DNA of 55,269 bases from Nanobdellota archaeon. Its GTDB lineage: Archaea > Nanobdellota > Nanobdellia > Woesearchaeales > GW2011-AR9. Shown here piece after piece: positions 1 through 55,269 of the stretch. The stretch spans positions 1 through 55,269 of the forward strand of contig JBBSYZ010000015.1 in the NCBI GenBank assembly GCA_038045005.1, in the 5' to 3' direction. Numbering within the stretch: position 1 is the first letter of the stretch; every line of letters starts with the position of its first letter. The notes below the pieces were generated by a model. The model did not search any database and had not been told where the DNA came from. It worked only from the letters and a program-made list of their open reading frames with translations. The translations under genes were made by a program, and so were the position numbers.

Positions 1-257
1 AGAAAACTGATAGGTTTCAGTTTTCTTGCGCCCGCAGGGCGCGGCGCGCAAAATAGCGGCCCTTATCGGACATCAGCACCGAATAGTTTTGTAATATGCT
101 ATGATACCATCCTATCTGATCCTGAAAATGCGGTTAAAGTTTTGAATGACGAAAGAGCTGCCGGTTTAGCCAAGCTTTTAGGAAGTTATTTATCTGCTAA
201 AGGAAAATAATCTTAAAATTTTTTTTAAGTGGGTTTTTCTAAATCAGAAGCGGGTTT

Positions 258-1871
258 TCATCTCGGACAAGTCTCGTAAATAGTATCTGCAGTTAAAGTG
301 AACTCCACTTCTGTCAAATCCGGATGATTCAGGATTTCGCTGGTTTCGCCTTCAGTCAAAGTGATGATTCTTTCACTGATAATCTCTCCCGGTTTCTTTA
401 AGATGATGTTGATGGGCACAATCGGAGCTTCTCCCTTGCAGTGCTGAGGCATTTCCAGCAGTTTCCATTCCAACGCTCCTGCAGCAGTATAACTCCCCCT
501 TTTAGGTTTGATGCTGTAGGTCTCTCCGTCGCTGGTAAGCATCTTCACCGCATAATAGCTGCATAATTTGGTGCAATCTCCGTCTCCCTTATACAAAGAT
601 GCCAGCGTATGGCAGGATCCTTCAACACAATATTCTCCTGCCGGGCATTGATTATTGTCTTTGCACACACCGCCAGTCACCTGTCCCCGCCGCGCTTCCG
701 TGACATCGCAGATGGTGGAATTGTCTACATCTAAACAGCAGGCGTCGCCAGCAGGAGTCAAGGTGTGCGGAGGGGTGCATTCAACAGCATAAGTGATCTC
801 TCCGGCTTTTCCTCCTTCCACACCGCCGACCAATCTCTGGAATTCGATCGCTTTTCCCGCAGTTATGCCGCGCAGTAAAAATAAGATGCCGACGATCAGC
901 AATAAGCTGACTACGGCCACGCCCATGATCTTCTTCGGGTCGTAAGCGATATTTGGCGCGGTTTTTCTTACCGCTGATATTTTTTCTCCGGCATTTTTTA
1001 CTTCCGCAGTTCCAGCGCTTTTGTATTGCTGGTAATTCTTCCGGACGGTTTCTTTATATGCCCAATCAATATCTTGTTCCGACCATCCGGCCTTAAGGAG
1101 TTTTTCTTTTATCTGCGGTAATTTTTTACCTTGTTTAATGTGGGCGGTAATGTAATTCAGAATGTCCGGGCGGGCGCCACGTTTTTTTTGAGTGACATAA
1201 TATGCCGTGCCTCCTGCTACACCGGCTACTAAGAGGATCAATAGCGCCGTCACCATGAAACTGTTCAGGCGCTGGCGCTGCCCGAGCGTCTCCTGTACCG
1301 TAGTCAAGGTCTGCTGTGTCTTTTCCACACTTTCCTGCAGTCCTGCTAATCCCGTCGTCAATGAAGTCTGCTGGGATGATAATTTAGTATCAAGATTGTT
1401 CTTGAGAAAATTAAGATCAGTTTCCAGTGCTTCTAATTGTTCTTGGATAGTTTTAATATCGCTATTGGTCAATGAAACGCTTGAAGTCATCTGCTCCAAA
1501 GTATTTTGCAGCAAGAGCAGATTTTCTTCCAGGGCAGCCACTTTCGTTTCTGTGGTCGTTGTTTTTACCGGTGCAGCAGCGGCAGTACCAGTTACATTTG
1601 CGGTTTCGTTTACTGCCGGTTCAGAAACCTGCTGGAAACAGGTGCCGGAGTCAAAGTTGCAGTAATAAATTTCCCCCTCCTCACTGAGCGATTCGCAGCC
1701 TAAAGAACAAGGATAATTGGTATCTACATCCGCAGAAGCAGCAAAAGCAATAATGCCGGACAAAATAATAAATACAACAACTAATAATAGTATCTTTTTC
1801 ATAGTCCTCTTTTTAAACAGAGGAGTGCTTTCTGGCTTTATATATTTTTGGTTTTTATCTTTTTTATTCAT
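258..1871 (-). CDS. Hypothetical membrane/surface protein (N-terminal TM, Cys-rich segment, long Q/T/L-rich coiled coil, two further TMs bracketing a short cytoplasmic module, Cys-rich C-terminal ectodomain)
   Basis: 537-aa ORF. Hydrophobic helices at ILLLVVVFIILSGIIAFA, VTALLILLVAGVAGG and IMGVAVVSLLLIVGILFLL. Heptad-like region runs from LEENLLLLQNTLEQ to TVQETLGQ. No enzyme motif recognised. Confidence 0.55.
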   Translation of the reverse strand: MNKKDKNQKYIKPESTPLFKKRTMKKILLLVVVFIILSGIIAFAASADVDTNYPCSLGCESLSEEGEIYYCNFDSGTCFQQVSEPAVNETANVTGTAAAAPVKTTTTETKVAALEENLLLLQNTLEQMTSSVSLTNSDIKTIQEQLEALETDLNFLKNNLDTKLSSQQTSLTTGLAGLQESVEKTQQTLTTVQETLGQRQRLNSFMVTALLILLVAGVAGGTAYYVTQKKRGARPDILNYITAHIKQGKKLPQIKEKLLKAGWSEQDIDWAYKETVRKNYQQYKSAGTAEVKNAGEKISAVRKTAPNIAYDPKKIMGVAVVSLLLIVGILFLLRGITAGKAIEFQRLVGGVEGGKAGEITYAVECTPPHTLTPAGDACCLDVDNSTICDVTEARRGQVTGGVCKDNNQCPAGEYCVEGSCHTLASLYKGDGDCTKLCSYYAVKMLTSDGETYSIKPKRGSYTAAGALEWKLLEMPQHCKGEAPIVPINIILKKPGEIISERIITLTEGETSEILNHPDLTEVEFTLTADTIYETCPR

Positions 1872-1906
1872 CTGCCCGTTTTTGATCTATTTGTATTTCA
1901 GCAATA

Positions 1907-1914
1907 TTTATATA
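1907..1914 (+). promoter_or_regulatory. Candidate archaeal TATA box for serS
   Basis: TTTATATA lies 25 nt upstream of the serS ATG at 1939, inside ATATTTATATAAAG. It resembles the AACATTTATATA motif seen upstream of other genes here. Confidence 0.45.
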
Positions 1915-1938
1915 AAGAAAATATCCTTTCCCTCAAAC

Positions 1939-3231
1939 ATGCTGGACATCAAATATGTGCGCGAAAATCCTGAACTGGTGAAAGCTTCTGAAAAGAAGCG
2001 CGGCCGGGATCCTTTGGCAGTGGGCGCAGTCCTGAAACTGGATGAAGATTGGAAAAAAGAGCTCAAAATAGTGGAAGAATTAAAGCATCGGCGTAATGTC
2101 GTTTCTGAAGAGATCAACAAAGCCAAGAAAGAAAAAAAAGAGAAAGAAGCAGTCCAAAAAATTCAGGAGATGAAGGCCGTCGCGGGGCAGATCAAAGAAA
2201 AAGAATATCATGCAGATGAGCTTCTGCATCAAAGGAATGAAACACTAAAAAAAATAGGGAACGTGTTGGATAAACAGGTTCCTGTCGGTAAAGATGAGAA
2301 GGATAACAAGGAATTGAATAAATGGGGAAAGATGCCTAAATTTACATTTCCTATCAAAGACCACATTGAACTTGGTCTGGAGTTGGATCTGATCGATTTG
2401 GAAACTGCAGCAGCAGTTTCAGGAGCAAGATTTTATTATCTTAAAAACGAAGCGGTGCTGCTTGACGCGGCCCTGCAGCGCTTTGCTATAGATGTGCTGT
2501 TGGAACACGGTTTTTCATTGCATTGGCCGCCATTCATGCTTAACAAAGCAGCGTTAGAAGGCGGGGTAAATCTTAATGAATTTGAAGATACCGTCTACAA
2601 GATCGATGGCGAAGATCTCTATCTCATCGGGACTTCTGAGCATCCGCTGCTGGCGTTAAAGAAAGATAAAGTGCTGCAGGAGCAGGAATTGCCGCAGAAG
2701 ATGGGCGGATTGAGCACTTGTTTCCGTAAAGAAGCCGGGGCGCACGGAAAAGATACCAAAGGCATTTTCCGCGTGCATCAGTTCAACAAAGTAGAGCAGA
2801 TAATCATCTGCAAGCCGGAAGATTCGCCGAAATATTTCAAACAGATGCAGACCATCACTGAATCTCTTTTCAAAGAATTGGAAATACCTTACCGGGTTGT
2901 AGCGGTATGCAGCGGGGACATCGGAAACAAACAATCCTTGCAATACGACATCGAAGTCTGGTTTCCAGGCCAGAATGATAAGAACGGCGCATACCGTGAA
3001 GTCACATCCTGCAGCAATTGTTTGGATTATCAGGCCGTGACATTGAATACTAAGTTCGTAACCAAAACTGGCGAAAAGAAATACGTGCACATGCTGAATA
3101 ATACTGCGATTGCTACTTCTAGGGTCATCGTGGCCATTTTGGAAAACTTCCAGACTAAAGAAGGCACGGTTAAGATTCCTAAAGTTCTCTGGCCGTATAT
3201 GAATGGGATCAAGGAGATCAAGAAGAAGTGA
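1939..3231 (+). CDS. serS: Seryl-tRNA synthetase
   Basis: Start MLDIKYVRENPELV. The N-terminal coiled-coil arm and class II core motifs are present (FRKEAGAHGKDTKGIFRVHQF; REVTSCSNCLDYQA; MLNNTAIATSRVIVAILEN). The track ORF starts at 1717, but that extension overlaps the divergent gene and is hydrophobic junk. ATG at 1939 chosen. Confidence 0.95.
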   Translation: MLDIKYVRENPELVKASEKKRGRDPLAVGAVLKLDEDWKKELKIVEELKHRRNVVSEEINKAKKEKKEKEAVQKIQEMKAVAGQIKEKEYHADELLHQRNETLKKIGNVLDKQVPVGKDEKDNKELNKWGKMPKFTFPIKDHIELGLELDLIDLETAAAVSGARFYYLKNEAVLLDAALQRFAIDVLLEHGFSLHWPPFMLNKAALEGGVNLNEFEDTVYKIDGEDLYLIGTSEHPLLALKKDKVLQEQELPQKMGGLSTCFRKEAGAHGKDTKGIFRVHQFNKVEQIIICKPEDSPKYFKQMQTITESLFKELEIPYRVVAVCSGDIGNKQSLQYDIEVWFPGQNDKNGAYREVTSCSNCLDYQAVTLNTKFVTKTGEKKYVHMLNNTAIATSRVIVAILENFQTKEGTVKIPKVLWPYMNGIKEIKKK

Positions 3232-3299
3232 GTTATTTTTGAATTATTTTTCGATGTAGATTATCACATTTTTAGTTATACTAATACCCAAGAATAAAA

Positions 3300-3473
3300 A
3301 AGCGCCATCGCCCGGACTTTCAGAATGATTACGCATTAATCCGCAGTGCGTTAGGCTTTATGCCTAACCCGCTCTTGCGTATCAAATGCGCGTAACCATT
3401 TGTTTGAACCGGGAATTCCTTACGGAACAGGATTAGCAATCCTGCGCAATACCGGATTATGCGACGATGGCAA
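3300..3473 (-). ncRNA. Candidate structured RNA of unknown class (alternatively a foldback repeat)
   Basis: A GC-enriched island sits in an AT-rich spacer. The terminal helix is GCCATCG 3304-3310 with CGATGGC 3465-3471. A second helix is GCATTAATCCG 3333-3343 with CGGATTATGC 3452-3461. Internal hairpins are GTTAGGC-TTTA-GCCTAAC, GCGTAT-CAA-ATGCGC and CAGGATT-AGC-AATCCTG. On the minus strand the fold is preceded by TTTAAAAA (plus 3498-3505, about 27 nt upstream) and followed by a U6 tract (plus A-run 3296-3301). Confidence 0.3.
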
Positions 3474-3554
3474 TGTTTAAATCTACTTTCAGCCTTGTTT
3501 TTAAATTTTCCGATTAAATCAGAGAAATAAATTTAATAAAAAGAATCAGGACAT

Positions 3555-3962
3555 TTATTGTGATTCCGGATCATCTGCGGAAAGGGTATTTCTGTGGATG
3601 CGCGCAAAATGAGGCACGGCTACAACATAATCTTCACCGAAACCAGCAATGTCGCCTTCAATTGCCTCACAGGTTTTCCTTAACTTAGAAATTGCTCTTT
3701 TCAATTCAACTAAGTCTTTTTCCCGTAATGGTTTGATATTTATCAAGGCAATAGTTGTTCCTTCCCGCAAAACGTCAAGGACCGTCTTGATGTCTTCAAA
3801 TTCTTCCATCACAAACGGGCGGACCATCACTTTAGCTTTATCTTCCTTGGAAGATGCTCCGGTCTCTAACTCAACATAATTGTCGCCTTGCTGCGTATCT
3901 TCCTCTTCGGAAGGACGCATAAATTTTTCCTTTAATTGTAACAAAAAATCTTTCATAGTCAC
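3555..3962 (-). CDS. sepF: Cell division protein SepF (archaeal type)
   Basis: 135 aa. The C-terminal SepF/DUF552 core is VMVRPFVMEEFEDIKTVLDVLREGTTIALINIKPL...AIEGDIAGFGEDYVVAVP. Confidence 0.85.
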   Translation of the reverse strand: MTMKDFLLQLKEKFMRPSEEEDTQQGDNYVELETGASSKEDKAKVMVRPFVMEEFEDIKTVLDVLREGTTIALINIKPLREKDLVELKRAISKLRKTCEAIEGDIAGFGEDYVVAVPHFARIHRNTLSADDPESQ

Positions 3963-4021
3963 ACACCCTCGCTTTTTGTTCTACTTTTATGAATAAGATG
4001 AAGCCTAAAGAAATATACTAA

Positions 4022-4033
4022 TATATAAATGTT
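4022..4033 (-). promoter_or_regulatory. Candidate TATA box (AACATTTATATA) upstream of sepF
   Basis: The minus strand reads AACATTTATATA about 60 nt upstream of the sepF ATG. A GAGGGTG Shine-Dalgarno-like site precedes the start. Confidence 0.4.
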
Positions 4034-4112
4034 TTTATCTTGCGATATTCACATTAAAAGAACCAGAAAGCTACGTATTTTGATTGGCGGATAATGGCTT
4101 TCTGTTTCTTTT

Positions 4113-4274
4113 ATGTCCCAAAGTGCGGGGTCAAGAAAGCGCCTTCTTTTTTAAACTAATTTATTGTAAGCTTTAGTACGTAGTTAGGAACTTTCAAGAA
4201 ATATGAAAACTATCATATTTCTGAACTGAAAACAGATCGTTGTCGGTTTTCATTTTCCCGCACTTTTAGGACAT
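4113..4274. repeat. Foldback element, copy 1 (arms shared with 8251-8458)
   Basis: The arms are ATGTCCCAAAGTGCGGGG (4113-4130) and TTCCCGCACTTTTAGGACAT (4255-4274), and they are complementary. The same arms occur at 8251-8268 and 8441-8458. The interior differs between the two copies except for the shared mini-element. Confidence 0.8.
4195..4254 (+). mobile_element. 60-nt tandem-hairpin mini-element, copy A
   Basis: Sequence CAAGAAATATGA-AAACTA-TCATATTTCTG-AAC-TGAAAAC-AGATCGTTGTCG-GTTTTCATT, flanked by TT on both sides. 59/60 identical to 8381-8440. Confidence 0.7.
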
Positions 4275-4294
4275 TTAGGCAGAAGTGTTGCTTA

Positions 4295-5731
4295 TTATTC
4301 CAGGCGGAAGACATTGGAATAAGCTTTGCTTAATCTGCTTCCTTTCTTTCGTTTGAATTCTACCGTTGCCCGGGGCAGGCTGAATGTTCCTAGGATGTTT
4401 AATTTAGCTTTGATTTTATAACTTATCAACCGTTGTTCATGGCTGTCTAGTTCAGCGAGCGACCAGGTCACTTTAGTGCCCATTTTAGTCTGCTTTATTT
4501 CCTGCGGCTTAAGCGTTCCCAATTCCAAGCCGCGATCGATGTTGGCGATGCTGGGCACAAGATCGGTGACTATGACTTCTTTGATCAGCTTTTTGGAATG
4601 ATTCCTCAGTTCTAAAGTTATTTTTACTTCTGAAAGCGTGCCGTCTTCATTGCTGCGGGAAGTGGTTGCAGTTTTTTGGACGCTTATCGGAGATTGCACG
4701 TAAAAATAAAATCCGGCAAATAAAAGCAGGGCCGCAAGCACATAAGCGATGATTCGGTAATTGACCGTCATCGGGATATCAACTGTTTCTCCCGGTCCCA
4801 AGGACATCTCCCAGCTTAAATAACGCTGTTCTTCTTCCAGAAGCATTTTACCCTCGTTATCGTCGCTGCTGGTGAATAAGGCCGACCACAATGAAACGGG
4901 TTCTTTGACTATCTGCGTATTGCGCACATTTCCGATATTTTTTACGGTAAGAGTCTTAGATGTTTTAAGATATTTTTCCTCTTCAGTGCTTATGACTTCA
5001 AATGGCGGCATAAGAGAAAGAATCTCCATTTTTTGCTCAATGATCTTCACCATTTCGCCGTTGCGTTCAAAGACGAAAAAAAGAGCGTATTCCTTCGGCT
5101 GCTGGTAAGGATTAGGCACGACGCTGAATTCTACAGTTTTCTTCTGCAGGGGAGATAAATCCACGGAAAGTTCCTTTTCAAATTCAGGAATCTCAGTTTG
5201 CAACCTTATTTTTAATCCCGTTAAATCCAATGGATTTCTGTTTTCTAGGAATAGTTTGATCGATAACGGCTCCCGCGGATTGACTTTATCGGCCATGTCG
5301 ACCACCACCTTGATCGCCGGGATATAATCCATGGGCTCTTTCGGCTTCAGATAAATTTTCAATGCTTCATCATAAGATTCGCCTAAATCACTCTGGATGG
5401 TGACATATACAAAATAAATTCCTGGCGGGAAATCCCCTAATGCTTTGGCAATTATCGTGGTAGTATGGGATCTTCCCGGCGCCAATTCTATTATCTTATC
5501 TCTAAGAGGAAACGCATCAACATTCCACCCCTGTCCAGATTGCAAAGAATAAATGCTGTAGCGTTGCGTTTGATCGGCATTATTGGTTATGGTCAAACTG
5601 AATGACGCTTCTTCTAAAGTCGTAATCTCGTTCTTAATCGGTGCTGAAACAAGGGAAGATTCGGCCAGAACCGAGCCGGAAAATAGGGAAAATAGCAGAA
5701 CCAGCAGCAGAAAAAATTTCATCCCTCGCAC
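4295..5731 (-). CDS. Secreted/membrane-anchored surface protein with beta-sandwich (CARDB/NEW3/DUF11-like) repeats
   Basis: 478 aa. Signal peptide MKFFLLLVLLFSLFSGSVLA, repeated beta-rich modules, one TM (IIAYVLAALLLFAGFYFYV) and a C-terminal DUF11-like module. Family assignment is by general resemblance only. Confidence 0.5.
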   Translation of the reverse strand: MRGMKFFLLLVLLFSLFSGSVLAESSLVSAPIKNEITTLEEASFSLTITNNADQTQRYSIYSLQSGQGWNVDAFPLRDKIIELAPGRSHTTTIIAKALGDFPPGIYFVYVTIQSDLGESYDEALKIYLKPKEPMDYIPAIKVVVDMADKVNPREPLSIKLFLENRNPLDLTGLKIRLQTEIPEFEKELSVDLSPLQKKTVEFSVVPNPYQQPKEYALFFVFERNGEMVKIIEQKMEILSLMPPFEVISTEEEKYLKTSKTLTVKNIGNVRNTQIVKEPVSLWSALFTSSDDNEGKMLLEEEQRYLSWEMSLGPGETVDIPMTVNYRIIAYVLAALLLFAGFYFYVQSPISVQKTATTSRSNEDGTLSEVKITLELRNHSKKLIKEVIVTDLVPSIANIDRGLELGTLKPQEIKQTKMGTKVTWSLAELDSHEQRLISYKIKAKLNILGTFSLPRATVEFKRKKGSRLSKAYSNVFRLE

Positions 5732-5848
5732 GTTTACTTACACCTCTCTTAAGAGTCACTTAAATAAGAACTACTATTTAAAGAATTCGTTTTTATTTAT
5801 GGTTTGTTTGAAAATCTTTTGTTAAAACAAGCTCAAAACTATTTCCGC

Positions 5849-5860
5849 AACATTTATATA
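5849..5860 (+). promoter_or_regulatory. Candidate TATA box (AACATTTATATA) for the 5902 gene
   Basis: Exact AACATTTATATA lies 41 nt upstream of the ATG at 5902. AAGGAG Shine-Dalgarno site at 5888-5893. Confidence 0.45.
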
Positions 5861-5901
5861 CTCTTTTCTTTTAATTTGTTTTAGAAAAAGGAGTGCGATA
5901 G

Positions 5902-6450
5902 ATGGCAGAAGAAAGCGCCTTCCGGGGCATGATTGGATTTCTGAACAAGTTAGGAGTATACGATGTTATTCTTCCATTTCTGCTGGTATTCACTATTGTG
6001 TTTGCCATTCTGGAAAAAACCAAAATCCTGGGCGTAGATAAGATTGAAGGGAAAGAGCTTGGCAAGAAAAATATCAATGCCATGGTCGCTTTCGTGATTG
6101 CCTTTCTGGTAATCGCTTCCACGCAGCTGGTCGCCGTCATCAATCAGGTCATGGCCAATGTGGTGCTGCTTATAATCCTGGGGGTTTGTTTTCTTTTGCT
6201 GATCGGGGTATTTTTTGGCGATAAGGAATTCACACTTAAAGATTTCCCCACCTGGCAGACTATCCTGATGGTGCTTATGTTTGTAGGTATAGTGGCCATT
6301 TTCCTTGATGCGTTGGGGTGGCTAAAGTACATATTTTTCCTGTTTGAGAACCTGAATGCTGACTGGGCGGCATCAATAATTTTCATAGTGATTATATTGG
6401 GCTTCATGTGGTTTATAACCAAAAGTCCGGAAAAAAAAGAATCTAAATAA
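5902..6450 (+). CDS. Polytopic membrane protein, paralogue 1 of 3
   Basis: 182 aa with about 5 TM helices. The N-terminal motif GVYDVILPFLLVFTIVFAIL is shared with the next two genes. Confidence 0.6.
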   Translation: MAEESAFRGMIGFLNKLGVYDVILPFLLVFTIVFAILEKTKILGVDKIEGKELGKKNINAMVAFVIAFLVIASTQLVAVINQVMANVVLLIILGVCFLLLIGVFFGDKEFTLKDFPTWQTILMVLMFVGIVAIFLDALGWLKYIFFLFENLNADWAASIIFIVIILGFMWFITKSPEKKESK

Positions 6451-6515
6451 AAATGAAAATAAATAAGAGTGAAAAACAGTGATGAGAAACATGACGAGAA
6501 ATAGGAGGTTAAACT

Positions 6516-7085
6516 ATGGTTAGTCCAAATTTTTCTAACTTGGCGCATTATTTTCAGGCTTACGGGGTGATGGATTTTCTACTGCCGTTCATTTTAGTAT
6601 TTACTATCGTGTATGCGGTAACTGCACGGCTGTCCTTGTTTAAGGATCATAAGAATTTCCAGATAATTATCGCTTTAGTGCTGGCATTGATGTTTGTAGT
6701 TCCTCACATCACCGGCACTTATCCGCGGGGTTACGACCCGGTGCAGGTAATGAATGAAACTCTGCCCAGCATTTCGCTGGTTTCCATCGCCGCTATCATG
6801 GTTTTATTGCTCATGGGCATCTTTGGCGCTGATTTTTCAGCCGCTGCCGCTCCCTGGATTGCTTTTTTAGCGTTAGGATTTGTCGCTTATATTTTTGGTG
6901 CTTCTTTAGGTTTATGGAGGGGCCCGTATGAAATATTTTACTGGTGGAGTTCCGAAGTGACTGAATTGATGATCGTCCTGCTGATTTTCGGTTTGATAGT
7001 GTGGCTGATAGTCAGAGAACCCGGACAGAAAAGTATGTTCAGCAAAATCTTGGAGGGCGCCAGCAAACTGGTTGAAAAGAGGTAA
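6516..7085 (+). CDS. Polytopic membrane protein, paralogue 2 of 3
   Basis: 189 aa. Motif GVMDFLLPFILVFTIVYAVT. Strong AGGAGG site 9 nt upstream. Confidence 0.6.
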   Translation: MVSPNFSNLAHYFQAYGVMDFLLPFILVFTIVYAVTARLSLFKDHKNFQIIIALVLALMFVVPHITGTYPRGYDPVQVMNETLPSISLVSIAAIMVLLLMGIFGADFSAAAAPWIAFLALGFVAYIFGASLGLWRGPYEIFYWWSSEVTELMIVLLIFGLIVWLIVREPGQKSMFSKILEGASKLVEKR

Positions 7086-7096
7086 TCCTGATAAAT

Positions 7097-7639
7097 ATGG
7101 TCTCCGTCATCGATCTAGGTTTGTTGCAGCTGGTAGATTTTGTTTTTCCTTTTCTATTAGTTTGGGCTTTTGTTTATGCTCTTCTGCATAAATTCAAGCT
7201 GCTGGGAGAATCTCCGGCCATCAATGCCCTGATTGCGACAGCTATCGCCTTTACAGTATTGCTTTCCAGGACGATTATTGATATGATCAATTTTATGATT
7301 CCCTGGTTCGCCATCACCATAATTTTTTTCATCCTCATGGTATTGCTGTTCATGATCATGGGAGCTAAAGAGCCCTTGAACGCGTACTCAGATAAAAGTC
7401 TGCAATGGCTGCTTATCGCTATCGGAATCATCATTGTTTTTGCCGCTTTCGGAAAAGTGATGGGGCAATCGTTATTAGAGCAGGCTTCTCAGCAGGAAGA
7501 AATTTCTGCCGGAGAGGAAGATGCAGTCAGCGGAAGCTTTCAGCAGAACATCTATGCTACTCTTTTCCATCCCAAAGTATTGGGTTTGATAGTTATCTTT
7601 GCCATAGCCGTGTTTACGGTCGCCTTGTTAAGCGGATAA
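7097..7639 (+). CDS. Polytopic membrane protein, paralogue 3 of 3
   Basis: 180 aa. Motif LVDFVFPFLLVWAFVYALL, with an acidic Q/E-rich loop before the last TM. Confidence 0.6.
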   Translation: MVSVIDLGLLQLVDFVFPFLLVWAFVYALLHKFKLLGESPAINALIATAIAFTVLLSRTIIDMINFMIPWFAITIIFFILMVLLFMIMGAKEPLNAYSDKSLQWLLIAIGIIIVFAAFGKVMGQSLLEQASQQEEISAGEEDAVSGSFQQNIYATLFHPKVLGLIVIFAIAVFTVALLSG

Positions 7640-7736
7640 ATATTTTCCTAATCCGGAAAGATTAGCCATAGTTGGCAAAGGAATATTGACAAATTTTCAG
7701 AAATTTTTTTAAATAAACGTGTATTCTGTAGTATAT

Positions 7737-8171
7737 ATGTCAAAAACAAAGAAAACTGTATGCGCCGGCGGAGTAGTGTTGAACGAAGAGGGCTTAGTGC
7801 TAGTAGTTAATTCTCGCGGAAATTCATGGTCTTTGCCTAAAGGGCATCTGGAGAAGGGAGAAAGTCCTCTTGAAGCAGCGGTGCGTGAAATCCGAGAGGA
7901 ATCTGGAGTGACTGAACTTGATTTAAAGGGTTATATAGGCAGCTACAGTCGGTATAAAAGAAGCGCCAACGGCGGAAAGGGCCGGACAGAACGCAAGAAA
8001 ATCCATTTATATCTTTTCAAAACCACTCAGCGTGATATTTATCCTTTGGACTGCCATACGCAAGATGCGCGTTGGGTTCCCAAAGAGCAGGTTCCTAAAT
8101 TATTGGCTCACAAAGAAGATAAAAAATATTTTAAGCGAGTGGTGCATGGATTGTATGGTTTTTATTTTTGA
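7737..8171 (+). CDS. NUDIX hydrolase
   Basis: Nudix box GHLEKGESPLEAAVREIREESGV. ATG at 7737 preferred over the GTG at 7719. Confidence 0.85.
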   Translation: MSKTKKTVCAGGVVLNEEGLVLVVNSRGNSWSLPKGHLEKGESPLEAAVREIREESGVTELDLKGYIGSYSRYKRSANGGKGRTERKKIHLYLFKTTQRDIYPLDCHTQDARWVPKEQVPKLLAHKEDKKYFKRVVHGLYGFYF

Positions 8172-8204
8172 TGAGCGCTTCTTTAGATGGGCTTGATACA
8201 TTAA

Positions 8205-8458
8205 AAGGACGGATAGCTCCGCACTTTAGTGCGGAGTATCCAGCCCTTTTATGTCACAAAGTGCGGGGATTAGAAAGCCCAAAATAAAGCAACGACTTTA
8301 TTTGGGCACAAACGAAATCGTTGTTTCGTTTTGTGCGTCTCTTTTCAAGCCTCGCTCTTTAGAGCGAGGTGAGACGCTTTCAAGAAATATGAAAACTATC
8401 ATATTTCTGAACTGAAAACAGATCGTTGTCGGTTTTCATGTTCCCGCACTTTCATGAC
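8205..8458. repeat. Nested palindromic region including foldback element copy 2
   Basis: Hairpin GGATAGCTCCGCAC-TTTA-GTGCGGAGTATCC at 8210-8241. Foldback arms at 8251-8268 and 8441-8458. Internal hairpins are CCCAAAATAAAG...CTTTATTTGGG, CAAACGAAA...TTTCGTTTTG and GCGTCTC..CCTCGCTC-TTTA-GAGCGAGG..GAGACGC. Mini-element at 8381-8440. Confidence 0.8.
8381..8440 (+). mobile_element. 60-nt tandem-hairpin mini-element, copy B
   Basis: Identical to 4195-4254 except the last base (G versus T). Flanked by TT on both sides. Confidence 0.7.
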
Positions 8459-8516
8459 TTGCTTCTGACGTACTTTCTTAAGAAAATTATTATAGTTCAT
8501 TTGACTATGCTTGGTT

Positions 8517-8927
8517 ATGAAGCTTACCCAATGCGCCGGCGGCGTGGTGCTGAACAAAAAAGGTTTGATTCTGCTGGTAAGTCAGCGCGGAAATTCATGG
8601 AGTTTTCCCAAAGGGCATATTGACGAGGGGGAAGAACCTTTAACTGCTGCCAGAAGAGAAATACGGGAAGAATCTGGAGTGACTGACCTGAAGCTGATTA
8701 AGGAATTGGGCAGTTATGGGCGGTATAGGGGCGGCTTAGACGGCGGCGATGACCCTTCTGAGTTTAAGACCATACATATGTTTTTATTTTCCACCGATCA
8801 AGAAAAACTTCAGCCTCAGGATCCCTACAATCCTGAAGCGCGCTGGGTTGACAGAAAAAAAGTCGCAGAACTGCTGACCTTCGGAAAAGATAAAGAATTC
8901 TTTAGAAATGTTGCCCGCCAAATATAA
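8517..8927 (+). CDS. NUDIX hydrolase (paralogue of 7737-8171)
   Basis: Nudix box GHIDEGEEPLTAARREIREESGV. The N-terminus CAGGVVLNKKGLILLV parallels CAGGVVLNEEGLVLVV of the upstream paralogue. Confidence 0.85.
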   Translation: MKLTQCAGGVVLNKKGLILLVSQRGNSWSFPKGHIDEGEEPLTAARREIREESGVTDLKLIKELGSYGRYRGGLDGGDDPSEFKTIHMFLFSTDQEKLQPQDPYNPEARWVDRKKVAELLTFGKDKEFFRNVARQI

Positions 8928-8937
8928 TGGTTATCTC

Positions 8938-9540
8938 TCATCTCTTCTTTTTCAGATCTTCTTTTATCGAAGACAATTCTTTAACATTCTCTACAAACGT
9001 CGGAATTACATCCTTAAACACTTTCCCCACCGCTTTCAAGTCTGTTCCAACTGCCTGCATTCTGACATCATAATCTTCTAATTTTCCCAATACGGCTTCG
9101 TGCAGCATCTTAAAGTCTTCTTTTAATTTTTCCACATCATTGACCAATTTAATCTGCTTTTCTTCCATCTTGTTTTTCCATTCGATAATCTTCTTGACTT
9201 CTGCAATCAAATCGTCCCATCGTTCATCGATCATGCTTTCAGTAATCTCTTCAATCCGCTCGTAAATGTTGTTCACATTATCTTGATATGCTTGTGGCGG
9301 CGGCATATCCTGAGAAGAAGGCATCGATTCGGCCATGGACATCACGGGAGCGCCAGGCGCACTATAAGCTGCAGGCTGCCTGGATTGATCAGCCATAGCT
9401 ATCGCTTCGCTTATCTGCTGTTGCGCATAGCCGCGCTGAGAAAGCTCATCAACAACAATATCGTCGCTTAACCCTTGCTGCCGCAGCTGCAACACTTCAG
9501 AAACGGGAGAAGATTTCTTTTTATCAAATAATGCCATCAT
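8938..9540 (-). CDS. Hypothetical coiled-coil protein with small N-terminal helical module
   Basis: 200 aa. N-terminal LRQQGLSDDIVVDELSQRGYAQQQISEAIAMA, a low-complexity P/Q linker and a C-terminal coiled coil. Lies divergent from the FlaI-like ATPase gene. Confidence 0.5.
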   Translation of the reverse strand: MMALFDKKKSSPVSEVLQLRQQGLSDDIVVDELSQRGYAQQQISEAIAMADQSRQPAAYSAPGAPVMSMAESMPSSQDMPPPQAYQDNVNNIYERIEEITESMIDERWDDLIAEVKKIIEWKNKMEEKQIKLVNDVEKLKEDFKMLHEAVLGKLEDYDVRMQAVGTDLKAVGKVFKDVIPTFVENVKELSSIKEDLKKKR

Positions 9541-9573
9541 ATCACCAATATATTAGTAACTCTTTCAGTCTTT

Positions 9574-9981
9574 TTATTCTTTTCGTACCAAAACTTTTTC
9601 TGCGGGTTTGGCGTAAGCCTGTAATTTACCTTCCACCGCTTTTTCTAAATCCCTTTGGGTCACGAAATTAAGCGGATTCCAAAATTCAACATATTTTTTT
9701 AAGGTCATGACTTCTTCAGCGCCGGCAGTCTGTTTGAGCTCTTTGATAATGAGAACCATTTTCTGGTCCGTTTTTTCCTGCTGGTGCCGCGATTCCATCA
9801 AATCCTCGCTCAGCGTCTTGAACTCCTTATTAAGGTCGTTGGCTCTTCTGATGAAATCGTTCTTCAATACATCTACTTCTCGAGTAAGATTATTGATTTT
9901 GCTTTCTAATCCCCTTACCCATACGTACATCTTGGAAGCCCCGAAGTCCGAACCCGGCGAAACTTCCTCTGCTTTAGCCAT
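9574..9981 (-). CDS. Hypothetical coiled-coil protein
   Basis: 135-aa ORF with heptad-rich sequence. No motif recognised. Confidence 0.5.
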   Translation of the reverse strand: MAKAEEVSPGSDFGASKMYVWVRGLESKINNLTREVDVLKNDFIRRANDLNKEFKTLSEDLMESRHQQEKTDQKMVLIIKELKQTAGAEEVMTLKKYVEFWNPLNFVTQRDLEKAVEGKLQAYAKPAEKVLVRKE

Positions 9982-10081
9982 TCCATAGTTTTAGGAAAGA
10001 GAATATAATAAAGTTATGTGAGTATTGGCGAGTGGTACGTAATAATTAGCCCACTAACCTTCCAAACACCCTTATTATCAG

Positions 10082-10140
10082 TTATAGTCCATAAAAAATC
10101 CCCCTTTGCAGAGCGGCGAGGTATTTTTTATGGACTATAA
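10082..10140. repeat. 18-bp perfect inverted repeat (small palindromic element)
   Basis: TTATAGTCCATAAAAAAT at 10082-10099 pairs with ATTTTTTATGGACTATAA at 10123-10140 around a 23-nt GC-rich loop. The termini are TA-TAG like other small elements here. Confidence 0.7.
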
Positions 10141-10224
10141 TTGCCGGACTTGATGCCGCTGCGCAGTCATCAGCCGCCTATAGAAAATATAATAAACTCC
10201 TTTCTTATTTAACTTTTGAAATAG

Positions 10225-12525
10225 ATGATCCCTGAAAAAGCCAAAGCCTGTTTTGACTACGATACTTTCCACGAAGGAGAAAACAAAATCCTTAAAATAT
10301 ACTGCGAAAGCTGCACTTTTCCCCCGTCCATAGAATACGGGGATATATGCATGTCGAAAGTGGTCGATACTTTAATGCAGGCGACAGGCATTACCGTCAT
10401 CATCCTGTCCCAGCATAGGGAGTACGAATATGACTATGATCAGACTTCTCTTCTCAATGAACTGGCTGCTGCGTACAAACGATTGACACAGGAAGAACGG
10501 TTTACCTACTCCAGTATTATCACCGATCCCTTGCATGAGCGATATGTCCGCGGCGGTTACACGCAGTTTCAGCGGCTGATCTCCAAACGGCTGAAGGAAG
10601 ATCCTTTAGCGGCATTTATTGAATTGAAACGGCTGGAAACCAGGGAAAAAATAAAACTTGATTCTTTAATCGATGCTCGGCACACCGCCAGCCAGAAAAG
10701 GTTCATTGCTCTGATGCAGGAAGCGATTAAAACTATTGAAAATCTGAAAATAATAAAATTGCTGATGCCCCATACCAAAGAGTATAAAGTGGGGGAAAGG
10801 CAGATATACAATATTATTTTTCATCCCTCCACCAAGCCTGATTTCATGTTCACCAAGCTGATCGCGGAATTTCCGCAGGGAAATCTGGAAGACAGCTATA
10901 ATTTTTCCGTAGATAACGATGAATGTGAAGTCAATATTTTTTCCTTTGATGACAATGTCAAGACTTTATACCATCTGACTCCGCCGGAATTTCTGTTCAC
11001 TGAAGAAGAGCTTCAATTATTGGATGATGCCAAACGTATCATGTCCGAACATAAACCTGCTCGGGAGGAATTTGTTGATCCGCAGCGGATGAGGGAAGTA
11101 TTCCTTAACATCGGCAAAGATCTGATTACTGACTTAGCCCAGTACCGCAACCTGAGGCTGAAGGAAGAAAAACTGTACCAGCTTTCCCAGACGTTGCTGC
11201 GTCATACGGTTGGTTTCGGATTGATCGAACTGCTTCTTTCAGACCCTAAAGTGCAGGACGTAAATATCAATTCTCCGAATGGCGAGCTGCCCATATTTAT
11301 TGTTCATCAGGATTATGGCGATTGTTATACTAATGTTTACCCCACCGTTTTAGAAGTGGAAAGCTGGGCTACTAAATTAAGATTAATTTCCGGACGTCCA
11401 CTAGATGAAGCCAACCCTATTTTAGACACGGAGTTGAAAGTTACTGGCTTTACGTCCAGAGTTTCTGCACTCACTGCCCCGTTAAGCCCCACCGGATTGA
11501 CTTTTTCTTTCCGCAGGCACCGCGATTTTCCGTGGACGTTTCCTTTATACATCCAGCCTAAAAACAGATTCATGGATTCGGCTAGTGCGGGGCTGCTAAG
11601 TTTTCTTATCGACAACAACGCAACTATATTGGTGGCAGGAACCAGAAGTTCAGGGAAGACATCTTTGCTGGGTTCTTTCCTGACCGAAATAATGCGCAAG
11701 GCCAGGATTCTGACTCTCGAAGACACTTTTGAACTGCCGGCAGAATTCATGCGCAAATTAGGTTATAACATCGAATCGTTGAAAGTGGCTTCCGCCTTAT
11801 CCGCGCCCGGTTCAGAAGTTGATCCATCTATCGGGATTAGGTCGACTCTGCGGTTGGGCGATTCTGCGATCTTCGTCGGCGAAGTCCGTTCTAAAGAAGC
11901 TATCGCCTTGTTTGAAGCCATGCGCGTCGGCGCAGCAGCCAACGTCGTAGCGGGAACGATCCATGCTGACTCGCCGTACGGAGTTTTCGACAGGGTAGTG
12001 AACGATATCGGAGTCCCTAAAACTTCTTTCAAAGCCATCGACATCATTGTGGTAGCCAATCCGGTAATCTCAGGATTGAAAAAATATAAACGGGTATTGC
12101 GGATTACGGAAGTGCGTAAAGAGTGGAATGACGACCCCCTGCGCGAAAATGGTTTTGTCGACCTGATGGTATATAATCCGGTAACTGATAAATTAGAAAT
12201 CACCGATGAGCTGCGCAATGGAAATTCAGACATCTTGAAAAGGATGGCAGGTCGGATGAAAGAATTTGCCGGCGATTGGGACGCGGTGTGGAACAACATC
12301 CAATTACGTGCTAACTGCAAGCAGGCTATCGTGGATATGTTTGTCGAGAGCGGAGATGGATCCCTGCTGGAAGCGGAATTCGTAGTGAAATCTAATGATC
12401 TCTTTCATCTGATCTCCGACAAAGTAAAAGAGAAGACGGGAAAGATGGACAGCGATAAAATATATTTTGAGTTTAAGGAATGGTTAAGGAAAGAAGTTAA
12501 AAAGAAAAAGATGGAAGAGATATAA
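10225..12525 (+). CDS. Type II/IV secretion-family ATPase, archaeal FlaI/PilB-like, with long N-terminal extension
   Basis: 766 aa. Walker A is VAGTRSSGKTS. The core ILTLEDTFEL ... GDSAIFVGEVRSKEA ... GTIHADSP is typical of the GspE/VirB11/FlaI family. Confidence 0.8.
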   Translation: MIPEKAKACFDYDTFHEGENKILKIYCESCTFPPSIEYGDICMSKVVDTLMQATGITVIILSQHREYEYDYDQTSLLNELAAAYKRLTQEERFTYSSIITDPLHERYVRGGYTQFQRLISKRLKEDPLAAFIELKRLETREKIKLDSLIDARHTASQKRFIALMQEAIKTIENLKIIKLLMPHTKEYKVGERQIYNIIFHPSTKPDFMFTKLIAEFPQGNLEDSYNFSVDNDECEVNIFSFDDNVKTLYHLTPPEFLFTEEELQLLDDAKRIMSEHKPAREEFVDPQRMREVFLNIGKDLITDLAQYRNLRLKEEKLYQLSQTLLRHTVGFGLIELLLSDPKVQDVNINSPNGELPIFIVHQDYGDCYTNVYPTVLEVESWATKLRLISGRPLDEANPILDTELKVTGFTSRVSALTAPLSPTGLTFSFRRHRDFPWTFPLYIQPKNRFMDSASAGLLSFLIDNNATILVAGTRSSGKTSLLGSFLTEIMRKARILTLEDTFELPAEFMRKLGYNIESLKVASALSAPGSEVDPSIGIRSTLRLGDSAIFVGEVRSKEAIALFEAMRVGAAANVVAGTIHADSPYGVFDRVVNDIGVPKTSFKAIDIIVVANPVISGLKKYKRVLRITEVRKEWNDDPLRENGFVDLMVYNPVTDKLEITDELRNGNSDILKRMAGRMKEFAGDWDAVWNNIQLRANCKQAIVDMFVESGDGSLLEAEFVVKSNDLFHLISDKVKEKTGKMDSDKIYFEFKEWLRKEVKKKKMEEI

Positions 12526-12526
12526 A

Positions 12527-12982
12527 ATGAATTTCCAGTTATATTATACACCCTATTCTTCAAATCGCCTGGATACTTCCCAGCCCTGCAGGCAGGGCAT
12601 TGCGGATATTCTGCTCAATCATGGTAATGCTCCCCCTACCAATTTTCCCATCAGCCGGACGGTAACCATTCCGGACCAGAAATCTGAAATGGGATGGAGG
12701 GTTACCGCTTGCCAGGTCCTGGTTCCGGTTTACGGGCGGAAAATTATTGTAGATTTACTGGAAAAAGACCGGATGTACGAATTCAGGGAGATGCTGATCA
12801 GCCGGTATGGGGCAGAGAGGCTAGGTTATGTATCTCAACCGATAACTTTTGATGAGTTTGAATCATTAAATTTATCTTCCGAAAGAGCTGACCCGCATAG
12901 TTGGTATCATTTTACGGGGACGTCTCAAGAATTGCTGGAAGAGCTTAAGAAAAGAACCCCCCTTAATTTTTTATTCAGGTGA
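12527..12982 (+). CDS. Hypothetical protein (tightly follows the ATPase gene)
   Basis: 151-aa ORF starting 2 nt after the ATPase stop. No motif recognised. Confidence 0.45.
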   Translation: MNFQLYYTPYSSNRLDTSQPCRQGIADILLNHGNAPPTNFPISRTVTIPDQKSEMGWRVTACQVLVPVYGRKIIVDLLEKDRMYEFREMLISRYGAERLGYVSQPITFDEFESLNLSSERADPHSWYHFTGTSQELLEELKKRTPLNFLFR

Positions 12983-13004
12983 CACATGGTACTCAGATAA
13001 GAAG

Positions 13005-14027
13005 ATGAAATACCGCATAGTTACGCACGGAAATTGCACCGACGGTTACTCTAGCGCCTTCGTCATGAAAAGATTTTTCAATAATTTTTTTGGGACAGCG
13101 CTCAGCAAAAAACAAATTCAGGATATTCCAGTTTTAGGCATCCAGCCGCACGTCATCCAACAGAAAAAATTTATCTTGACCAAAAAGGACATAGTCGTGG
13201 ATCTGCCATGTCCGCAGCAGCCGGTTTTATTCTGGTGCGACCATCATCTTACTTCTGAGCCAACGGGAGAACTTCCTGAGAATTATCATTGGAAAATCAC
13301 TCCCAGCTGCGCCGGATACCTGGTCGATTTGGCTTTAGAAAAAGGAGCTTCTTCAAACAGGGAGCTTCTTGATTTTAAGAGAGTTATCGATATCATGGAC
13401 AGCGCTGAATATACCAGAAAAGAGCTGAAGGCCTGTTTTTACAAACAAAACAATTACCGTCATCTATCTCCCCTGCAAAAAATGCACATGATCGGCGCAA
13501 TGTTCAATACTCGTGACGGAATTCTTAACGATGAAATTTTTAAAACGCTGCTGGCCAGCGAGATGGCAGAGACGCCGCTTTCCAGCAAAGCTTTATGGCA
13601 ATTAAATCCTTTGATGTACCATAAAGCGCAATTAGAAGGTTTTGAGTGGTGGCGCGATAACGTCGATACTTATCTGCGCTACAACCGGGAATCAAGATGC
13701 GTTATCCAGGATGATCGGAAAGCGAAGATGAACATCGGCAATTTTGACCGCTTTTATTTCTGCACGAAATATCCGCAGACCAGCTATAATCTTTCGATAC
13801 GCATCACGCCCGATAAAAAAGCGCGTTTAGGGCTGGGTTCTAATATCTTCAACAAAGAACGGTGCTTGGTAGACATCGGCAGCTTATGCGAAGAATTGGG
13901 GAAAAGATTCGGCGGTTCCGGGGGAGGGCATTATTATGTGGGCGGCGCGGTCATCGGAGTGGAGAAATGCGACGAAGCGATAGAGTTCATACTCGAGAAG
14001 TTTAAGGAACAAAAATTAGAAAGCTGA
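13005..14027 (+). CDS. DHH/DHHA1-family phosphoesterase (NrnA/RecJ-like)
   Basis: N-terminal HGNCTDGYSSA, a DHH motif in WCDHHLTS, and the C-terminal DHHA1 motif GGSGGGHYYVGGA. Confidence 0.6.
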   Translation: MKYRIVTHGNCTDGYSSAFVMKRFFNNFFGTALSKKQIQDIPVLGIQPHVIQQKKFILTKKDIVVDLPCPQQPVLFWCDHHLTSEPTGELPENYHWKITPSCAGYLVDLALEKGASSNRELLDFKRVIDIMDSAEYTRKELKACFYKQNNYRHLSPLQKMHMIGAMFNTRDGILNDEIFKTLLASEMAETPLSSKALWQLNPLMYHKAQLEGFEWWRDNVDTYLRYNRESRCVIQDDRKAKMNIGNFDRFYFCTKYPQTSYNLSIRITPDKKARLGLGSNIFNKERCLVDIGSLCEELGKRFGGSGGGHYYVGGAVIGVEKCDEAIEFILEKFKEQKLES

Positions 14028-14102
14028 GATGGAAAGCTAAGATTTAATGCTTATCGGCCGCTAAGTTTTATTTGACCTATTTTTTCTTTCCACACTTCAA
14101 AG

Positions 14103-14465
14103 CTACTTATAACACACTTCGCAGCCGCTAAGATTGCCTTCGATCTGGGCGTGAAGCAGGCACAACGTCTTGGAATGCTTGATGTACTCGCTGATTTTTT
14201 GGATCTGATGGAACGCGCTCTGGCTGTCTTTTATTTTTTCCGCGGCGTCTTTGATCAATTTTTTAGTCGCATCATCAAGCTTGATCTTTTGCGCCCTTTT
14301 CTCTTTTGCGTATTGTGAGACCGCCGGTTCCGTCACATTTAATAATTTCGCGATCTCTTTCTGCGAATGTCCTTTCTCTTTGAGCGCAATGACCAGCTCG
14401 CTCCTGATGGCCGGAAGGATGTACCACACCTCGATTTCCTGAGGATGTTTTAAAGGCGTTTTCAT
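14103..14465 (-). CDS. HTH transcriptional regulator with C-terminal Cys pair
   Basis: 120 aa. HTH is GHSQKEIAKLLNVTEPAVSQY. C-terminus is CLLHAQ...GCEVC. Confidence 0.55.
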   Translation of the reverse strand: MKTPLKHPQEIEVWYILPAIRSELVIALKEKGHSQKEIAKLLNVTEPAVSQYAKEKRAQKIKLDDATKKLIKDAAEKIKDSQSAFHQIQKISEYIKHSKTLCLLHAQIEGNLSGCEVCYK

Positions 14466-14592
14466 GAATATCCATAAAATAATCGGAAGTTAAAAATCTA
14501 TTGGGGAAAAATAGCCATAAAAAACATGAAAATCAGCTAAAACAAATGTCCTGAAAAATTCAAAAACAAAATAAAAAACAAAAAATTAAAAT

Positions 14593-15735
14593 TTAATTCA
14601 GCAATTCAGCATCCACTAATCCATAGCCAAACAAGCTGTCTTTTCCTGCAGTGCCCAGATCGTCAGCAGTATTCTGCAAAAGGCTTCTTATCTCTACATT
14701 ACTTAATAAGGGATTAGCCTGGATGGCCAACGCAGCAACTCCAGAAACGTGCGGTGCAGCCATGCTGGTTCCGCTTAAGGTTGCATAACTGCCATCCTTG
14801 TATGCGGAAAGGATGCTTACACCTGGCGCGGCTAATTCTACTTTTGGTCCGATATTGCTGAAAGATGCAAGGTTATCACTGCTGTCGGTCGCTGATACTG
14901 CGATGACAGAGTCATATGCAGCAGGGTAAGAGACAGCCCCGCCGTAATCATTTCCTGCAGCAGCGACCAATAATAAGCCACTGGTGTAAGCCGCATCAAC
15001 AGCATCATGCAATGCCTGCACATCTGAGTTTGAACCAAGACTCATAGACACTACGTCCGCTCCGCTTTGCACGCAGTAGTCAATTCCGGCGATGACATCG
15101 CTCAGGTATCCGGAGCCTTGCCGGTTGAGGACTTTTGCTGCCAACAATGAAGCTTGCGGAGCAACTCCAATTACTCCAACTGAATTGTCAAGTGCAGCAA
15201 CAGTTCCTGCTACGTGCGTTCCATGGCCGTTGTCGTCATCCCATTTGCTGGGATCTACAGTTAATCCTTTAGCGACAAAATTTTTACCGCCGACAATGTT
15301 TGCCTGCAGGTCAGGATGATCTTTATCGATTCCCGTATCTACAACGCAGACCACTACGCCCGCGCCGGTGCCGTTAGCAAGATCCGCGTCAATTCTATTT
15401 ACGCCCCATGGCAGCTGCTGGGCTGGCTGCGAAGGAGCAGGCTTGCCTTTTCCGGATGCTTGAACTTCAGCATCATATTCTACGCCTACAACATTTGGAT
15501 TTTTTAATAAACCATTTAATGCATTTACGGGAACTTCTACTGCCAATACGTTGCTTAAAAGAGTATAGCTGTGCAGCACTCTTCCGCCGGCAAGATGCAC
15601 TGCGCCTACATCGGGCTGTCCCTTAAACTCTAAAAATATTCGTACTTTCTCCGGCTGATTTCCAGCAGCTGATGCTAATGCTGAAAACAACAGCAGAGAA
15701 ATTGTAAACAAAACCATTATATTTTTCATGTTCAA
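14593..15735 (-). CDS. Secreted subtilisin-like serine protease (S8) with propeptide
   Basis: Signal peptide present. Catalytic triad motifs are VCVVDTGID, HGTHVAGT and SGTSMAAPHVSG. Confidence 0.9.
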   Translation of the reverse strand: MNMKNIMVLFTISLLLFSALASAAGNQPEKVRIFLEFKGQPDVGAVHLAGGRVLHSYTLLSNVLAVEVPVNALNGLLKNPNVVGVEYDAEVQASGKGKPAPSQPAQQLPWGVNRIDADLANGTGAGVVVCVVDTGIDKDHPDLQANIVGGKNFVAKGLTVDPSKWDDDNGHGTHVAGTVAALDNSVGVIGVAPQASLLAAKVLNRQGSGYLSDVIAGIDYCVQSGADVVSMSLGSNSDVQALHDAVDAAYTSGLLLVAAAGNDYGGAVSYPAAYDSVIAVSATDSSDNLASFSNIGPKVELAAPGVSILSAYKDGSYATLSGTSMAAPHVSGVAALAIQANPLLSNVEIRSLLQNTADDLGTAGKDSLFGYGLVDAELLN

Positions 15736-15902
15736 ACCTCCAATTTGATATTATTGTTTTTGTTCTTTTTCTTCTTATTACTATTATTATAATCCTGCCA
15801 TTATAATCCTATCCATCAATTCTTTTAAATATTTTGCGTTATACTGGTCGTTTCGGCTGAAGCCGAAAGGCCACCTAACCAAACAGGTTTTCTTGGACTT
15901 AT

Positions 15903-17036
15903 CTATATTTTCCGCAAGGATTTAATCGTTTCCTGCAGTATTTTAATGGTCATTTCAATTTCTTTTTCAGTAGTTTCTTTTCCGAATGTAAATCTAATGC
16001 TTCCCCCGGCTAATTTCTCCGGAACTTTCATAGCTTTCAAAACGTGGCTTATTTTAATCTCATTTGCAGTGCAGGCGCTTCCTGCAGAGGCATAAATTCC
16101 TTGTCCATTGAGATGCGCCAATGCCGTTCCAGCATCTACGCCTTCAAAAGAAATATGCGCATTGTTTGGCAATCGTTCTGAAGGGTGGCCGTTAAGAAAA
16201 GTTCCATTGATTTTTTTCTGCACTTCTGCGATGAAATAATCCCTCAGTCTCTGCAATCGCACATTTTCTTTTACTTTTTCTGGTCCTGCCAATTCCAATG
16301 CTCTGGCAAAACCGGCGATAGCCGAAACATTTTCCGTTCCTGAACGCAATCCAAACTCTTGTCCGCCTCCGTGAATCAGCGGTCGAATGTCTACTCCTTC
16401 TCTTACATAAAGCAGTCCGGTCCCTTTAGGCCCGTATATCTTATTGCTGTTCAAGGTCAATAGATCGACATCCAGCTTCCGAACGTCTAAATCTAAGTAA
16501 CCTGCCTGGCAGGCATCGGTGTGGAACAAAACTTTATTTTTTCCGGCGATGACTGCGATTTCTTCCACGGGCTGGATGGTCCCCATTTCATTGTTGGCAT
16601 ACATGATGGAAATTAAAATCGTTTTTTTGGTAATCGCTTTCTCTACATCTTTTGGATTTATTCTTCCGTAACCATCGACATCAAGATACGTCACGGAAAA
16701 TCCCTCTTTTTCTAAATAGTTGCAGGTTTCTAAAACTGCTTTATGCTCAATTTTGCTGGTGATTATATGATTTCCGTTTTCCCGGTAAGCAGAAGCAACC
16801 CCCTTGATAGCCAGATTAACGCTTTCGGTTCCGCTGGAAGTAAAAATAACTTTATCGTCATCTCGTGCCTTGATAGTTTTTCTGATTTTCTCCCGGGAAA
16901 TTTCCAATGATTCCTTTGCTTTATTTCCTTCGTCATGCCTGCTGCCGGGATTAGCGAAACAGTTCTCTGCTTCTTCCATTGCCTTTTTAACTTCTTTCCG
17001 CACCGGCGTTGCAGCCGCGTAATCTAAGTAAATCAT
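15903..17036 (-). CDS. Cysteine desulfurase, NifS/IscS-like (class V aminotransferase)
   Basis: PLP-lysine region LTLNSNKIYGPKG and active-site Cys loop ASAGSACTA. Confidence 0.85.
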   Translation of the reverse strand: MIYLDYAAATPVRKEVKKAMEEAENCFANPGSRHDEGNKAKESLEISREKIRKTIKARDDDKVIFTSSGTESVNLAIKGVASAYRENGNHIITSKIEHKAVLETCNYLEKEGFSVTYLDVDGYGRINPKDVEKAITKKTILISIMYANNEMGTIQPVEEIAVIAGKNKVLFHTDACQAGYLDLDVRKLDVDLLTLNSNKIYGPKGTGLLYVREGVDIRPLIHGGGQEFGLRSGTENVSAIAGFARALELAGPEKVKENVRLQRLRDYFIAEVQKKINGTFLNGHPSERLPNNAHISFEGVDAGTALAHLNGQGIYASAGSACTANEIKISHVLKAMKVPEKLAGGSIRFTFGKETTEKEIEMTIKILQETIKSLRKI

Positions 17037-17046
17037 TTTTCTTCTC

Positions 17047-17337
17047 TTATACCCCCAGCATCTCCCGCAGTTCGTCTGATGGTTTCCAAGGTGGCGTGAA
17101 AGTAATCTCGATATCTATGGTCTCTGCCTGCTGGTCAAGTATCAGTTTTTTCAAATCATCCACCATCTGCGGGCCGAACGGGCACAGCGGCGAAGTGAAA
17201 GTCAGCACTATTTTCACGTGCCTGCCGTCTACTTTTACTTCGTATATCAGTCCCAGCGTCCAGACATCTATGTCCAGCTCCGGGTCTTTGTATTTCTTGA
17301 AGACGTTTTCGATCAATAGTTCTTTAGTCAGTTCCAT
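17047..17337 (-). CDS. DUF59/MIP18 (SufT-like) Fe-S assembly protein
   Basis: 96 aa. Motif DPELDIDVWTLGLIYEV ... LTFTSPLCPFGP. Confidence 0.75.
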   Translation of the reverse strand: MELTKELLIENVFKKYKDPELDIDVWTLGLIYEVKVDGRHVKIVLTFTSPLCPFGPQMVDDLKKLILDQQAETIDIEITFTPPWKPSDELREMLGV

Positions 17338-17339
17338 CT

Positions 17340-18098
17340 TTAGTTATCTCCTGTTTTCAACTCATTAAATCCCTGCTTTTCAATCTGCTGCGCCAGTTCA
17401 TAACCGCCGGTTTTTACAATTTTCCCGTCATGCAGGATACTTACCGCATCAGGCTTAAGATGCTGCAAAAATCTGTTATAATGCGTGATGACAATGATGC
17501 TGGCATCAGATTCTCTGCGGATTTTTTCGATGCCATCTGCAACCGTTTTTATGGCGTCTATGTCCAGGCCGGAATCTGTTTCGTCCATCATGGCGTACTT
17601 CGGCCCTAACATCAGCATCTGCAGCATTTCCATGCGTTTCTTCTCTCCTCCGGAAAATCCTTGATTCAGATAGCGCTTGCAGAAAGAAACATCGATGTTC
17701 AATTGCGCCATCCTCTCTTTCAGCAATCTATGGAAATCAACTACTGAATACGGCGCCAGCCCCTTTTTCTCCCGCAGGCTGTTCGCCGCGGTTCGCAGAA
17801 AGCTGCTGACGGTAACGCCGGAAATTTCAGCAGGATACTGAAATGACAAAAACAGCCCCTTCTGCGCCCGCACTTCCGGTTTTGCATAAGTGACCTCTTC
17901 GTTATCCAACAGTATTTTTCCAGCCGTAATCTTATATTTTGGATGCCCCATTATGGCATTAGCCAAAGTTGATTTTCCGGCGCCGTTCGGCCCCATCAGG
18001 GCATGAACTTTTCCCGGATAAAACGTGATGGTTATCCCTTTAATGATCTCTTTCCCTTCGGTTTCTACATGTAAACCTATGATTTCTAATTTATTCAT
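17340..18098 (-). CDS. sufC: Fe-S cluster assembly ATPase SufC
   Basis: Walker A GPNGAGKST, ABC signature FSGGEKKR and Walker B AMMDETDSGLD. Start MNKLEIIGL at 18098 overlaps the upstream stop by 8 nt. Confidence 0.92.
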   Translation of the reverse strand: MNKLEIIGLHVETEGKEIIKGITITFYPGKVHALMGPNGAGKSTLANAIMGHPKYKITAGKILLDNEEVTYAKPEVRAQKGLFLSFQYPAEISGVTVSSFLRTAANSLREKKGLAPYSVVDFHRLLKERMAQLNIDVSFCKRYLNQGFSGGEKKRMEMLQMLMLGPKYAMMDETDSGLDIDAIKTVADGIEKIRRESDASIIVITHYNRFLQHLKPDAVSILHDGKIVKTGGYELAQQIEKQGFNELKTGDN

Positions 18099-19731
18099 GG
18101 GTATCGTTCTCCAGCAGGGCACGATGTAAGGTCTTAAGCGATAGCAATGCGCAGTTAATCCTAGTGGGGCTGATAGGGATGCCTAACAGATCTAATACTT
18201 GCTTTTCGCCAATTGATTTTATGTCTTCGACTTCTTTCCCCTTAATTTTTTCTAACAGCATTGATACCGAAGCCTGGCTTATCGCGCATCCGCTGCCGGT
18301 AAATGTGGCGCCGATGATTTTATCATTTTCTAATTTTAAATAAACGGTTATTTGATCCCCGCATAACGGATTTACTTGTTTTTGTTTAAGCGTGTATTTT
18401 TCCATCTCTCCCTTATTTTTAGGAGATTTGTAATGGTCGATTAAGTTTTCTTTACATAACTCCTCTTCTTCAGTCAACGCTATGATAATTTCGTCATTTG
18501 CTGTCTGGAGATCAACTAAACTTTCGGTTTTAGCTTTGTTCAGTTCAATTATTTTTAGTGTTGCAGTAATCAGTTTATCAACATCATTTAAATCATTGTA
18601 AATATAGGGTGATACACGGGTCGCTCCATTCCCGCCCAGAACTGAAAACAGCGGCATGGTGCAAAGGAATCCCCCCCTGACTGCAATATTTACCTTATCA
18701 AGCAATTCATTCACATCATGCGGATGCATTCCGTCGATGGTGAATGAAATAATCGGCCCCCTGTTTTTAATATCGGCCGGGCCAATAATAGTTAGGCCTG
18801 GAATTACAGACAATCTTTCTAAAGCGTCTTTTGCCAATTCTTGGCCGTGAGCAGATATATTTTCCATTCCGATATTTTGTAAATATTCGATTGCTGCCAT
18901 CAATCCTGCTGCACCAGCCAGGTTAGGGGTTCCCGCTTCAAATTTCCATGGCAGCTGATTCCAGGTTGATTTTTCAAAAGTAACTTCATTTATCATTCCG
19001 CCGCCGAATTGGAAAGGATCCATCTTTTCCAGCAATTCTTTCTTGCCGTATAAGACGCCGATGCCTGCCGGTCCGCACATTTTGTGCCCGGAAAACACCA
19101 AGAAATCGCAATCTAGTTCTTTGACGTTTATTTTCAGGTGGGGGACTGACTGCGCAGCGTCTAATATGATTATTGCGCCGACCTTATGTGCCATTGCGGC
19201 CAGTTCTTTAGCCGGGTTGATGGTCCCCAATACATTTGACATATGCACGACAGAAACTATTTTAGTTTTGGCGGTAATAAGTTCTTGCGCTTTAGCCAGA
19301 TCTAATCTGTACTCTTTGGTGATGGGGATAAACTTTACTGTTGCTTCCCGTTCTTTTGCGATTTGCTGCCAGGGGACGATGTTGCTGTGATGTTCCATCT
19401 CCGTCAACACTATTTCATCTCCTGCTTTCAGGTTTTTACCCAAAGAATACGCCAGCAGGTTCAATCCTTCGGTAGTTCCTTTGGTGAAAATGATCTCTTC
19501 AAATTCTGCGCCGATGAATTTCGCAGCAGCTTCATGCGCTTTTTCGTAGAGCAGGGTAGATTTTTGCGCTAACTTGTAAATGCCGCGATGCACATTGGCA
19601 TTGTCGTTTTCGTAATATTCTTTTACAGCTTCAATTACTTTTGTTGGTTTCTGGGCAGTCGCACTATTATCTAAATAGATCAATCCGTTTTTCAGTATTG
19701 GGAAATCTTCTTTCATACTGCCTTGTCTCAT
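18091..19731 (-). CDS. sufS: Cysteine desulfurase SufS fused to a SufU/IscU-like scaffold domain
   Basis: The N-terminal ~410 aa are a SufS-type aminotransferase (SGHKMCGPAGIGVLYG; RGGFLC). The C-terminal ~130 aa are LIDHYKSPKNKGEM...NPLCGDQITVYL...GSGCAISQASVSML...NCALLS. Confidence 0.85.
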   Translation of the reverse strand: MRQGSMKEDFPILKNGLIYLDNSATAQKPTKVIEAVKEYYENDNANVHRGIYKLAQKSTLLYEKAHEAAAKFIGAEFEEIIFTKGTTEGLNLLAYSLGKNLKAGDEIVLTEMEHHSNIVPWQQIAKEREATVKFIPITKEYRLDLAKAQELITAKTKIVSVVHMSNVLGTINPAKELAAMAHKVGAIIILDAAQSVPHLKINVKELDCDFLVFSGHKMCGPAGIGVLYGKKELLEKMDPFQFGGGMINEVTFEKSTWNQLPWKFEAGTPNLAGAAGLMAAIEYLQNIGMENISAHGQELAKDALERLSVIPGLTIIGPADIKNRGPIISFTIDGMHPHDVNELLDKVNIAVRGGFLCTMPLFSVLGGNGATRVSPYIYNDLNDVDKLITATLKIIELNKAKTESLVDLQTANDEIIIALTEEEELCKENLIDHYKSPKNKGEMEKYTLKQKQVNPLCGDQITVYLKLENDKIIGATFTGSGCAISQASVSMLLEKIKGKEVEDIKSIGEKQVLDLLGIPISPTRINCALLSLKTLHRALLENDTHE

Positions 19732-21125
19732 ACTGTCTTCTCCATTTCCAACTCAATCAATTTGTTTAATTCTATGGCATATTCCAGCGGGAGTTCCTTA
19801 AGAATCGGTTCGATAAACCCGGAAACCATCAATTTCATGGCGGCTTCTTCAGATAAACCCCGGCTTTGCAAGTAAAAAACAGTTTCTTCATTTATTTTTC
19901 CCACTTTCGCTTCATGCGCAGCATCGACCTGATGGTTCTCTACTTTTAATGACGGGATGGTATTGGAAACAGACAGTTCATCAAGGATCAAACCATCACA
20001 TACTACGCTGGTTACGGCGCCTTTCGCTTTCGGTAAAATTCTCACTAAGCCCCTGTAATTAGAAATTCCGCCGTCTCTGCACATGCTCTTCGAGCGGATG
20101 ATCGAACGGGTGTTGGGAGCAGCGTGGATGGCTTTCGCGCCGATATCTTGGATTTGTCCTTTACCGGCAAAAGCTATGCTAAGGTTATCAGTCCTGGCCC
20201 CTTCTCCCAGCAGTACCGAACAGGGGTAGAGCATAGTCACACAGCCGCCCATGTTTCCAGATACCCAGGCCATAGTTCCGTCTTTTTCCACCAGCGCACG
20301 TTTTGTGTTCAGATTGTAAACATTCTTGCTCCAATTTTCTATGCTGGTATAACGGACTTTCGCCCCCTCTTTTACAAAAATTTCAACACCTCCCGCGTGT
20401 AAGGATTTTTTGCTGTATCTGGGCGAGGAACACCCTTCGATATAATGTAATTCTGCCCCTTCATCGACGATGATCAAGGTGTGTTCAAACTGTCCGCCAC
20501 GCTGCTGATTCATGCGGAAATATGCCTGCAGGGGAAGTTTTACTTTTACGCCCTTCGGTATATAGATGAAAGTTCCCCCGCTCCACACTGCCGCATGAAG
20601 CATGATGAATTTATGGTCATTGATGGGGATGCAGGAAGTCATAAAATATTTGTTTATCAAATCGGGATATTTTTGCACTGCCGTATCCATGTTCTCAAAT
20701 ATCACTCCTTGGTCTTTCAACTCTTCCATGATGCGGTGATAGACCACCTGTGAATCGTATTGGCCCCCCACCCCGCCCAGCGCTTTTTTTTCCGCTTCAG
20801 GGATGCCTAAGCGATCAAATGTCTTCCTGATTTCTTCCGGCACTTCTTCCCAGTTCTCGGTCTCTTTTGCATCCGGCTCGACAAAGAAAATGATCTCATT
20901 GATGTTTAAGCCGGATAAGTCTGGCCCCCAAGTCGGTGCGGGCGTTTGGTTGAACAGTTCTAAAGCTTTCAGTCTTTTTTTAAGCATCCATTCCGGTTCG
21001 TTTTTGGTTTTAGAAATAAGCCGGACGACTTCCGCGTTCAGGCCTGGTTCAGCGACGTATCTAGCTTTATGCCGATCTGCTTTATCATACAATTCACGGT
21101 CGATGTTCAGGTCTATTTTCTGCAT
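19728..21125 (-). CDS. sufB: Fe-S cluster assembly protein SufB
   Basis: 465 aa. Characteristic SufB core from FEHTLIIVDEGAELHYIEGCS to QVDAAHEAKVGKINEETVFYLQSRGL. Confidence 0.92.
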   Translation of the reverse strand: MQKIDLNIDRELYDKADRHKARYVAEPGLNAEVVRLISKTKNEPEWMLKKRLKALELFNQTPAPTWGPDLSGLNINEIIFFVEPDAKETENWEEVPEEIRKTFDRLGIPEAEKKALGGVGGQYDSQVVYHRIMEELKDQGVIFENMDTAVQKYPDLINKYFMTSCIPINDHKFIMLHAAVWSGGTFIYIPKGVKVKLPLQAYFRMNQQRGGQFEHTLIIVDEGAELHYIEGCSSPRYSKKSLHAGGVEIFVKEGAKVRYTSIENWSKNVYNLNTKRALVEKDGTMAWVSGNMGGCVTMLYPCSVLLGEGARTDNLSIAFAGKGQIQDIGAKAIHAAPNTRSIIRSKSMCRDGGISNYRGLVRILPKAKGAVTSVVCDGLILDELSVSNTIPSLKVENHQVDAAHEAKVGKINEETVFYLQSRGLSEEAAMKLMVSGFIEPILKELPLEYAIELNKLIELEMEKTV

Positions 21126-21200
21126 ATTGCCACTTTTCTTAACTATAGTTAATTATTTATAAAGATTGCGTGGAAAATTCAGCGAAAAGCTTATATAATC

Positions 21201-21230
21201 TTTTGTTATCTTTCGTTATCTTTTGTTATA
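21201..21230 (+). promoter_or_regulatory. Three phased 10-bp direct repeats, candidate operator of the antitoxin/toxin operon
   Basis: TTTTGTTATC, TTTCGTTATC and TTTTGTTATA are exactly 10 bp apart. They lie between CTTATATAAT (about 21190-21199) and the ATG at 21250. Confidence 0.5.
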
Positions 21231-21249
21231 AACCCTCATCTGAAGAAAA

Positions 21250-21495
21250 ATGACCCAAGCTTTAATTAATTTAGGAGAGTACGAAGACCGGATTTTAACC
21301 ATCGTTAAAGGAAAGTATGGCCTTAAAAATAAATCAGAAGCTATTAATTTTGTGATCGATAAGTATGAAGAAGAGCTTCTTGAGCCAAAATTAAAACCTG
21401 AATTTGTGCATAGGATGAAGGTCTTGGAAAAGACGGGCAAGTATAAGAGTTATAAATCAATTTCTGATCTGCGGAAAGATATCGAAAATGCATAA
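21250..21495 (+). CDS. Small antitoxin-like protein (RHH/CopG-like, DUF2683-like)
   Basis: 81 aa. Starts MTQALINLGEYEDRILTIVKGKYGLKNKSEAINFVI. The stop overlaps the ATG of the RelE-like ORF (ATGCATAA). Confidence 0.55.
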   Translation: MTQALINLGEYEDRILTIVKGKYGLKNKSEAINFVIDKYEEELLEPKLKPEFVHRMKVLEKTGKYKSYKSISDLRKDIENA

Positions 21496-21978
21496 TTTCT
21501 TAGTTGAAGAAGGCTTGCGGAAAATTCTTCAGAAAGCGGCTAAGAAAGACAAAGTAATGTATGAAGCAGTTATGAAAAAGTTTGATGAGATCATTTTTAG
21601 CGCAGATGTTGAACATTATAGAGAGTTTTGAATAACCCTTAAATCCGAATGTAATCTCGCAGATTTATTCGTAAATTCAAAACACTCAAAAATGCTAAAA
21701 GCATTTTTAGTGTCCAAGAAAAGCCAACAGCTTTTCTCAGGACTCTATAGAGAACTTTGAATAGTGCTCAATGAAACAAAGATTTCATTGGCACTTAAAT
21801 GAAGTAGTTTCTTCATTTATAGTTTTTCAAAGTTCTCTATAAAAATTTACGGGCTCCTTTACAGGAATTTAAGCGGGTGCATATCAAAGGGTCTTTCGTT
21901 TTAATTTTCAAATACCTGCCTTCCGAGGACAGGATTATCTTTTTTGAATTAGATCATCATGATAATATTTACCGCTAA
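21488..21978 (+). pseudogene. RelE/ParE-like toxin gene interrupted by a 221-nt insertion
   Basis: Exon-like part 1 (21488-21619) reads MHNFLVEEGLRKILQKAAKKDKVMYEAVMKKFDEIIFSADVEHY. Part 2 (21841-21978) reads KNLRAPLQEFKRVHIKGSFVLIFKYLPSEDRIIFFELDHHDNIYR. Removing 221 nt restores one 89-codon frame. Confidence 0.75.
21621..21837. mobile_element. Composite MITE-like insertion inside the toxin gene
   Basis: Flanked by TATA (21617-21620 and 21838-21841). The outer ends are GAGAGTTTTGAA and TTCAAAGTTCTC. The inner 88-nt unit at 21750-21837 has perfect 12-bp terminal inverted repeats (TIRs) GAGAACTTTGAA/TTCAAAGTTCTC, its own TATA at 21746-21749 and two internal hairpins, one with loop TAGTTT. Confidence 0.75.
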
Positions 21979-21984
21979 ACAAGC

Positions 21985-22081
21985 GGCTCTGTGGAAAAAG
22001 TCGCAAGAAAACTGAAAACTATGGTATTTCTGTGCAGAAATAAGGTTTCCTTATTCTTGCGGCGACTTTTTCCACAGGGCC
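21985..22081. repeat. Palindrome carrying a mini-element
   Basis: Arms GGCTCTGTGGAAAAAGTCG and CGACTTTTTCCACAGGGCC enclose the 56-nt element at 22004-22059. Confidence 0.75.
22004..22059 (+). mobile_element. 56-nt tandem-hairpin mini-element, copy C (degenerate)
   Basis: Sequence CAAGAAAACTGA-AAACTA-TGGTATTTCTG-TGC-AGAAATAAGG-TTTC-CTTATTCTTG, flanked by CG on both sides. Confidence 0.6.
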
Positions 22082-22146
22082 GAACCAATCGAAAGGTATA
22101 TAAAGAAAAAACATCTTCTAAAGCTAAAAGAGTTTGATGGTGATAG

Positions 22147-23460
22147 ATGATGCCCGTAAAATCTACTGTAAATGTTAAGAGTTCTTCCGAGAGGCCGCTT
22201 TCAAATGGTCTAAAAGCAGTTTCTTCAGTTTTTCGCAGCAAGATGTTCATAATCGCCGTGATTGCCGTAGTTGCGGTCATCGGATTGGCATTATTATTGC
22301 TTAATGCCGACAAGCTGGTCGGCAGGGCTTACACGTTGCAGCCTTCTAAGACTCTTGTAGTGACGCAGATAACTCCTTCATGCACAGCAGCGCCTGCCGG
22401 TTTATTGCATTGGTGGAGAGGAGAATCAACTCCTGAGGATTCGGTAGGCGGACTCAATTTAAATTATTATGGTGGAGATGTTGGCTATGTAGCTGGCAAG
22501 GTCGGCAATGCATTTTATTTTAGTGGTACAAATTCTATCGCATATCCTGTCGGGGGTTCAATAGATTCTGCAAGTCTAGCAGATCAAATTTCAGTCGAGA
22601 TGTGGGTACGTCCCAACAGCAATTTAGGTGATATTCGTCCCTTTATGAATGTGGGTGATTTTAAATTCATGGTTCAGCATGATGATCTTCAAAATAATAA
22701 TAAAGTTGAATTAAAGGCGTCATTTACAGATGGCACAGTTATTAGTGTCTTAAGCGAAAATCCTTTGCCGTTAAACGTCTGGACGCATGTAGTGGGAATA
22801 TTTGATGGAAACTCCGTTAAATTGTATATAAATGGCATAAGGCAGAATTCCAATTTAATGTATCTAAATGGAAAGAAGGCTTCAGTTACGGGTACTCCAA
22901 ACATTAGAAGGAACAACCCTATATCCCTGATTGACGAAGTTTCAATATATAATACTGACATCTCTGCTTATGTTGCAAAGTTATACAATGCCGGAAGTTA
23001 CGGAAAATGTGTGCCGCAGATAGTTTGCGGCAATGGCGTGAAAGAAGGAAATGAACAATGCGACGGCAGCGTACCTTTTGGCGCAAGTTGTCAGGTCCTT
23101 ACCGGTTCCCCAGGAATCTTAAGCTGTGGTCAAAATTGTAATCTTGACACTTCCCAATGCGGAGTCCAGCAGGATACTGACGGAGACGGCGTGGCTGATA
23201 ATCTTGAGCCCGTCAATTGCCTTGGCGTGGCCGGGAATGTTTACAGCAGCGGAACTCTTGCAGGTTGTTTAGTCGGTGATGTCACCAGCGATGGTTGTGT
23301 AGGTCTTCCGGACATAGCTGATATTGGTCCAAACGTTGATCTGAGCTGTGTTTCAGGAGGGAAAACTGCTGAACAGGGAGATATTAATGGCGACGGCTGT
23401 GTAAATCTTGTAGATATAGCCCAGATAGGCCCTAATGTTGATTTACAGTGTGGAGGTTAA
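22147..23460 (+). CDS. Membrane-anchored surface protein: LamG/ConA-like domain, Cys-rich repeat, Ca-binding D-x-D-G-D motif, two dockerin-like repeats
   Basis: N-terminal TM FIIAVIAVVAVIGLALLLL followed by DKLVGRAY. The LamG_3-like stretch runs GKVGNAFYFSG...EMWVRPN...WTHVVGIFDG...LYINGI. The remaining modules are CGNGVKEGNEQCDG, DTDGDGVADN, GDVTSDGCVGLPDIADIG and GDINGDGCVNLVDIAQIG. Confidence 0.6.
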   Translation: MMPVKSTVNVKSSSERPLSNGLKAVSSVFRSKMFIIAVIAVVAVIGLALLLLNADKLVGRAYTLQPSKTLVVTQITPSCTAAPAGLLHWWRGESTPEDSVGGLNLNYYGGDVGYVAGKVGNAFYFSGTNSIAYPVGGSIDSASLADQISVEMWVRPNSNLGDIRPFMNVGDFKFMVQHDDLQNNNKVELKASFTDGTVISVLSENPLPLNVWTHVVGIFDGNSVKLYINGIRQNSNLMYLNGKKASVTGTPNIRRNNPISLIDEVSIYNTDISAYVAKLYNAGSYGKCVPQIVCGNGVKEGNEQCDGSVPFGASCQVLTGSPGILSCGQNCNLDTSQCGVQQDTDGDGVADNLEPVNCLGVAGNVYSSGTLAGCLVGDVTSDGCVGLPDIADIGPNVDLSCVSGGKTAEQGDINGDGCVNLVDIAQIGPNVDLQCGG

Positions 23461-23464
23461 TAAG

Positions 23465-24352
23465 ATGAAAAAACTAATTACCCTATTATTTGCCTTGACT
23501 ATTATTTGCTCATTTTCAATAGCGGCAAGCATTGGAGATGAAGGCCATGCCTGGATCAGTCCGGCAGTAAGGGAGGTTGGGGTTGGAGCTCCAGTATCTT
23601 TGATTCTTGGCGCCAATCCAGGGGGGACTAATGTATATACCGTCGATGTTGAATTGGTTTTTGACGGCAACAAGTTATCAATAACTCCCAATGATATTGT
23701 CATCCAAATACCGGAATGGTCGTTTCCAGTTAAGGAAGTTGTGGGGAATACCATTAAATTACAGGGTTATGATTTCCTGCACCCTTTTAGTGGTAGCAAG
23801 GATATTGCAACATTAACTTTCAACACCCTATCTACGGGAGTTGCATCTTTGACTCTTACTAAAGTGCTTCTTCAAAGCAATCCGGCAGTAATCACTATCC
23901 TTGAGAGCGGGCAGGTGACTGTCGTGGCGGCGCAGCCGCAGCAATGCACTGATTTAGACGGAGATAGTTACGGTCTGAATTGTCCGGCAGGGTTGGATTG
24001 TAATGACAATAATCCTAATGTTAATCCAGGTAAATTGGGAGAATTATGTGATTCTATTGATAACAACTGCAACGGAAATGTCGATGAAGGATACAATACT
24101 CTCTTCGATTTTGACAACTGCGGAGCATGCGGCAACGTCTGTTCACAAGGAGAGTCATGTTCACAGGGGGTTTGTGCAGCGCAGCCAGTGGATTTACAAG
24201 CAGTCTGCCAGGCAGCTGCAGATATTAATAACAGCAACGACCTAAATCTGCTCCAGGGAATCATAACTGCGATAAAAAACAATCCCGAAAATAGAATTGA
24301 TGCTACCATAGACATCTTTGTGGCATTGAATGCGTGGTTTGCGGCGCAGTGA
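23465..24352 (+). CDS. Secreted protein with cohesin-like domain and MopE-like Cys-rich metal-binding motif
   Basis: Signal peptide MKKLITLLFALTIICSFSIAAS. The cohesin-like beta module is VGAPVSLILGAN...YTVDVELVFDGNKLSI...IATLTFNTLSTGVASLTL. The Cys-rich motif is DCNDNNPNVNPGKLGELCDSIDNNCNGNVDEG. Confidence 0.5.
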   Translation: MKKLITLLFALTIICSFSIAASIGDEGHAWISPAVREVGVGAPVSLILGANPGGTNVYTVDVELVFDGNKLSITPNDIVIQIPEWSFPVKEVVGNTIKLQGYDFLHPFSGSKDIATLTFNTLSTGVASLTLTKVLLQSNPAVITILESGQVTVVAAQPQQCTDLDGDSYGLNCPAGLDCNDNNPNVNPGKLGELCDSIDNNCNGNVDEGYNTLFDFDNCGACGNVCSQGESCSQGVCAAQPVDLQAVCQAAADINNSNDLNLLQGIITAIKNNPENRIDATIDIFVALNAWFAAQ

Positions 24353-24400
24353 TGCTCCGGAAAATGAGCAGAAATATACACATTTCAGAAAATGTGAACC

Positions 24401-26116
24401 ATGAAAAGAAAAATAAAAAAAGTGTACAAATCTTTGCCGCCGCATAGCAATGAAGCTCATCCTGTCGCCAATGCCGGGCAGGCCAGCAAGCCTTTCATCA
24501 TAGCAGTAATCACCATAGTCGCGGTCGTCGCTCTTACTTTGTTATTACTATTTTCTGATCGGTTGGTGGGAAAAGCATTTTATACCGGGGAAGCAAATAC
24601 TGCCGGAGCAAGCTTGCCATCGTCTGCAGTGGAAGGGCAGCCTTTTATGGTAGCAGTCAAAGCTAATGTAGGAAGCAATCCCGCAGCAGCAATATCTTTT
24701 GAATTAACTTTTCAGGATTGGTATGGATCATGTCCTCAAATTTTAGATTTATTAAACTGGCCGGTTAAAAGTGTTTCTTGTGATCCTACTTTAAAGACCG
24801 TGAAATACACCGCCGTAACTAATAGTCCTGTATCAGGAGAAATCAATATCGCTAATCTGGTTTTTCCCGGTACTGGCACCGGCTTAGGTGATTTTTTTAA
24901 TTTTGATTTAAATTTAGAAATTAAAAAACCGACTAAAGAACCAATTAACCTTGCTGTTCAGAGTCCTTTCAGAGTTGATATAGTTTCAGCACTTGTCTGC
25001 GGCGATGGCATTATTGATGAAACTGAAGAATGCGACGGTCAGAACCTTGGTGCTGCTTGCACCGATATTTTTGGATTCACTGGCGGAGATCTTTCTTGTT
25101 CCCCGAGCTGCACTTATGATACTAGTGCTTGTCAGACTGAGCAAGTACAACCTGCTGTCTGCGGCGACGGTGTAGTAAGCGGGGATGAAGTTTGTGATGG
25201 TCAAGATTTTGCCGGAGCAACCTGCAGCAGTCTCGGATTTGCTAGTGGAAATCTTTTATGCGCTCAGAATTGTCTATATGATGCTAGCGATTGTATTCAA
25301 CAGCTTCCTGTTGCATGTGGCGATGGGGTCTTAGGACAAAACGAACAATGCGACGATGGAAATCAAGTTTCTGGCGACGGTTGCACAAGTTGTGTAACAG
25401 ATTATTGCGGCGACGGAGATATTAATCTTGACACCACTATTAATAGCATGGATCAGTGTGATGACGGCAACAACGTAAATGAAGATGGCTGTTCTGCATT
25501 ATGCTTGCAGGAAACTGGTTGGTCGTGTGATGGCGAACCAAGCATATGCAGTGAAGTACCCTGCGGCGATGGCATTGTAGATGAAACTGAACAATGCGAT
25601 GACGGTAATGTTGTGAATGGTGACGGCTGTTCTGCAACTTGTCAGACAGAACAGCAGCAGATATGTTCACCTAACCAATGGTCTTGCGAAGGGTTGAATG
25701 CAAAAAAACAATGCAAGTCTGATGGGTCAGGCTATAATACACCCGTAAGTTGTGCAGTTAATGAATTCTGTGAAGCGGGCGTGTGTAGCGCTCAACTTAT
25801 CCAGCCACTGATCGTCCAAGGCACAAAAATAACTTTAACCGATGCAGATACCGAAGTTCCTGCTCTGGTAGCTACTAAAGTTACTCCTATTATATCATTC
25901 AGCACTGAAATAACTGTTTATACGGTCTTGTACGGACAGAACAACAAAGTGCTTTCCATAAAATCTGAAAAGATAGAAACTGGTTTAGCGCAGGGTACGC
26001 ATTATATGGCTATCGTCAATTATCCGCTGGCGAATGTCAAGAGCAAATCGGTGATAGTGTATGATGTGGAACAGGCTCCGACGGTGTTCGGGCAGCTGCA
26101 GAAATCGTATGAATAA
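24401..26116 (+). CDS. Membrane-anchored surface protein with cohesin-like module and about six CGDG-type Cys-rich repeats
   Basis: N-terminal TM FIIAVITIVAVVALTLLLL followed by DRLVGKAF. Repeats include CGDGIIDETEECDG, CGDGVVSGDEVCDG, CGDGVLGQNEQCDDGN and CGDGIVDETEQCDDGN (myxococcal-type Cys-rich repeat). Confidence 0.6.
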   Translation: MKRKIKKVYKSLPPHSNEAHPVANAGQASKPFIIAVITIVAVVALTLLLLFSDRLVGKAFYTGEANTAGASLPSSAVEGQPFMVAVKANVGSNPAAAISFELTFQDWYGSCPQILDLLNWPVKSVSCDPTLKTVKYTAVTNSPVSGEINIANLVFPGTGTGLGDFFNFDLNLEIKKPTKEPINLAVQSPFRVDIVSALVCGDGIIDETEECDGQNLGAACTDIFGFTGGDLSCSPSCTYDTSACQTEQVQPAVCGDGVVSGDEVCDGQDFAGATCSSLGFASGNLLCAQNCLYDASDCIQQLPVACGDGVLGQNEQCDDGNQVSGDGCTSCVTDYCGDGDINLDTTINSMDQCDDGNNVNEDGCSALCLQETGWSCDGEPSICSEVPCGDGIVDETEQCDDGNVVNGDGCSATCQTEQQQICSPNQWSCEGLNAKKQCKSDGSGYNTPVSCAVNEFCEAGVCSAQLIQPLIVQGTKITLTDADTEVPALVATKVTPIISFSTEITVYTVLYGQNNKVLSIKSEKIETGLAQGTHYMAIVNYPLANVKSKSVIVYDVEQAPTVFGQLQKSYE

Positions 26117-26178
26117 GTAAATATCATGCGAATATGGATAAGTGAAAAATCTCATGGGAGATTTTTAAGGAATGAAAA

Positions 26179-27198
26179 ATGAAAAGAACTCTCCTTTTTA
26201 TGGTACTTTTTTTAATATCGGTTTCATTAGTTGCTGCAGTGGAAGTTTCTACTTCCAAGAATGAATACAGCAGCGGTGAAACTGTTGCCGTAACCATCAG
26301 CGATTGCCAAGGGACGTCGATAGTCAAATTTCTTAATCCCAGCGGCATGTTGGCAGACATCAAAAGCGGGCAGGGCAATTGGCAGACTTCATACAGCACC
26401 TTATCCGATTCTGCAGATGGGAAATATTCTGTAACTGCATCCTGCAGCAATGGAGCAGCGCAGGATAACTTCTGCGTGGATGCTCCCGGATGTTTGGGTT
26501 CAACTGCACCGCCTGCTGCGGGAGAAAATAAAACTAAAAAAAATCAGGCTGAATGCTTATCTGAATGGGATTGTTCGGTCTGGTCTTTCTGCGGTCCAGA
26601 TAAGCTGCAAAAAAGATCTTGCACGGACAGGAATCACTGTAAATCTAATAAACAGGAAACCCGCCCCTGTGCTGCTTGCCAGGAATCTTGGGTTTGCTCA
26701 TTATGGTCTGAATGCCAGTCAGGAACTCAGAGCCGGGCCTGCTACGATGAACATTTCTGTGAAACCGAAACTTATCAACCGGCATTGCAGAAAGGATGCG
26801 CGGTGATGATTCCGCCAGGACCTGAGCCGGACAGAATATCGTTCCAGCTGCCACCGCCATTTACCGGGACTACCCAAGCGCCTAAGAAAGAATCATTCGC
26901 TAATTTATGGGAAAGCTACGGAAATGTAATTATTGGGATTTTGATTGCGGTAGTGCTTGCGGTTTTAGTCATATTGGGATGGTATCATTTCAAGCCTAAA
27001 AAAGTAGCTTATAATATCAACGAGCTGAAAGAGTGGATCAGGAAAGAGAAACAGATGGGCACGTCAGACGGGGATGTCCGTGAAATTTTAAAACATAATA
27101 CCGGATGGACGGATGAAGAGATTGACATCGGCTTTGAAAGTTTGCGCAAGCCGCAGGTAGCCGGCGTTACGCAAAAAGTAAGCCCTTCCAGGAGCTAG
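26179..27198 (+). CDS. Type I membrane protein with two TSP1-like W-S-x-W-S Cys repeats and a small cytoplasmic tail module
   Basis: Signal peptide present. The two repeats are EWDCSVWSFCGPDKLQKRSCTDRNHC and SWVCSLWSECQSGTQSRACYDEHFC. TM is VIIGILIAVVLAVLVILGWY. The tail reads ILKHNTGWTDEEIDIGF. Confidence 0.55.
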   Translation: MKRTLLFMVLFLISVSLVAAVEVSTSKNEYSSGETVAVTISDCQGTSIVKFLNPSGMLADIKSGQGNWQTSYSTLSDSADGKYSVTASCSNGAAQDNFCVDAPGCLGSTAPPAAGENKTKKNQAECLSEWDCSVWSFCGPDKLQKRSCTDRNHCKSNKQETRPCAACQESWVCSLWSECQSGTQSRACYDEHFCETETYQPALQKGCAVMIPPGPEPDRISFQLPPPFTGTTQAPKKESFANLWESYGNVIIGILIAVVLAVLVILGWYHFKPKKVAYNINELKEWIRKEKQMGTSDGDVREILKHNTGWTDEEIDIGFESLRKPQVAGVTQKVSPSRS

Positions 27199-27315
27199 TA
27201 AAATCAGGATACCCATAACCACCAAATATTTTTAAACCTCAATTCTTTTACTTACAGAAAAGCAGCAAATATTTGCAGGACCGAGTTGCTGAAAATATAA
27301 CTTTCATGGTGTTGG

Positions 27316-29502
27316 ATGGATCAGAAAGAATATCAGGATTTATTGGAAAAATATAAGAGCCGGGTCGCCAACGAATTTGGCAGTTCTTCTCTTATTCCTA
27401 AAATAACCACCAAAGAGTATGCTGATTTTAAACAGGAACTTTATCCGGCTCACTATTCGCTGTATGAAAAATTATGCATTTTTGCCGATAACCTGTTCAA
27501 ACTTTCAGTAGATCAGCAGAAAGCGGCGGCGATGCAGAAAAATATTGATCTTTGTCATTTGAATGTCCGGCCTTCCGGCGTCATAGCTTTTTCATTCCTA
27601 TTTCCGCTGGTGACCATTGTGGTCGGCTCTTTGATTACATTTGGGATATTCGGCATGTTTTTCTTTTTGATATTTTTCCTGATGGTCGGGCTGCTGATGA
27701 TTCCGGCGCTGCAGCGCGTTCCCGATTTCATGGCTAATACCTGGCGGATGAAAGCGTCCAACCAGATGGTCCAAAGCATTTTTTACATAGTCACTTATAT
27801 GCGGCACACGTCCAATTTAGAAAGAGCTATAGAATTCGCAGCTGACCACCTTGAACCGCCCTTGTCGTTAGATTTTAGAAAAATACTTTGGGACGTGGAG
27901 ACCGAAAAGTACAGCACTATCCGGGATTCTGCCGACGCTTACCTGCAGGTGTGGAAAGAATGGGACAAAGAATTCGTGGAATCATTCCACCTGATCGAAT
28001 CTTCATTGTTTGAATCGTCGGAAGAAAGGCGGTTAGCTTTATTAGACAAAGCGCTGGACGTCATTCTTACCGGAACTTACGAGACTATGCTTCACTATGC
28101 GCATTCGCTTAAGTCTCCCATCACTATGCTCCATATGCTGGGCATTATTTTACCAATATTGGGGTTAGTGATTCTGCCTTTGGTAGTCAGTTTCATGGGC
28201 AGCGGCGAAGGTTCCAGCCCTTTCGTATCAGCTGTTTATATTTCCGTCCTATATAACGTAAGTCTGCCCATAGGCGTCTATTATCTGGGAAAAACAATTT
28301 TATCCAGGAGACCGGCAGGTTACGGCGCAGTAGATATCGGTGAAAAATCGGGGTTGCAGAAATTCAGGAATGTAGCTATCTCACTTAGCAAAAACATGAC
28401 GGTTTGGGTAAATCCTCTTTATTTCTGCCTGATGGTTTTTATGGCAAGTCTGCTGATCGGTTTCAGCCCGTTAATCATGCATTCTTTTGGCGTGGGTGAT
28501 TTTGCTTTTGACCAAAATAACAATTTAAAGATGCTGGATTACGTCTGTCCTCCGGAGCTGGGGCCGACATGCACCGATGAAGAAAAAATCGGGCCTTATG
28601 GTATCGGCTCTTCGATCTTATCTTTGGTGGTGGTGCTTGGTTTTGGCGTTTCCATAGGATTATTTTTTGCCCTGCGTTCAAAAAACGTCATCAAGATCCG
28701 CCAAAGAACCAGAGAGCTGGAAGATGAATTCTCTTCTGCATTATTTCAGTTAGGCAACCGGTTAGGCGACGGGATTCCGGCAGAAATAGCTTTCGCCAGA
28801 GTTGCCGAGACTATGCGCGGGACGGTGTCTGGAGATTTTTTCGCTCTGGCAGAAAAAAATATCACCAAGCTGGGCATGGGGCTGGAACAGTCATTGTTTG
28901 ATCCTAAAGTCGGCGCAGTAGTGACATTTCCTTCCAATGTCATCGAATCATCCATGAAAGTATTGGTTGAGAGCGCCAGGAAAGGGCCGCGGATCGCTGC
29001 ACAAGCTTTGTTGTCCATGTCCCGCTACATCAAAGAGATTCACCGCGTGGAAGAACGGCTGCAGGATTTGATGGCGGACATAATCTCTTCCATGAAATCG
29101 CAGATTAAGTTTCTTACTCCGGCTATCGCCGGAATTGTCATAGGAATAACTTCCATGATTTCCACGATATTGACTAAGTTAAGCGCGCAGCTCGGCGCTT
29201 TTTCCATGGCGCAGGGATCTGGCGGAACGGCAGGATTCGGCGATCTATTAACCATATTCGGGATAGGGATCCCTACTTTCCACTTCCAGATAATCGTGGG
29301 TATTTATGTGGTCCAGATCGGATATGTTTTGACTATTTTAAGCAACGGCATTGAGAATGGCGCCGACAAATTAGGGGAACGATACGCTTTGGGAAAGAAC
29401 CTGATCAGCAGCACTCTCCTGTACTGCGCGATAGCCGCCATCGTCATACTGCTTTTCAACTTCTTCGCCAGCACTATCATGCAGAGGACGTTTACGGTAT
29501 AG
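27316..29502 (+). CDS. Polytopic membrane protein, FlaJ/TadC-like (two T2SS-F-like repeats) pilus platform candidate
   Basis: 728 aa with many TMs. Two soluble helical repeats resemble T2SSF domains (LERAIEFAADHLEPPLSLDFRKILWDV...; GIPAEIAFARVAETMRGTVSGDFFALAEKNI...ARKGPRIAAQALLSMS). Confidence 0.45.
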   Translation: MDQKEYQDLLEKYKSRVANEFGSSSLIPKITTKEYADFKQELYPAHYSLYEKLCIFADNLFKLSVDQQKAAAMQKNIDLCHLNVRPSGVIAFSFLFPLVTIVVGSLITFGIFGMFFFLIFFLMVGLLMIPALQRVPDFMANTWRMKASNQMVQSIFYIVTYMRHTSNLERAIEFAADHLEPPLSLDFRKILWDVETEKYSTIRDSADAYLQVWKEWDKEFVESFHLIESSLFESSEERRLALLDKALDVILTGTYETMLHYAHSLKSPITMLHMLGIILPILGLVILPLVVSFMGSGEGSSPFVSAVYISVLYNVSLPIGVYYLGKTILSRRPAGYGAVDIGEKSGLQKFRNVAISLSKNMTVWVNPLYFCLMVFMASLLIGFSPLIMHSFGVGDFAFDQNNNLKMLDYVCPPELGPTCTDEEKIGPYGIGSSILSLVVVLGFGVSIGLFFALRSKNVIKIRQRTRELEDEFSSALFQLGNRLGDGIPAEIAFARVAETMRGTVSGDFFALAEKNITKLGMGLEQSLFDPKVGAVVTFPSNVIESSMKVLVESARKGPRIAAQALLSMSRYIKEIHRVEERLQDLMADIISSMKSQIKFLTPAIAGIVIGITSMISTILTKLSAQLGAFSMAQGSGGTAGFGDLLTIFGIGIPTFHFQIIVGIYVVQIGYVLTILSNGIENGADKLGERYALGKNLISSTLLYCAIAAIVILLFNFFASTIMQRTFTV

Positions 29503-29583
29503 AAGAATAATTTCTGCATTTGCATACTTCCTTAAGACACACCAAAAACATTATAAATTAACTCTTAAATTAGGCTTATCTAA

Positions 29584-29676
29584 GGGGCCATAGTTCAGAC
29601 TGGGAGAACACATGGCTGAAGAGTAATGGTTTACTACGAAACCATGACGTCGTGGGTTCAAATCCCACTGGCCCCA
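29584..29676 (+). tRNA. tRNA-Phe (GAA) with 19-nt intron at the canonical 37/38 position
   Basis: Acceptor GGGGCCA/TGGCCCC with discriminator A73. D arm GTTC-AGACTGGGA-GAAC. Anticodon stem CATGG/CCATG with loop CTGAAG^A interrupted by AGTAATGGTTTACTACGAA. T arm GTGGG-TTCAAAT-CCCAC. No encoded CCA. Confidence 0.9.
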
Positions 29677-29778
29677 CATTTTTCTAATGTTTTAATTTTG
29701 ATTAATTCCATCTCCGCAAATTCTATCTCCGTATTTTCTCGGATAACATTTAAATATATTCCATCTCCTCCAACGAAT

Positions 29779-30603
29779 ATGGATGTCGGAGGGCAGGCGG
29801 TAATTGAAGGAGTAATGATGCGCAATAAAGAGAAGTACGCCGTTGCAGTGCGTCTGCCTTCGGGAGAGATAAAAGTCATTAAACAGCAAAGCAGCAAATT
29901 TTCCCCCTGGTTCAATGTGTTCTTTATCCGCGGCGTGGTAGGATTAGGCTATACATTATATGACGGCATCAATGCGTTGGTCTGGAGCAGCAGCCAAAGT
30001 CTCGGAAAAGAAGAGCAGCTGAGCAAAAAAGAGATTGTCGGCACTATCGTCTTATCTTTTCTGGCAGCAATCCTTATTTTTGTAGCGGTTCCGTTCTTCA
30101 CTGCCAGTTGGATTTATGCCGAAGGGATATGGTTTAACGTGTTGGAAGGATTATTTCGTGCGGTTATTTTTGTCGGGTATCTGGCCGCAATTTCATTCCT
30201 GAAAGATGTAAAGGCTCTGTTCCGGTACCACGGAGCTGAACATAAAACTATTTATTGTTATGAGAACAAAAAAGAATTGACGGTCAAAAATGTCAAAAAA
30301 TTTTCCCGTTTCCATCCCCGCTGCGGAACCTCTTTCTTGTTTGTCATCCTGATGTTGTCCATATTTTTGTTCACTTTCATCTCCGGCCCGCTGTGGATGA
30401 AATTTTTAGGGAGGATTGCAGCTCTTCCGATCATCGCCGGAATAGGATATGAATTGATCAAATTAAGCAGCAGACATAGCGGTAATTTTTTAGTAAAACT
30501 GGTTATCGCTCCGGGATTGTGGATGCAGAGAATCACCACTAAAGAACCTACTGATAAGCAGATAGAAGTGGGCATCGCATCGCTGAAAGCGGTGCTGGAA
30601 TGA
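29779..30603 (+). CDS. DUF1385-family membrane protein
   Basis: Start [16 protein letters not shown]. Conserved HGAEHK and [10 protein letters not shown] motifs. The track ORF start at 29626 overlaps the tRNA and is rejected. Confidence 0.7.
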
Positions 30604-30684
30604 TTCTGTTTTATAGCAACGTTTATATAAAATGCTTGGAAATAATAAGCTAACGTACCAACTATTGTAATCCCCAAACTTAAG

Positions 30685-31035
30685 ATGGTATTGATACACG
30701 ACCAATATATCCAGGATTTAGCGGCGATTCTCAGGTCAAACCCTCAATATTACATCATCAGCACCAACGTTCCTTATGGCCCTTCAAATAGGATTATCGG
30801 GGAAATAGATGTTTTAGCTCTCGGCCATGATTTTTTTGATCTATTCGAAGTGAAGGGAAGCTGCGACCCCGGCAATATGCGTAAAGCAATTTCTCAGCTT
30901 AACATAGCATGGCATATATTAGGCAATAATGGAGATAATTTCATTTACACCCCTAAAAGAGGAATTCAATCTTTAGAAGAAGTCACTCATTATCTTTCCA
31001 GAAAGAAATCGTGGCGTGAGGAAAGGAAAAGGTAA
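30685..31035 (+). CDS. Small PD-(D/E)xK nuclease-fold protein (YraN/Hjc-like)
   Basis: 116 aa. Motifs GEIDVLAL and DLFEVKGS fit the D ... E-x-K pattern. Confidence 0.5.
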   Translation: MVLIHDQYIQDLAAILRSNPQYYIISTNVPYGPSNRIIGEIDVLALGHDFFDLFEVKGSCDPGNMRKAISQLNIAWHILGNNGDNFIYTPKRGIQSLEEVTHYLSRKKSWREERKR

Positions 31036-31045
31036 TTTTCATTGC

Positions 31046-31085
31046 ACTCAAAAAGCCATTGGCTAAAGCCAATGGCTTTTTAGTG
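31046..31085. terminator. Bidirectional terminator-like hairpin between convergent genes
   Basis: CACTCAAAAAGCCATTGGC-TAAA-GCCAATGGCTTTTTAGTG. The stem is flanked by A and T tracts and sits between the 30685-31035 gene (+) and rad50 (-). Confidence 0.6.
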
Positions 31086-31111
31086 TCCTAAAAATGCGCT
31101 TTCCAGCATTT

Positions 31112-33523
31112 TTATGACATTATAGAGCTCACGTGCCCTTCTTTACTGACTTTGATAGTATTCTCCACGAAACTTTCTATCTTTGATTCGTGGGAGACGA
31201 TTATGGTCTGCCGTAAATTTAATTTTTCCATAACCTCGCGCACTTTATCCAGCTGTTCAGTGCTGAATCCGTCCGTGGGTTCGTCTAAAATCAACAGTTC
31301 TTTGGTGTTGATGGTGTGGATGACGTCATTGATCACCTTGTTCAGGGCCAGCCGGTAAGCGAGAGCGGCAGAAGTCTTTTCCCCGCCGCTCAGTTCGAAA
31401 AAAGAGATCTCGTAGCCGTTCTGCTGGATGCAAGGAGCAAAAGAGTCGTCAAGCTGGGCATAGATATTCTCATCGTCGATAAGCATAGAAAACCATTCCT
31501 GAAACAGCAGGCTGAAATGGCGGTGGATATGTATCATTACTTGTTTCTCGATAGTCAACGTCAAAGGCAGGAAATATTCTTCCAGCCAATGGTACAGCTC
31601 CTGCTGGCGGACTAATTTTTGCTGCTCTCCATCCAGGAAAACAATGCGTTCCTGCACTTCCTGGCAATGCCGCTTGGTGCTTTCCTGTCCGGTCTGCAAC
31701 TGCGCCAATTTCACGGCGATATCTTTTTCTTCCTCTATGAGGTTAGAAAAAGTTTCCTTTTTGATTATGATCTCTTTACTTCGATCATTTTTCTGGCAGA
31801 GTTCCATCTCTATCTTTTCCTTGACTCTCCGAAGCTCCAGAAGCCGCAGGTTAGTCTCCTCTTTTTGCCGGGAGCTTTCGGCTAAATTTTTTTCCAAGAT
31901 GAAATGCTGAGATAACAATCGGATCAATTTCTGTTTCTGCTGGGCTTGCGAAGTCAGCTCTTCGATATTATTCTGCTGCAGCAATTCCTGCTGCTTCTGC
32001 ATGGCGGCATTATTTTCCTGTACCAGCAGGCGCAGCTGTTCTTTTTTTTGGACTAATTGTTCTTTCTTTTTATGCAGCTGCTGCAGTTCCGCATCGATCC
32101 TCAATAATATATTCTCTTGAGAAATAATCTCCATAAGATTTTTTTCCCCGCTTTCTTTTTTGAGAAGTATTTCTTTTCTTTTCTTATCGAGTTCTTCCAG
32201 GAGCTGCTGCGCTTTAATCACTTTGGCATCTTCCTGGGAAACTATCTGGTGTTTGTGTTCTTGAGAAACTTGTTGCAGGCAGGTGGGGCAGTTTTCTAAT
32301 CCTGAAATCTTTTCTTGCAGCTCCCTGGATTGGGCCAGCAAAGTCTTATTTTTGATCATCAGGGAAGATGTTTTCTCGTAAAGTTCGTCTATCTCAGCTT
32401 TTTGTTGCAGCAATTCTTTTTTCTTTCCAAGCTCCTGCATGATTTTTTCTTTTGTTTTTTCGTTTTCCTGGCTGCCGGCAATCTCCTGTGAAAGTTCAGC
32501 CATCTGCTGCTGTTTTTGCGCAATCAATTCCCGGAAATGGCTTATCCTGCTTTCCAGCACGGTTTTAGAAGTCAAATATCGGTTTTTTTGTTCTTCCACC
32601 TCCTGCAATTCCTTTTGAATATGTTCCAGGGTAAGATTTTCCGGAAGAGATAGTTGATTAATTTCTTCTTTCAATTGCTGCTGTTTAAGTTCCGTCTGCC
32701 GCAATCTTTTCTGCTGTTCTTCCGCGAGCAGTAAAACCATTTTTAATTCCTGCTGCTCATGGACGAATTCTTTCTGCTGCAATTCCAGTTCTTCCAGCTC
32801 TTGTTTCTGCTGCAGGAATTTTTTCCTGATTTCCGTTTTTAATGGGAGGAGCTCCTGGACGGACCGTTCTGTCTTTTCCAGTTCCAGCAGCAATTGCCGA
32901 TGTTGCATTTTGTATTCCTGCAGCGGCTCTATTTTAGCGTTGAGCGCGGTTACATCTGAACGCGCCTTTTTAAGATAGACCTGCACATTCTCCCGAATAT
33001 TTTTGTAGCGGTCGATGTTGAATATCTTTCGTAGGCCGTCCAGGCGTATTTCGGCGTCTTCATGCAGGATCAGTTTCATCTCTTCCTGCGGAGTGTAGAC
33101 GGTGTAGCGAAAAATATAATTTTTATTTTTGGAAAGAAAATCTTCCGGATATCCCAATAAGGAAAGCATCTCTGCCTTCATTTCTACCGGCATGAGCTCT
33201 TTCTTGACATTATTGATAGTGATATGCCCCGGCATCTGCCGGACGGTATCCTTTTCTTTCTTGAGGTTCCGTTGGATAGTTATTTCCATCCCAGGCAGGA
33301 GAAAAGCCAATTCTACGAATCCTTTCGCCGCTCCTTTCCGCAGCAGGGATTCCGCAGGCAGATCGGGCCGGGAAGCGCCGAATAAAACAAATTCTATGGC
33401 CAGAAGAATGGTCGATTTTCCTGAACCGATGTCGCCGGATAAGAGGGTGGAACCTTCAGGAAAAGAGATACTCTCATCTATGTAGGAACGGATATTCTGT
33501 AAGCGCAGTCTCTGGAGAAACAT
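31112..33523 (-). CDS. rad50: DNA double-strand break repair ATPase Rad50
   Basis: Start MFLQRLRLQNIRSY. Walker A GDIGSGKST. Very long coiled coil with a central zinc hook CPTC. Signature LSGGEKTSAALAY and Walker B ELLILDEPTDG. The track ORF extension to 33610 is rejected. Confidence 0.9.
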   Translation of the reverse strand: MFLQRLRLQNIRSYIDESISFPEGSTLLSGDIGSGKSTILLAIEFVLFGASRPDLPAESLLRKGAAKGFVELAFLLPGMEITIQRNLKKEKDTVRQMPGHITINNVKKELMPVEMKAEMLSLLGYPEDFLSKNKNYIFRYTVYTPQEEMKLILHEDAEIRLDGLRKIFNIDRYKNIRENVQVYLKKARSDVTALNAKIEPLQEYKMQHRQLLLELEKTERSVQELLPLKTEIRKKFLQQKQELEELELQQKEFVHEQQELKMVLLLAEEQQKRLRQTELKQQQLKEEINQLSLPENLTLEHIQKELQEVEEQKNRYLTSKTVLESRISHFRELIAQKQQQMAELSQEIAGSQENEKTKEKIMQELGKKKELLQQKAEIDELYEKTSSLMIKNKTLLAQSRELQEKISGLENCPTCLQQVSQEHKHQIVSQEDAKVIKAQQLLEELDKKRKEILLKKESGEKNLMEIISQENILLRIDAELQQLHKKKEQLVQKKEQLRLLVQENNAAMQKQQELLQQNNIEELTSQAQQKQKLIRLLSQHFILEKNLAESSRQKEETNLRLLELRRVKEKIEMELCQKNDRSKEIIIKKETFSNLIEEEKDIAVKLAQLQTGQESTKRHCQEVQERIVFLDGEQQKLVRQQELYHWLEEYFLPLTLTIEKQVMIHIHRHFSLLFQEWFSMLIDDENIYAQLDDSFAPCIQQNGYEISFFELSGGEKTSAALAYRLALNKVINDVIHTINTKELLILDEPTDGFSTEQLDKVREVMEKLNLRQTIIVSHESKIESFVENTIKVSKEGHVSSIMS

Positions 33524-33579
33524 GGATATTTTATGGTTTTTCTTATTATATAGATTGTTGTGGTGGAAAGAATAGGTTA

Positions 33580-34196
33580 TTAGCAATAAAATTGATAATG
33601 CTTTCTGCATCTGGGCGCATAACTTTCTTTTCCGCCGATTTGGACAACCGGTGAGTCATACGGCGCTACCTGCCCGTCGATGAAGCGCTGCACTCTGGAA
33701 GCATCGCTTCCGCAAATATCTCCTGGTTCGTTTCTCGCGTTGCAGATCGCGGTTAAAATGGATATGGCATCAGCTGCTTTCAGCAGATCGCTCATGTTTT
33801 TCTTACCATCTTTAAATGAAAAATATTCATCCCGGAAATCTTTTAACAGGCCGGCAGCGATAACTATCTTCCCCTGGCCAGCGTATCTTTCGCAGGTTTC
33901 AACGATTGAGCTTTCAAAGAATTGGACTTCATCGATCCCGATTACTTGGGCTGCGGGAGAAACCATATCTTCTAATTCCCGCGCTGAACTTACATAACTT
34001 GCTTCTCTTTGTAATAGGTCATGGGAAGTGATGCTATTTTTCCGTAACGGGTATCTATGCTGGGCCCGAAAACCTGCACTTTCCTACCCAAGATTTCGTG
34101 TCTTTTGATTCTTCTGATAAGCTCAGAGCTTTTTCCTCCGAACATAGTTCCGGCGATAACTTCCAGCCGGGCTCCTTTTTCAGTCATGTTTAACAA
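33580..34196 (-). pseudogene. tdk: Thymidine kinase with a frameshift in a 5-nt homopolymer
   Basis: The N-terminal ORF has the P-loop [11 protein letters not shown] and SIDTRYGK. The C-terminal ORF has IGIDEVQFF and the Zn-ribbon Cys CNA...C(G)...PRC. The two frames join through a -1 shift at GGAAAAATAGC (plus-strand T-run 34037-34041), giving ...[14 protein letters not shown]... Confidence 0.8.
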
Positions 34197-34269
34197 AGAA
34201 AACCGGCCGTTTAAATAATTTTATAATTGTCAGGAAGTAGTTAAATATTTTCAAAAAATATTGGCTTAA

Positions 34270-34833
34270 TCATCCCTTCTGGTCGTCAAAATACTTGTAT
34301 ATCGGCTGTTGTTCTTTGACGTTCACTTCGTTATTCGCCTGCCTCGCCAGCATGAAAAACAGATCGCTCAGCCTATTGACATATTTCAACAGTTCCGGGC
34401 TAAGTTCTGTCAGGTTTTTGGCTTTCACCAAGTTCCGTTCCGCTCTTCTGATAGTAGTCCTGCAGAGATGCAGGAAAGCGCTTGCCGGGGTGCCTCCGGG
34501 AAGTATGAATTTTGTCGGAAGGCCGATTTTCTGTTCGATCTGGTCGATCGCTTTCTCGATCTCTTCGACGTGGATTTCTGAGATCACCGGCCGCGATTTT
34601 TTTTCTGATGCGCTTCCGGCCAGATCCGCTCCGGCCTGAAATAAGTCGTGCTGTATCTTGGTCAGGATTTCCTGCAGTCCTTTATCTTCTACCATGCAGA
34701 TGGTGATGCCCACGATGGAATTTACTTCATCCAATGCGCCGAGAGCTTCGATGCGCGGATCGTCTTTTTCTACCATGCCGCAGCCTAATAAATTAGTTTT
34801 TCCCCGGTCGCCAGCTTTAGTGTACACGCCCAT
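34270..34833 (-). CDS. pduO: ATP:cob(I)alamin adenosyltransferase, PduO type
   Basis: TKAGDRGKTNL at the N-terminus, FILPGG, and RTTIRRAER ... NRLSDLFFMLAR. Confidence 0.85.
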   Translation of the reverse strand: MGVYTKAGDRGKTNLLGCGMVEKDDPRIEALGALDEVNSIVGITICMVEDKGLQEILTKIQHDLFQAGADLAGSASEKKSRPVISEIHVEEIEKAIDQIEQKIGLPTKFILPGGTPASAFLHLCRTTIRRAERNLVKAKNLTELSPELLKYVNRLSDLFFMLARQANNEVNVKEQQPIYKYFDDQKG

Positions 34834-34840
34834 GCTCTGC

Positions 34841-36895
34841 TTATTCTCCTATGTTTATGACCTGATCTTCATAACTTCCGTCGCGATAGATGGTGATGCC
34901 CTTGCATTTAGATTTCCAGGCCAGCATATAAGAATTTTCCACGTCTTTGATGGACGCAGTTCTCGGAAAATTGATGGTCTTAGAGATGGAATTATCGACG
35001 TGTTTCTGTAACGTCGCCTGCATCTTGATATGCCATTCCGGCTCGATGTCCTGCGCGGTCACGAAAATATCGCGCACGTCTTTCGGGACGTCCTTACAGT
35101 TTCGAACGGTTCCTTCTCTTGCGACTTGGGCGATCAGTTCCGGCGAATAAAAGCCGCGCTCTTTGGCGATTTTCTCAAATATCCTGTTGAGGTAGACTAT
35201 TTCAGCTGTGCCTAAGATAGTTTTATGATATGATATGGCGAAGAACGGCTCGCAGCCGGAAGAAGCGTCTGCTAAGATGCTGGTCGTTCCCGTCGGCGCA
35301 ATGGAAATGCAGGTCAGGTTGCGCATCTTTCTTTCGGCCTTGTGGTGTTCTGAATCTTTCCAGGCCGGACAAGGGCTGCGTTTTTCTGCCAGTTCAGAAG
35401 ACTTCTGGTAAGCGGTATTTTTTATGAAAGCCATGAGTTTGTCAGCCATCTCCAGCCCTTCCTCGGAGTCATATTTTATCTTAAGCCTGCTGAGCATATC
35501 CGCAAAACCCATCATGCCTAAACCGAATTTCCGTGTTTTTTTGGTATGTTCTTCTATTTCCTTGGTGGGGTAAGCGTTCATGTCAATTATATTATCAAGA
35601 AAATGCACCGCAGTCCGCACGGCATCAGCCAGCTCTTCCCAGGCCAGATCATTATTTTCGTCGTTGATAAATTTGTTTAAGTTCAATGAACCCAGGACGA
35701 TCCCTTCGTAAGGAAGCAGTGGCGCTTCCCCGCATTGATTGGTCGTCTCTATTTCTCCCAAGTGTTTTCCGGGATGTTTCCTATTTATCTCGTCGATGAA
35801 CAGCAGTCCCGGATCGCCGTTTTTCCAAGCGTTCTGGGTGATCATGGCAAAGACATCTCTGGCTTTGAGCTTTCCGACATATTTGTCTGTTTTCGGATTC
35901 ACCAGATAATATTCACGTTCTTCTTCCACCGCTTTCATGAAGCGGTCAGTTACGGCTACGGACAGATTAAAATTCTTCAATGCCGGCGGGTTGCGCTTAG
36001 CTTCGATGAACCGGATGATGTCCGGGTGTTCTACCCGCAATACTGCCATGTTAGCTCCCGGCCGCACTCCGCCCTGCTTTATCGCTTCCAAAGCTTTGTC
36101 GTACACTTTAAGGAAGGATACCGGTCCGGCAGCTACACCTACGTTAGACATGACGAAATCTCCTTTCGGCCGCAGGCGGGAAAAAGAAAATCCCGTTCCG
36201 GATCCGCGCTGATGGATGAGCGCCGCCTCTTTCAAAGTGCCGAAAATGCCGTTGATATTATCTTCTATGGGAAGGACGAAGCAGGAACTTAACTGCTGGG
36301 TTATCGTTCCTGCGTTCATCAAGGTCGGCGAGTTAGGCAGAAATTTCAATTCGGCCATGAGCGCATAAAATCTTTCTTCGTTTTTTTTGATCTCTTCCGG
36401 AGCTGCGCCATATAATCTGTCCGCAGCGGCGATATTTTTGGCCACCCGTTGCAGCATCCCTTTAGGAGTCTCGACCACCTTTCCTTCCGGATTTTTCAGC
36501 AGGTAACGGCGTTCCAGGATTTTCAACGCTTCGTTAGAGAATTGCAGGTTGGCATCGGCATTTTCTCTTCCGACGATCAGGGCTCTTTGCTCCCTCTCCT
36601 GATCTTTTTGGTGGCGGTAAAGGATGTATGCTTTTGCAGTTTTAGCATGCCCTTCTTCGATAAGGGTTTTTTCCACCGCATCCTGGATGTCATCTACTGT
36701 GGGAATTTTTCCGCGAAATTTCTTCTGCAGGTTTTCCAGGACTTTCAGGGCGAGAGAATGAGCCAGATCCCGGTCCTTTCCTCCCACAGTTTGGGCGGCT
36801 TGGAAAATAGCTTCGGTGATCTTATTAACATCAAATTCGGCGACGAGGCCGTCCCGCTTGATGATCTTTTTTATGGGAAGATTGCTTTCATTCAT
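34841..36895 (-). CDS. nrdJ: Class II (adenosylcobalamin-type) ribonucleotide reductase, short form with N-terminal ATP-cone
   Basis: ATP-cone IKRDGLVAEFDVNKI. Core motifs are SSCFVLPIED, GSGTGFSFSRLRPKG, TTNQCGE and GITIYRDGS. The Cys expected 11 residues after the thiyl Cys is Ile here (see findings). Confidence 0.8.
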   Translation of the reverse strand: MNESNLPIKKIIKRDGLVAEFDVNKITEAIFQAAQTVGGKDRDLAHSLALKVLENLQKKFRGKIPTVDDIQDAVEKTLIEEGHAKTAKAYILYRHQKDQEREQRALIVGRENADANLQFSNEALKILERRYLLKNPEGKVVETPKGMLQRVAKNIAAADRLYGAAPEEIKKNEERFYALMAELKFLPNSPTLMNAGTITQQLSSCFVLPIEDNINGIFGTLKEAALIHQRGSGTGFSFSRLRPKGDFVMSNVGVAAGPVSFLKVYDKALEAIKQGGVRPGANMAVLRVEHPDIIRFIEAKRNPPALKNFNLSVAVTDRFMKAVEEEREYYLVNPKTDKYVGKLKARDVFAMITQNAWKNGDPGLLFIDEINRKHPGKHLGEIETTNQCGEAPLLPYEGIVLGSLNLNKFINDENNDLAWEELADAVRTAVHFLDNIIDMNAYPTKEIEEHTKKTRKFGLGMMGFADMLSRLKIKYDSEEGLEMADKLMAFIKNTAYQKSSELAEKRSPCPAWKDSEHHKAERKMRNLTCISIAPTGTTSILADASSGCEPFFAISYHKTILGTAEIVYLNRIFEKIAKERGFYSPELIAQVAREGTVRNCKDVPKDVRDIFVTAQDIEPEWHIKMQATLQKHVDNSISKTINFPRTASIKDVENSYMLAWKSKCKGITIYRDGSYEDQVINIGE

Positions 36896-36938
36896 GTTTG
36901 TTCTGAAAGAAAGAGAACATTAAAAGATTTTGGGTGAA

Positions 36939-37484
36939 TTATGCTTTGGCAAGATGTTTTAAAATTACTTTGATCTCAGATAGTTCCAGCTTATCATCAC
37001 GATGCCTTGCAAAATTAGCTAAAGGAGTTCCCTGGGCTTTTCCTTGGGCATATTGAGTGATAGCTTGGGCGATGCTCTCCGCGCTTCCTAAAGAATCGAC
37101 TTTTTTTAGGACTCTGCTGCTGTCCGGGTCAAAACGCCTGCTTTTTTCAAACAATCCATACTCGTCATAAGCGAAAAGAGGTAATTTCCAAAAGCGTCTA
37201 GTGCCCCGCTTTGATAATAGATGCATCGCATATGAAAATTACCTCTTTTCGCTTCCCGAACCAAGCTTAACCATTTTCCTGGCTTCGGGAAAATGGTCTT
37301 GAATATGGTGTCCTGAATTTTTACAAGCTTCTTTTGCTTTATCTATCGCGTTCAGGAAGTTTTCCCATTTATCGTATCCTAAAAGCTTCTGCAAATCTCT
37401 GGCAAACCAGAATTCTATGCCTTCTTCTTTGTAGGCAAATTCTTCAAATGATTTTTGTAAAGTGATTATGGTTCCTTTTTCCAT
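36939..37484 (-). pseudogene. DinD-like (DNA-damage-inducible protein D family) gene remnants in two ORFs
   Basis: The 81-aa ORF (37239-37484) matches the DinD N-terminal pattern WFARDLQKLLGYDKWENFLNAIDKAKEACKNSGHHIQDHF. The following 95-aa ORF (36939-37226) is in another frame and shows only weak resemblance. Confidence 0.4.
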
Positions 37485-37548
37485 AATGGGCTTAGGGTGA
37501 GAATGGGTTTATATATTTTAGCCGGACTTGTCCAGTGGGTAGTGGGTG

Positions 37549-37824
37549 TTATTTTTCTGTCTTTTTCCTCTTCCTGATGTTCTCTAAGGTCTTATTGCCT
37601 TTAGCGGTGGGATAGAGGAAAGTGGAAGGTTTTCCATTAGCGGGGTCTTTATCCGTATGTTCAACTTTTATTTCTTCAGAATCTTCTAAATTTTGTAAGT
37701 GTGATGTTAGGCTGGCTGGATTTGTGCCAATCTTGTAATTTAAAGTATTTGGGTGGATTCCGGGCGTTTCCTTCACTTGCCGTAATATTTTTTCTTTAAT
37801 CTCATAAGAAGGTCTTTTCTTCAT
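37549..37824 (-). CDS. Small winged-helix DNA-binding protein
   Basis: 91 aa with a basic tail and an HTH-like IHPNTLNYKIGTNPASLTSHLQNL. Divergent from the restriction-modification (RM) gene with a 56-nt spacer. Confidence 0.5.
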   Translation of the reverse strand: MKKRPSYEIKEKILRQVKETPGIHPNTLNYKIGTNPASLTSHLQNLEDSEEIKVEHTDKDPANGKPSTFLYPTAKGNKTLENIRKRKKTEK

Positions 37825-37880
37825 ATTACAATAATGTAGGAAGCTTTAAATATAGCTAATTAACAATATTGTAAGTAGCT

Positions 37881-40800
37881 ATGGCTGAACTAAATCCTAA
37901 AGAACGAGCTAAGGAAGAAGTAAAAAAGCTTATAAAAATCTTCAATGATAATTTCCAACAATACAAGCTTTCCACTTATAAAGAAGCACAAGTGAGGATA
38001 GAATTTATTGATAAATTTTTCAATGCATTAGGGTGGGATGTAAATAATAAACAAGGATTCTCAGAACAATTTAAAGAAGTAATAAGTGAAGATGCTATAA
38101 AAATCGAAGGGAATACGAAAGCACCAGATTATGCTTTTAGAATTGGTGGTCAAAGAATATTTTTTGTTGAAGCAAAAAAACCTTCTGTTCAATTAAAGGA
38201 CAACCCTGAAGCAGCATACCAATTAAGACATTATGCTTGGAACAGCGGTATTCCCATCTCAATATTGACTGATTTTGAGGATTTTATTGTTTATGATTGT
38301 AGAGTAAAACCTAATGAGAAAGATAATTCAAGTGTAGCGAGAATCTTATTGGTTGATTATAAAGATTATATTGATAACTTTGATAAGATCTGGGATATAT
38401 TTTCTAAAGAAGCTGTACTTAAAGGCAGTTTCGAAAGGTATGTCGAATCTAAAAAAGGAATAAAAGGCACTGCCGAAGTGGATAATGAATTTTTGAAAGA
38501 AATAGAAAAATGGAGGGATAATTTGGCTAAAAATATAGCATTAAGAAACCCCGGCCTCTCTATTTCTGAATTAAATTTTGCAGTTCAAAAAACAATAGAT
38601 AGAGTTCTTTTCTTAATAATTGCTGAATACAAAAATATTGAGATTTATGGGAAATTAGGGCAAATCGCACAAAAACCAGATATTTACAAAAATTTAATGC
38701 CCCACTTTAAAGATTCAGATGATAAATACAATAGTGGAATTTTTGATTTTTCAAAAGATGCTATCACACCTAAATTATCTATTGATGATAAAATTATAAA
38801 AGAGATTATTGAAAATTTATATTATCCAAAATCCCCCTATGATTATTCTGTTTTACCAATAGAGATTTTAGGAAAAGTTTATGAAAAATTCTTGGGCAAA
38901 ACAATAAGATTAACTTCTTCTCATCAAGCCAAAGTAGAAGAGAAGCCAGAAGTTAGAAAAGCAGGAGGTGTTTATTACACACCAGAGTATATTGTTGATT
39001 ATATTGTGGAGAGTACTGTTGGAAAATTAATAAAAGATAAAACACCAAAGCAAATAGAAAACATCAAAATACTTGATTCTGCTTGCGGTTCTGGGACTTT
39101 CTTGGTGAGGGCATACACTTATGTTTTAGACTATCTTTTGGATTACTACAGACAAAATCCGTCTAAATACAAAAAAGAAATTTATCAAACTAAAAAAGGA
39201 AACTATTTTTTAACAACGGAAGTAAGAAAGAAGATTCTATTAAACAATATTTATGGTGTAGATATTGATGCACAAGCAGTAGAAGTAACAAAATTAAGTC
39301 TATTACTGAAAGTATTGGAAAATGAAACTAAAGAAAGTGTTAATCAGCAATTAAAACTATTCAAAGAAAGAGCTTTGCCAAATCTCGACAATAATATAAA
39401 ATGTGGTAATTCTTTAGTCAATTCTTCTTATTTCTCACAAAAAACCCTAAGTTCAGAAACAGAAGAGTGGCAGAAGATAAATCCATTTGACTGGGATAAA
39501 GAGTTTCCATTTAAATTTGATATAATAATAGGAAATCCCCCCTATGTCAAAGAATACACGCACAGGGAATCATTTGAGTTAGTTAAACATACGGATATGG
39601 TAAAATACTATCAAGGAAAAATGGATCTTTGGTATTTCTTTACTTGTAAAGCATTAGATTTACTAAAAGAAGACGGGTTACATAGCTATATTGCACAGAA
39701 TAACTGGGTTACTAGTGCGGGGGCATCCATTTTAAGGAATAAAGTACTAAGCGATTCAAAAATAATCTCTTTCTTCGATTTCAATGACTTTAAAGTTTTT
39801 AAAGAGGCTGGAATTCAAACCATGATTTTTGTTTTAGAAAAAAAACAAACAAATCGTGCATACAGTATTGATTATTATAGGGTGATAGATAAAAACGTAT
39901 CGAAGGAAGAGTTAGCAAATTATTTGATTACAAAAAAAGATGGTGAAAAAATAGAGAAATTCAAAGCAAAAATTAATCCTGCCGAATTAAAAGATAAAAC
40001 TATCAGCTTTGTTAATAGCCAAAATACTGATATTTTTGAACGCATGAAAAATGCAGATGTATTTTATTTGACAGAAAAAGAAATAACCAACGGATTACAA
40101 GTTCAACAGGAAAAAGTAAATAAAAAAAATCTAAAAGTATTAGGTGGGGATTTTAAGTTAGGAGAAGGAATTTTTATACTTTCAACCGATGAGCTGATGA
40201 AATTAAATTTATCAGAAAAAGAAACAAAAGACTTAATTAAGCCGTTATACACGCCTAAAGAGATAAATAAATACCACATTAACGATAAAAATAAATTTTG
40301 GGTGATTTACACCAGTTCAAAATTCAAAAATCCCGCCGAAATAAAACCCTATCCTAATATAAAAAATCATTTAGATCGGTTTAAAAAAGTTATTACGACT
40401 GACTTTAAACCTTACGGAATTCATAGGATTAGAGTCGAAGATTTTTTCAAAGAAGAAAAAATAATCTCTATTCGGAAAACAAAATCTCCCGGTTTTTCTT
40501 TTGTAGATTTTGATTGTTATGTTAATCAAGTGTATTATATCATTAAGACCAATAAAATAAACATGAAATTCCTAACGGGATTACTTAACTCTAAACTAAT
40601 TTATTTTTGGTTATATCATCAAGGGAAAAGGCAAGGTGAGCAATTACAAATAGATAAAGCTCCCTTAGTAAGAATCCCAATAATAAAAAACGAAGATGAA
40701 CAAGTTATAAAAAATGTTGAGACAATAATTGAACTATCTAAAAAATTGGAATCTGTTAATCTTGAACGGGAAAAAGAAATCATTAGGAAACAGATTGATG

Positions 40801-40889
40801 ATTTGGAAGAAAAGATTGACGCGATAGTTTACAGATTATACCACATTACTAAAGAAGAAAAGATAATTATCGAGGGGAGTTTGAAATGA
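37881..40889 (+). CDS. Type IIG restriction-modification enzyme (fused PD-(D/E)xK nuclease, gamma-class N6-adenine methyltransferase, specificity region)
   Basis: Nuclease motif PDYAFRIGGQRIFFVEAKK. Methyltransferase motif I is LDSACGSGTFLV and motif IV is IIGNPPYV. The C-terminal ~400 aa are typical of a target-recognition domain. Confidence 0.8.
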   Translation: MAELNPKERAKEEVKKLIKIFNDNFQQYKLSTYKEAQVRIEFIDKFFNALGWDVNNKQGFSEQFKEVISEDAIKIEGNTKAPDYAFRIGGQRIFFVEAKKPSVQLKDNPEAAYQLRHYAWNSGIPISILTDFEDFIVYDCRVKPNEKDNSSVARILLVDYKDYIDNFDKIWDIFSKEAVLKGSFERYVESKKGIKGTAEVDNEFLKEIEKWRDNLAKNIALRNPGLSISELNFAVQKTIDRVLFLIIAEYKNIEIYGKLGQIAQKPDIYKNLMPHFKDSDDKYNSGIFDFSKDAITPKLSIDDKIIKEIIENLYYPKSPYDYSVLPIEILGKVYEKFLGKTIRLTSSHQAKVEEKPEVRKAGGVYYTPEYIVDYIVESTVGKLIKDKTPKQIENIKILDSACGSGTFLVRAYTYVLDYLLDYYRQNPSKYKKEIYQTKKGNYFLTTEVRKKILLNNIYGVDIDAQAVEVTKLSLLLKVLENETKESVNQQLKLFKERALPNLDNNIKCGNSLVNSSYFSQKTLSSETEEWQKINPFDWDKEFPFKFDIIIGNPPYVKEYTHRESFELVKHTDMVKYYQGKMDLWYFFTCKALDLLKEDGLHSYIAQNNWVTSAGASILRNKVLSDSKIISFFDFNDFKVFKEAGIQTMIFVLEKKQTNRAYSIDYYRVIDKNVSKEELANYLITKKDGEKIEKFKAKINPAELKDKTISFVNSQNTDIFERMKNADVFYLTEKEITNGLQVQQEKVNKKNLKVLGGDFKLGEGIFILSTDELMKLNLSEKETKDLIKPLYTPKEINKYHINDKNKFWVIYTSSKFKNPAEIKPYPNIKNHLDRFKKVITTDFKPYGIHRIRVEDFFKEEKIISIRKTKSPGFSFVDFDCYVNQVYYIIKTNKINMKFLTGLLNSKLIYFWLYHQGKRQGEQLQIDKAPLVRIPIIKNEDEQVIKNVETIIELSKKLESVNLEREKEIIRKQIDDLEEKIDAIVYRLYHITKEEKIIIEGSLK

Positions 40890-41980
40890 GATATAACTGT
40901 CTTATATTTTTATTAGCCATTATAATGTTTACTCTTGATGTAACAGCAGAGATAGTTGATTATGAAGTTGTTACTAGATTAAATAATAAGAATATTGGTA
41001 AAAGTGGTCAAATAAACTATTCCGTAGATATATTTGGCTCGGGTAATTGTACTGATGCTTGGATTCAAGTAATTCCGGAAGGAAAATTAGATTTTTCTTC
41101 ATCATTGTCAGTAAAACACACACGTAGTTTGGATCCTACATTATTAATACCTCTTGAATTTGAGAGTTTAGCTCTCAATGGAAATCCCAATTGCTCTCCC
41201 GATACTATTAAGACAATTGAAACAACCACTATGCATTTAGATGGAGTACATTTTGGAGAACTTAACTATTTAAATTTTTTAGGAAAAATCGATACCACTG
41301 GGAAAATAGAAGGCGGGGATTACGATTTAAATATAATCTTCTCTTGTAAAAAAGGCGAAGATTGGCATATTTTCAGCAATAAAAGTACTTTCCATATAAA
41401 ATACTGGTTGGAAGAATTACAATATTTATCTCAATATATTCTGATGATACTCTCGTTTATTTTTGGTATTTGTGCCAATTTTCTTTCAAATTTGATTTTT
41501 GCTTTTTGGAATAAACCCATAAATTTTATTGAAGATGAGGTAACCGAAAGAAAAAGTAGTTCTGGCATTTTTTATAGAATAATCGTGAAAAATAAAGGAA
41601 AGAGTGCATCTAAAAATTGCACCTCTAGAATTATTCTTACTGGTAAGATAGATGAAAAAGATCTATTTTTGGAAACATTGTTACCCTGGGCACCAGCATT
41701 AAATAGTGGAATAGTAGATATAAATGTTGATGACGCAAGGGAGTTAGATTTATGTTTATATAAAGATGGTTCGATTGTGATCCCTAATCACAAAGGCTAC
41801 AATAACCATGAAAAACCATTATTAGATGGGATAGAAGTTGATTATAACTTGGATATGTCAAAATTAAAAACCCTACGAGGAAATCTAATCATTAGTTCTG
41901 AAAATGCAACAATATTAAATAAAAAATTGATTATTAATTATGATAATAATAATCTAAAAATTAAGATAAAAATGAAGTGA
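40886..41980 (+). CDS. Hypothetical bitopic membrane protein translationally coupled to the RM gene
   Basis: 364 aa. The start overlaps the RM stop (ATGA). Signal/TM at the N-terminus and a central TM YILMILSFIFGICANFLSNLIFAF. No motif recognised. Confidence 0.5.
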   Translation: MRYNCLIFLLAIIMFTLDVTAEIVDYEVVTRLNNKNIGKSGQINYSVDIFGSGNCTDAWIQVIPEGKLDFSSSLSVKHTRSLDPTLLIPLEFESLALNGNPNCSPDTIKTIETTTMHLDGVHFGELNYLNFLGKIDTTGKIEGGDYDLNIIFSCKKGEDWHIFSNKSTFHIKYWLEELQYLSQYILMILSFIFGICANFLSNLIFAFWNKPINFIEDEVTERKSSSGIFYRIIVKNKGKSASKNCTSRIILTGKIDEKDLFLETLLPWAPALNSGIVDINVDDARELDLCLYKDGSIVIPNHKGYNNHEKPLLDGIEVDYNLDMSKLKTLRGNLIISSENATILNKKLIINYDNNNLKIKIKMK

Positions 41981-42005
41981 CCGATTAGATAGTTATCTTT
42001 CCCCC

Positions 42006-45000
42006 CTAACTGCACCCCGTCGTATCCCCGCACACCTCGCACAACATGCAAGTGCCGTTCCTTCTCAGCTGAGTCGCTCCGCAGCCTTTGCAGGATTGCT
42101 TGCCTTCAACTGCATTTTCACTTACAACTGTTTCTACAGCCGAAATCTCTTCTTCATCAAATTCCTGCAGGAACATTCTTAATTCCGAAATAAGAGGGTG
42201 CCCTTTGACATTCAAGCTTTTCTCAGCGATAAGAGAGGGAGTAAATCCGTTCTGCAATCCTAAGTTCACCAGATTCAATACTGCTCTCATCATGGTTTCC
42301 TGCGCCGGGGATAACCCTTCAAATTTATACGATATTTCTCCAACTTTATTATCCCGCATCACCGCAGAAAGAGTAAGCATCTGCGGGCCGACCTTGACTT
42401 TCTTTCTAATAATCTCTTTAACTTTGTAATTTTGTGAAGCAGTAGTCTCTTCCAGCATCTTCTTCATCTCCGGATGCTGTTCTAAGGTAGTGTTCAAGGG
42501 CTGGGATAATTTACAGCCGTCCCGATACAACGCAACTGCTTTGATCATCATGGTCCAGGCGTCGTAATATGCTTTCTTGATCTGCGCGACCGTCCATTCC
42601 TGAGGCATGTTGATAGTTTTTGAAATAGCACCGGAGATGAACGGCTGCACCGCTGCCAGCATCTTCAGATGCCCGTAAGGATGAATGTATCTCCGCCCTT
42701 TTTTTCCGCATTTGTTGGCGCAGTCAAATATCTCATAATGCTCTACCCGAAGATGCGGAGCCCCTTCCAGAGTCATAGTGCCGCAGATGTATCGGTTGGC
42801 AAGATCTATCTGTTCCTGGCTGAAGCCGAGAGTGTTAAGCATTTTACCTTCTTTTCCGTCCATCAACTTTGCATACAGCTCTTCTCCTAAAGCCCATCTG
42901 CTGAACAGCTGCTCGATGTCCATGGTATTCCTTAATTCTTTTTCAACCTTCTCCAGAGCTTTGGAAGTGAAACCTTTTTGCAATAAGGATTCTTTATTGA
43001 TGGCCGGGCTTCCTTCAAAATTTCCGCGGCCTAGGCAATAAGCGATTATCTCCTTGATCTGCTTCTCGCTGTAACCTAGCTTATGCAGCGCTTTAGGTAC
43101 AGAATTGTTGACTATCTTAAAGAAGCCGCCTCCGGCAAGTTTCTTGTATTTTACCAAAGCATAATCCGGCTCTACGCCGGTGGTGTCGCAATCCATGACC
43201 AACCCGATGGTGCCGGTAGGAGCCAAAACTGTGACTTGTGCATTCCTATACCCGAATTGCTCTCCTAATTCTAAAGCCTTATCCCAGCAGTCATGAACTG
43301 CATCGAGCAATTCCGTCGGACATAAATTTTGATTGATCGCTTTCGGCCGGATACTCAATCCTTCGTAATCGTCCGTATCATATGCTGCCCGGCGATGATT
43401 TCTTATCACCCTAAGCATGGATTCTTTATTTTCAGGGTATCGTTCAAATGCTCCCAAGATACTGGCAAGTTCAGCAGAGGTTGCATAACTTTGCCCGGTC
43501 ATGATCGCGGCCATGGTTCCGGCGATGGCATGGCTTTTATCGCTGTCGTAAGGGATCCCCTGCAGCATCAGCAGGGTGCCCAGATTTGCGAATCCTAACC
43601 CGATAGTCCTATATTCAAAACTTTTTTTGGCGATCTCTTCCGAAGGGAAGTGAGCCATGAGCACGGAAATCTCTAAAGCTATCGTCCATAAGTGGATAAC
43701 GTGCCGGTATCCCTGCACATCAAATTCTCCTTTTTCTTCATCATATAACCTTACCAGATTGATCGATGCTAAATTGCAGGCGGTGTCGTCCAAAAAAACG
43801 TATTCGCTGCAGGGATTGGTCGCTCTAAGCCTTCCTCCGGCCGGACAGGTATGCCATTCGTTCATAGTCGTGTCGAATTGAACTCCGGGATCGGCGGAAG
43901 CCCAGGCGCAGTATCCGATGTCATCCCATAATTTTTCTGCAGGAAGGATTTTCATAACCTCGCCGGTGATCCTTCCCTTCAGTTCCCACATCCCTTTATT
44001 TTCTAAAACTTCAAAAAAAGTGTTAGGGATGCGTACGGAATTATTGCTGTTCTGTCCTGAAACGGTTAGATATGCATCCGACTCATAATGGGTGTCAAAT
44101 TCTTTTAGAGGAAGATCATACCCCTGCTTGGCTAAATCGATGGCGCGCACGATATAATTCAGAGGGATCTTATTATCAGCAGCTTCTTTCATCGCTGACT
44201 GCACTTCCTGATGTTCCAACGGCTTCTCTTTGTTTTTTGCAGATTCTATCAGCTTAGATAATTTCTCATTAAGTGTTTTGCTTCCTGCGACTAAACTGGC
44301 GACTTTTTCTTCTTCTCTAGTTTTCCACCACACGAAATCTTCTATTTCCGGATGGTCTAGATCAAGACAGACCATTTTAGCCGCTCTTCTGGTCGTCCCC
44401 CCGGACTTGACGCTGCCGGCGGCGACATCAAAAATCTTCAGGAAACTCATCAATCCTGAACTCTGTCCGCCGCCTGAAAGTCTTTCTCCTTTTCCGCGCA
44501 GATTGGAAAAGTTGCTTCCTGTACCGCTGCCGTATTTGAATATTCTAGCTTCCCGGGTGAGCAGGCTGAAGATCCCGCTGGGCCTGACCAGATCGTCGGT
44601 GATGCTCTGGATAAAACACGCATGCGGCTGGCTTCTGGTGTATGCATCTTTGGAAAATTCTAATTTTTTAGTGATAGGGTCAACAAAACTATGTCCCTGC
44701 GCAGGACCGGTCAATCCATAAGCCCAATTCAATCCGGTGGTAAACCACTGCGGGCTGTTAGGGGCTGCATATTGATGTATAATCATGAAAACCATCTCTT
44801 CGTAGAAAACCGTTGCGTCCTGTGATGAAGAAAAATAACCGTAATGTTCTCCCCAATGCTTCCAGCAGCCGGCGATGCGGTGCGCTACCTGCTTGATGCT
44901 GGTCTCGCTGCCGGTGATGATTTTCCCATTTTCATCAAGAAGAAGTTCGCCATCTTCGCTGCGTAAAGGGACGCCGGCCTTACGAAAATATTTTTGCGCC

Positions 45001-45206
45001 AGGATATCGGTAGCTACCTGCGTCCAGAACGAAGGCACTTCCACGTCATTCATCTGGAATACTGCCGAACCGTCCGGATTGCGGATAGCGGAAGTTCGTT
45101 TTTCATAGTTGCACATGTCGAAGGGGCTGATACTTTCTTTAGTGAAATATCGCTTAATCTGAAGCCCTTTTTGTTCCGTCAATGTGCTTAAGTATTCCCG
45201 GTCCAT
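42006..45206 (-). CDS. nrdJ: Class II ribonucleotide reductase, long form with C-terminal Cys-rich tail
   Basis: 1066 aa. Motifs are ACFIQS, GSGTGSNFSNLRGKG, TNPCSEYVFLDDTACNL (thiyl Cys plus Cys at +11) and ALYRDGCK. The tail is CKGCGATQLRRNGTCMLCEVCGDTTGCS. Confidence 0.85.
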   Translation of the reverse strand: MDREYLSTLTEQKGLQIKRYFTKESISPFDMCNYEKRTSAIRNPDGSAVFQMNDVEVPSFWTQVATDILAQKYFRKAGVPLRSEDGELLLDENGKIITGSETSIKQVAHRIAGCWKHWGEHYGYFSSSQDATVFYEEMVFMIIHQYAAPNSPQWFTTGLNWAYGLTGPAQGHSFVDPITKKLEFSKDAYTRSQPHACFIQSITDDLVRPSGIFSLLTREARIFKYGSGTGSNFSNLRGKGERLSGGGQSSGLMSFLKIFDVAAGSVKSGGTTRRAAKMVCLDLDHPEIEDFVWWKTREEEKVASLVAGSKTLNEKLSKLIESAKNKEKPLEHQEVQSAMKEAADNKIPLNYIVRAIDLAKQGYDLPLKEFDTHYESDAYLTVSGQNSNNSVRIPNTFFEVLENKGMWELKGRITGEVMKILPAEKLWDDIGYCAWASADPGVQFDTTMNEWHTCPAGGRLRATNPCSEYVFLDDTACNLASINLVRLYDEEKGEFDVQGYRHVIHLWTIALEISVLMAHFPSEEIAKKSFEYRTIGLGFANLGTLLMLQGIPYDSDKSHAIAGTMAAIMTGQSYATSAELASILGAFERYPENKESMLRVIRNHRRAAYDTDDYEGLSIRPKAINQNLCPTELLDAVHDCWDKALELGEQFGYRNAQVTVLAPTGTIGLVMDCDTTGVEPDYALVKYKKLAGGGFFKIVNNSVPKALHKLGYSEKQIKEIIAYCLGRGNFEGSPAINKESLLQKGFTSKALEKVEKELRNTMDIEQLFSRWALGEELYAKLMDGKEGKMLNTLGFSQEQIDLANRYICGTMTLEGAPHLRVEHYEIFDCANKCGKKGRRYIHPYGHLKMLAAVQPFISGAISKTINMPQEWTVAQIKKAYYDAWTMMIKAVALYRDGCKLSQPLNTTLEQHPEMKKMLEETTASQNYKVKEIIRKKVKVGPQMLTLSAVMRDNKVGEISYKFEGLSPAQETMMRAVLNLVNLGLQNGFTPSLIAEKSLNVKGHPLISELRMFLQEFDEEEISAVETVVSENAVEGKQSCKGCGATQLRRNGTCMLCEVCGDTTGCS

Positions 45207-45455
45207 CTGCCACCCTTTTTTAATTAAATATTTTGATTAAATATAGCTACTCCTACGTTTCTTTCTTTCGTCTTCCGTTAATGCGGGCAATAAAATCAGG
45301 TGCTTACTGCCGCCCCCTATTTACAATCAAGTCGTTTCCACCAGTCTTTGACTGGTGGCGCACTCGTAAGTCAAAATGCACAGTTCCCTCGACTACAGCG
45401 AGTGACCAGAGCATTTTGACATAGCAAACCACTTAACTACATAAAGATTTGTTTT

Positions 45456-45576
45456 CACTCGAAAGGAAAACTATCCTTTCGGTGTGCAAGAAATGAGACA
45501 AATATCTCATTTCTGCACTGAAAATAAGTATTCTCTTATTTTCATGTGCCGGAAAAGTAGTTTCTTTTCCCAGCAC
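45456..45576. repeat. Four-hairpin nested repeat in the long nrdJ upstream region
   Basis: The outer unit is CACTCGAAAGGA-AAACTA-TCCTTTCGGTG ... CCGGAAAAG-TAGTTT-CTTTTCCCAG. It is split by the 60-nt mini-element at 45487-45546. Confidence 0.75.
45487..45546 (+). mobile_element. 60-nt tandem-hairpin mini-element, copy E
   Basis: Sequence CAAGAAATGAGA-CAAATA-TCTCATTTCTG-CAC-TGAAAATAAG-TATTCT-CTTATTTTCATG, flanked by TG on both sides. Confidence 0.7.
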
Positions 45577-45872
45577 TTTATTGCGTAGTTATGTTTCTTC
45601 TTGTAGTGGTTACTTTTCTTCACTCTTTTTGTGATGGTTTGAAATGAAAGTTACCCCTTTAAATAGTTTTTAGTTTTGGGAAATATATATCCTTCAGCTT
45701 CGTTCGTTTGTTTTTGAGTATTGATTAAAATGTGTGAGAAGTGATGGAAATTATGCGTTCGAATATTCCATTTTCTAAAGGTTTTTTTTCATTTAGAAGA
45801 ATTTTCAATCAAAGCAAAAACGGCTGATATCAGCCGTAAATAATAAATATATCCCTATAATAATGCCCCATC

Positions 45873-46262
45873 ATGCCTGCAAAAATAACTCCGGAAGAAT
45901 GTAAAAATCTCTGTAAAGATTGCACCACCTGTTGCGACTATGCTACTATAAAAATCCCCCCTCCTCAAACAAAAGAGGATATTGACGAAATACGCTGGTT
46001 ATTACTCCATAAGATTACTATTTTCACAGAATATAACAAATGTTGGTATATAAAAATCTACAATAAATGCATCGCCTCAGGCCAAAATGGCCTTTGTACT
46101 ATCTACTCGACTAGGCCGGAGATCTGTAGAAATTACTCCCATAACGCCTGTGAACGATATAAAGGCCGTGAATATGTAAAAGAGACCAACATCTTTAATA
46201 CCGAAGCAGAATTTTTAGAATTTGTTAATAAAAATCCAAAGTTAAGAAAAATAAACGCCTAA
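45873..46262 (+). CDS. YkgJ-family CxxCxxCC cysteine-cluster protein
   Basis: 129 aa. Motifs CKDCTTCC, then C..Y and C...CRNY. Confidence 0.6.
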   Translation: MPAKITPEECKNLCKDCTTCCDYATIKIPPPQTKEDIDEIRWLLLHKITIFTEYNKCWYIKIYNKCIASGQNGLCTIYSTRPEICRNYSHNACERYKGREYVKETNIFNTEAEFLEFVNKNPKLRKINA

Positions 46263-46350
46263 CCCTCCATTAAGATTTTTCCGTTAAATTCGGCTAATGT
46301 TAGCCCAGCAAATATTAATATTTATATAACCTCAATGTTTATCAATTCAA

Positions 46351-47553
46351 ATGAACCATATAGTAATTGAAAAAAAAATAAATGGCAAGACCGTTAGATG
46401 TATTTTTATCTTCAAAAAATATTCTGAGCGAGATTTCAAATCGGATTTTGAAGAATTTGTCCAGCTTCAAACCGGAAAAAAGAAAATAGGGGATTTTGTC
46501 GAATTTCATAAGTACAACTTAACTGAATTTACTGAGATCCCTTACAGTTATTTCATCGAATACGGGACAAAATTATTCAGTGAAACCATGTTCAATTTAC
46601 TTGAGCAAAGGCCGGATTTCATTCTCTCTGACGAGTTAAATATACAAATATTCTTCCGTAGCATAAAAGATCTGGACTATTATTTTGCAACGGTAGATAA
46701 ATCAATTAACGCTGAGAATGCTTGCTTTATTGCCGCAGGTACGTGGTTTTTATTCAATATTGTTGCCCCTTATTTTTACTTTAAAAAATTTGAATTTAGT
46801 ATAGTCATAAGGTATTTTCTTCATGAGTTAACACATTATGTTGATATGGTTCAAAAGAACTTGAGTTGGGATATAAACCGGAATTATGAAACTAAAATCA
46901 GAAATATTGTTGGGAGGAAAAGTGCTTATGGTATCAATTATCTATATAATTCTTTATTTAATCTACGGGAAGAGGGTCTTGCAGACTTTATTGCCAGATG
47001 TGAATCGCCAGAGATGGATATCAGTGGAGATGCAATGAAGGCATATAACTCTAATCTCAGAAAATTAGCATTTATGAGGTATAAGAAAGATGCCTCAAAA
47101 TTCTATTTTGATAAGATTAGCCATGGTAATCTAACTCCTACCGGCGAATATTCTACTGGAAGAAATATGTGCCTTATTGTCGCCATGTCCATTTCAAAAG
47201 AAATTAAATCTCCATTCACTGTTAGAGTTAATAAAGAAAAATTTTTTGGATATAATTTTAATGATTTTGATCATTACTTATCCAAAGGGGTTACCATCTA
47301 TGTTTCCGGTATCCATAAAGACATTATAGCTAGGACAATAGCGCTGATGAGACCAACTAATCATTATTATTTCTTGAAAGTTTATGAAAAAGCATGCGAT
47401 GTTATGGGCATATCCGATAAAAATAGGGCAATGACCCAAAGACGGTTTTTTAGATTAGTACAAGAAGCTAAAGAAATAAGTAAGTCTCAGAATAAGAGAT
47501 TGATAGAGAAAGGTGGTTTTGTATACGTACAATCAGACCTACCATTATCCTAA
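46351..47553 (+). CDS. Hypothetical protein with HExxH motif (putative metalloprotease)
   Basis: 400 aa. The only recognisable motif is FLHELTHYVD. AT-rich gene. Confidence 0.35.
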   Translation: MNHIVIEKKINGKTVRCIFIFKKYSERDFKSDFEEFVQLQTGKKKIGDFVEFHKYNLTEFTEIPYSYFIEYGTKLFSETMFNLLEQRPDFILSDELNIQIFFRSIKDLDYYFATVDKSINAENACFIAAGTWFLFNIVAPYFYFKKFEFSIVIRYFLHELTHYVDMVQKNLSWDINRNYETKIRNIVGRKSAYGINYLYNSLFNLREEGLADFIARCESPEMDISGDAMKAYNSNLRKLAFMRYKKDASKFYFDKISHGNLTPTGEYSTGRNMCLIVAMSISKEIKSPFTVRVNKEKFFGYNFNDFDHYLSKGVTIYVSGIHKDIIARTIALMRPTNHYYFLKVYEKACDVMGISDKNRAMTQRRFFRLVQEAKEISKSQNKRLIEKGGFVYVQSDLPLS

Positions 47554-47626
47554 TTATTTATTTGGCCGGTAGTGGTCGGTTTTTCTTGAAGTTAATTTTA
47601 AATACCTGTCTTTTTTTCTAGGCTGT

Positions 47627-48133
47627 ATGATTTTAGAAAGCCTCTACTTTTTCCTCCCGGGATATGTCGCTAACATGGCCCCGGTATTATTACGCCGCAT
47701 CCCTTTCGGTTCGAAGCCGATCCATGCTAAATTATTCGGAAGCCATAAGACCTGGAGAGGATTGGCTGCCGCAACATTAGCCGGCGGACTGGTTTTTTGG
47801 CTGCAGAAAGGATTGTTCGCAGCCGGTTTTGAAAATTTTGCCTTGATCGATTATGCTGATTTTCCGGTGTGGTTTGGATTTCTGCAGGGCGCCGGGGCAA
47901 TTTTGGGCGATCTGGTAAAAAGTTACTACAAGCGGAAATCGGGGATCAAGCCGGGAGAACCCTGGCTGTTCTGGGATCAGATCGATTTTGTTATCGGAGG
48001 CATCGTGCTGGGGTTTTTGTGGTACGTCCCCCCGGCCATGACAGTTTTGGTCTTAATCCTGCTGAGCCCGGTCTTACATGTATTGGCAAATAATATTGGG
48101 TATTGGTTAAAGATTAAAGAAACAAGGTTCTGA
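47627..48133 (+). CDS. carS: CDP-archaeol synthase
   Basis: 168 aa with about 5 TMs. Motifs LPGYVANMAPVLL, HKTWRG and GDLVKSYYKRKSGIKPGEPWLFWDQIDFVIGG. Confidence 0.8.
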   Translation: MILESLYFFLPGYVANMAPVLLRRIPFGSKPIHAKLFGSHKTWRGLAAATLAGGLVFWLQKGLFAAGFENFALIDYADFPVWFGFLQGAGAILGDLVKSYYKRKSGIKPGEPWLFWDQIDFVIGGIVLGFLWYVPPAMTVLVLILLSPVLHVLANNIGYWLKIKETRF

Positions 48134-48361
48134 TCACAGGCCGATATTACCGGTGGCTAAATCCATTAAGATGCATTCTAATTCATAGGTATTCCCGTTC
48201 TTGCAGAAATCATGCGGACTTTTTCCGAGGGCTTTGTTATTAGAATCATAAAACCAATCTACCAGCTCATCTTTTTTAGGAAAATAAGCGTCTAAAACTT
48301 TGCTGAGATCAGGCCCGGCAATCCGGTACACCTCTTGCAATCTTTGATCGGCGTTGTCCAT
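48134..48361 (-). CDS. Stand-alone DUF2384 (Xre/MbcA/ParS antitoxin C-terminal) domain protein
   Basis: 75 aa. LVDWFYDSNNKALGKSPHDFCKNGNTYELECILMDLATGNIG fits the W..pn.aLgg.sP ... G pattern. Confidence 0.55.
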   Translation of the reverse strand: MDNADQRLQEVYRIAGPDLSKVLDAYFPKKDELVDWFYDSNNKALGKSPHDFCKNGNTYELECILMDLATGNIGL

Positions 48362-48385
48362 GGTTTAGTAAAATCAAGCCCTTAT

Positions 48386-48955
48386 TTAATATTTACTATT
48401 TTTATTCTTATTTAGGTACCACTGCAGCTGCCGTGCTAATGAATAGAGTGAAACTCCTCCGGCGACCAAATATCCTGCTGTAAGAAGTATTTTAGTGAAA
48501 GGGAATAAAGGATTGGTCGCAACAAGCAATACTGCTAAAGAAGCCGTCCTCATAAAAAACATGGGCGCCTGCAGTCCGGAACGCAGGTTTATCGCCAGCG
48601 CGGTCAAAAATAATCCGGCGGCTATGAAAGGATAAAAGTCCTGCACATAAAATCCCACTTTGATCAATGCTAAAAAGGTGACTATGCTGTCTGACAGCAG
48701 GTCAAAATATTTCCCGTATCGGGTCGGCCTGTGCAGCCTGGCCACTACTCCGTCAAGAGCATCACCGGTGAGATGGAGTGCCGCGAAGAGCGCAAACAGA
48801 TAATAATTTTCAAAAAGGAAATACATGGCTGAGATGCCGGAGATAAAGGATAACGCGGTGATGTGGTTGGCGGTGATTCCTGCTCCGGCCAACGATCTGC
48901 CGACCCTTTCCAGCTTTTTGCTTCTGTAAGCCCTGAAATTTTCTATGAGGTTCAT
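48386..48955 (-). CDS. CDP-alcohol phosphatidyltransferase (archaetidyl-serine/inositol/glycerol-phosphate synthase class)
   Basis: Motif GDALDGVVARLHRPTRYGKYFDLLSDS (D-G-x2-A-R-x8-G-x3-D-x3-D) with multiple TMs. Confidence 0.8.
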   Translation of the reverse strand: MNLIENFRAYRSKKLERVGRSLAGAGITANHITALSFISGISAMYFLFENYYLFALFAALHLTGDALDGVVARLHRPTRYGKYFDLLSDSIVTFLALIKVGFYVQDFYPFIAAGLFLTALAINLRSGLQAPMFFMRTASLAVLLVATNPLFPFTKILLTAGYLVAGGVSLYSLARQLQWYLNKNKNSKY

Positions 48956-49431
48956 CTTGAGACCAATATTTTTGTAAATTTTTCTTGATATCCTTTGATT
49001 CTGTCTTGATTTAAGTTATCTATAAAATGCAACAGCTGGGAATTGAATTCTTCGGCGATCCAGAACATCTCTGAAACTTCTGTTTTGGTGACACTAAAAT
49101 CGATGTAATACTGTTTATCTATGCGTTCTTTTTTAGCGGCGGCTATTTTTTCATTATCAATACCAAATATTTCTTTTAAGAGCATTATCGCTCCGGCGTG
49201 ATTTTCACATTTAATCCCGGTCTTGAATAGAAGCGCCAACAAGCTATAATACATTGAATAATAGGTTAGCGCTACAGAATCTTTGAGATTATTGATCTGA
49301 AATAATGCTTTCGCAGAGCGAAGCGACTCTTCAGAACGCTGTAAGTACGCAGTCTTTATTTCTTCGCTCGGCTCTACCGCCTGAATTTTCTTTTCTTTCT
49401 TTAATCTAAGCAAAAAACTGTTTTTTTTCAT
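48952..49431 (-). CDS. HEPN-domain protein (toxin partner of the MNT)
   Basis: All-helical, with SLRSAKALFQ...DSVALTYYSMYYSLLALLFKTGIKCENHAGAIMLL. Start MKKNSFLL at 49431 overlaps the end of the MNT gene. Confidence 0.6.
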   Translation of the reverse strand: MKKNSFLLRLKKEKKIQAVEPSEEIKTAYLQRSEESLRSAKALFQINNLKDSVALTYYSMYYSLLALLFKTGIKCENHAGAIMLLKEIFGIDNEKIAAAKKERIDKQYYIDFSVTKTEVSEMFWIAEEFNSQLLHFIDNLNQDRIKGYQEKFTKILVSR

Positions 49432-49954
49432 AATATAGTTCAATCCCCTTGATGATGGCATGATTCTTCTCAATTTCTTTTATGAGCAGGCTGTCCGGAT
49501 CATATTTTCCGATCTTCACGCTGGCTTTAGTATTCAGTTGTTCTATTTCCTTTTTAAGTTCTTGGTTGGTAGTCTCGATATAAATGTCTATGTCGCTGTC
49601 CTTATGCGCCAATCCTTTGGCGTATGATCCGAAGAGCACCGCCAGCTTGATCTTAGGTTCGGCTTTTATTTTTAGTATGATGTTCCTCAGCAGCGGATAT
49701 TCTTTGGCTGTCTGTATAAGCTTGTAATGTTCGGCGATAAAGGCGCTTTCCTGCGCTTCCAGCGTTTTTTTTAAGAAATAAATCTTGTTCCGCCCTTCCT
49801 GCCGGTAATCGACTATGTTGTCCCGTTCCAATTCTTTTATTTTTCTGGAACTCATCATCTGGTTAGTTTTCAGTTTTTTAGCCAACCCCCGGATATGGTT
49901 GGCTGCTTTTAGCAGATCCAGGATTATTTCCTTATTGTAATCTTTTTGTGACAT
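49406..49954 (-). CDS. Minimal nucleotidyltransferase (MNT) with N-terminal wHTH
   Basis: LAVLFGSYAKGLAHKDSDIDIYIET (G-S-x10-D-x-D), preceded by a wHTH-like ANHIRGLAKKLKTNQMMSSRKIKELERDNIV. Start MSQKDYNK at 49954. Confidence 0.75.
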   Translation of the reverse strand: MSQKDYNKEIILDLLKAANHIRGLAKKLKTNQMMSSRKIKELERDNIVDYRQEGRNKIYFLKKTLEAQESAFIAEHYKLIQTAKEYPLLRNIILKIKAEPKIKLAVLFGSYAKGLAHKDSDIDIYIETTNQELKKEIEQLNTKASVKIGKYDPDSLLIKEIEKNHAIIKGIELYYEKKQFFA

Positions 49955-49976
49955 GTGTAACACTTTTGTTAAAGAA

Positions 49977-49988
49977 TATATAAATGTT
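49977..49988 (-). promoter_or_regulatory. Candidate TATA box (AACATTTATATA) for the MNT/HEPN operon
   Basis: Exact motif on the minus strand, ending 22 nt upstream of the ATG at 49954. Confidence 0.5.
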
Positions 49989-50032
49989 TGGGTTTGTAAG
50001 CCCATTCTCCAAACATTTATTTGTTCACAGCA

Positions 50033-50044
50033 ACATATATAAAA
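50033..50044 (+). promoter_or_regulatory. Candidate TATA box for dph2
   Basis: ACATATATAAAA lies about 23 nt upstream of the ATG at 50068. Confidence 0.4.
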
Positions 50045-50067
50045 TACACCTATAAAAACCTTACTGC

Positions 50068-50340
50068 ATGAAACTATATGATCCAGAAGTTGAAAAAGCT
50101 GTCGCCAAGATCAAGGAAGCCAAAGCTAAGACCGTCTGCATCCAGCTGCCGGACGGCATGAAACCTGCTGCGAAAGAGATTGCCGATAAGATCGAAGCGG
50201 GAACCGGCGCTAAAGTATTGATCTGGCTGGGCAGCAATTTCGGCGCCTGCGACATACCTTTTGGATTGGACCGGATGGGCGTAGAAATGCTTATCAGCTG
50301 GGGCCATAACCGGTTTCATAAGAAAGCAGGTGGATGGTAA
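50068..50340 (+). CDS. dph2: Diphthamide synthase Dph2, N-terminal domain fragment
   Basis: 90 aa. AKTVCIQLPDGMKPAAKEIADKIE...SNFGACD...MLISWGH matches Dph2 domain 1, including the first cluster Cys. Confidence 0.7.
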   Translation: MKLYDPEVEKAVAKIKEAKAKTVCIQLPDGMKPAAKEIADKIEAGTGAKVLIWLGSNFGACDIPFGLDRMGVEMLISWGHNRFHKKAGGW

Positions 50341-50381
50341 GATGTGGTCGGCAGGCAGCATCGCGGGTGGAGCATAAAAAC

Positions 50382-51128
50382 ATGAAGATTTTACTCCTAG
50401 ACGCGCCGTATTCAGGTTCGGTTGAACTGTGCAAGGAAACTATCGCTTATCTGAAAAAAAAGAAATATCAAAAAGTCGCCTTGTACGCTTCCGTGCAGTT
50501 TGTGAACAAATTAGATGCGGTAAAAAAACAGTTGGCCGATAATAAATTTACTGCCATCACTTCTCTGGCAGATAGAGCTGATGTGAAAGGGCAGCTGTTA
50601 GGCTGCGATAATTATCATGATTCCCTGCACCTTGAAAAGCATGATTTTGACTGCTATCTATACATCGGCGATGGGAAATTCCATCCCTTAGCCTTGGTCT
50701 ATGCACAGAAAGGCCGGCCGGAAGCGAAAGAAGTGGTCTGCGATGATCCGCTGGCGAAAAAGATGTCGCTGATAACCATCGATGATATTAAAGCCATCCT
50801 TAGGAAATACCGCGCTTCGCTGATGAAGTTTCTCGCGGCTAAAACCGTGGGAGTGATAATCACCATCAAGCCGGGCCAGGAGCAGTTCCGGCCGGCAGCG
50901 GATTTAGAAAAGCGGTTTCCTGAAAAAAATTTTTACTATTTTATAGACAACGTGGTTTCATTTGATCAGCTGGAAAATTTCAATTTCATCGAGGTCTGGG
51001 TAAATACTGCCTGTCCGAGAGTCGGATTTGATGACCAAGAGAAATTCTGGGGGGGAGTCATCAACCTGAACGATGCTTTTCTGGCTGAAGAAACGCTGGG
51101 CAAAGAAAGCGTGATGAACAAGATTTAG
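50382..51128 (+). CDS. dph2: Diphthamide synthase Dph2, domains 2-3 fragment
   Basis: MKILLLDAPYSGSV...GQLLGCDNY...YIGDGKFHPLAL...VWVNTACPRV. GGTGGAG Shine-Dalgarno site 8-14 nt upstream of ATG 50382. The track start at 50334 is an alternative. Confidence 0.7.
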   Translation: MKILLLDAPYSGSVELCKETIAYLKKKKYQKVALYASVQFVNKLDAVKKQLADNKFTAITSLADRADVKGQLLGCDNYHDSLHLEKHDFDCYLYIGDGKFHPLALVYAQKGRPEAKEVVCDDPLAKKMSLITIDDIKAILRKYRASLMKFLAAKTVGVIITIKPGQEQFRPAADLEKRFPEKNFYYFIDNVVSFDQLENFNFIEVWVNTACPRVGFDDQEKFWGGVINLNDAFLAEETLGKESVMNKI

Positions 51129-51159
51129 GTTTCATCGGTTTTAGCGTTTGTCCGGCGCA

Positions 51160-52383
51160 TCAGACATACAGGTGCTCAAACCGGTCATTTCTCCGCAATC
51201 TTATCTGCGGGTTATATCCGTTCATCTTGTCGCCGGTAAATACAAATTCCTGCACCCGCAGATTGTCAAACATATAATATTTGTAATGCGTGTCGTACAA
51301 GTCTTCCACAAAATAGGTGCCTTTTTTCAGCTTATCGACCAGCAGCACGAACAATGCGGAGAAGACGCCGATGGACGCCTGCAGGTAGGTAGCATTAGTC
51401 CCTATGACCGAAATGTTCGGGACAGTATTAAAATAGTATACTTTTTTGTTTTTATACCGCAGCAGCACCCCGATGTTTTCAGAACCATCTAATATATTGG
51501 TTAAATTATCTGCCGCATCTAACTGCTGTTGATTTACATCTTTTTCTTTCCGGTAAATCTTGGAGAGGGCGTCCATAGTTTTCATATGTATCGCATATAA
51601 AAATTTGGAAGGTATATCGTATTTGCGGGCGATAGTAAGATTCTCTTCATGCAGCACTAATGCTCCAAGGGGATATTCCTTCAATTTCAAGATCGGCTTT
51701 AAGACCGGCCGCATATCTTCCGTGTTGCTGATAGCGTTTGGGAGCAGCAATTTTACTTTATCTTTGCCCAGCACCCTGCCGCCGGGATCGTATACATCCT
51801 CAACTAAAAATTCATGGGCTGACCAAGTGATCATGGCTTTCCATTTTCTGGCAATCATCGAAGTGTCGTACTCAAAATGGACTATCTCTCTGGGGATGCC
51901 ATGTTTTTCGATGCCGTAACGGACGAACATATTGACATTTCCCGGGTTCATCCCCGCGCAAAGAATGTTTCTGGCGTTATTCCATCTATGTTTTTTGGAA
52001 AATATCTCTGAGATGAGGTTAGATATGGTTTTCTTGTTGTCGTTGATAGCGGTGTTGATGTAATCAACTCCGGCCTCGTTGGAAGCTTCGATCAAGGGAA
52101 TCGAGTCTGCATCAGTAAGATCAACGATTATATTTATGCGGTATTTTTTCAGTATGGACCGATATTCTTTTTTGCCGGAGGGTAATTTGATCTCCCGGTT
52201 AAGAAACACATAATCAAGATATTTGTGGTCAATATACGGGTTATCGGCCAATTTTTTGTTTTTATCCAGTAATACTAGTTTGTTGAATAAGTCCCGGTGA
52301 TGCACTAGATTATGGAGGAAAGCATTCGCCAATCCTCCCGATGCTCCTAAAACCAACAGGTTCGGTTTTGTTTTTCGACTCAT
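51160..52383 (-). CDS. Saccharopine dehydrogenase-family NAD(P) oxidoreductase (homospermidine synthase-like)
   Basis: Rossmann start LLVLGASGGLANAF and CAGMNPGNVNMFV...ITWSAHEFLVE. Start MSRKTKPN at 52383. Confidence 0.5.
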   Translation of the reverse strand: MSRKTKPNLLVLGASGGLANAFLHNLVHHRDLFNKLVLLDKNKKLADNPYIDHKYLDYVFLNREIKLPSGKKEYRSILKKYRINIIVDLTDADSIPLIEASNEAGVDYINTAINDNKKTISNLISEIFSKKHRWNNARNILCAGMNPGNVNMFVRYGIEKHGIPREIVHFEYDTSMIARKWKAMITWSAHEFLVEDVYDPGGRVLGKDKVKLLLPNAISNTEDMRPVLKPILKLKEYPLGALVLHEENLTIARKYDIPSKFLYAIHMKTMDALSKIYRKEKDVNQQQLDAADNLTNILDGSENIGVLLRYKNKKVYYFNTVPNISVIGTNATYLQASIGVFSALFVLLVDKLKKGTYFVEDLYDTHYKYYMFDNLRVQEFVFTGDKMNGYNPQIRLRRNDRFEHLYV

Positions 52384-52592
52384 TTTTTCCCTTTTTTGAT
52401 ATTTCTTTGAGATATATTCTCTAAAAATATAAATTCTTTGGTTTTCATCGCAGCTCTTGCAGGCCATTTTTCCGTCGTCAGAAAAGAAAGTTTTAAATAC
52501 TAACGTGATATTCTTTTTCTCAAGAAACCGAAATTTTTTTCGTGTTTTTGCCAAAATAAGAAATTATAAAACAAAAGAGGTGGGTTTATACA

Positions 52593-52862
52593 ATGGCAGA
52601 AGTTGTTGCAAAAGTAGGAGTTAAGAAAGTTAAGGGTTACCTTTATTTCGTCGACAAGAAAGGTAATGTCGCCCGCGCTGCTATGAGCAGGGCCGGAAGA
52701 AAGAAAGGTAAGGCAAAAGTAGAAGTTGTCGCTAAAGCCGGTGTCAAGAAAGTGCCTGGATTTCTGTATTTTATCGACAGCAAGGGGCATGTTGCCAGAG
52801 CGATGATGGCTCGCGGCAGGAAAGGCAAGAAAAAAGGCGGCAAGAAGAAGAGAAGAATTTAG
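52593..52862 (+). CDS. Small highly basic protein made of two tandem ~40-aa repeats
   Basis: Repeat 1 is VVAKVGVKKVKGYLYFVDKKGNVARAAMSRAGRKKGK. Repeat 2 is VVAKAGVKKVPGFLYFIDSKGHVARAMMARGRKGKKK. GAGGTG Shine-Dalgarno site upstream. Confidence 0.65.
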   Translation: MAEVVAKVGVKKVKGYLYFVDKKGNVARAAMSRAGRKKGKAKVEVVAKAGVKKVPGFLYFIDSKGHVARAMMARGRKGKKKGGKKKRRI

Positions 52863-53029
52863 AGAGATTAGAATAACCTTAGTTTAGCAGATATTTATCG
52901 TTCAAATCTCTCTAATAGTGTTTTGAAAGGCATTGCAATTCAAAACACCCTTTAATTTTTTTTCTCTTTTTTCTTTTTTAATGTTTTAAGATCTTATGTT
53001 TTTCTGGCATTTAATATCTTCACCGGCAC

Positions 53030-53257
53030 GGGCTAATATGAAACCCTATGCTTCGCAGGTCACTAATAGTCTCGCTAAACCGATGTTTTACGTCGTTGGT
53101 CGGCGTTCCCCGTACATGAAATTAAGAAACTACTTAATTTCAGTACAGAAAATCAATAGTTTTTGATTTTCTTGTAAGGGACAAGCCCCTTGCCGACGTG
53201 AATGTGATTTTTGAACACGCTCGGAAAGGGTTAGTGACCAAGGGTTTCATATTAGCC
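53030..53257. repeat. Foldback MITE-like module, left of the IS (166 nt plus a 62-nt insertion)
   Basis: The 17-bp ends are GGGCTAATATGAAACCC and GGGTTTCATATTAGCC. Bracketed by CCGGCAC at 53023-53029 and 53259-53265. The interior is the reverse complement of the 54234-54399 interior. Confidence 0.8.
53115..53174 (-). mobile_element. 60-nt tandem-hairpin mini-element, copy F (filled site)
   Basis: The plus strand reads CATGAAATTAAG-AAACTA-CTTAATTTCAG-TAC-AGAAAATCAA-TAGTTT-TTGATTTTCTTG, flanked by TA at 53113-53114 and 53175-53176. The homologous position in the other arm (54316-54317) has a single TA and no insert. Confidence 0.8.
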
Positions 53258-53267
53258 TCCGGCACTC

Positions 53268-54216
53268 TATTATCCCGAAACTGGTTTACATCACGAAAGT
53301 GGTTTACACTTTAACTCCTCCCAAACTTCTTTTGGAGTCTTATAATAAAGGCTCATGTGGAGCCTTTCTTCATTATAATGCTTAACAAAATCTCCAAAAG
53401 AAGAAAATGAGCCGGTAGCAAATTCTTCTTTGTACGTTCTGAAGAATCGTTCTACTTTACCATTAGTTTGTGGCCTATTCACCCTCGCTAAAGAATGTTT
53501 TATTCCTAAAACATCTAATGTTGCTCGAAACATTGTATTTTCTTGCTTTGCATTAGGATGATTTGAATAATATTGCGAGCCATGATCAGTCATTACGGCT
53601 TTTGGTTTACCCCATTCAGCTATGCCTGAATGCAAGAGAATAAGACTATTTTCTGCTGTCTGTCTTTTGAACACGCCATGGCTTGTAATTAAGCGTGTTC
53701 TATCATCTATATACACGCTGACATTCGTTCCAGAGAAAGGGTCGTATGACCAATCAGTATGCCACAGATCATTTGGATTTGGAAGTTCGTAACGAACCCA
53801 CTTCCTCGATTTTTGTTTCTTGATATTTGGCTCAACCATTCCATTTCGCACTAAAACTTTCTCTATTTGTCTGTGCGAAATAGCAAATCCTTTTCTCTTA
53901 AGGATTTGCTCAATATGGCATGCGCCATAACGGTGTCTTCGTCTAATATCGAGTATGATTTCAACAGCAGTTTGGTTAAGAATTGTTTCTGAACGACCTG
54001 TTTTATGGTCTTTTAAGCCGTCCCAACCAAATTCTTTGTAAGATCGCACGATTTTTGAAATTGCCATACGGCTGATTCCTTGAGAAAACGCAATTTTTGT
54101 TGTAGAAACACCATTCAACTTTTGCTTAACAACCCATACACGTTTTTTAAAATTAAGTTTATACATATAACCTCACCAAGAGGTTATATTAGATGTAAAC
54201 TAAAAACGTGATACTA
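53268..54216 (-). mobile_element. IS481-family-like insertion sequence
   Basis: The imperfect 25-bp TIRs are TATTATCCCGAAACTGGTTTACATC (53268-53292) and the reverse complement of 54192-54216, TAGTATCACGTTTTTAGTTTACATC. It carries a single DDE transposase gene. Confidence 0.65.
53291..54166 (-). CDS. DDE transposase/integrase (rve core), IS481-like
   Basis: N-terminal HTH. Catalytic motifs are WHTDWSY, MTDHGSQYYS and TNGKVERFFRTYKEEF. Confidence 0.85.
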   Translation of the reverse strand: MYKLNFKKRVWVVKQKLNGVSTTKIAFSQGISRMAISKIVRSYKEFGWDGLKDHKTGRSETILNQTAVEIILDIRRRHRYGACHIEQILKRKGFAISHRQIEKVLVRNGMVEPNIKKQKSRKWVRYELPNPNDLWHTDWSYDPFSGTNVSVYIDDRTRLITSHGVFKRQTAENSLILLHSGIAEWGKPKAVMTDHGSQYYSNHPNAKQENTMFRATLDVLGIKHSLARVNRPQTNGKVERFFRTYKEEFATGSFSSFGDFVKHYNEERLHMSLYYKTPKEVWEELKCKPLS

Positions 54217-54233
54217 CATATCTTCACCGGCAC

Positions 54234-54399
54234 GGGCTAATATGAAACCCTCGGTCACTAACCCTTTCCGAGCGTGTTCAAAAATCACATTCACGTCGGC
54301 AAGGGGCTTGTCCCTTACGGGGAACGCCGACCAACGACGTAAAACATCGGTTTAGCGAGGCTGTTAGTGACCTGCGAAGCATAGGGTTTCATATTAGCC
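54234..54399. repeat. Foldback MITE-like module, right of the IS (empty for the mini-element)
   Basis: Same 17-bp ends as the left module. Bracketed by CCGGCAC at 54227-54233 and 54401-54407. Preceded by the same ATATCTTCA as the left module. Confidence 0.8.
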
Positions 54400-54510
54400 A
54401 CCGGCACGAAAACATTTATATATGAGCAGGATATATTCTATCGTTGAAAACTAGTATTAAGTAAAAAGCTAGTAGTAAAGTTATTAAAAATAAAACGAGG
54501 TGTGAAATAA

Positions 54511-55137
54511 ATGAGGAAAACAGTTTTAGTTTTGTTGGGACTTCTAGCCATTTCTTTGGTAATCACTGGTTGTGCAGAGCCGCAAACTGTAGATTTGACT
54601 GATGAAGAAGGGAATGTTGTTGGACAGGCCGTAAGGTATTCTCCAGGGAAGTATAAATCTCCTGGTGTGGTAAAACAGTGCGTGCCTAAAACAGCAGCAG
54701 AGCTTTGTCCTTTAGCAGCAGCGGGCACCCTTACTGCAGGAAACGTGTTGGGAAGCGCGTGCGGGTCGTTGAGTGACGGCTGCGGCAGTCAAGTGAACTG
54801 CGGAAGTTGTGTAGTTGGAGACTTAGCTGTAGCAAGCTGTGTAGCTAACAAGTGCACGAATGGGGAATTGGATTTGACTATAGCTAAGGCTAATAAATTT
54901 GTACCGATGCTAGGGTTAGGATGCCAAGATTCTGACGGCGGTGTTGTTCCAAGCGTTAAAGGAACAGTTTCTCTGCTTGACAAAGGCGTGGCAGTGTCTA
55001 GCTTGTCAGACACATGTACTGGAGGTAACCTCATCGAGCTATCCTGTTACAGCGGTGATAAACTGGATCAATTGATGGTCAATAGTTTGGTTACTTGCAA
55101 ATACGGCTGTGCAGACGGAGCCTGTCAGATAGGTTAA
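54511..55137 (+). CDS. Secreted Cys-rich protein with lipobox-like signal
   Basis: MRKTVLVLLGLLAISLVITGC, followed by a Cys-rich region. GAGGTG Shine-Dalgarno site upstream, and AACATTTATATA at 54411-54422. Confidence 0.55.
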   Translation: MRKTVLVLLGLLAISLVITGCAEPQTVDLTDEEGNVVGQAVRYSPGKYKSPGVVKQCVPKTAAELCPLAAAGTLTAGNVLGSACGSLSDGCGSQVNCGSCVVGDLAVASCVANKCTNGELDLTIAKANKFVPMLGLGCQDSDGGVVPSVKGTVSLLDKGVAVSSLSDTCTGGNLIELSCYSGDKLDQLMVNSLVTCKYGCADGACQIG

Positions 55138-55269
55138 GCCTTTAATTTTTTCTTTTTTTTATTATATTTTTGTATTTTCGTTATCCCTGATTTAAATAAA
55201 GTATTCTGAAAATAAGACACTGTTTCTTAATCGGCAGATTAAAATAGGAGTAGTTCTTTCCTCTTAACA

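Follow-up and report, generated by a model that had tools for sequence, protein, structure and literature searches.

What is a unit of about 60 bp that encodes no protein, recurs along a stretch of archaeal DNA as two adjacent hairpins, and carries the same two base pairs on either side, and how does it spread? The stretch (hereafter the window) is 55 kb in length, and the five copies from which the question arose (A–E; Table 1) had been described as mobile tandem-hairpin mini-elements with conserved ends, compensated stems and site-specific flanking duplications. All five are present; the window has five occurrences of the end pattern CAAGAAA-N16-TTTCTG where 0.39 would be expected, and none of 100 shuffled sequences has as many. 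The fold of each copy contains two adjacent hairpins, with z-scores (flanks included) of -3.1 to -10.4. Copies A and B are, as had been reported, identical at 59 of 60 positions; they lie in duplicated larger palindromes and are therefore not independent insertions. A covariance-model search, which had been suggested as a follow-up, finds many more copies, both in the window and in other DPANN loci. The window contains at least eight copies, a density of about one per 7 kb.

Table 1. Copies of the element and related features in the window (H1 and H2, first and second hairpin; match, that of the family covariance model).
Feature	Position	Strand	Structure and context	Match
Truncated copy	1-30 (1-28 element)		At contig start; second hairpin (A)GAAAACTGA-TAGGTT-TCAGTTTTCTTG, then flank CG	1-27, 24 bits
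Copy A	4193-4256		TT-H1(4195-4223)-AA-H2(4226-4254)-TT	72 bits
Inverted-repeat backbone round copy A	4120-4266		Arms AAAGTGCGGG at 4120-4129 and 4257-4266; resembles a terminator palindrome of the recurrent TCCTAAAAGTGCGGG type	
Copy B'	8277-8336		Divergent feet; GC-(CCAAAATAAAG CAACGA CTTTATTTGG)-GC-(ACAAACGAAA TCGTTG TTTCGTTTTGT)-GC	50 bits
Copy B	8379-8442		TT-H1-AA-H2-TT	81 bits
Long palindrome round copy B	arms 8258-8267 and 8443-8452		Same kind as that of copy A	
Solo family-type hairpin	21714-21741	+	CAAGAAAAGC-CAACAG-CTTTTCTCAG	21681-21742, weak
Copy C'	21765-21824		Diverged two-hairpin copy; CAATGAAA-CAAAGA-TTTCATTG / TAAATGAAG-TAGTTT-CTTCATTTA; loops of the family, feet altered; apex of palindrome gagaactttgaa/ttcaaagttctc	45 bits
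Copy C	22002-22061		CG-H1-TG-H2-CG; within palindrome GGAAAAAGTCG/CGACTTTTTCC	41 bits
Copy D	45485-45548		TG-H1-CA-H2-TG	79 bits
Extra hairpins on either side of copy D	45460-45481 and 45551-45570		AAACTA/TAGTTT loops	
Copy E	53113-53176		TA-H1-TA-H2-TA	83 bits
Empty counterpart of copy E	54286-54347	-	Flanks of E (30 + TA + 30 nt) uninterrupted, 100% identical; TA at 54316-54317	

The window is cellular, archaeal DNA of a Woesearchaeota-like DPANN organism. Its gene content, as assigned with Pfam and NCBIfam to 60 ORFs (44 of them gene-like), includes seryl-tRNA synthetase, SepF, SufBD/SufS, two ribonucleotide reductases, CDP-archaeol synthase, a diphthamide synthesis protein and a NUDIX pair. 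Genomes of DPANN archaea are very small. A look-up via the gene adjoining copy B found no counterpart, and the sole other contig retrieved for copy D is identical at that site. The four-hairpin context of copy D is found again in three other loci (L053, L086, L095).

A scan of one genome per species with the pattern CAAGAAA-N14-18-TTTCTG-NN-CWGAAA yields at least 116 matching stretches, 89 of which, among the matches listed, come from DPANN-type assemblies; the pattern scan and the covariance model together give at least about 110 sites in these 89 loci. The loci are labeled Woesearchaeota, Pacearchaeota, Nanoarchaeota/Nanoarchaeia or simply 'archaeon', and some labeled 'uncultured Methanosarcinales' are counted in; we think that this last label is probably wrong for the assemblies concerned, because their flanks and proteins match Nanoarchaeia assemblies. 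In 578 kb of DPANN loci the covariance model gives 215 matches (both strands counted) of 33-86 bits, and in 27 bacterial or other non-DPANN loci a single match of 33 bits, all others scoring 22 bits or less. Twelve pattern matches in viral contigs (IMG/VR) all lack the structure of the element and are chance occurrences, and a viral origin was rejected on this ground.

Alignment of 45 non-redundant 64-nt elements defines the inserted unit as 62 bp, consisting of two imperfect 29-nt hairpins in inverted orientation, a 2-nt linker between them and one copy of a flanking dinucleotide, XY. The layout is XY-[CA(A)WGAAA-5 bp-closing pair-AAC triloop-bulged A-5 bp-TTTCW'G]-Y'X'-[same hairpin type inverted]-XY; the first half reads XY-CAWGAAA-N5-[p NNN p']A-N5'-TTTCW'G, and the second, after Y'X', CWGAAA-N5-T[p NNN p']-N5'-TTTCW'TG-XY. 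H2 is of the reverse-complement type of H1 in 45/45 elements, so that both strands of the element share one design; A bulges in H1 and T bulges in H2 of the same strand, and each strand has exactly one A-bulged hairpin, at its 5' side. The supposed hexaloop resolves into a closing pair, a conserved triloop (AAC in about 80% of copies) and a bulged A, which 44 of the 45 elements have. Neither the bulged A/T nor the AAC triloop was demanded by the search patterns, yet both are conserved. The other strand has a second bulged A, which follows the first pair of the foot. About one turn of the helix separates the two bulges, and the dyad axis of the stem relates one to the other, an arrangement that suggests recognition by a dimer.

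The foot is C-(bulged A)-W-GAAA and the stem is 11-12 bp in length, conservation being of shape rather than of sequence. At its outer ends the element has a perfect inverted repeat of 7 bp (CAAGAAA/TTTCTTG). Position three of the foot is either A:T or T:A, with covariation between the partners, which accounts for the CTGAAA...TTTCATG form of the other window copies as a covarying minority variant. Copy C had been regarded as degenerate, but most of the wider family shares its CAGAAA...TTCTTG ends. Copy A ends in TTTCATT rather than TTTCATG.

Selection on the fold, which had been proposed from the compensated stems, is strongly supported by covariation. Among 44 distinct sequences and 26 pairs, 97.1% of cells are paired, compared with 74.2% in column shuffles and 42-52% with slid partners; covariation scores 0.589 in the alignment and 0.170 in shuffles, none of 500 of which scores as high. 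Double changes occur in 16 pairs (277 cells). The five inner stem pairs are variable, and their compensation is achieved almost only by Watson-Crick changes; wobble is not favored among the non-Watson-Crick cells (5 G:T against 33 other mismatches). In addition, model scores on the two strands are alike, both in the window and in the DPANN loci. Three observations, namely the scarcity of wobble pairs, the equal scores of the strands and the complementarity of the linker to both flanks (see below), only one of which it could pair with inside one RNA, indicate that what is constrained is a DNA hairpin on either strand and not an RNA. The fold had been attributed to either RNA or single-stranded DNA; it is a hairpin at the DNA level, and the RNA half of that proposal is not sustained.

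The flanking and central dinucleotides are governed by one rule. The 2-bp flanking repeats are real in all five original copies (TT, TT, CG, TG and TA in A to E), and in four of these copies the linker is the reverse complement of the flank (AA, AA, CA and TA in A, B, D and E). In 55 of 62 non-redundant elements the two flanks are identical and the linker is their reverse complement, where about 3 of 62 would be expected by chance as estimated from dinucleotide frequencies. The flank/linker/flank classes are CA/TG/CA (18), TG/CA/TG (14), TA/TA/TA (9), CG/CG/CG (8), TT/AA/TT (4) and others; TC/GA/TC is one of the other classes that obey the rule. The flanking dinucleotide is thus variable, of the YR type in the 45-element alignment. 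Of the seven elements that break the rule, four do so by a single transition in the linker, and copy C (CG/TG/CG) deviates likewise, its TG being one transition from CG. Around single hairpins the 2-nt flanks are complementary in 138 of 153 cases. The complementary central dinucleotide is a clean, testable signature, and to our knowledge a middle dinucleotide that matches the target occurs in no described transposon family. The rule, by which the center is complementary to the duplicated target dinucleotide, forms no part of the original prediction.

Stems differ widely within this constant design. Almost every copy in one genome has different stems, drawn from a restricted, purine-rich set (5' arm W-N-H-R-R; 36 types in 121 hairpins), and identical 29-nt hairpin cores are found in different genomes with other XY and other partner hairpins. 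Chimeric combinations of flank and hairpin within one genome (L022, L054, L062) show recombination between copies at the shared center.

Empty sites were sought by joining the flanks of each element through one XY, and uninterrupted counterparts were found for many elements. In all 19 filled/empty comparisons laid out, the empty site consists of left flank, one XY and right flank, and the filled site adds H1-Y'X'-H2-XY; the linker matches the target dinucleotide in every pair, the rare classes TC and AA included. The 62-bp unit is therefore inserted precisely, leaving XY on both sides, which bears out the mobility proposed for a mini-element without a protein of its own. Copy E interrupts the left 165-bp terminal repeat module of an insertion sequence with an rve transposase, the right terminal module of which is 98-99% identical to the left and retains the same 62-nt stretch uninterrupted (Table 1). 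Copy B' is filled in the window and the homologous arm in L061 is empty (GGGGATCAGAAAGC|GTCTC). Nested insertions are found in the TCGT|TG loop of another family hairpin (L081) and in the TG linker of another element (L008), and the adjacent dinucleotides CA and TG of one terminator-like palindrome have been hit independently (L044 and L063, against the empty L056).

Elements are intergenic in 64 of 71 cases, with convergent, divergent and tandem neighbors in a ratio of 14 : 7 : 26; copies C and D lie between divergent genes. Many sites are recurrent palindromes of the form TCCTAAAA(A/G)TGCG...CGCATTTTTAGGA, which probably act as bidirectional terminators, and the empty sites, as reconstructed, have more structure than random segments do (-8.9 vs -4.8 kcal/mol). 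Preferred targets would appear to be AT-rich, hairpin-rich intergenic DNA, often terminator-like palindromes and the loops or linkers of other copies. Each copy had been placed at or near the apex of a larger palindrome; this is true of some (C, E and A/B) but does not hold for the family at large. Flanks and palindromic context had been suggested for tabulation, and whereas the 2-bp duplications are general, the palindromic context is only a tendency. An outer palindrome as a defining part of the element was rejected: the flank-flank duplex has -14.6 kcal/mol compared with -12.0 kcal/mol for mismatched flanks, 17% of sites lie beyond the 5th percentile of the control, XY is not preferentially in the loop of a predicted hairpin, and flank complementarity per site equals the expectation from base composition. 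A palindromic target logo (T-rich...R|YR|Y...A-rich) was also set aside, because it is weak and is confounded by the symmetry of the element and by recurrent homologous contexts.

A co-occurring transposase or recombinase, for which a search had been advised, was not found tied to the elements in the window or in the fetched loci. Genes between hairpins in the fetched loci are ordinary (FtsZ, ABC transporter, HPRT), and clustering of 648 neighboring ORFs gives no enriched family, the largest cluster having five members. This cluster is a nucleotidyltransferase with an HTH, of toxin-antitoxin type. A six-frame search for the Y1-HUH motif in the window and about 785 kb of fetched loci returned one spurious match and nothing else. 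The only transposase among the 60 window ORFs is the rve type whose own repeat is hit by copy E, and the fetched genome loci contain no insertion sequence with ends that match the element. Reverse transcriptases of the type found in diversity-generating retroelements are present in 3 of the 89 loci; the one in L116 is flanked by variant copies, and those in L035 and L030 have no adjacent hairpins, for which reason a reverse transcriptase was dismissed as the general partner. A Type IIG restriction enzyme encoded in the window (37881-40889), with predicted 2-nt 3' overhangs, could in principle be the source of the staggered break but was likewise set aside, the argument being one of distance numerology. 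The absence of a named family is confirmed as far as Rfam and the literature searched extend: only a tRNA passes the gathering thresholds in the window, sensitive E-value scans of copies D and E give sub-threshold noise only, no hammerhead, twister, C/D-box, K-turn or bulge-helix-bulge signature is recognizable by eye, and no description of such an element was found.

We rate the element as a small non-autonomous mobile element that is recognized by its DNA hairpins. With moderate confidence, we favor the fuller reading, namely a family of non-autonomous, structure-defined mobile DNA elements in Woesearchaeota, Pacearchaeota and Nanoarchaeota that spreads by a folded single-strand, guide-directed mechanism. 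A putative enzyme supplied in trans would recognize the hairpins as DNA hairpins, and the mobile intermediate would be a folded single strand, either a 62-nt circle or a rod. In this intermediate the junction XY would pair with the linker Y'X' between the feet of the hairpins, and the linker may act by analogy with the guide of IS200/IS605 and REP or with the paired core of an attC or CTX-phage site, setting the points of cleavage at both ends and requiring the same dinucleotide in the target. The circular 62-mer is predicted to fold as a rod with XY paired with the linker in 42 of 43 cases, and such pairing would make the complementarity a structural requirement of the intermediate. A guide-like linker would account at once for the complementarity and for what appears as a 2-bp duplication. 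Guides of 4 nt pair with the cleavage or target site in IS200/IS605 and REP systems (PMC6006769).

This reading is weakened because no transposase or recombinase is associated with the elements in the window and fetched loci, and because each strand of the element carries one hairpin in the mirror form of the other, unlike IS200/IS605; in addition, the specificity of a 2-nt guide is very low. Moreover, free assortment of hairpin cores, partners and XY is not predicted by the pasting of a fixed 62-mer with an inherited guide, which would need extra recombination between copies, and a linker templated by the target fits it better. The main rival therefore places the origin of the linker in the target, by assembly at a staggered break with 2-nt 3' overhangs (XY / Y'X'). 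Each 3' end would receive one A-bulged hairpin strand, through HUH-type transfer or target-primed copying of an RNA or single-stranded DNA template; fold-back synthesis would then copy the overhang, and the new ends would anneal via 2 nt and be filled in mutually, so that the target supplies the linker and both XY, and a pool supplies the hairpins, each drawn independently. Such an assembly would account for the 2-bp duplication with its complementary linker, the obligatory head-to-head order, the free assortment of cores with partners and XY, and the presence of one A-bulged hairpin per strand, on the 5' side. The reverse transcriptases in 3/89 loci, with the flanking variant copies in L116, also speak for it, but those in L035 and L030 stand without adjacent hairpins and no signature of reverse transcription is seen. 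The scheme involves many steps and has no known precedent, annealing through 2 nt is weak, and shuffling of hairpins could also arise by recombination between copies, as in the chimeras of L022, L054 and L062; on balance we consider it unlikely.

The other readings (RNA, DDE-type MITE, pure host function) are less well supported. Domesticated, REP-like host elements, spread or maintained by a single-copy RAYT-like enzyme and serving as bidirectional terminators, mRNA 3'-end stabilizers or binding sites for nucleoid or replication proteins, would be consistent with the conservation of feet, bulges and loops over an order- to class-level range of DPANN with copies that are diverse in each genome, with the density of copies in the window and the lack of an autonomous partner nearby, and with the roughly 2:1 excess at gene 3' ends over divergent regions and the insertions in terminator-like palindromes. 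However, copies C and D lie in divergent promoter regions, copy E lies in the terminal repeat of an insertion sequence, no T-run follows the hairpins, and RAYT-type proteins are not known in Archaea (PMC6006769); domestication is thus quite improbable. Being a statement about function, this reading could hold alongside the same mechanism of spread. A multicopy structured RNA, whether a small RNA or a cis-regulatory element, is very unlikely: the strong covariation, intergenic positions and folding z-scores (-3 to -10) would suit it, but the element is symmetric with strands that score alike, both flanks are complementary to the linker, the non-Watson-Crick cells show no excess of G:U-type pairs (5 of 38), Rfam gives no match, and the unit is present or absent with a 2-bp duplication even within an insertion-sequence repeat. 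We give equally little credence to an ordinary MITE mobilized by a DDE transposase (IS630/Tc1-mariner-like or of some IS5 groups), with the feet as terminal inverted repeats. The 2-bp duplication, the 7-bp terminal inverted repeat and the rve transposase adjoining copy E are as expected of such a MITE, but the duplicated dinucleotide is variable (CA/TG, TA, CG, TT/AA, TC/GA), and an internal dinucleotide that covaries with the target could not be produced by double-strand cut-and-paste. The neighboring insertion sequence, moreover, has unrelated terminal repeats (GGCTAATATGAAACCCT) and copy E is inserted into it, and no insertion sequence with matching ends is present in the fetched loci.

On the favored reading as on the main rival, the chance of the mechanism itself being new is substantial; that it takes the specific form of a re-programmable 2-nt guide in a 62-nt single-stranded rod, or of a two-hairpin assembly with a center written by the target, is a possibility that we advance tentatively. 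The element is a transposable unit that can be defined almost wholly by DNA shape (two bulges, a triloop and a foot), and its target-matching dinucleotide points either to single-strand transposition directed by a guide of minimal length or to a novel mode of assembling an insertion. If the mechanism is new, DPANN archaea would possess an enzyme family so far unrecognized, the system would be the first of REP-like type in Archaea, and no known transposable unit with a defined duplication would be smaller. Identification of the enzyme would mean the first REP/RAYT-like partnership described in Archaea and could give a very small, structure-programmed DNA insertion system. For genome analysis, the repeats break assemblies (the window begins inside one) and mark recombination hot spots, and copies in terminator-like palindromes may alter transcript ends.

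Among known systems, REP/REPIN and IS200/IS605 are closest in their working, with some logic resembling that of attC, but the defining features of each are lacking here. REP/REPIN–RAYT systems share short, extragenic, imperfect bulged palindromes that are non-coding, occur singly, in inverted pairs or in clusters, and number hundreds per genome; the inverted pair of the same palindromic unit corresponds to the arrangement in 45/45 aligned elements. In REPs a short sequence at the foot of the hairpin helps to define the cleavage site (PMC6006769). The GTAG/CGTC tag of REPs is absent from the present element, the foot of which is CA-W-GAAA, and its hairpins fold separately, joined by 2 nt, with a 2-bp duplication and a complementary linker. 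REPs are species-specific, whereas here the stems are diverse within each genome and the design is conserved across an order. The hosts are also archaea, with no RAYT-like (Y1 HUH) gene in the window and fetched loci; RAYT-type proteins are reported only from bacteria (PMC6006769).

IS200/IS605 elements and PATEs likewise use hairpins with extrahelical bases as recognition elements and are inserted and excised precisely, and the IS200/IS605 family is abundant in archaea. Their guides are complementary to the cleavage or target site, to which the 2-nt linker in 55/62 elements would be analogous, and they have a single-stranded circle as intermediate, a feature shared only to the extent that the intermediate modeled above is correct. 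IS200/IS605 guides are 4 nt in length and separate for the left and right ends, whereas one 2-nt linker would serve both ends here. Their hairpins are subterminal and alike on one strand, and insertion occurs 3' of a fixed tetra- or pentanucleotide with no target duplication; the present hairpins are terminal, mutually inverted and strand-symmetric, and a variable dinucleotide is duplicated. The Y1 transposase of that family was not seen in the window and fetched loci.

Integron attC sites and CTX-phage attP resemble the element in that function lies in a folded strand of DNA whose extrahelical bases are conserved and whose stem varies with compensation, and in that intramolecular pairing forms a duplex-like core. 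However, attC has R''/R' boxes (RYYYAAC/GTTRRRY) and one long hairpin, whereas the element ends in CAAGAAA/TTTCTTG without R boxes and has two hairpins, dispersed in intergenic DNA among housekeeping neighbors, with no integrase gene or cassette array. Correia/NEMIS, Stowaway-like and IS630/Tc1 MITEs are also small, non-autonomous, intergenic inverted repeats with a 2-bp duplication, but in these MITEs the duplication is always TA, the length is 100-160 bp or more and the sequence is conserved in each genome, and, unlike the present element, they have no internal base that depends on the target. Terminators would be expected to have an oligo-T tract, whereas no T5 run follows the hairpins here and the convergent:divergent ratio is only 2:1. 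In IS607 (serine recombinase) and IS110 (bridge RNA), a 2-nt core is common to the junction and the target and lies on both sides after insertion, and IS110 and IS1111 relatives target palindromic repeats; these elements nevertheless encode their own recombinase (IS110 also a guide RNA), have a core dinucleotide that is fixed for each element, and form circular intermediates that are double-stranded and kilobases in length.

Besides the two-hairpin element, a 62-bp mobile unit, a second motif family, (G)TCCTAAAA(A/G)TGCG(GG), recurs in the window and in many of the loci fetched from other genome assemblies (including L056, L063, L044, L069, and L113), and is conserved among different DPANN assemblies. 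The motif mostly occurs as inverted pairs that form long intergenic palindromes, and the two-hairpin element is often inserted at its sites. It may act as a terminator in both directions, or it may be a repeat family in its own right.

Hairpins of the two-hairpin family also occur in larger arrangements. Copy D, the two-hairpin element at 45485-45548, has a further hairpin on either side, which carries the family loop (AAACTA/TAGTTT) on feet (hairpin bases) that differ from those of the family. The resulting four-hairpin composite is also present in L053, L086, and L095, and could represent either an older, nested insertion event or a separate sub-family. In L081, one family hairpin has its TAGTTT loop interrupted by an insertion of another kind, roughly 50 nt long, which is made up of two small, unrelated hairpins and shows what looks like a duplication of TAGTT; this suggests that family hairpin loops are also targeted by other hairpin-type mini-elements.

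Features of the window and of fetched loci (coordinates are those of the window unless a locus is named)
Feature	Position	Details
(G)TCCTAAAA(A/G)TGCG(GG) motif	4120-4129, 4257-4266, 8218-8227, 8258-8267, 8443-8452, 31087-31120	
tRNA gene	29584-29677	93-94 nt; Rfam 57 bits
ORF overlapped by tRNA gene	29626-30603	
Second ribonucleotide reductase	34841-36895	ATP-cone
Low-GC island	37881-41980	
Class II (B12-dependent) ribonucleotide reductase	42006-45206	1066 aa
Hairpins beside copy D	45460-45481, 45551-45570	
HEPN and minimal-nucleotidyltransferase genes	48952-50005	adjoining; toxin-antitoxin type
Insertion sequence with rve (DDE) transposase	53031-54399	
rve (DDE) transposase gene	53291-54166	minus strand
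Family hairpin with insertion in its loop	L081 4270-4345	
Reverse transcriptase and Bro-N-like protein module	L116 5769-7821	2 kb

The low-GC island (GC 0.29-0.30, against about 0.43 elsewhere) probably arrived by horizontal transfer; it contains the gene for a type IIG Eco57I/MmeI-like restriction-modification fusion of 1002 aa, along with a 364-aa ORF that lacks annotation. Relatives of the minimal nucleotidyltransferase form the largest neighbor cluster across loci, with five members from five sources (four loci and the window). The tRNA gene, which overlaps the start of an ORF, probably contains an intron, because ARAGORN makes no assignment and gives a four-base anticodon, 'gaag'. In the class II ribonucleotide reductase, the barrel domain match is split over two stretches, which may reflect an intein or other large insertion.

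The rve insertion sequence ends in two inverted terminal modules of 165 bp that are 98-99% identical, each bordered by 17-bp inverted repeats (GGCTAATATGAAACCCT), and L003 carries a transposase 75% identical to that of the window. The module in L116 is flanked on both sides by variant two-hairpin copies, arranged as direct repeats (51 nt, 80% identical); such flanking copies are absent from the reverse transcriptases of L035 and L030. The L116 reverse transcriptase is of the diversity-generating retroelement type, with the motif LGNLTSQ.

Follow-up and report, generated by a model that had tools for sequence, protein, structure and literature searches.

A chromosomal toxin gene of the YafQ/RelE type in a Woesearchaeota (DPANN) archaeon has very probably been turned into a pseudogene by the recent insertion of a non-autonomous DNA transposon (MITE), that is, by ordinary gene disruption. 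The locus lies in a stretch of 55,269 nt which was analysed as a whole and is referred to here as the window. The 217-nt element is proposed to have inserted into the TATA which spans codons 44 and 45 of the toxin gene (CAT TAT AAA) and to have duplicated this target. Inactivation of the toxin by a mobile element was one of two options put forward in a previous reading of this DNA (the sequence-only reading), and it is now supported by orthologues with an empty site, the target duplication, a further copy of the element with 99% identity and the occurrence of related elements in other Woesearchaeota. The loss of a toxin to a mobile element, with the antitoxin left as an orphan, is a known kind of event. 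Through this locus, a MITE family with recent activity comes to light in Woesearchaeota, whose mobile DNA is poorly catalogued. The coordinates of the features are collected in Table 1.

Table 1 Features of the interrupted toxin-antitoxin locus and related elements in the window
Feature	Position	Strand	Basis or remark
Antitoxin gene, intact, 81 aa, DUF2683 family	21250..21495	+	ORF and Pfam
Truncated toxin ORF (native codons 1-44 at 21488-21619, then REF and TGA)	21488..21631	+	
Left copy of the duplicated target TATA	21617..21620		Empty site; homology of copy 1 and copy 2 starts here
Composite MITE, 217 nt, no coding capacity, outer ends GAGAGTTTTGAA / TTCAAAGTTCTC	21621..21837		Absent from orthologous loci
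Module A, 125 nt, hairpins A1, A2 and A3	21621..21745		Folds
Hairpin A1, ends GAGAGTTTTGAA / TTCAAAACACTC	21621-21687		Within module A
Hairpin A2, A5-GCT-loop-AGC-T5	21688-21708		Within module A
Hairpin A3	21712-21743		Within module A
Inner TATA spacer between modules A and B	21746..21749		TAAA in contig L002
Module B, 88 nt, perfect 12-nt inverted ends GAGAACTTTGAA / TTCAAAGTTCTC	21750..21837		
Right copy of the duplicated target TATA	21838..21841		A at 21841 also opens toxin codon 45
Toxin 3' part, codons 45-89 and stop	21841..21978	+	Other frame than the 5' part
Related hairpin pair between convergent genes	31040..31128		Repeats I8 and I16; 12-nt match
Diverged family member, 91 nt, two hairpin modules	52862..52952		Sequence; inverted repeats I18 and I25

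The arrangement of the two genes proved to be as previously described. The 3' end of the antitoxin gene overlaps the toxin gene, starting with ATG at 21488, by 8 nt, and the orthologues have the same overlap. The Pfam DUF2683 match of the antitoxin (E 7.7e-7) exceeds the curated cut-off, and the protein is 86-88% identical to the antitoxins at the syntenic orthologous loci. The truncated toxin ORF reads ...SADVEHY, followed by three codons encoded by the element (REF) and TGA at 21629-21631, and its native 5' part aligns with residues 1-44 of YafQ/RelE-type homologues of 89-90 aa. The 3' part (KNLRAPLQEF...DHHDNIYR*, KNLRAPLQEFKRVHIKGSFVLIFKYLPSEDRIIFFELDHHDNIYR) extends from 21841 to the stop codon at 21976-21978. 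Translation of the toxin ends after 44 native residues and Arg-Glu-Phe, and the C-terminal half lies out of frame, 221 nt off. Removal of 221 nt (21620-21840) produces a toxin ORF of 89 aa, in agreement with the earlier claim; all deletions starting from 21617 to 21621 yield identical DNA because TATA is present at both borders.

The rejoined 89-aa protein found 83 uninterrupted database matches of 84-101 aa, with E values down to 3e-42, identities up to 85% and, for most of them, a coverage of 99-100% of the toxin. They come from Woesearchaeota/Nanoarchaeota MAGs and from metagenomes, where several are named RelE or YafQ toxin. The NCBIfam model TIGR00053 (YafQ family) aligned in one piece with residues 7-88 across the junction (E 1.4e-15), its score of 57.6 bits being below the curated cut-off of 87.25 bits. 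The two halves are thus parts of one RelE/YafQ-type protein, as had been proposed. The RelE/StbE model was matched as well, 16 of the 31 homologues carried a Pfam YafQ_toxin match and eight a ParE_toxin match, and a profile of the toxin family compared with the PDB matched HP0892 (E 2e-4) and YafQ structures. Pfam gave sub-threshold matches only for the rejoined toxin by itself; the family assignment rests on NCBIfam, the homologue profile and the PDB, Pfam alone being insufficient for it. PADLOC matched neither the toxin nor the antitoxin. The junction falls within HYKNLR, which ranks among the best conserved stretches of the family, and every invariant and near-invariant family residue is kept in the rejoined toxin. 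The residues R56, H58, H83, H84, D85 and Y88, all invariant or near-invariant, are located on the 3' part; H58, H83, H84 and D85, which are invariant or nearly so across the family, are candidate counterparts of the YafQ catalytic His/Asp residues. The truncation removes all of the conserved C-terminal His and Asp residues and leaves the antitoxin intact. Judging from the truncation, the toxin is probably null, whereas the antitoxin, now an orphan, would still be expressed from a promoter of its own.

The locus resembles the YafQ-DinJ and RelE-RelB type II modules in that an upstream antitoxin gene overlaps a toxin gene of approximately 90 codons, and in that the rejoined toxin fits TIGR00053 and the RelE/StbE model and its profile finds the HP0892 and YafQ structures. 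It differs from them in its antitoxin, which is an archaeal DUF2683 protein and not DinJ or RelB, in the conserved position of the pair beside sufB in several Woesearchaeota, in being more conserved than SufB, and in the interruption of the toxin. When the region 19728-21978 of the window was compared with contigs L004 and L010, the amino acid identity was 82-88% for the toxin-antitoxin pair and 72% for SufB. Such a pair, more conserved than the neighbouring SufB, is unusual for a toxin-antitoxin module. The dN/dS of the toxin versus its orthologues was approximately 0.09.

The empty site is found in the closest homologues. They share the gene order sufB (minus strand)-antitoxin-toxin on several contigs (L004-L012), and the DNA alignment shows CATTATA|AAAAT or CATTATA|AGAAC, with a single TATA and without an insert, where the window has CAT-TATA-[217 nt]-TATA-AAAAT. 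In the window, the empty site of the toxin gene would read CATTATAAAAAT. Judged by this alignment, the element inserted cleanly at the window locus and duplicated 4 nt, and the comparison with uninterrupted orthologues which the sequence-only reading had suggested therefore favours inactivation by a mobile element. The length of 221 nt given there for the insert is correct as the length to be removed; the mobile unit itself comprises 217 nt, to which the 4-nt duplication is added.

The insert is built of two hairpin modules. The ORFs which both start and end inside it encode just 21-23 aa. Its outer ends GAGAGTTTTGAA and TTCAAAGTTCTC are complementary in 10 of the 12 positions as DNA, and as RNA all 12 positions pair, two of them as G-U. 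The inner 88-nt unit with perfect 12-bp inverted repeats was found again as module B, the repeats of which extend to 16 nt with TATA counted. Module A is the counterpart of the GAGAATTTTGAA module in the composites of other genomes. The RNA fold of the region consists of four separate hairpins (21621-21687, 21688-21708, 21712-21743 and 21746-21841), and its folding free energy has a z-score of -10.4 against shuffled controls. A terminator-like hairpin had been noted earlier; a hairpin of this type, with an A5-stem-T5 layout, is present at 21688-21708, although the scan for bacterial-type terminators called no site within the insert. Termination of transcription at oligo-T is established in archaea, and the two T5 runs of the element (21704-21708 and 21823-21827) probably also terminate transcription inside it. 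The size, the absence of coding capacity, the inverted ends, the target duplication and the near-identical copies are those of a MITE.

A second, complete copy of the element is present on contigs L031 and L030, in reverse orientation, in the intergenic space between a Laminin_G_3 gene and a ydjM-like gene. This unrelated site also has a TATA flank on each side. The two copies are identical at 215 of 217 positions and differ only at 21622-21623, in the terminal repeat, and their homology extends from the left TATA to one base past the right TATA. L031 and L001 share their sample of origin (coverage 14x and 13x, respectively), and L001 is identical to the window. Contig L002 (NCBI MAG GCA_964365585.1, contig CAYIQN010000070.1) matches the window as far as the right border of the insert and then continues into unrelated DNA with the Laminin_G_3 gene, so it combines the left flank of copy 1 with the right-hand flank of copy 2. 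A change of TATA to TAAA between the modules is private to this contig. The hybrid arose by chimeric assembly or is a genuine recombinant. The Logan contig L003 ends at window position 21653. Such a break is expected for an assembly graph with k=31, the value used by Logan, because the copies are identical from 21624 onward; a break caused by an allele with an empty site would fall at 21620 instead.

The repetition of the element within the genome and the hybrid contig L002 could suggest that a repeat was misplaced by assembly inside an intact toxin gene. We regard the probability of this as practically negligible, since three assemblies from different assemblers (L001, L002 and L003) contain the left junction and both the window and L001 contain the right one, the copy-specific bases 21622-21623 travel with the toxin flank, and a clean duplication of TATA where the orthologues have one TATA is a biological signature. 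Contigs L001-L003, all of which carry the identical antitoxin, behave as expected near a repeat. The MITE family accounts for contig breaks and hybrid contigs, such as L002, in public MAGs. Gene callers annotate the 47-aa toxin stub as a gene, and recognition of the element would improve annotation.

The termini GAGAAYTTTGAA...TTCAAARTTCTC define the family, members of which are present in no fewer than 10 MAGs and metagenomes of the Woesearchaeota type. Other copies of the 88-nt unit, a search for which had been proposed in the sequence-only reading, were sought in GTDB (one genome per species) with the pattern GAGAACTTTGAA-N50-80-TTCAAAGTTCTC. The scan returned 13 loci with the end pair of module B, compared with approximately 0.1 expected by chance according to our estimate; for 11 of them the MAG bears the label Woesearchaeota or Nanoarchaeia, and a single MAG accounts for five. 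Three more loci came from JGI metagenomes, which were scanned for the composite, and this makes 16 further loci with these ends. Two short contigs carrying a Woesearchaeota-type element, L017 (binned as 'Methanosarcinales') and L022 (binned as 'Saccharibacteria'), are likely mis-binned; the module of L022 is closely similar to module 1 of L027 and L028. Most members of the family combine a GAGAATTTTGAA...TTCAAAATTCTC module with a GAGAACTTTGAA...TTCAAAGTTCTC module at a distance of 3-4 nt, a layout which modules A and B of the window match. The internal sequences are alike within a genome (L013/L021/L023; L014/L025; L027/L028) and differ between genomes. Identical 4-nt flanks of A/T only (TATA, TATT in three cases, TAAA in two and TTTA in two) surround 18 of the 19 elements, for two of which the coordinates were set by hand. 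TATT, TAAA and TTTA are not palindromes, and the flanks are therefore true direct duplications and not extensions of the inverted repeats. The members are mostly intergenic, often a few bases past a stop codon, and occur in either orientation.

The composite, with the termini GAGARTTTTGAA...TTCAAAGTTCTC, very probably entered the toxin gene as a single unit. The second copy has the same A-TATA-B structure at an unrelated site, so that the composite must have been mobilized as a whole on at least one occasion. The presence of TATA around each module (TATA-A-TATA-B-TATA), the perfect ends of module B and the occurrence of single-module elements elsewhere (L016, L019 and L025) would also agree with two successive insertions, module B being the first and module A entering the left TATA of B. 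The identical second copy with its TATA flanks, and the two-module composites with constant inner spacers and varied outer duplications (L013/14/21/23 and L027/L028), make this course of events highly improbable for the toxin gene, although nesting may be the origin of the composite as such.

MITEs are known in other prokaryotes, the SM1-SM4 elements of Sulfolobus and the Correia elements of Neisseria being examples. Like these, the elements described here are short and non-coding, have terminal inverted repeats, strong hairpins and a short A/T-rich target duplication, are present in several near-identical copies per genome, and are mostly intergenic, disrupting a gene now and then. The termini (GAGAAYTTTGAA) together with the 4-nt duplication of A/T only are specific to the Woesearchaeota family, which in addition is usually a two-hairpin composite where each module has its own copy of the terminal repeat. 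Its interior differs almost wholly between genomes, whereas the 12-nt ends are identical, and its parent insertion sequence was not found. A literature search found no description of a MITE family in Woesearchaeota, and the family thus appears to be undescribed so far. No element with the family ends was found in a collection of viral contigs.

The second option of the sequence-only reading, marked there as speculative, was conditional expression of the toxin by precise removal of the insert, either from DNA between the TATA repeats or from RNA by BHB splicing or in another way. Introns of the BHB type occur in protein-coding genes of archaea, e.g. in cbf5 of Crenarchaeota. Just as in these, a short non-coding insert is present here, the exact removal of which restores the frame of the ORF. 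Deletion of 221 nt gives a perfect ORF, both halves of which have every conserved residue; the element is very strongly structured; the archaeal host has at least one probable intron-containing tRNA, so that a splicing endonuclease is expected; and a weak BHB-like arrangement exists for the removal of 218 nt (21623-21840). However, a convincing BHB motif (two 3-nt bulges and a 4-bp helix) is missing at the boundaries, and the insert differs from such introns by its target-site duplication, its inverted ends and its copies outside genes in both orientations. The exhaustive BHB scan of both junctions gave 24 hits among 9600 position pairs, a frequency expected by chance, and none of the candidates yields the conserved protein. 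The in-frame BHB-like candidates consist of 2-3 A-U or G-U pairs, which compete with the very stable local hairpins, and they would add one residue (five in the case of two others) to the near-invariant HYKNLR. The terminal repeats (I4) form a continuous helix without bulges, and Rfam detected no intron, ribozyme or sRNA at the gathering score and just chance matches of the hairpin type at E <= 10. The same element lies between genes in the opposite orientation, its relatives likewise occur in both orientations, and this fits a DNA transposon and not an intron. Moreover, among 5.8 billion clustered proteins there was no uninterrupted allele of this species (the best match being 85%), no allele without the insert was found in the contigs which were read, and the graph break in the Logan contig is explained by the second copy and not by an empty-site branch at 21620. 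Taken together, conditional expression of the toxin is very improbable. Programmed translational bypass of the T4 gene 60 type, with its matched take-off and landing codons, was also considered and does not agree with the sequence: the matching UAU codons are here a by-product of the duplicated TATA, the codon following the native part is AGA and not a stop codon, and the gap is 221 nt in contrast to approximately 50 nt.

A reversible MITE switch, by which a rare precise loss of the 221 nt would restore the toxin in a subpopulation, has an equally small probability. Recombination between the two copies of TATA, excision by a transposase or a process at the RNA level would bring about the loss, and the well-preserved halves of the toxin would then have been kept by selection and not as a consequence of the young age of the insertion. 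Intact halves would likewise be expected under selection on a spliced product, but a recent insertion of the MITE is the simpler explanation. The insertion is considered recent because no more than 2 of the 217 positions distinguish the two copies and because the toxin halves are undecayed, with every conserved residue kept and a dN/dS of approximately 0.09 versus the orthologues.

Mobilization of the element would depend on a transposase encoded elsewhere, one that recognizes the 12-nt ends and cuts targets of A/T only with a stagger of 4 nt. In approximately 330 kb of Woesearchaeota DNA which we fetched, no autonomous parent with the family ends was found, neither as inverted ends 600-3500 nt apart nor as any inverted-repeat pair with 4-nt flanks of A/T only; the search returned just an unrelated rve-type IS at 53031-54399. 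This IS encodes the only transposase in the window, an rve-type protein of 291 aa (53291-54166, minus strand); the ends of the IS are unrelated to those of the MITE. Its inverted ends, starting with GGCTAATATGAAACCCT, are at least 40 nt long, and each end holds a short inverted repeat of its own; contig L002 ends inside this inverted repeat. The GAG ends and the 4-nt duplication are reminiscent of the IS5 family as listed in ISfinder, and a parent of this family was therefore considered. The observed targets are not the YTAR of IS5, and no family is claimed.

Two other places in the window are related to the element. The diverged member at 52862-52952 has TTTA flanks at 52858-52861 and 52953-52956, which were read by hand, and is situated right after the gene 52593-52862. 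This ORF encodes a lysine-rich protein of 89 aa with two similar repeats (VAKVGVKKVKGYLYFVDKKGNVARA...) and without a Pfam family; the TTTA flank and the first G of the element together supply its TAG stop codon, which would be TAA without the element. The hairpin pair at 31040-31128, both hairpins of which are of the A5-stem-T5 type, has the same layout as A2 and A3 (CACTC - A5 hairpin T5 - AGTGTCC - hairpin - GAC - TATAGAG) with different stems. It is probably a decayed relative of the family; alternatively, the hairpins could be a bidirectional terminator module carried by the family. On contig L018, a 107-nt family member with TAAA flanks (4089-4195) is located between two minus-strand ORFs which fuse in frame upon removal of the element and one TAAA (111 nt). 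These could represent a second gene disruption or simply two adjacent genes; a disruption was not established, as the ORFs have no Pfam domain and the downstream part starts with ATG.

Right after the toxin stop codon, a 99-nt nested hairpin (21984-22082) has the arms CGGCTCTGTGGAAAAAGTCGC and GCGACTTTTTCCACAGGGCCG. A core of 37 nt is common, with 81% identity, to this hairpin and the elements at 4120-4266 and 8258-8452, which are bounded by AAAGTGCGGGG...CCCGCACTTT. The orthologous intergenic region of L010 contains nothing like the hairpin. This hairpin probably belongs to a second, unrelated MITE-like family at the toxin locus. A 93-nt tRNA at 29584-29677 (Rfam 57 bits), the anticodon of which was not named by ARAGORN, probably contains an intron and overlaps the start of the ORF 29626-30603.

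Follow-up and report, generated by a model that had tools for sequence, protein, structure and literature searches.

The two modules that bracket an insertion sequence (IS) at positions 53031-54399 of a 55,269-nt Nanobdellota contig (JBBSYZ010000015.1, analysed over its whole length and termed here the window) form a genuine filled/empty pair, and the 62-nt difference between them consists of a 60-nt unit plus one TA dinucleotide. The account that we consider the best overall, and rather more probable than its competitors taken together, combines this pair with a locus built by three insertions and with a non-autonomous, site-selecting unit that is proposed to move by a single-strand mechanism; the enzyme was not identified.

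Direct alignment, from TIR to TIR, of the left module (53031-53257) with the reverse complement of the right module (54235-54399) revealed 162 identities over 165 positions and a single 62-nt gap. The contrast between a filled left module and a right module with one TA, drawn in a preliminary description of this DNA, was thus borne out, and the count given there of about 130 of 133 matching interior positions is close to the TIR-to-TIR figure. The filled module reads ...GGCGTTCCCCG-TA-(CATGAAATTAAGAAACTACTTAATTTCAG-TA-CAGAAAATCAATAGTTTTTGATTTTCTTG)-TA-AGGGACAAG, where the brackets enclose the 60-mer, and the empty module reads GGGGCTTGTCCCT-TA-CGGGGAACGCC, with its one TA at 54316-7. Presented on the same strand, the two states are CCCCG-TA-(60 nt)-TA-AGGG and CCCCG-TA-AGGG. 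By the flank rule described below, the dinucleotides XY that border the 60-mer are the TA at 53113-53114, which pairs with the central TA, and the TA at 53175-53176, while the empty site located by the alignment is the single TA of CCCT-TA-CGGGG at 54316-54317 in the right copy (a GTAA loop on the other strand). Strictly, the bases that are repeated at the indel are GTA (3 nt), leaving the unit boundaries ambiguous by up to 3 nt from the window alone; the 2-nt boundary used here was taken from ~100 other family members and not from the window. A repeat search, with 52700-55269 read, linked the modules through two inverted-repeat pairs of 84 nt each, 53174-53257/54235-54318 and 53031-53114/54316-54399, which are 98-99% complementary.

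Both modules are, as inferred from their termini and target duplications, copies of a 165-bp IS5-family (IS903-like) MITE and not parts of the IS. The left copy (53031-53257, plus strand, 165 bp with the 62-bp insert) was delimited by alignment, repeat pairs and IS5-type relatives, and the right copy (54235-54399, minus strand, 165 bp in the opposite orientation and without the insert) by alignment and folding. The module ends carry a perfect 17-nt TIR, GGCTAATATGAAACCCT, which occurs four times in the window against 0.22 expected. In a scan of GTDB species representatives, 16 nt of this TIR matched more than 118 loci, mostly in Woesearchaeota or Nanoarchaeota MAGs from many sites, and many of the matches lie at contig ends. 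Pairs of the TIR delimit two kinds of element, one of 123-278 bp with related or unrelated interiors and one of ~1020 bp, nearly all of which are flanked by 9-bp direct repeats. The larger elements (L065, L092, L093 and L129; 1018-1022 bp) display the same 17-nt TIR and a 9-bp TSD and encode a protein of 304-308 aa, for which DDE_Tnp_1 and the NCBIfam IS5 model gave matches of 1e-10 to 4e-38. Because the 17-bp TIR and 9-bp TSD are shared with elements that encode an IS5 transposase, the modules are interpreted as MITEs of an IS5-family IS; they meet the criteria for such MITEs, namely the TIR and TSD length of a transposase-bearing IS without an ORF. Similar to IS5-family (IS903-like) MITEs, they have a 17-bp TIR starting with GGC, a 9-bp duplication, no ORF and multiple copies. 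Folding of the 165-nt MITE as a single DNA strand gave a branched foldback of -42.7 kcal/mol (z = -7.7), in which the insertion point of the 60-mer is the GTAA loop of a small CCCC/GGG hairpin within the central multiloop. The earlier proposal of an insertion into the loop of the foldback is therefore correct for this small internal hairpin but not for the apex of the foldback as a whole.

The IS between the modules (53266-54218, minus strand, 953 bp) was assigned to the IS481 family from profile matches and related copies. Its ends in gene orientation are 5'-TGTAGTATCACG...GGGATAATAGA-3' and its transposase ORF extends over 53291-54166. In the ISfinder description, IS481-family ends begin with TGT, length is ~1 kb and direct repeats reach up to 15 bp. 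The window IS meets the criteria for ends, length and duplication, as well as that of an rve-type DDE transposase. Nine related copies in different contexts define the ends as TGTA[G/C]TATC...GGGATAATAGA, and 15-bp target duplications are present in three relatives and, as TATCTTCACCGGCAC, in the window. The transposase matches NF033577 (E = 3e-61, 207 bits, slightly below the 224-bit cut-off) and lies above the Pfam cut-offs for rve and rve_3.

The 89-aa gene to the left of the locus (52593-52862) is present on 21 other contigs, mostly from Hainich groundwater assemblies, and seven of the ten contigs shown have 269 nt before the next gene, where the window has 1648 nt. Comparison of orthologous loci in relatives, suggested in the preliminary description, revealed that related strains have a completely empty site, with neither MITEs nor IS, of sequence ...ATATCCTCACCGGCACGAAAACATTTATAT..., the intergenic sequence being ...ATATCCTCACCGGCACGAAAACATTTATATAT...; this site is regenerated when the MITEs and the IS are taken out and one copy of the respective duplication goes with each. 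The comparison shows that the locus was assembled in three separate insertion events, at a position where related strains carry no insert. The 953-bp IS481-family IS entered the empty site and duplicated 15 bp (TATCTTCACCGGCAC); one 165-bp MITE then entered each copy of the 15-bp duplication at ACCGGCAC+N, in opposite orientations and with a 9-bp duplication. From the arrangement of the duplications, the IS is inferred to have come first, or at least earlier than the left MITE. The right copy of the 15-bp duplication, recognised from the IS relatives and the empty-site sequence, is intact at 54219-54233 (TATCTTCACCGGCAC), while the left copy at 53015-53029, assigned from the same two sources, is parted from the IS by the left MITE, and a remnant, TCCGGCAC, adjoins the IS at 53258-53265. 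The right MITE is bordered by a 9-bp duplication, ACCGGCACG, at 54226-54234, with a perfectly matching partner at 54400-54408; both copies are supported by the sequence and the empty site, the first also by MITE relatives and the second by a count of TATA offsets. The second copy is followed by AAAACA and then by the TATA-like TTTATATAT (54415-54423). The left MITE duplication, identified from the sequence and MITE relatives, comprises ACCGGCACG at 53022-53030 and TCCGGCACT at 53258-53266, which match at 7/9 positions. The mismatches fall on the two bases nearest the element; the duplication should read ACCGGCACT on either side, and this departure is not accounted for by the three-step history. 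For both MITEs, 6 nt separate the insertion from a TATA-like box.

The module ends with 17 nt of flank form direct repeats (53014-53047 = 54218-54251) while the module interiors are inverted, an arrangement that is explained by MITE entry into each duplicated target copy in opposite orientations. Since two independent MITE transpositions are involved, the arms are paralogues, and neither IS termini nor the halves of a composite transposon; the view of the modules as arms of the IS, or of one foldback, does not survive, as these are independent insertions with different donors. An IS with 165-bp inverted arms, or a composite transposon moving as one, is attractive in that 53031-54399 is enclosed by a 9-bp repeat, ACCGGCACG, and that all 1378 bp are missing from related strains. 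Such a transposon should have one outer target duplication and none inside, a criterion that is not met, as the inner junctions carry copies of the outer target. The 17-nt identity of the inner junction 54218-54234 with the outer flank 53014-53030, together with IS ends and a 15-bp duplication that are set by relatives, rules this reading out. An invertible segment between the 17-bp TIRs, or an intramolecular replicative inversion, was also rejected, as the predicted inverted flank copies are absent and all ACCGGCAC copies are direct. A 190-bp target duplication by the IS is needless once the 15-bp duplication is established.

The 60-nt element (53115-53174) displays a hairpin-doublet structure, with hairpin 1 at 53115-53143 (loop AAACTA), a central TA at 53144-53145 and hairpin 2 at 53146-53174 (loop TAGTTT), arranged as TA-(CATGAAATTAAG AAACTA CTTAATTTCAG)-TA-(CAGAAAATCAA TAGTTT TTGATTTTCTTG)-TA. 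The two hairpins are inverted and lie 2 nt apart, each comprising a 12-bp stem, one bulged base and a 6-nt loop, and loop 2 is the reverse complement of loop 1. A covariance model (CM) built from the family matches 53111-53178 with 82 bits, and identical 60-mers were found at loci L197 and L245. The fixed-length family pattern CAWGAAA-N16-TTTCWG-NN-CWGAAA-N16-TTTCWTG has four matches in the window (4195, 8381, 45487 and 53115) against 0.00 expected from shuffles, and these are therefore not due to chance. Pattern and model together reveal at least seven family copies in the 55 kb. The members at 4195-4254 and 8381-8440 have flanks TT and centre AA, and the member at 45487-45546 has flanks TG and centre CA, with a degenerate hairpin of this type on either side (45463-45486 and 45551-45571); all three were identified by both pattern and model. 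The model alone detected a divergent member at 21763-21826, similar divergent matches at 8276-8339 and 22000-22063 (41-50 bits), and a partial copy cut by the window start at 1-27 (23 bits). Elsewhere, the pattern matches at least 120 metagenome loci or contigs, including Hainich assemblies and several JGI metagenomes, and there are 110 unique 60-mers among the matches listed. These matches show, at the level of sequence, a family of at least 100 distinct copies in groundwater archaeal (DPANN/Woesearchaeota-type) DNA. A search of IMG/VR with the pattern gave 0 matches, and a viral origin of the 60-mer was rejected on this result.

Family-wide, the stem bases CAWGAAA...TTTCWG are common, the loop is loosely conserved and the upper stems vary yet stay paired. 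The N16 segments, which were left free in the search, give five more base pairs round a 6-nt loop in almost every copy, with 38 of 1040 pairs non-Watson-Crick in the 110 unique 60-mers. Among these mismatches G-T and A-C are about equal (13 versus 11), presenting no sign of selection on one RNA strand. When 96 unique 68-mers were aligned, pairing extended to 98.4% of cells, compared with 76.2% after shuffling (0/500), and both partners had changed in 14 of the 24 pairs. Paired compensatory changes are also found between orthologous copies with homologous flanks, the stem being TATGA/TCATA in the window copy at 8381 and TATGG/CCATA in L253:557. The 5' arm is constrained to GAAA-W-N-H-R-R; hairpin 1 loops follow mAAmkA and hairpin 2 loops its reverse complement. 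Doublets at a fixed 31-nt offset comprise 132 of 146 hairpins. Reshuffling of hairpins between doublets cannot be claimed, as the stems come from a constrained set of 41 five-mers.

Several other identities were considered for the 60-mer and rejected. A structured RNA gene found no support in Rfam, which at gathering and E-value thresholds gave only a tRNA (29584-29676) and noise. An archaeal bulge-helix-bulge intron requires two 3-nt bulges with a 4-bp helix of intron and exon strands between them; the junctions, by inspection, lack an exon-side 4-bp partner for the element ends, and the 62-nt insert disrupts reading frames. The arm-spacer-arm layout also led to consideration of an integron attC or Xer/dif-like site, where the junctions of the 60-mer, at the hairpin feet and not beside the 6-nt loop, do not fit.

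The dinucleotides at the borders and centre of the element follow a common rule. The same dinucleotide is present on both flanks in 99 of 107 unique insertions (93%), the central dinucleotide is the reverse complement of the flank in 98-99 of the 107, and both flanks and the centre all agree in 95; the direct repeat reaches a third base in one insertion only. Matched flanks comprise TG/CA (50), TA (16), CG (16), AA/TT (11) and AG/CT (6). In the 96 unique 68-mers, the two flank-centre pairs are paired in 96/96 and 91/96 copies, with 48 and 46 double changes, respectively. The doublet layout is thus XY-hairpin1-Y'X'-hairpin2-XY, and empty sites hold one XY. The TA of the window is one instance of this rule and is not general. 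A TA duplication, as originally proposed, is accurate in so far as TA flanks this copy on both sides, but the flanking dinucleotide varies across the family, is complementary to the element centre and need not be a classical target-site duplication. The flanks tend towards R-XY...XY-Y, and the motif G-YR-C is recreated at the element centre and at both junctions, in keeping with the frequency at which one copy is nested within the centre or a loop of another (L199, L211, L145, L226, L189 and window 45487).

Comparison of related loci shows what is best read as discrete, repeated and site-selective insertion of the 60-mer. The site is empty in five copies of the MITE lineage, namely the right arm, L135 (80% identity), L070 (84%) and L016 and L098, in which the centre is shared. 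The same CCCCG-TA-AGGG loop is occupied by an identical 60-mer in the L245 MITE, which has its own 9-bp duplication, AACCATCAC. The arms of this MITE differ from the left arm at 24/165 positions (14.5%), and the 60-mer with its TA flanks at 0/62. The chance of 60 unchanged positions at such a divergence is ~1e-4, and the insert is therefore younger than the arms. In L197 an identical 60-mer is located in an unrelated MITE family (TIR GGCTCTRTCC, duplication TTATTCTCC), where identity to the window beyond the 60-mer is restricted to TCCCCGTA...TAAGGG; the relatives of this MITE, L078 and L152, are empty. The occurrence of an identical 60-mer at the same loop of a diverged MITE and in an unrelated MITE therefore suggests that the unit inserts site-selectively. 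More than 20 further filled/empty pairs were found, a search that had also been suggested at the outset, and the reconstructed empty sites align gap-free to other loci (L213 versus L241, 96%; L142 versus L136, 94%; L152 versus L194, 93%). Homologues of a 283-aa Bro-N domain protein are broken by three different insertions, each at its own codon and each with a frameshift. Reconstructed empty sites are more structured than controls (MFE -15.2 versus -8.6 kcal/mol), and XY lies in a hairpin loop at 13% of sites versus 6% of controls; strong targeting of hairpin apices was rejected, as this enrichment is only about two-fold. From these observations the element is inferred to be a non-autonomous mobile unit that moves whole and selects its sites. 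The initial claim of an insertion, and not a deletion, of a discrete mobile 60-nt unit is supported by the five empty copies and by the identical 60-mers elsewhere. Of the further claim that the insertion was recent at this locus, the polarity holds, but the event may have happened in a donor MITE copy. The right arm is most simply a MITE copy that was never filled; since the unit is also present in MITE copies at other loci, the donor of the left arm may itself have carried it.

It remains conceivable, although improbable, that both arms originally contained the 60-mer and that the right one lost it precisely, by slippage at the GTA repeat or by excision of the element. A strongly hairpin-forming insert flanked by a 3-nt direct repeat is a classic substrate for replication slippage, and L245 provides a second filled MITE copy. 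Set against this, the arms are independent insertions from different donors and no duplication links them, the more distant MITE copies (L135, L070, L016 and L098) are empty, the same 60-mer occurs in an unrelated MITE, and a L245 insert with 0/62 differences between arms with 24/165 has the probability of ~1e-4 given above. Even less credit is given to the possibility that the host selects the doublets as structural or regulatory modules, be they terminators, protein-binding sites or RNA hairpins, which would not be mobile and would have spread by recombination or arisen repeatedly. Identical copies occur in unrelated contexts with only 6-8 nt of flank in common, which is too short for homologous exchange, and insertions measure exactly 62 nt with empty sites, frameshift coding sequence and nest in each other; G-T mismatches show no excess over A-C (13 versus 11) and Rfam gave no match. 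What such modules would account for is the compensatory change that keeps pairing even between orthologues (window 8381 versus L253:557), the constraint of 5' arms to GAAA-W-N-H-R-R and the intergenic location of most copies.

The least credible alternative, which we consider very hard to sustain, is an assembly artefact, in which short-read assembly would have placed the interior of a MITE copy from elsewhere in the genome inside the left arm. The MITE is a dispersed, assembly-breaking repeat with many matches at contig ends. The 60-mer inside the left arm is known at this locus from the window's own assembly only, and no record of independent assemblies of the filled arm was found in a look-up through a spurious ORF (52996-53166) that spans flank, arm and element. 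Independent support for the assembly of the left arm is partial. A Logan unitig from ERR3858126 covers 53228-54247 at 100% and joins the SNP specific to the left copy (GACCAAGGG) to the left end of the IS, stopping short of the 60-mer, and another unitig ties the outer flank to the TIR (L007). The same filled architecture is present in L245, and the filled/empty contrast among MITE copies is real even if the interior were borrowed.

The mechanism of movement can be addressed only by analogy. A single-strand, guide-type mechanism is proposed tentatively and is short of being established as the probable one. Hairpins would be recognised and single strands cut and joined, as in IS200/IS605 and REP/REPIN systems, under the guidance of base pairing; the central dinucleotide would pair with the dinucleotide at each hairpin foot and would thereby specify both cleavage sites and target. 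Such pairing between centre and foot would explain the match of flank, centre and target, the preference for structured or looped DNA and that for the centres and loops of other copies, and YR dinucleotides, which single transitions turn into one another, predominate as expected of a paired position. Against this proposal, the guide is only 2 nt long and is a plain Watson-Crick extension of the stem, in a geometry simpler than that of IS608, and a 2-bp staggered DDE cut would also produce matching flanks. The strand bias expected of single-strand transposition is not discernible, as the element is symmetric. No Y1 HUH motif ([DN]H.H...Y..[NQ][QP]) was found in six-frame ORFs of the window and 262 loci (~1.8 Mb; loci and not whole genomes), nor was there a gene-carrying or longer element with 60-mer ends or, in the fetched loci, a single-hairpin pair that encloses a gene.

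The main competitor, a very small conventional MITE moved by a DDE transposase with a 2-bp stagger, is unlikely but cannot be set aside. Its flanks would be true target-site duplications, as for the TA of IS630/Tc1-mariner and Correia elements, in agreement with identical flanks in 99/107 copies of which one is kept at empty sites. The 7-nt terminal inverted repeats CAWGAAA (5'-CA...TG-3'), the resemblance of TA-flanked copies to ends in which TA is followed by CA and the preference of targets for YR steps within R-YR-Y point in the same direction. The stagger explains matching flanks and does not explain why the centre is their reverse complement (98-99/107; 46-48 double changes). In addition, TA is present in only 16/99 matched flanks, so that the TA specificity of IS630/Tc1 is not met, and no parent IS with 60-mer ends was identified in the fetched loci. 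A duplex of 60 bp is also very short for a paired-end DDE complex. A DDE-type mechanism is, on these grounds, given a minor share, below that of the single-strand mechanism, and the remainder is left to mechanisms unknown. At its boldest, the single-strand proposal would make the doublets a new class of base-pair-programmed miniature transposon of DPANN archaea, in which a 2-nt guide shared by two hairpins would set both cleavage sites and the target, and the enzyme would be unrelated to known Y1 transposases; this we regard as speculative and as doubtful on present evidence. If true, single transitions would re-target the element (TG<->TA<->CA<->CG). As the most recurrent neighbour of the doublets, itself struck three times, a Bro-N/DinD-like protein is a lead to the enzyme.

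The known systems whose hairpins bear, at the foot, a short guide that pairs with the cleavage or target site are REPs and IS200/IS605 ends; REP dimers are often found inserted into palindromes, and the enzymes of IS200/IS605 and REP/REPIN work on single strands with insertion without true duplication (PMC6006769, PMC3733652). The 60-mer shares with the bacterial REP/REPIN (RAYT/TnpA-REP) short imperfect palindromes, a bulged base and two inverted units (PMC3733652, PMC6006769). It resembles them further in its high density (at least seven copies in 55 kb), clustering and location within other palindromes, in a short sequence at the hairpin foot that would be tied to cleavage, and in the presence of differing stem variants in one genome. 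The REP criterion of a 20-40 nt hairpin palindrome is met by units of 29 nt with 12-bp stems, one bulge and a 6-nt loop, and the REPIN criterion of inverted doublets is met as well (132/146, 31-nt offset). In contrast, the criterion of GT[AG]G or CGTC at the foot is not met; the foot comprises a variable dinucleotide followed by CAWG or CWG, GTAC being present only in TA-type copies. The 60-mer thus differs in having a variable dinucleotide that covaries with the centre in place of the GT[AG]G/CGTC tag, a spacer fixed at 2 nt, hairpins that do not pair with each other and an archaeal host. No RAYT-like gene was found in the ORFs of the window and 262 loci; the cognate gene of REPs is a single-copy Y1 HUH gene that they usually flank. 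The guides of IS608 and REPs are tetranucleotides 5' of the hairpin foot, while that of the 60-mer would be 2 nt.

The IS200/IS605 family is common in archaea. In common with IS200/IS605 elements and PATEs, whose hairpins are recognised on one strand, the 60-mer has a hairpin at both ends; its flank-centre match fits the logic of a cleavage or target site that pairs with an internal guide, and insertion would then be next to a short target without classical duplication, with seamless excision expected. In known IS200/IS605 elements the left end differs from the right, the target is a tetra- or pentanucleotide and a guide lies 5' of each hairpin, in contrast to the two-fold symmetry and the one shared 2-nt centre of the 60-mer. 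The PATE criterion of ends in common with a TnpA/TnpB element was not met in the fetched loci. Correia/CREE and other IS630-type MITEs are likewise small, non-autonomous and hairpin-forming, and the window copy is TA-flanked and begins with CA after the TA. They differ in length (100-150 bp or more, versus 60 bp), only 16% of the 60-mer family has TA flanks, and complementarity of centre and flank has no counterpart there. The strict TA duplication of IS630/Tc1-mariner elements is not observed (TA 16/99; TG/CA 50; CG 16). The 60-mer is consequently filed as a variant of the REP/REPIN-PATE kind and not as a member, membership being withheld because the defining tag is not met and a cognate transposase was not found.

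Miniature mobile hairpins of the REP/REPIN kind are regarded as bacterial. Full-text literature searches gave no report of elements of this sort from DPANN or any other archaea, and the 60-mer family is apparently previously undescribed. Archaeal MITEs were listed in a 2024 review only from Sulfolobus, Halobacterium, Haloquadratum, Desulfurococcus and few others (PMC10969869). A 60-bp element is here dense and widespread in tiny groundwater DPANN genomes, where it nests in itself and in other MITEs and disrupts genes, and is therefore a real force in genomes that are usually called streamlined. The identity of the flank with the reverse complement of the centre leads to the hypothesis, open to direct test with the ~100 natural variants of the family, that a guide specifies the target; this guide would be the smallest yet seen. 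For annotation, the doublet family explains many intergenic hairpin clusters and contig breaks in these MAGs.

Bro-N/DinD-like genes neighbour the doublets at 9 of 120 E-selected loci and at 1 of 118 control loci. A separate observation concerns the MITEs themselves. The modules differ from IS5-family MITEs in their fixed 6-nt distance to an archaeal TATA-like box, a feature for which no description in IS5-family MITEs was found in the literature searched. The IS5-family IS and MITEs detected here insert exactly 6 nt from a BRE/TATA-like box, and 35 of the 136 unique flanks have TTTA[TA] starting at offset 16, counted from the end of the element, versus 0-3 at other offsets. In the window, the 9-nt MITE target sits between two divergent TATA-like boxes.

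Insertion of the IS5-family elements carrying the terminal inverted repeat (TIR) GGCTAATATGAAACCC, both IS and MITEs, is accompanied by a 9-bp duplication (window positions 53009-53030 and 54400-54423; loci L013-L130, from other genomes or metagenomes), and the distance to an archaeal BRE/TATA-like box is always exactly 6 nt where such a box marks the site. Of 136 flanks of these elements, 35 have the motif TTTA[TA] at offset 16, compared with 0-3 at other offsets. The MITE target in the window, ACCGGCACG, lies between ATTTAAT and TTTATATAT, 6 nt from each. As judged from sequence, this arrangement looks like promoter-targeted transposition by the IS5-family IS and MITEs; no description of the 6-nt TATA-box spacing was found in the literature searched. 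In the left MITE, the two copies of the 9-bp duplication (53022-53030 and 53258-53266) read ACCGGCACG and TCCGGCACT, where ACCGGCACT was expected, and the mismatches fall precisely at the two bases touching the element ends. The two copies would agree exactly if that event had duplicated 7 bp and carried over one further base on each side.

Unrelated MITE families in these archaea have kept a GC-rich centre in common, present in the window at 53105-53125 and 54305-54330 and in loci L016, L098, L192, L205, L197, L078 and L152. It comprises small hairpins with GNRA-like tetraloops, CCCC-GTAA-GGGG and CCC-GGAA-GG. Hairpin doublets are found inserted in both of these loops, GTAA and GGAA, in different MITE copies. 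In L061 (947-1224; nzgw56 MAG), a MITE of the GGCTAATATGAAACCC TIR family contains a 154-nt insert relative to L099 (4235-4358). The insert consists of four hairpins separated by TA, with a canonical doublet nested at the centre of a larger doublet from another family, which suggests that several families of doublet-type elements exist.

Doublets also reside within a longer intergenic repeat, whose two window copies (4108-4272 and 8246-8458) comprise blocks that are 88-89% identical and each contain one doublet. The copy near 8.3 kb holds an additional, divergent doublet (8276-8339) and is bordered on either side by paralogous NUDIX genes (7719-8171 and 8511-8927).

The commonest recurring gene near hairpin doublets encodes a Bro-N/DinD-like protein of ~285 residues (L240 2142-2993, minus strand; also L163, L172, L180, L191, L210, L237, L243 and L016). 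Of 120 loci chosen because they carry the doublet, 9 have this gene, compared with 1 among 118 chosen by the MITE TIR, and doublets interrupt it at three different sites. Their presence in and near this gene recalls REPs inside and around RAYT genes, although the Bro-N/DinD-like protein has no known nuclease domain.

Among other window genes, a 93-nt tRNA (29584-29677; Rfam, 57 bits), for which ARAGORN gave no type and the output 'anticodon gaag', probably belongs to the archaeal tRNAs that contain an intron; this tRNA and the genes for diphthamide synthesis at 50068-51128 identify the window as archaeal. A lysine-rich 89-residue protein (52593-52862), conserved in 21 contigs but without a Pfam match, is built as an internal duplication, VAKVGVKKVKGYLYFVDKKGNVARA/VAKAGVKKVPGFLYFIDSKGHVARA. 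Large secreted proteins at 23025-25636 contain Cys-rich coding units in repeated form (CGDG...EQCD), and in related strains a DUF4215-type protein adjoins the locus.
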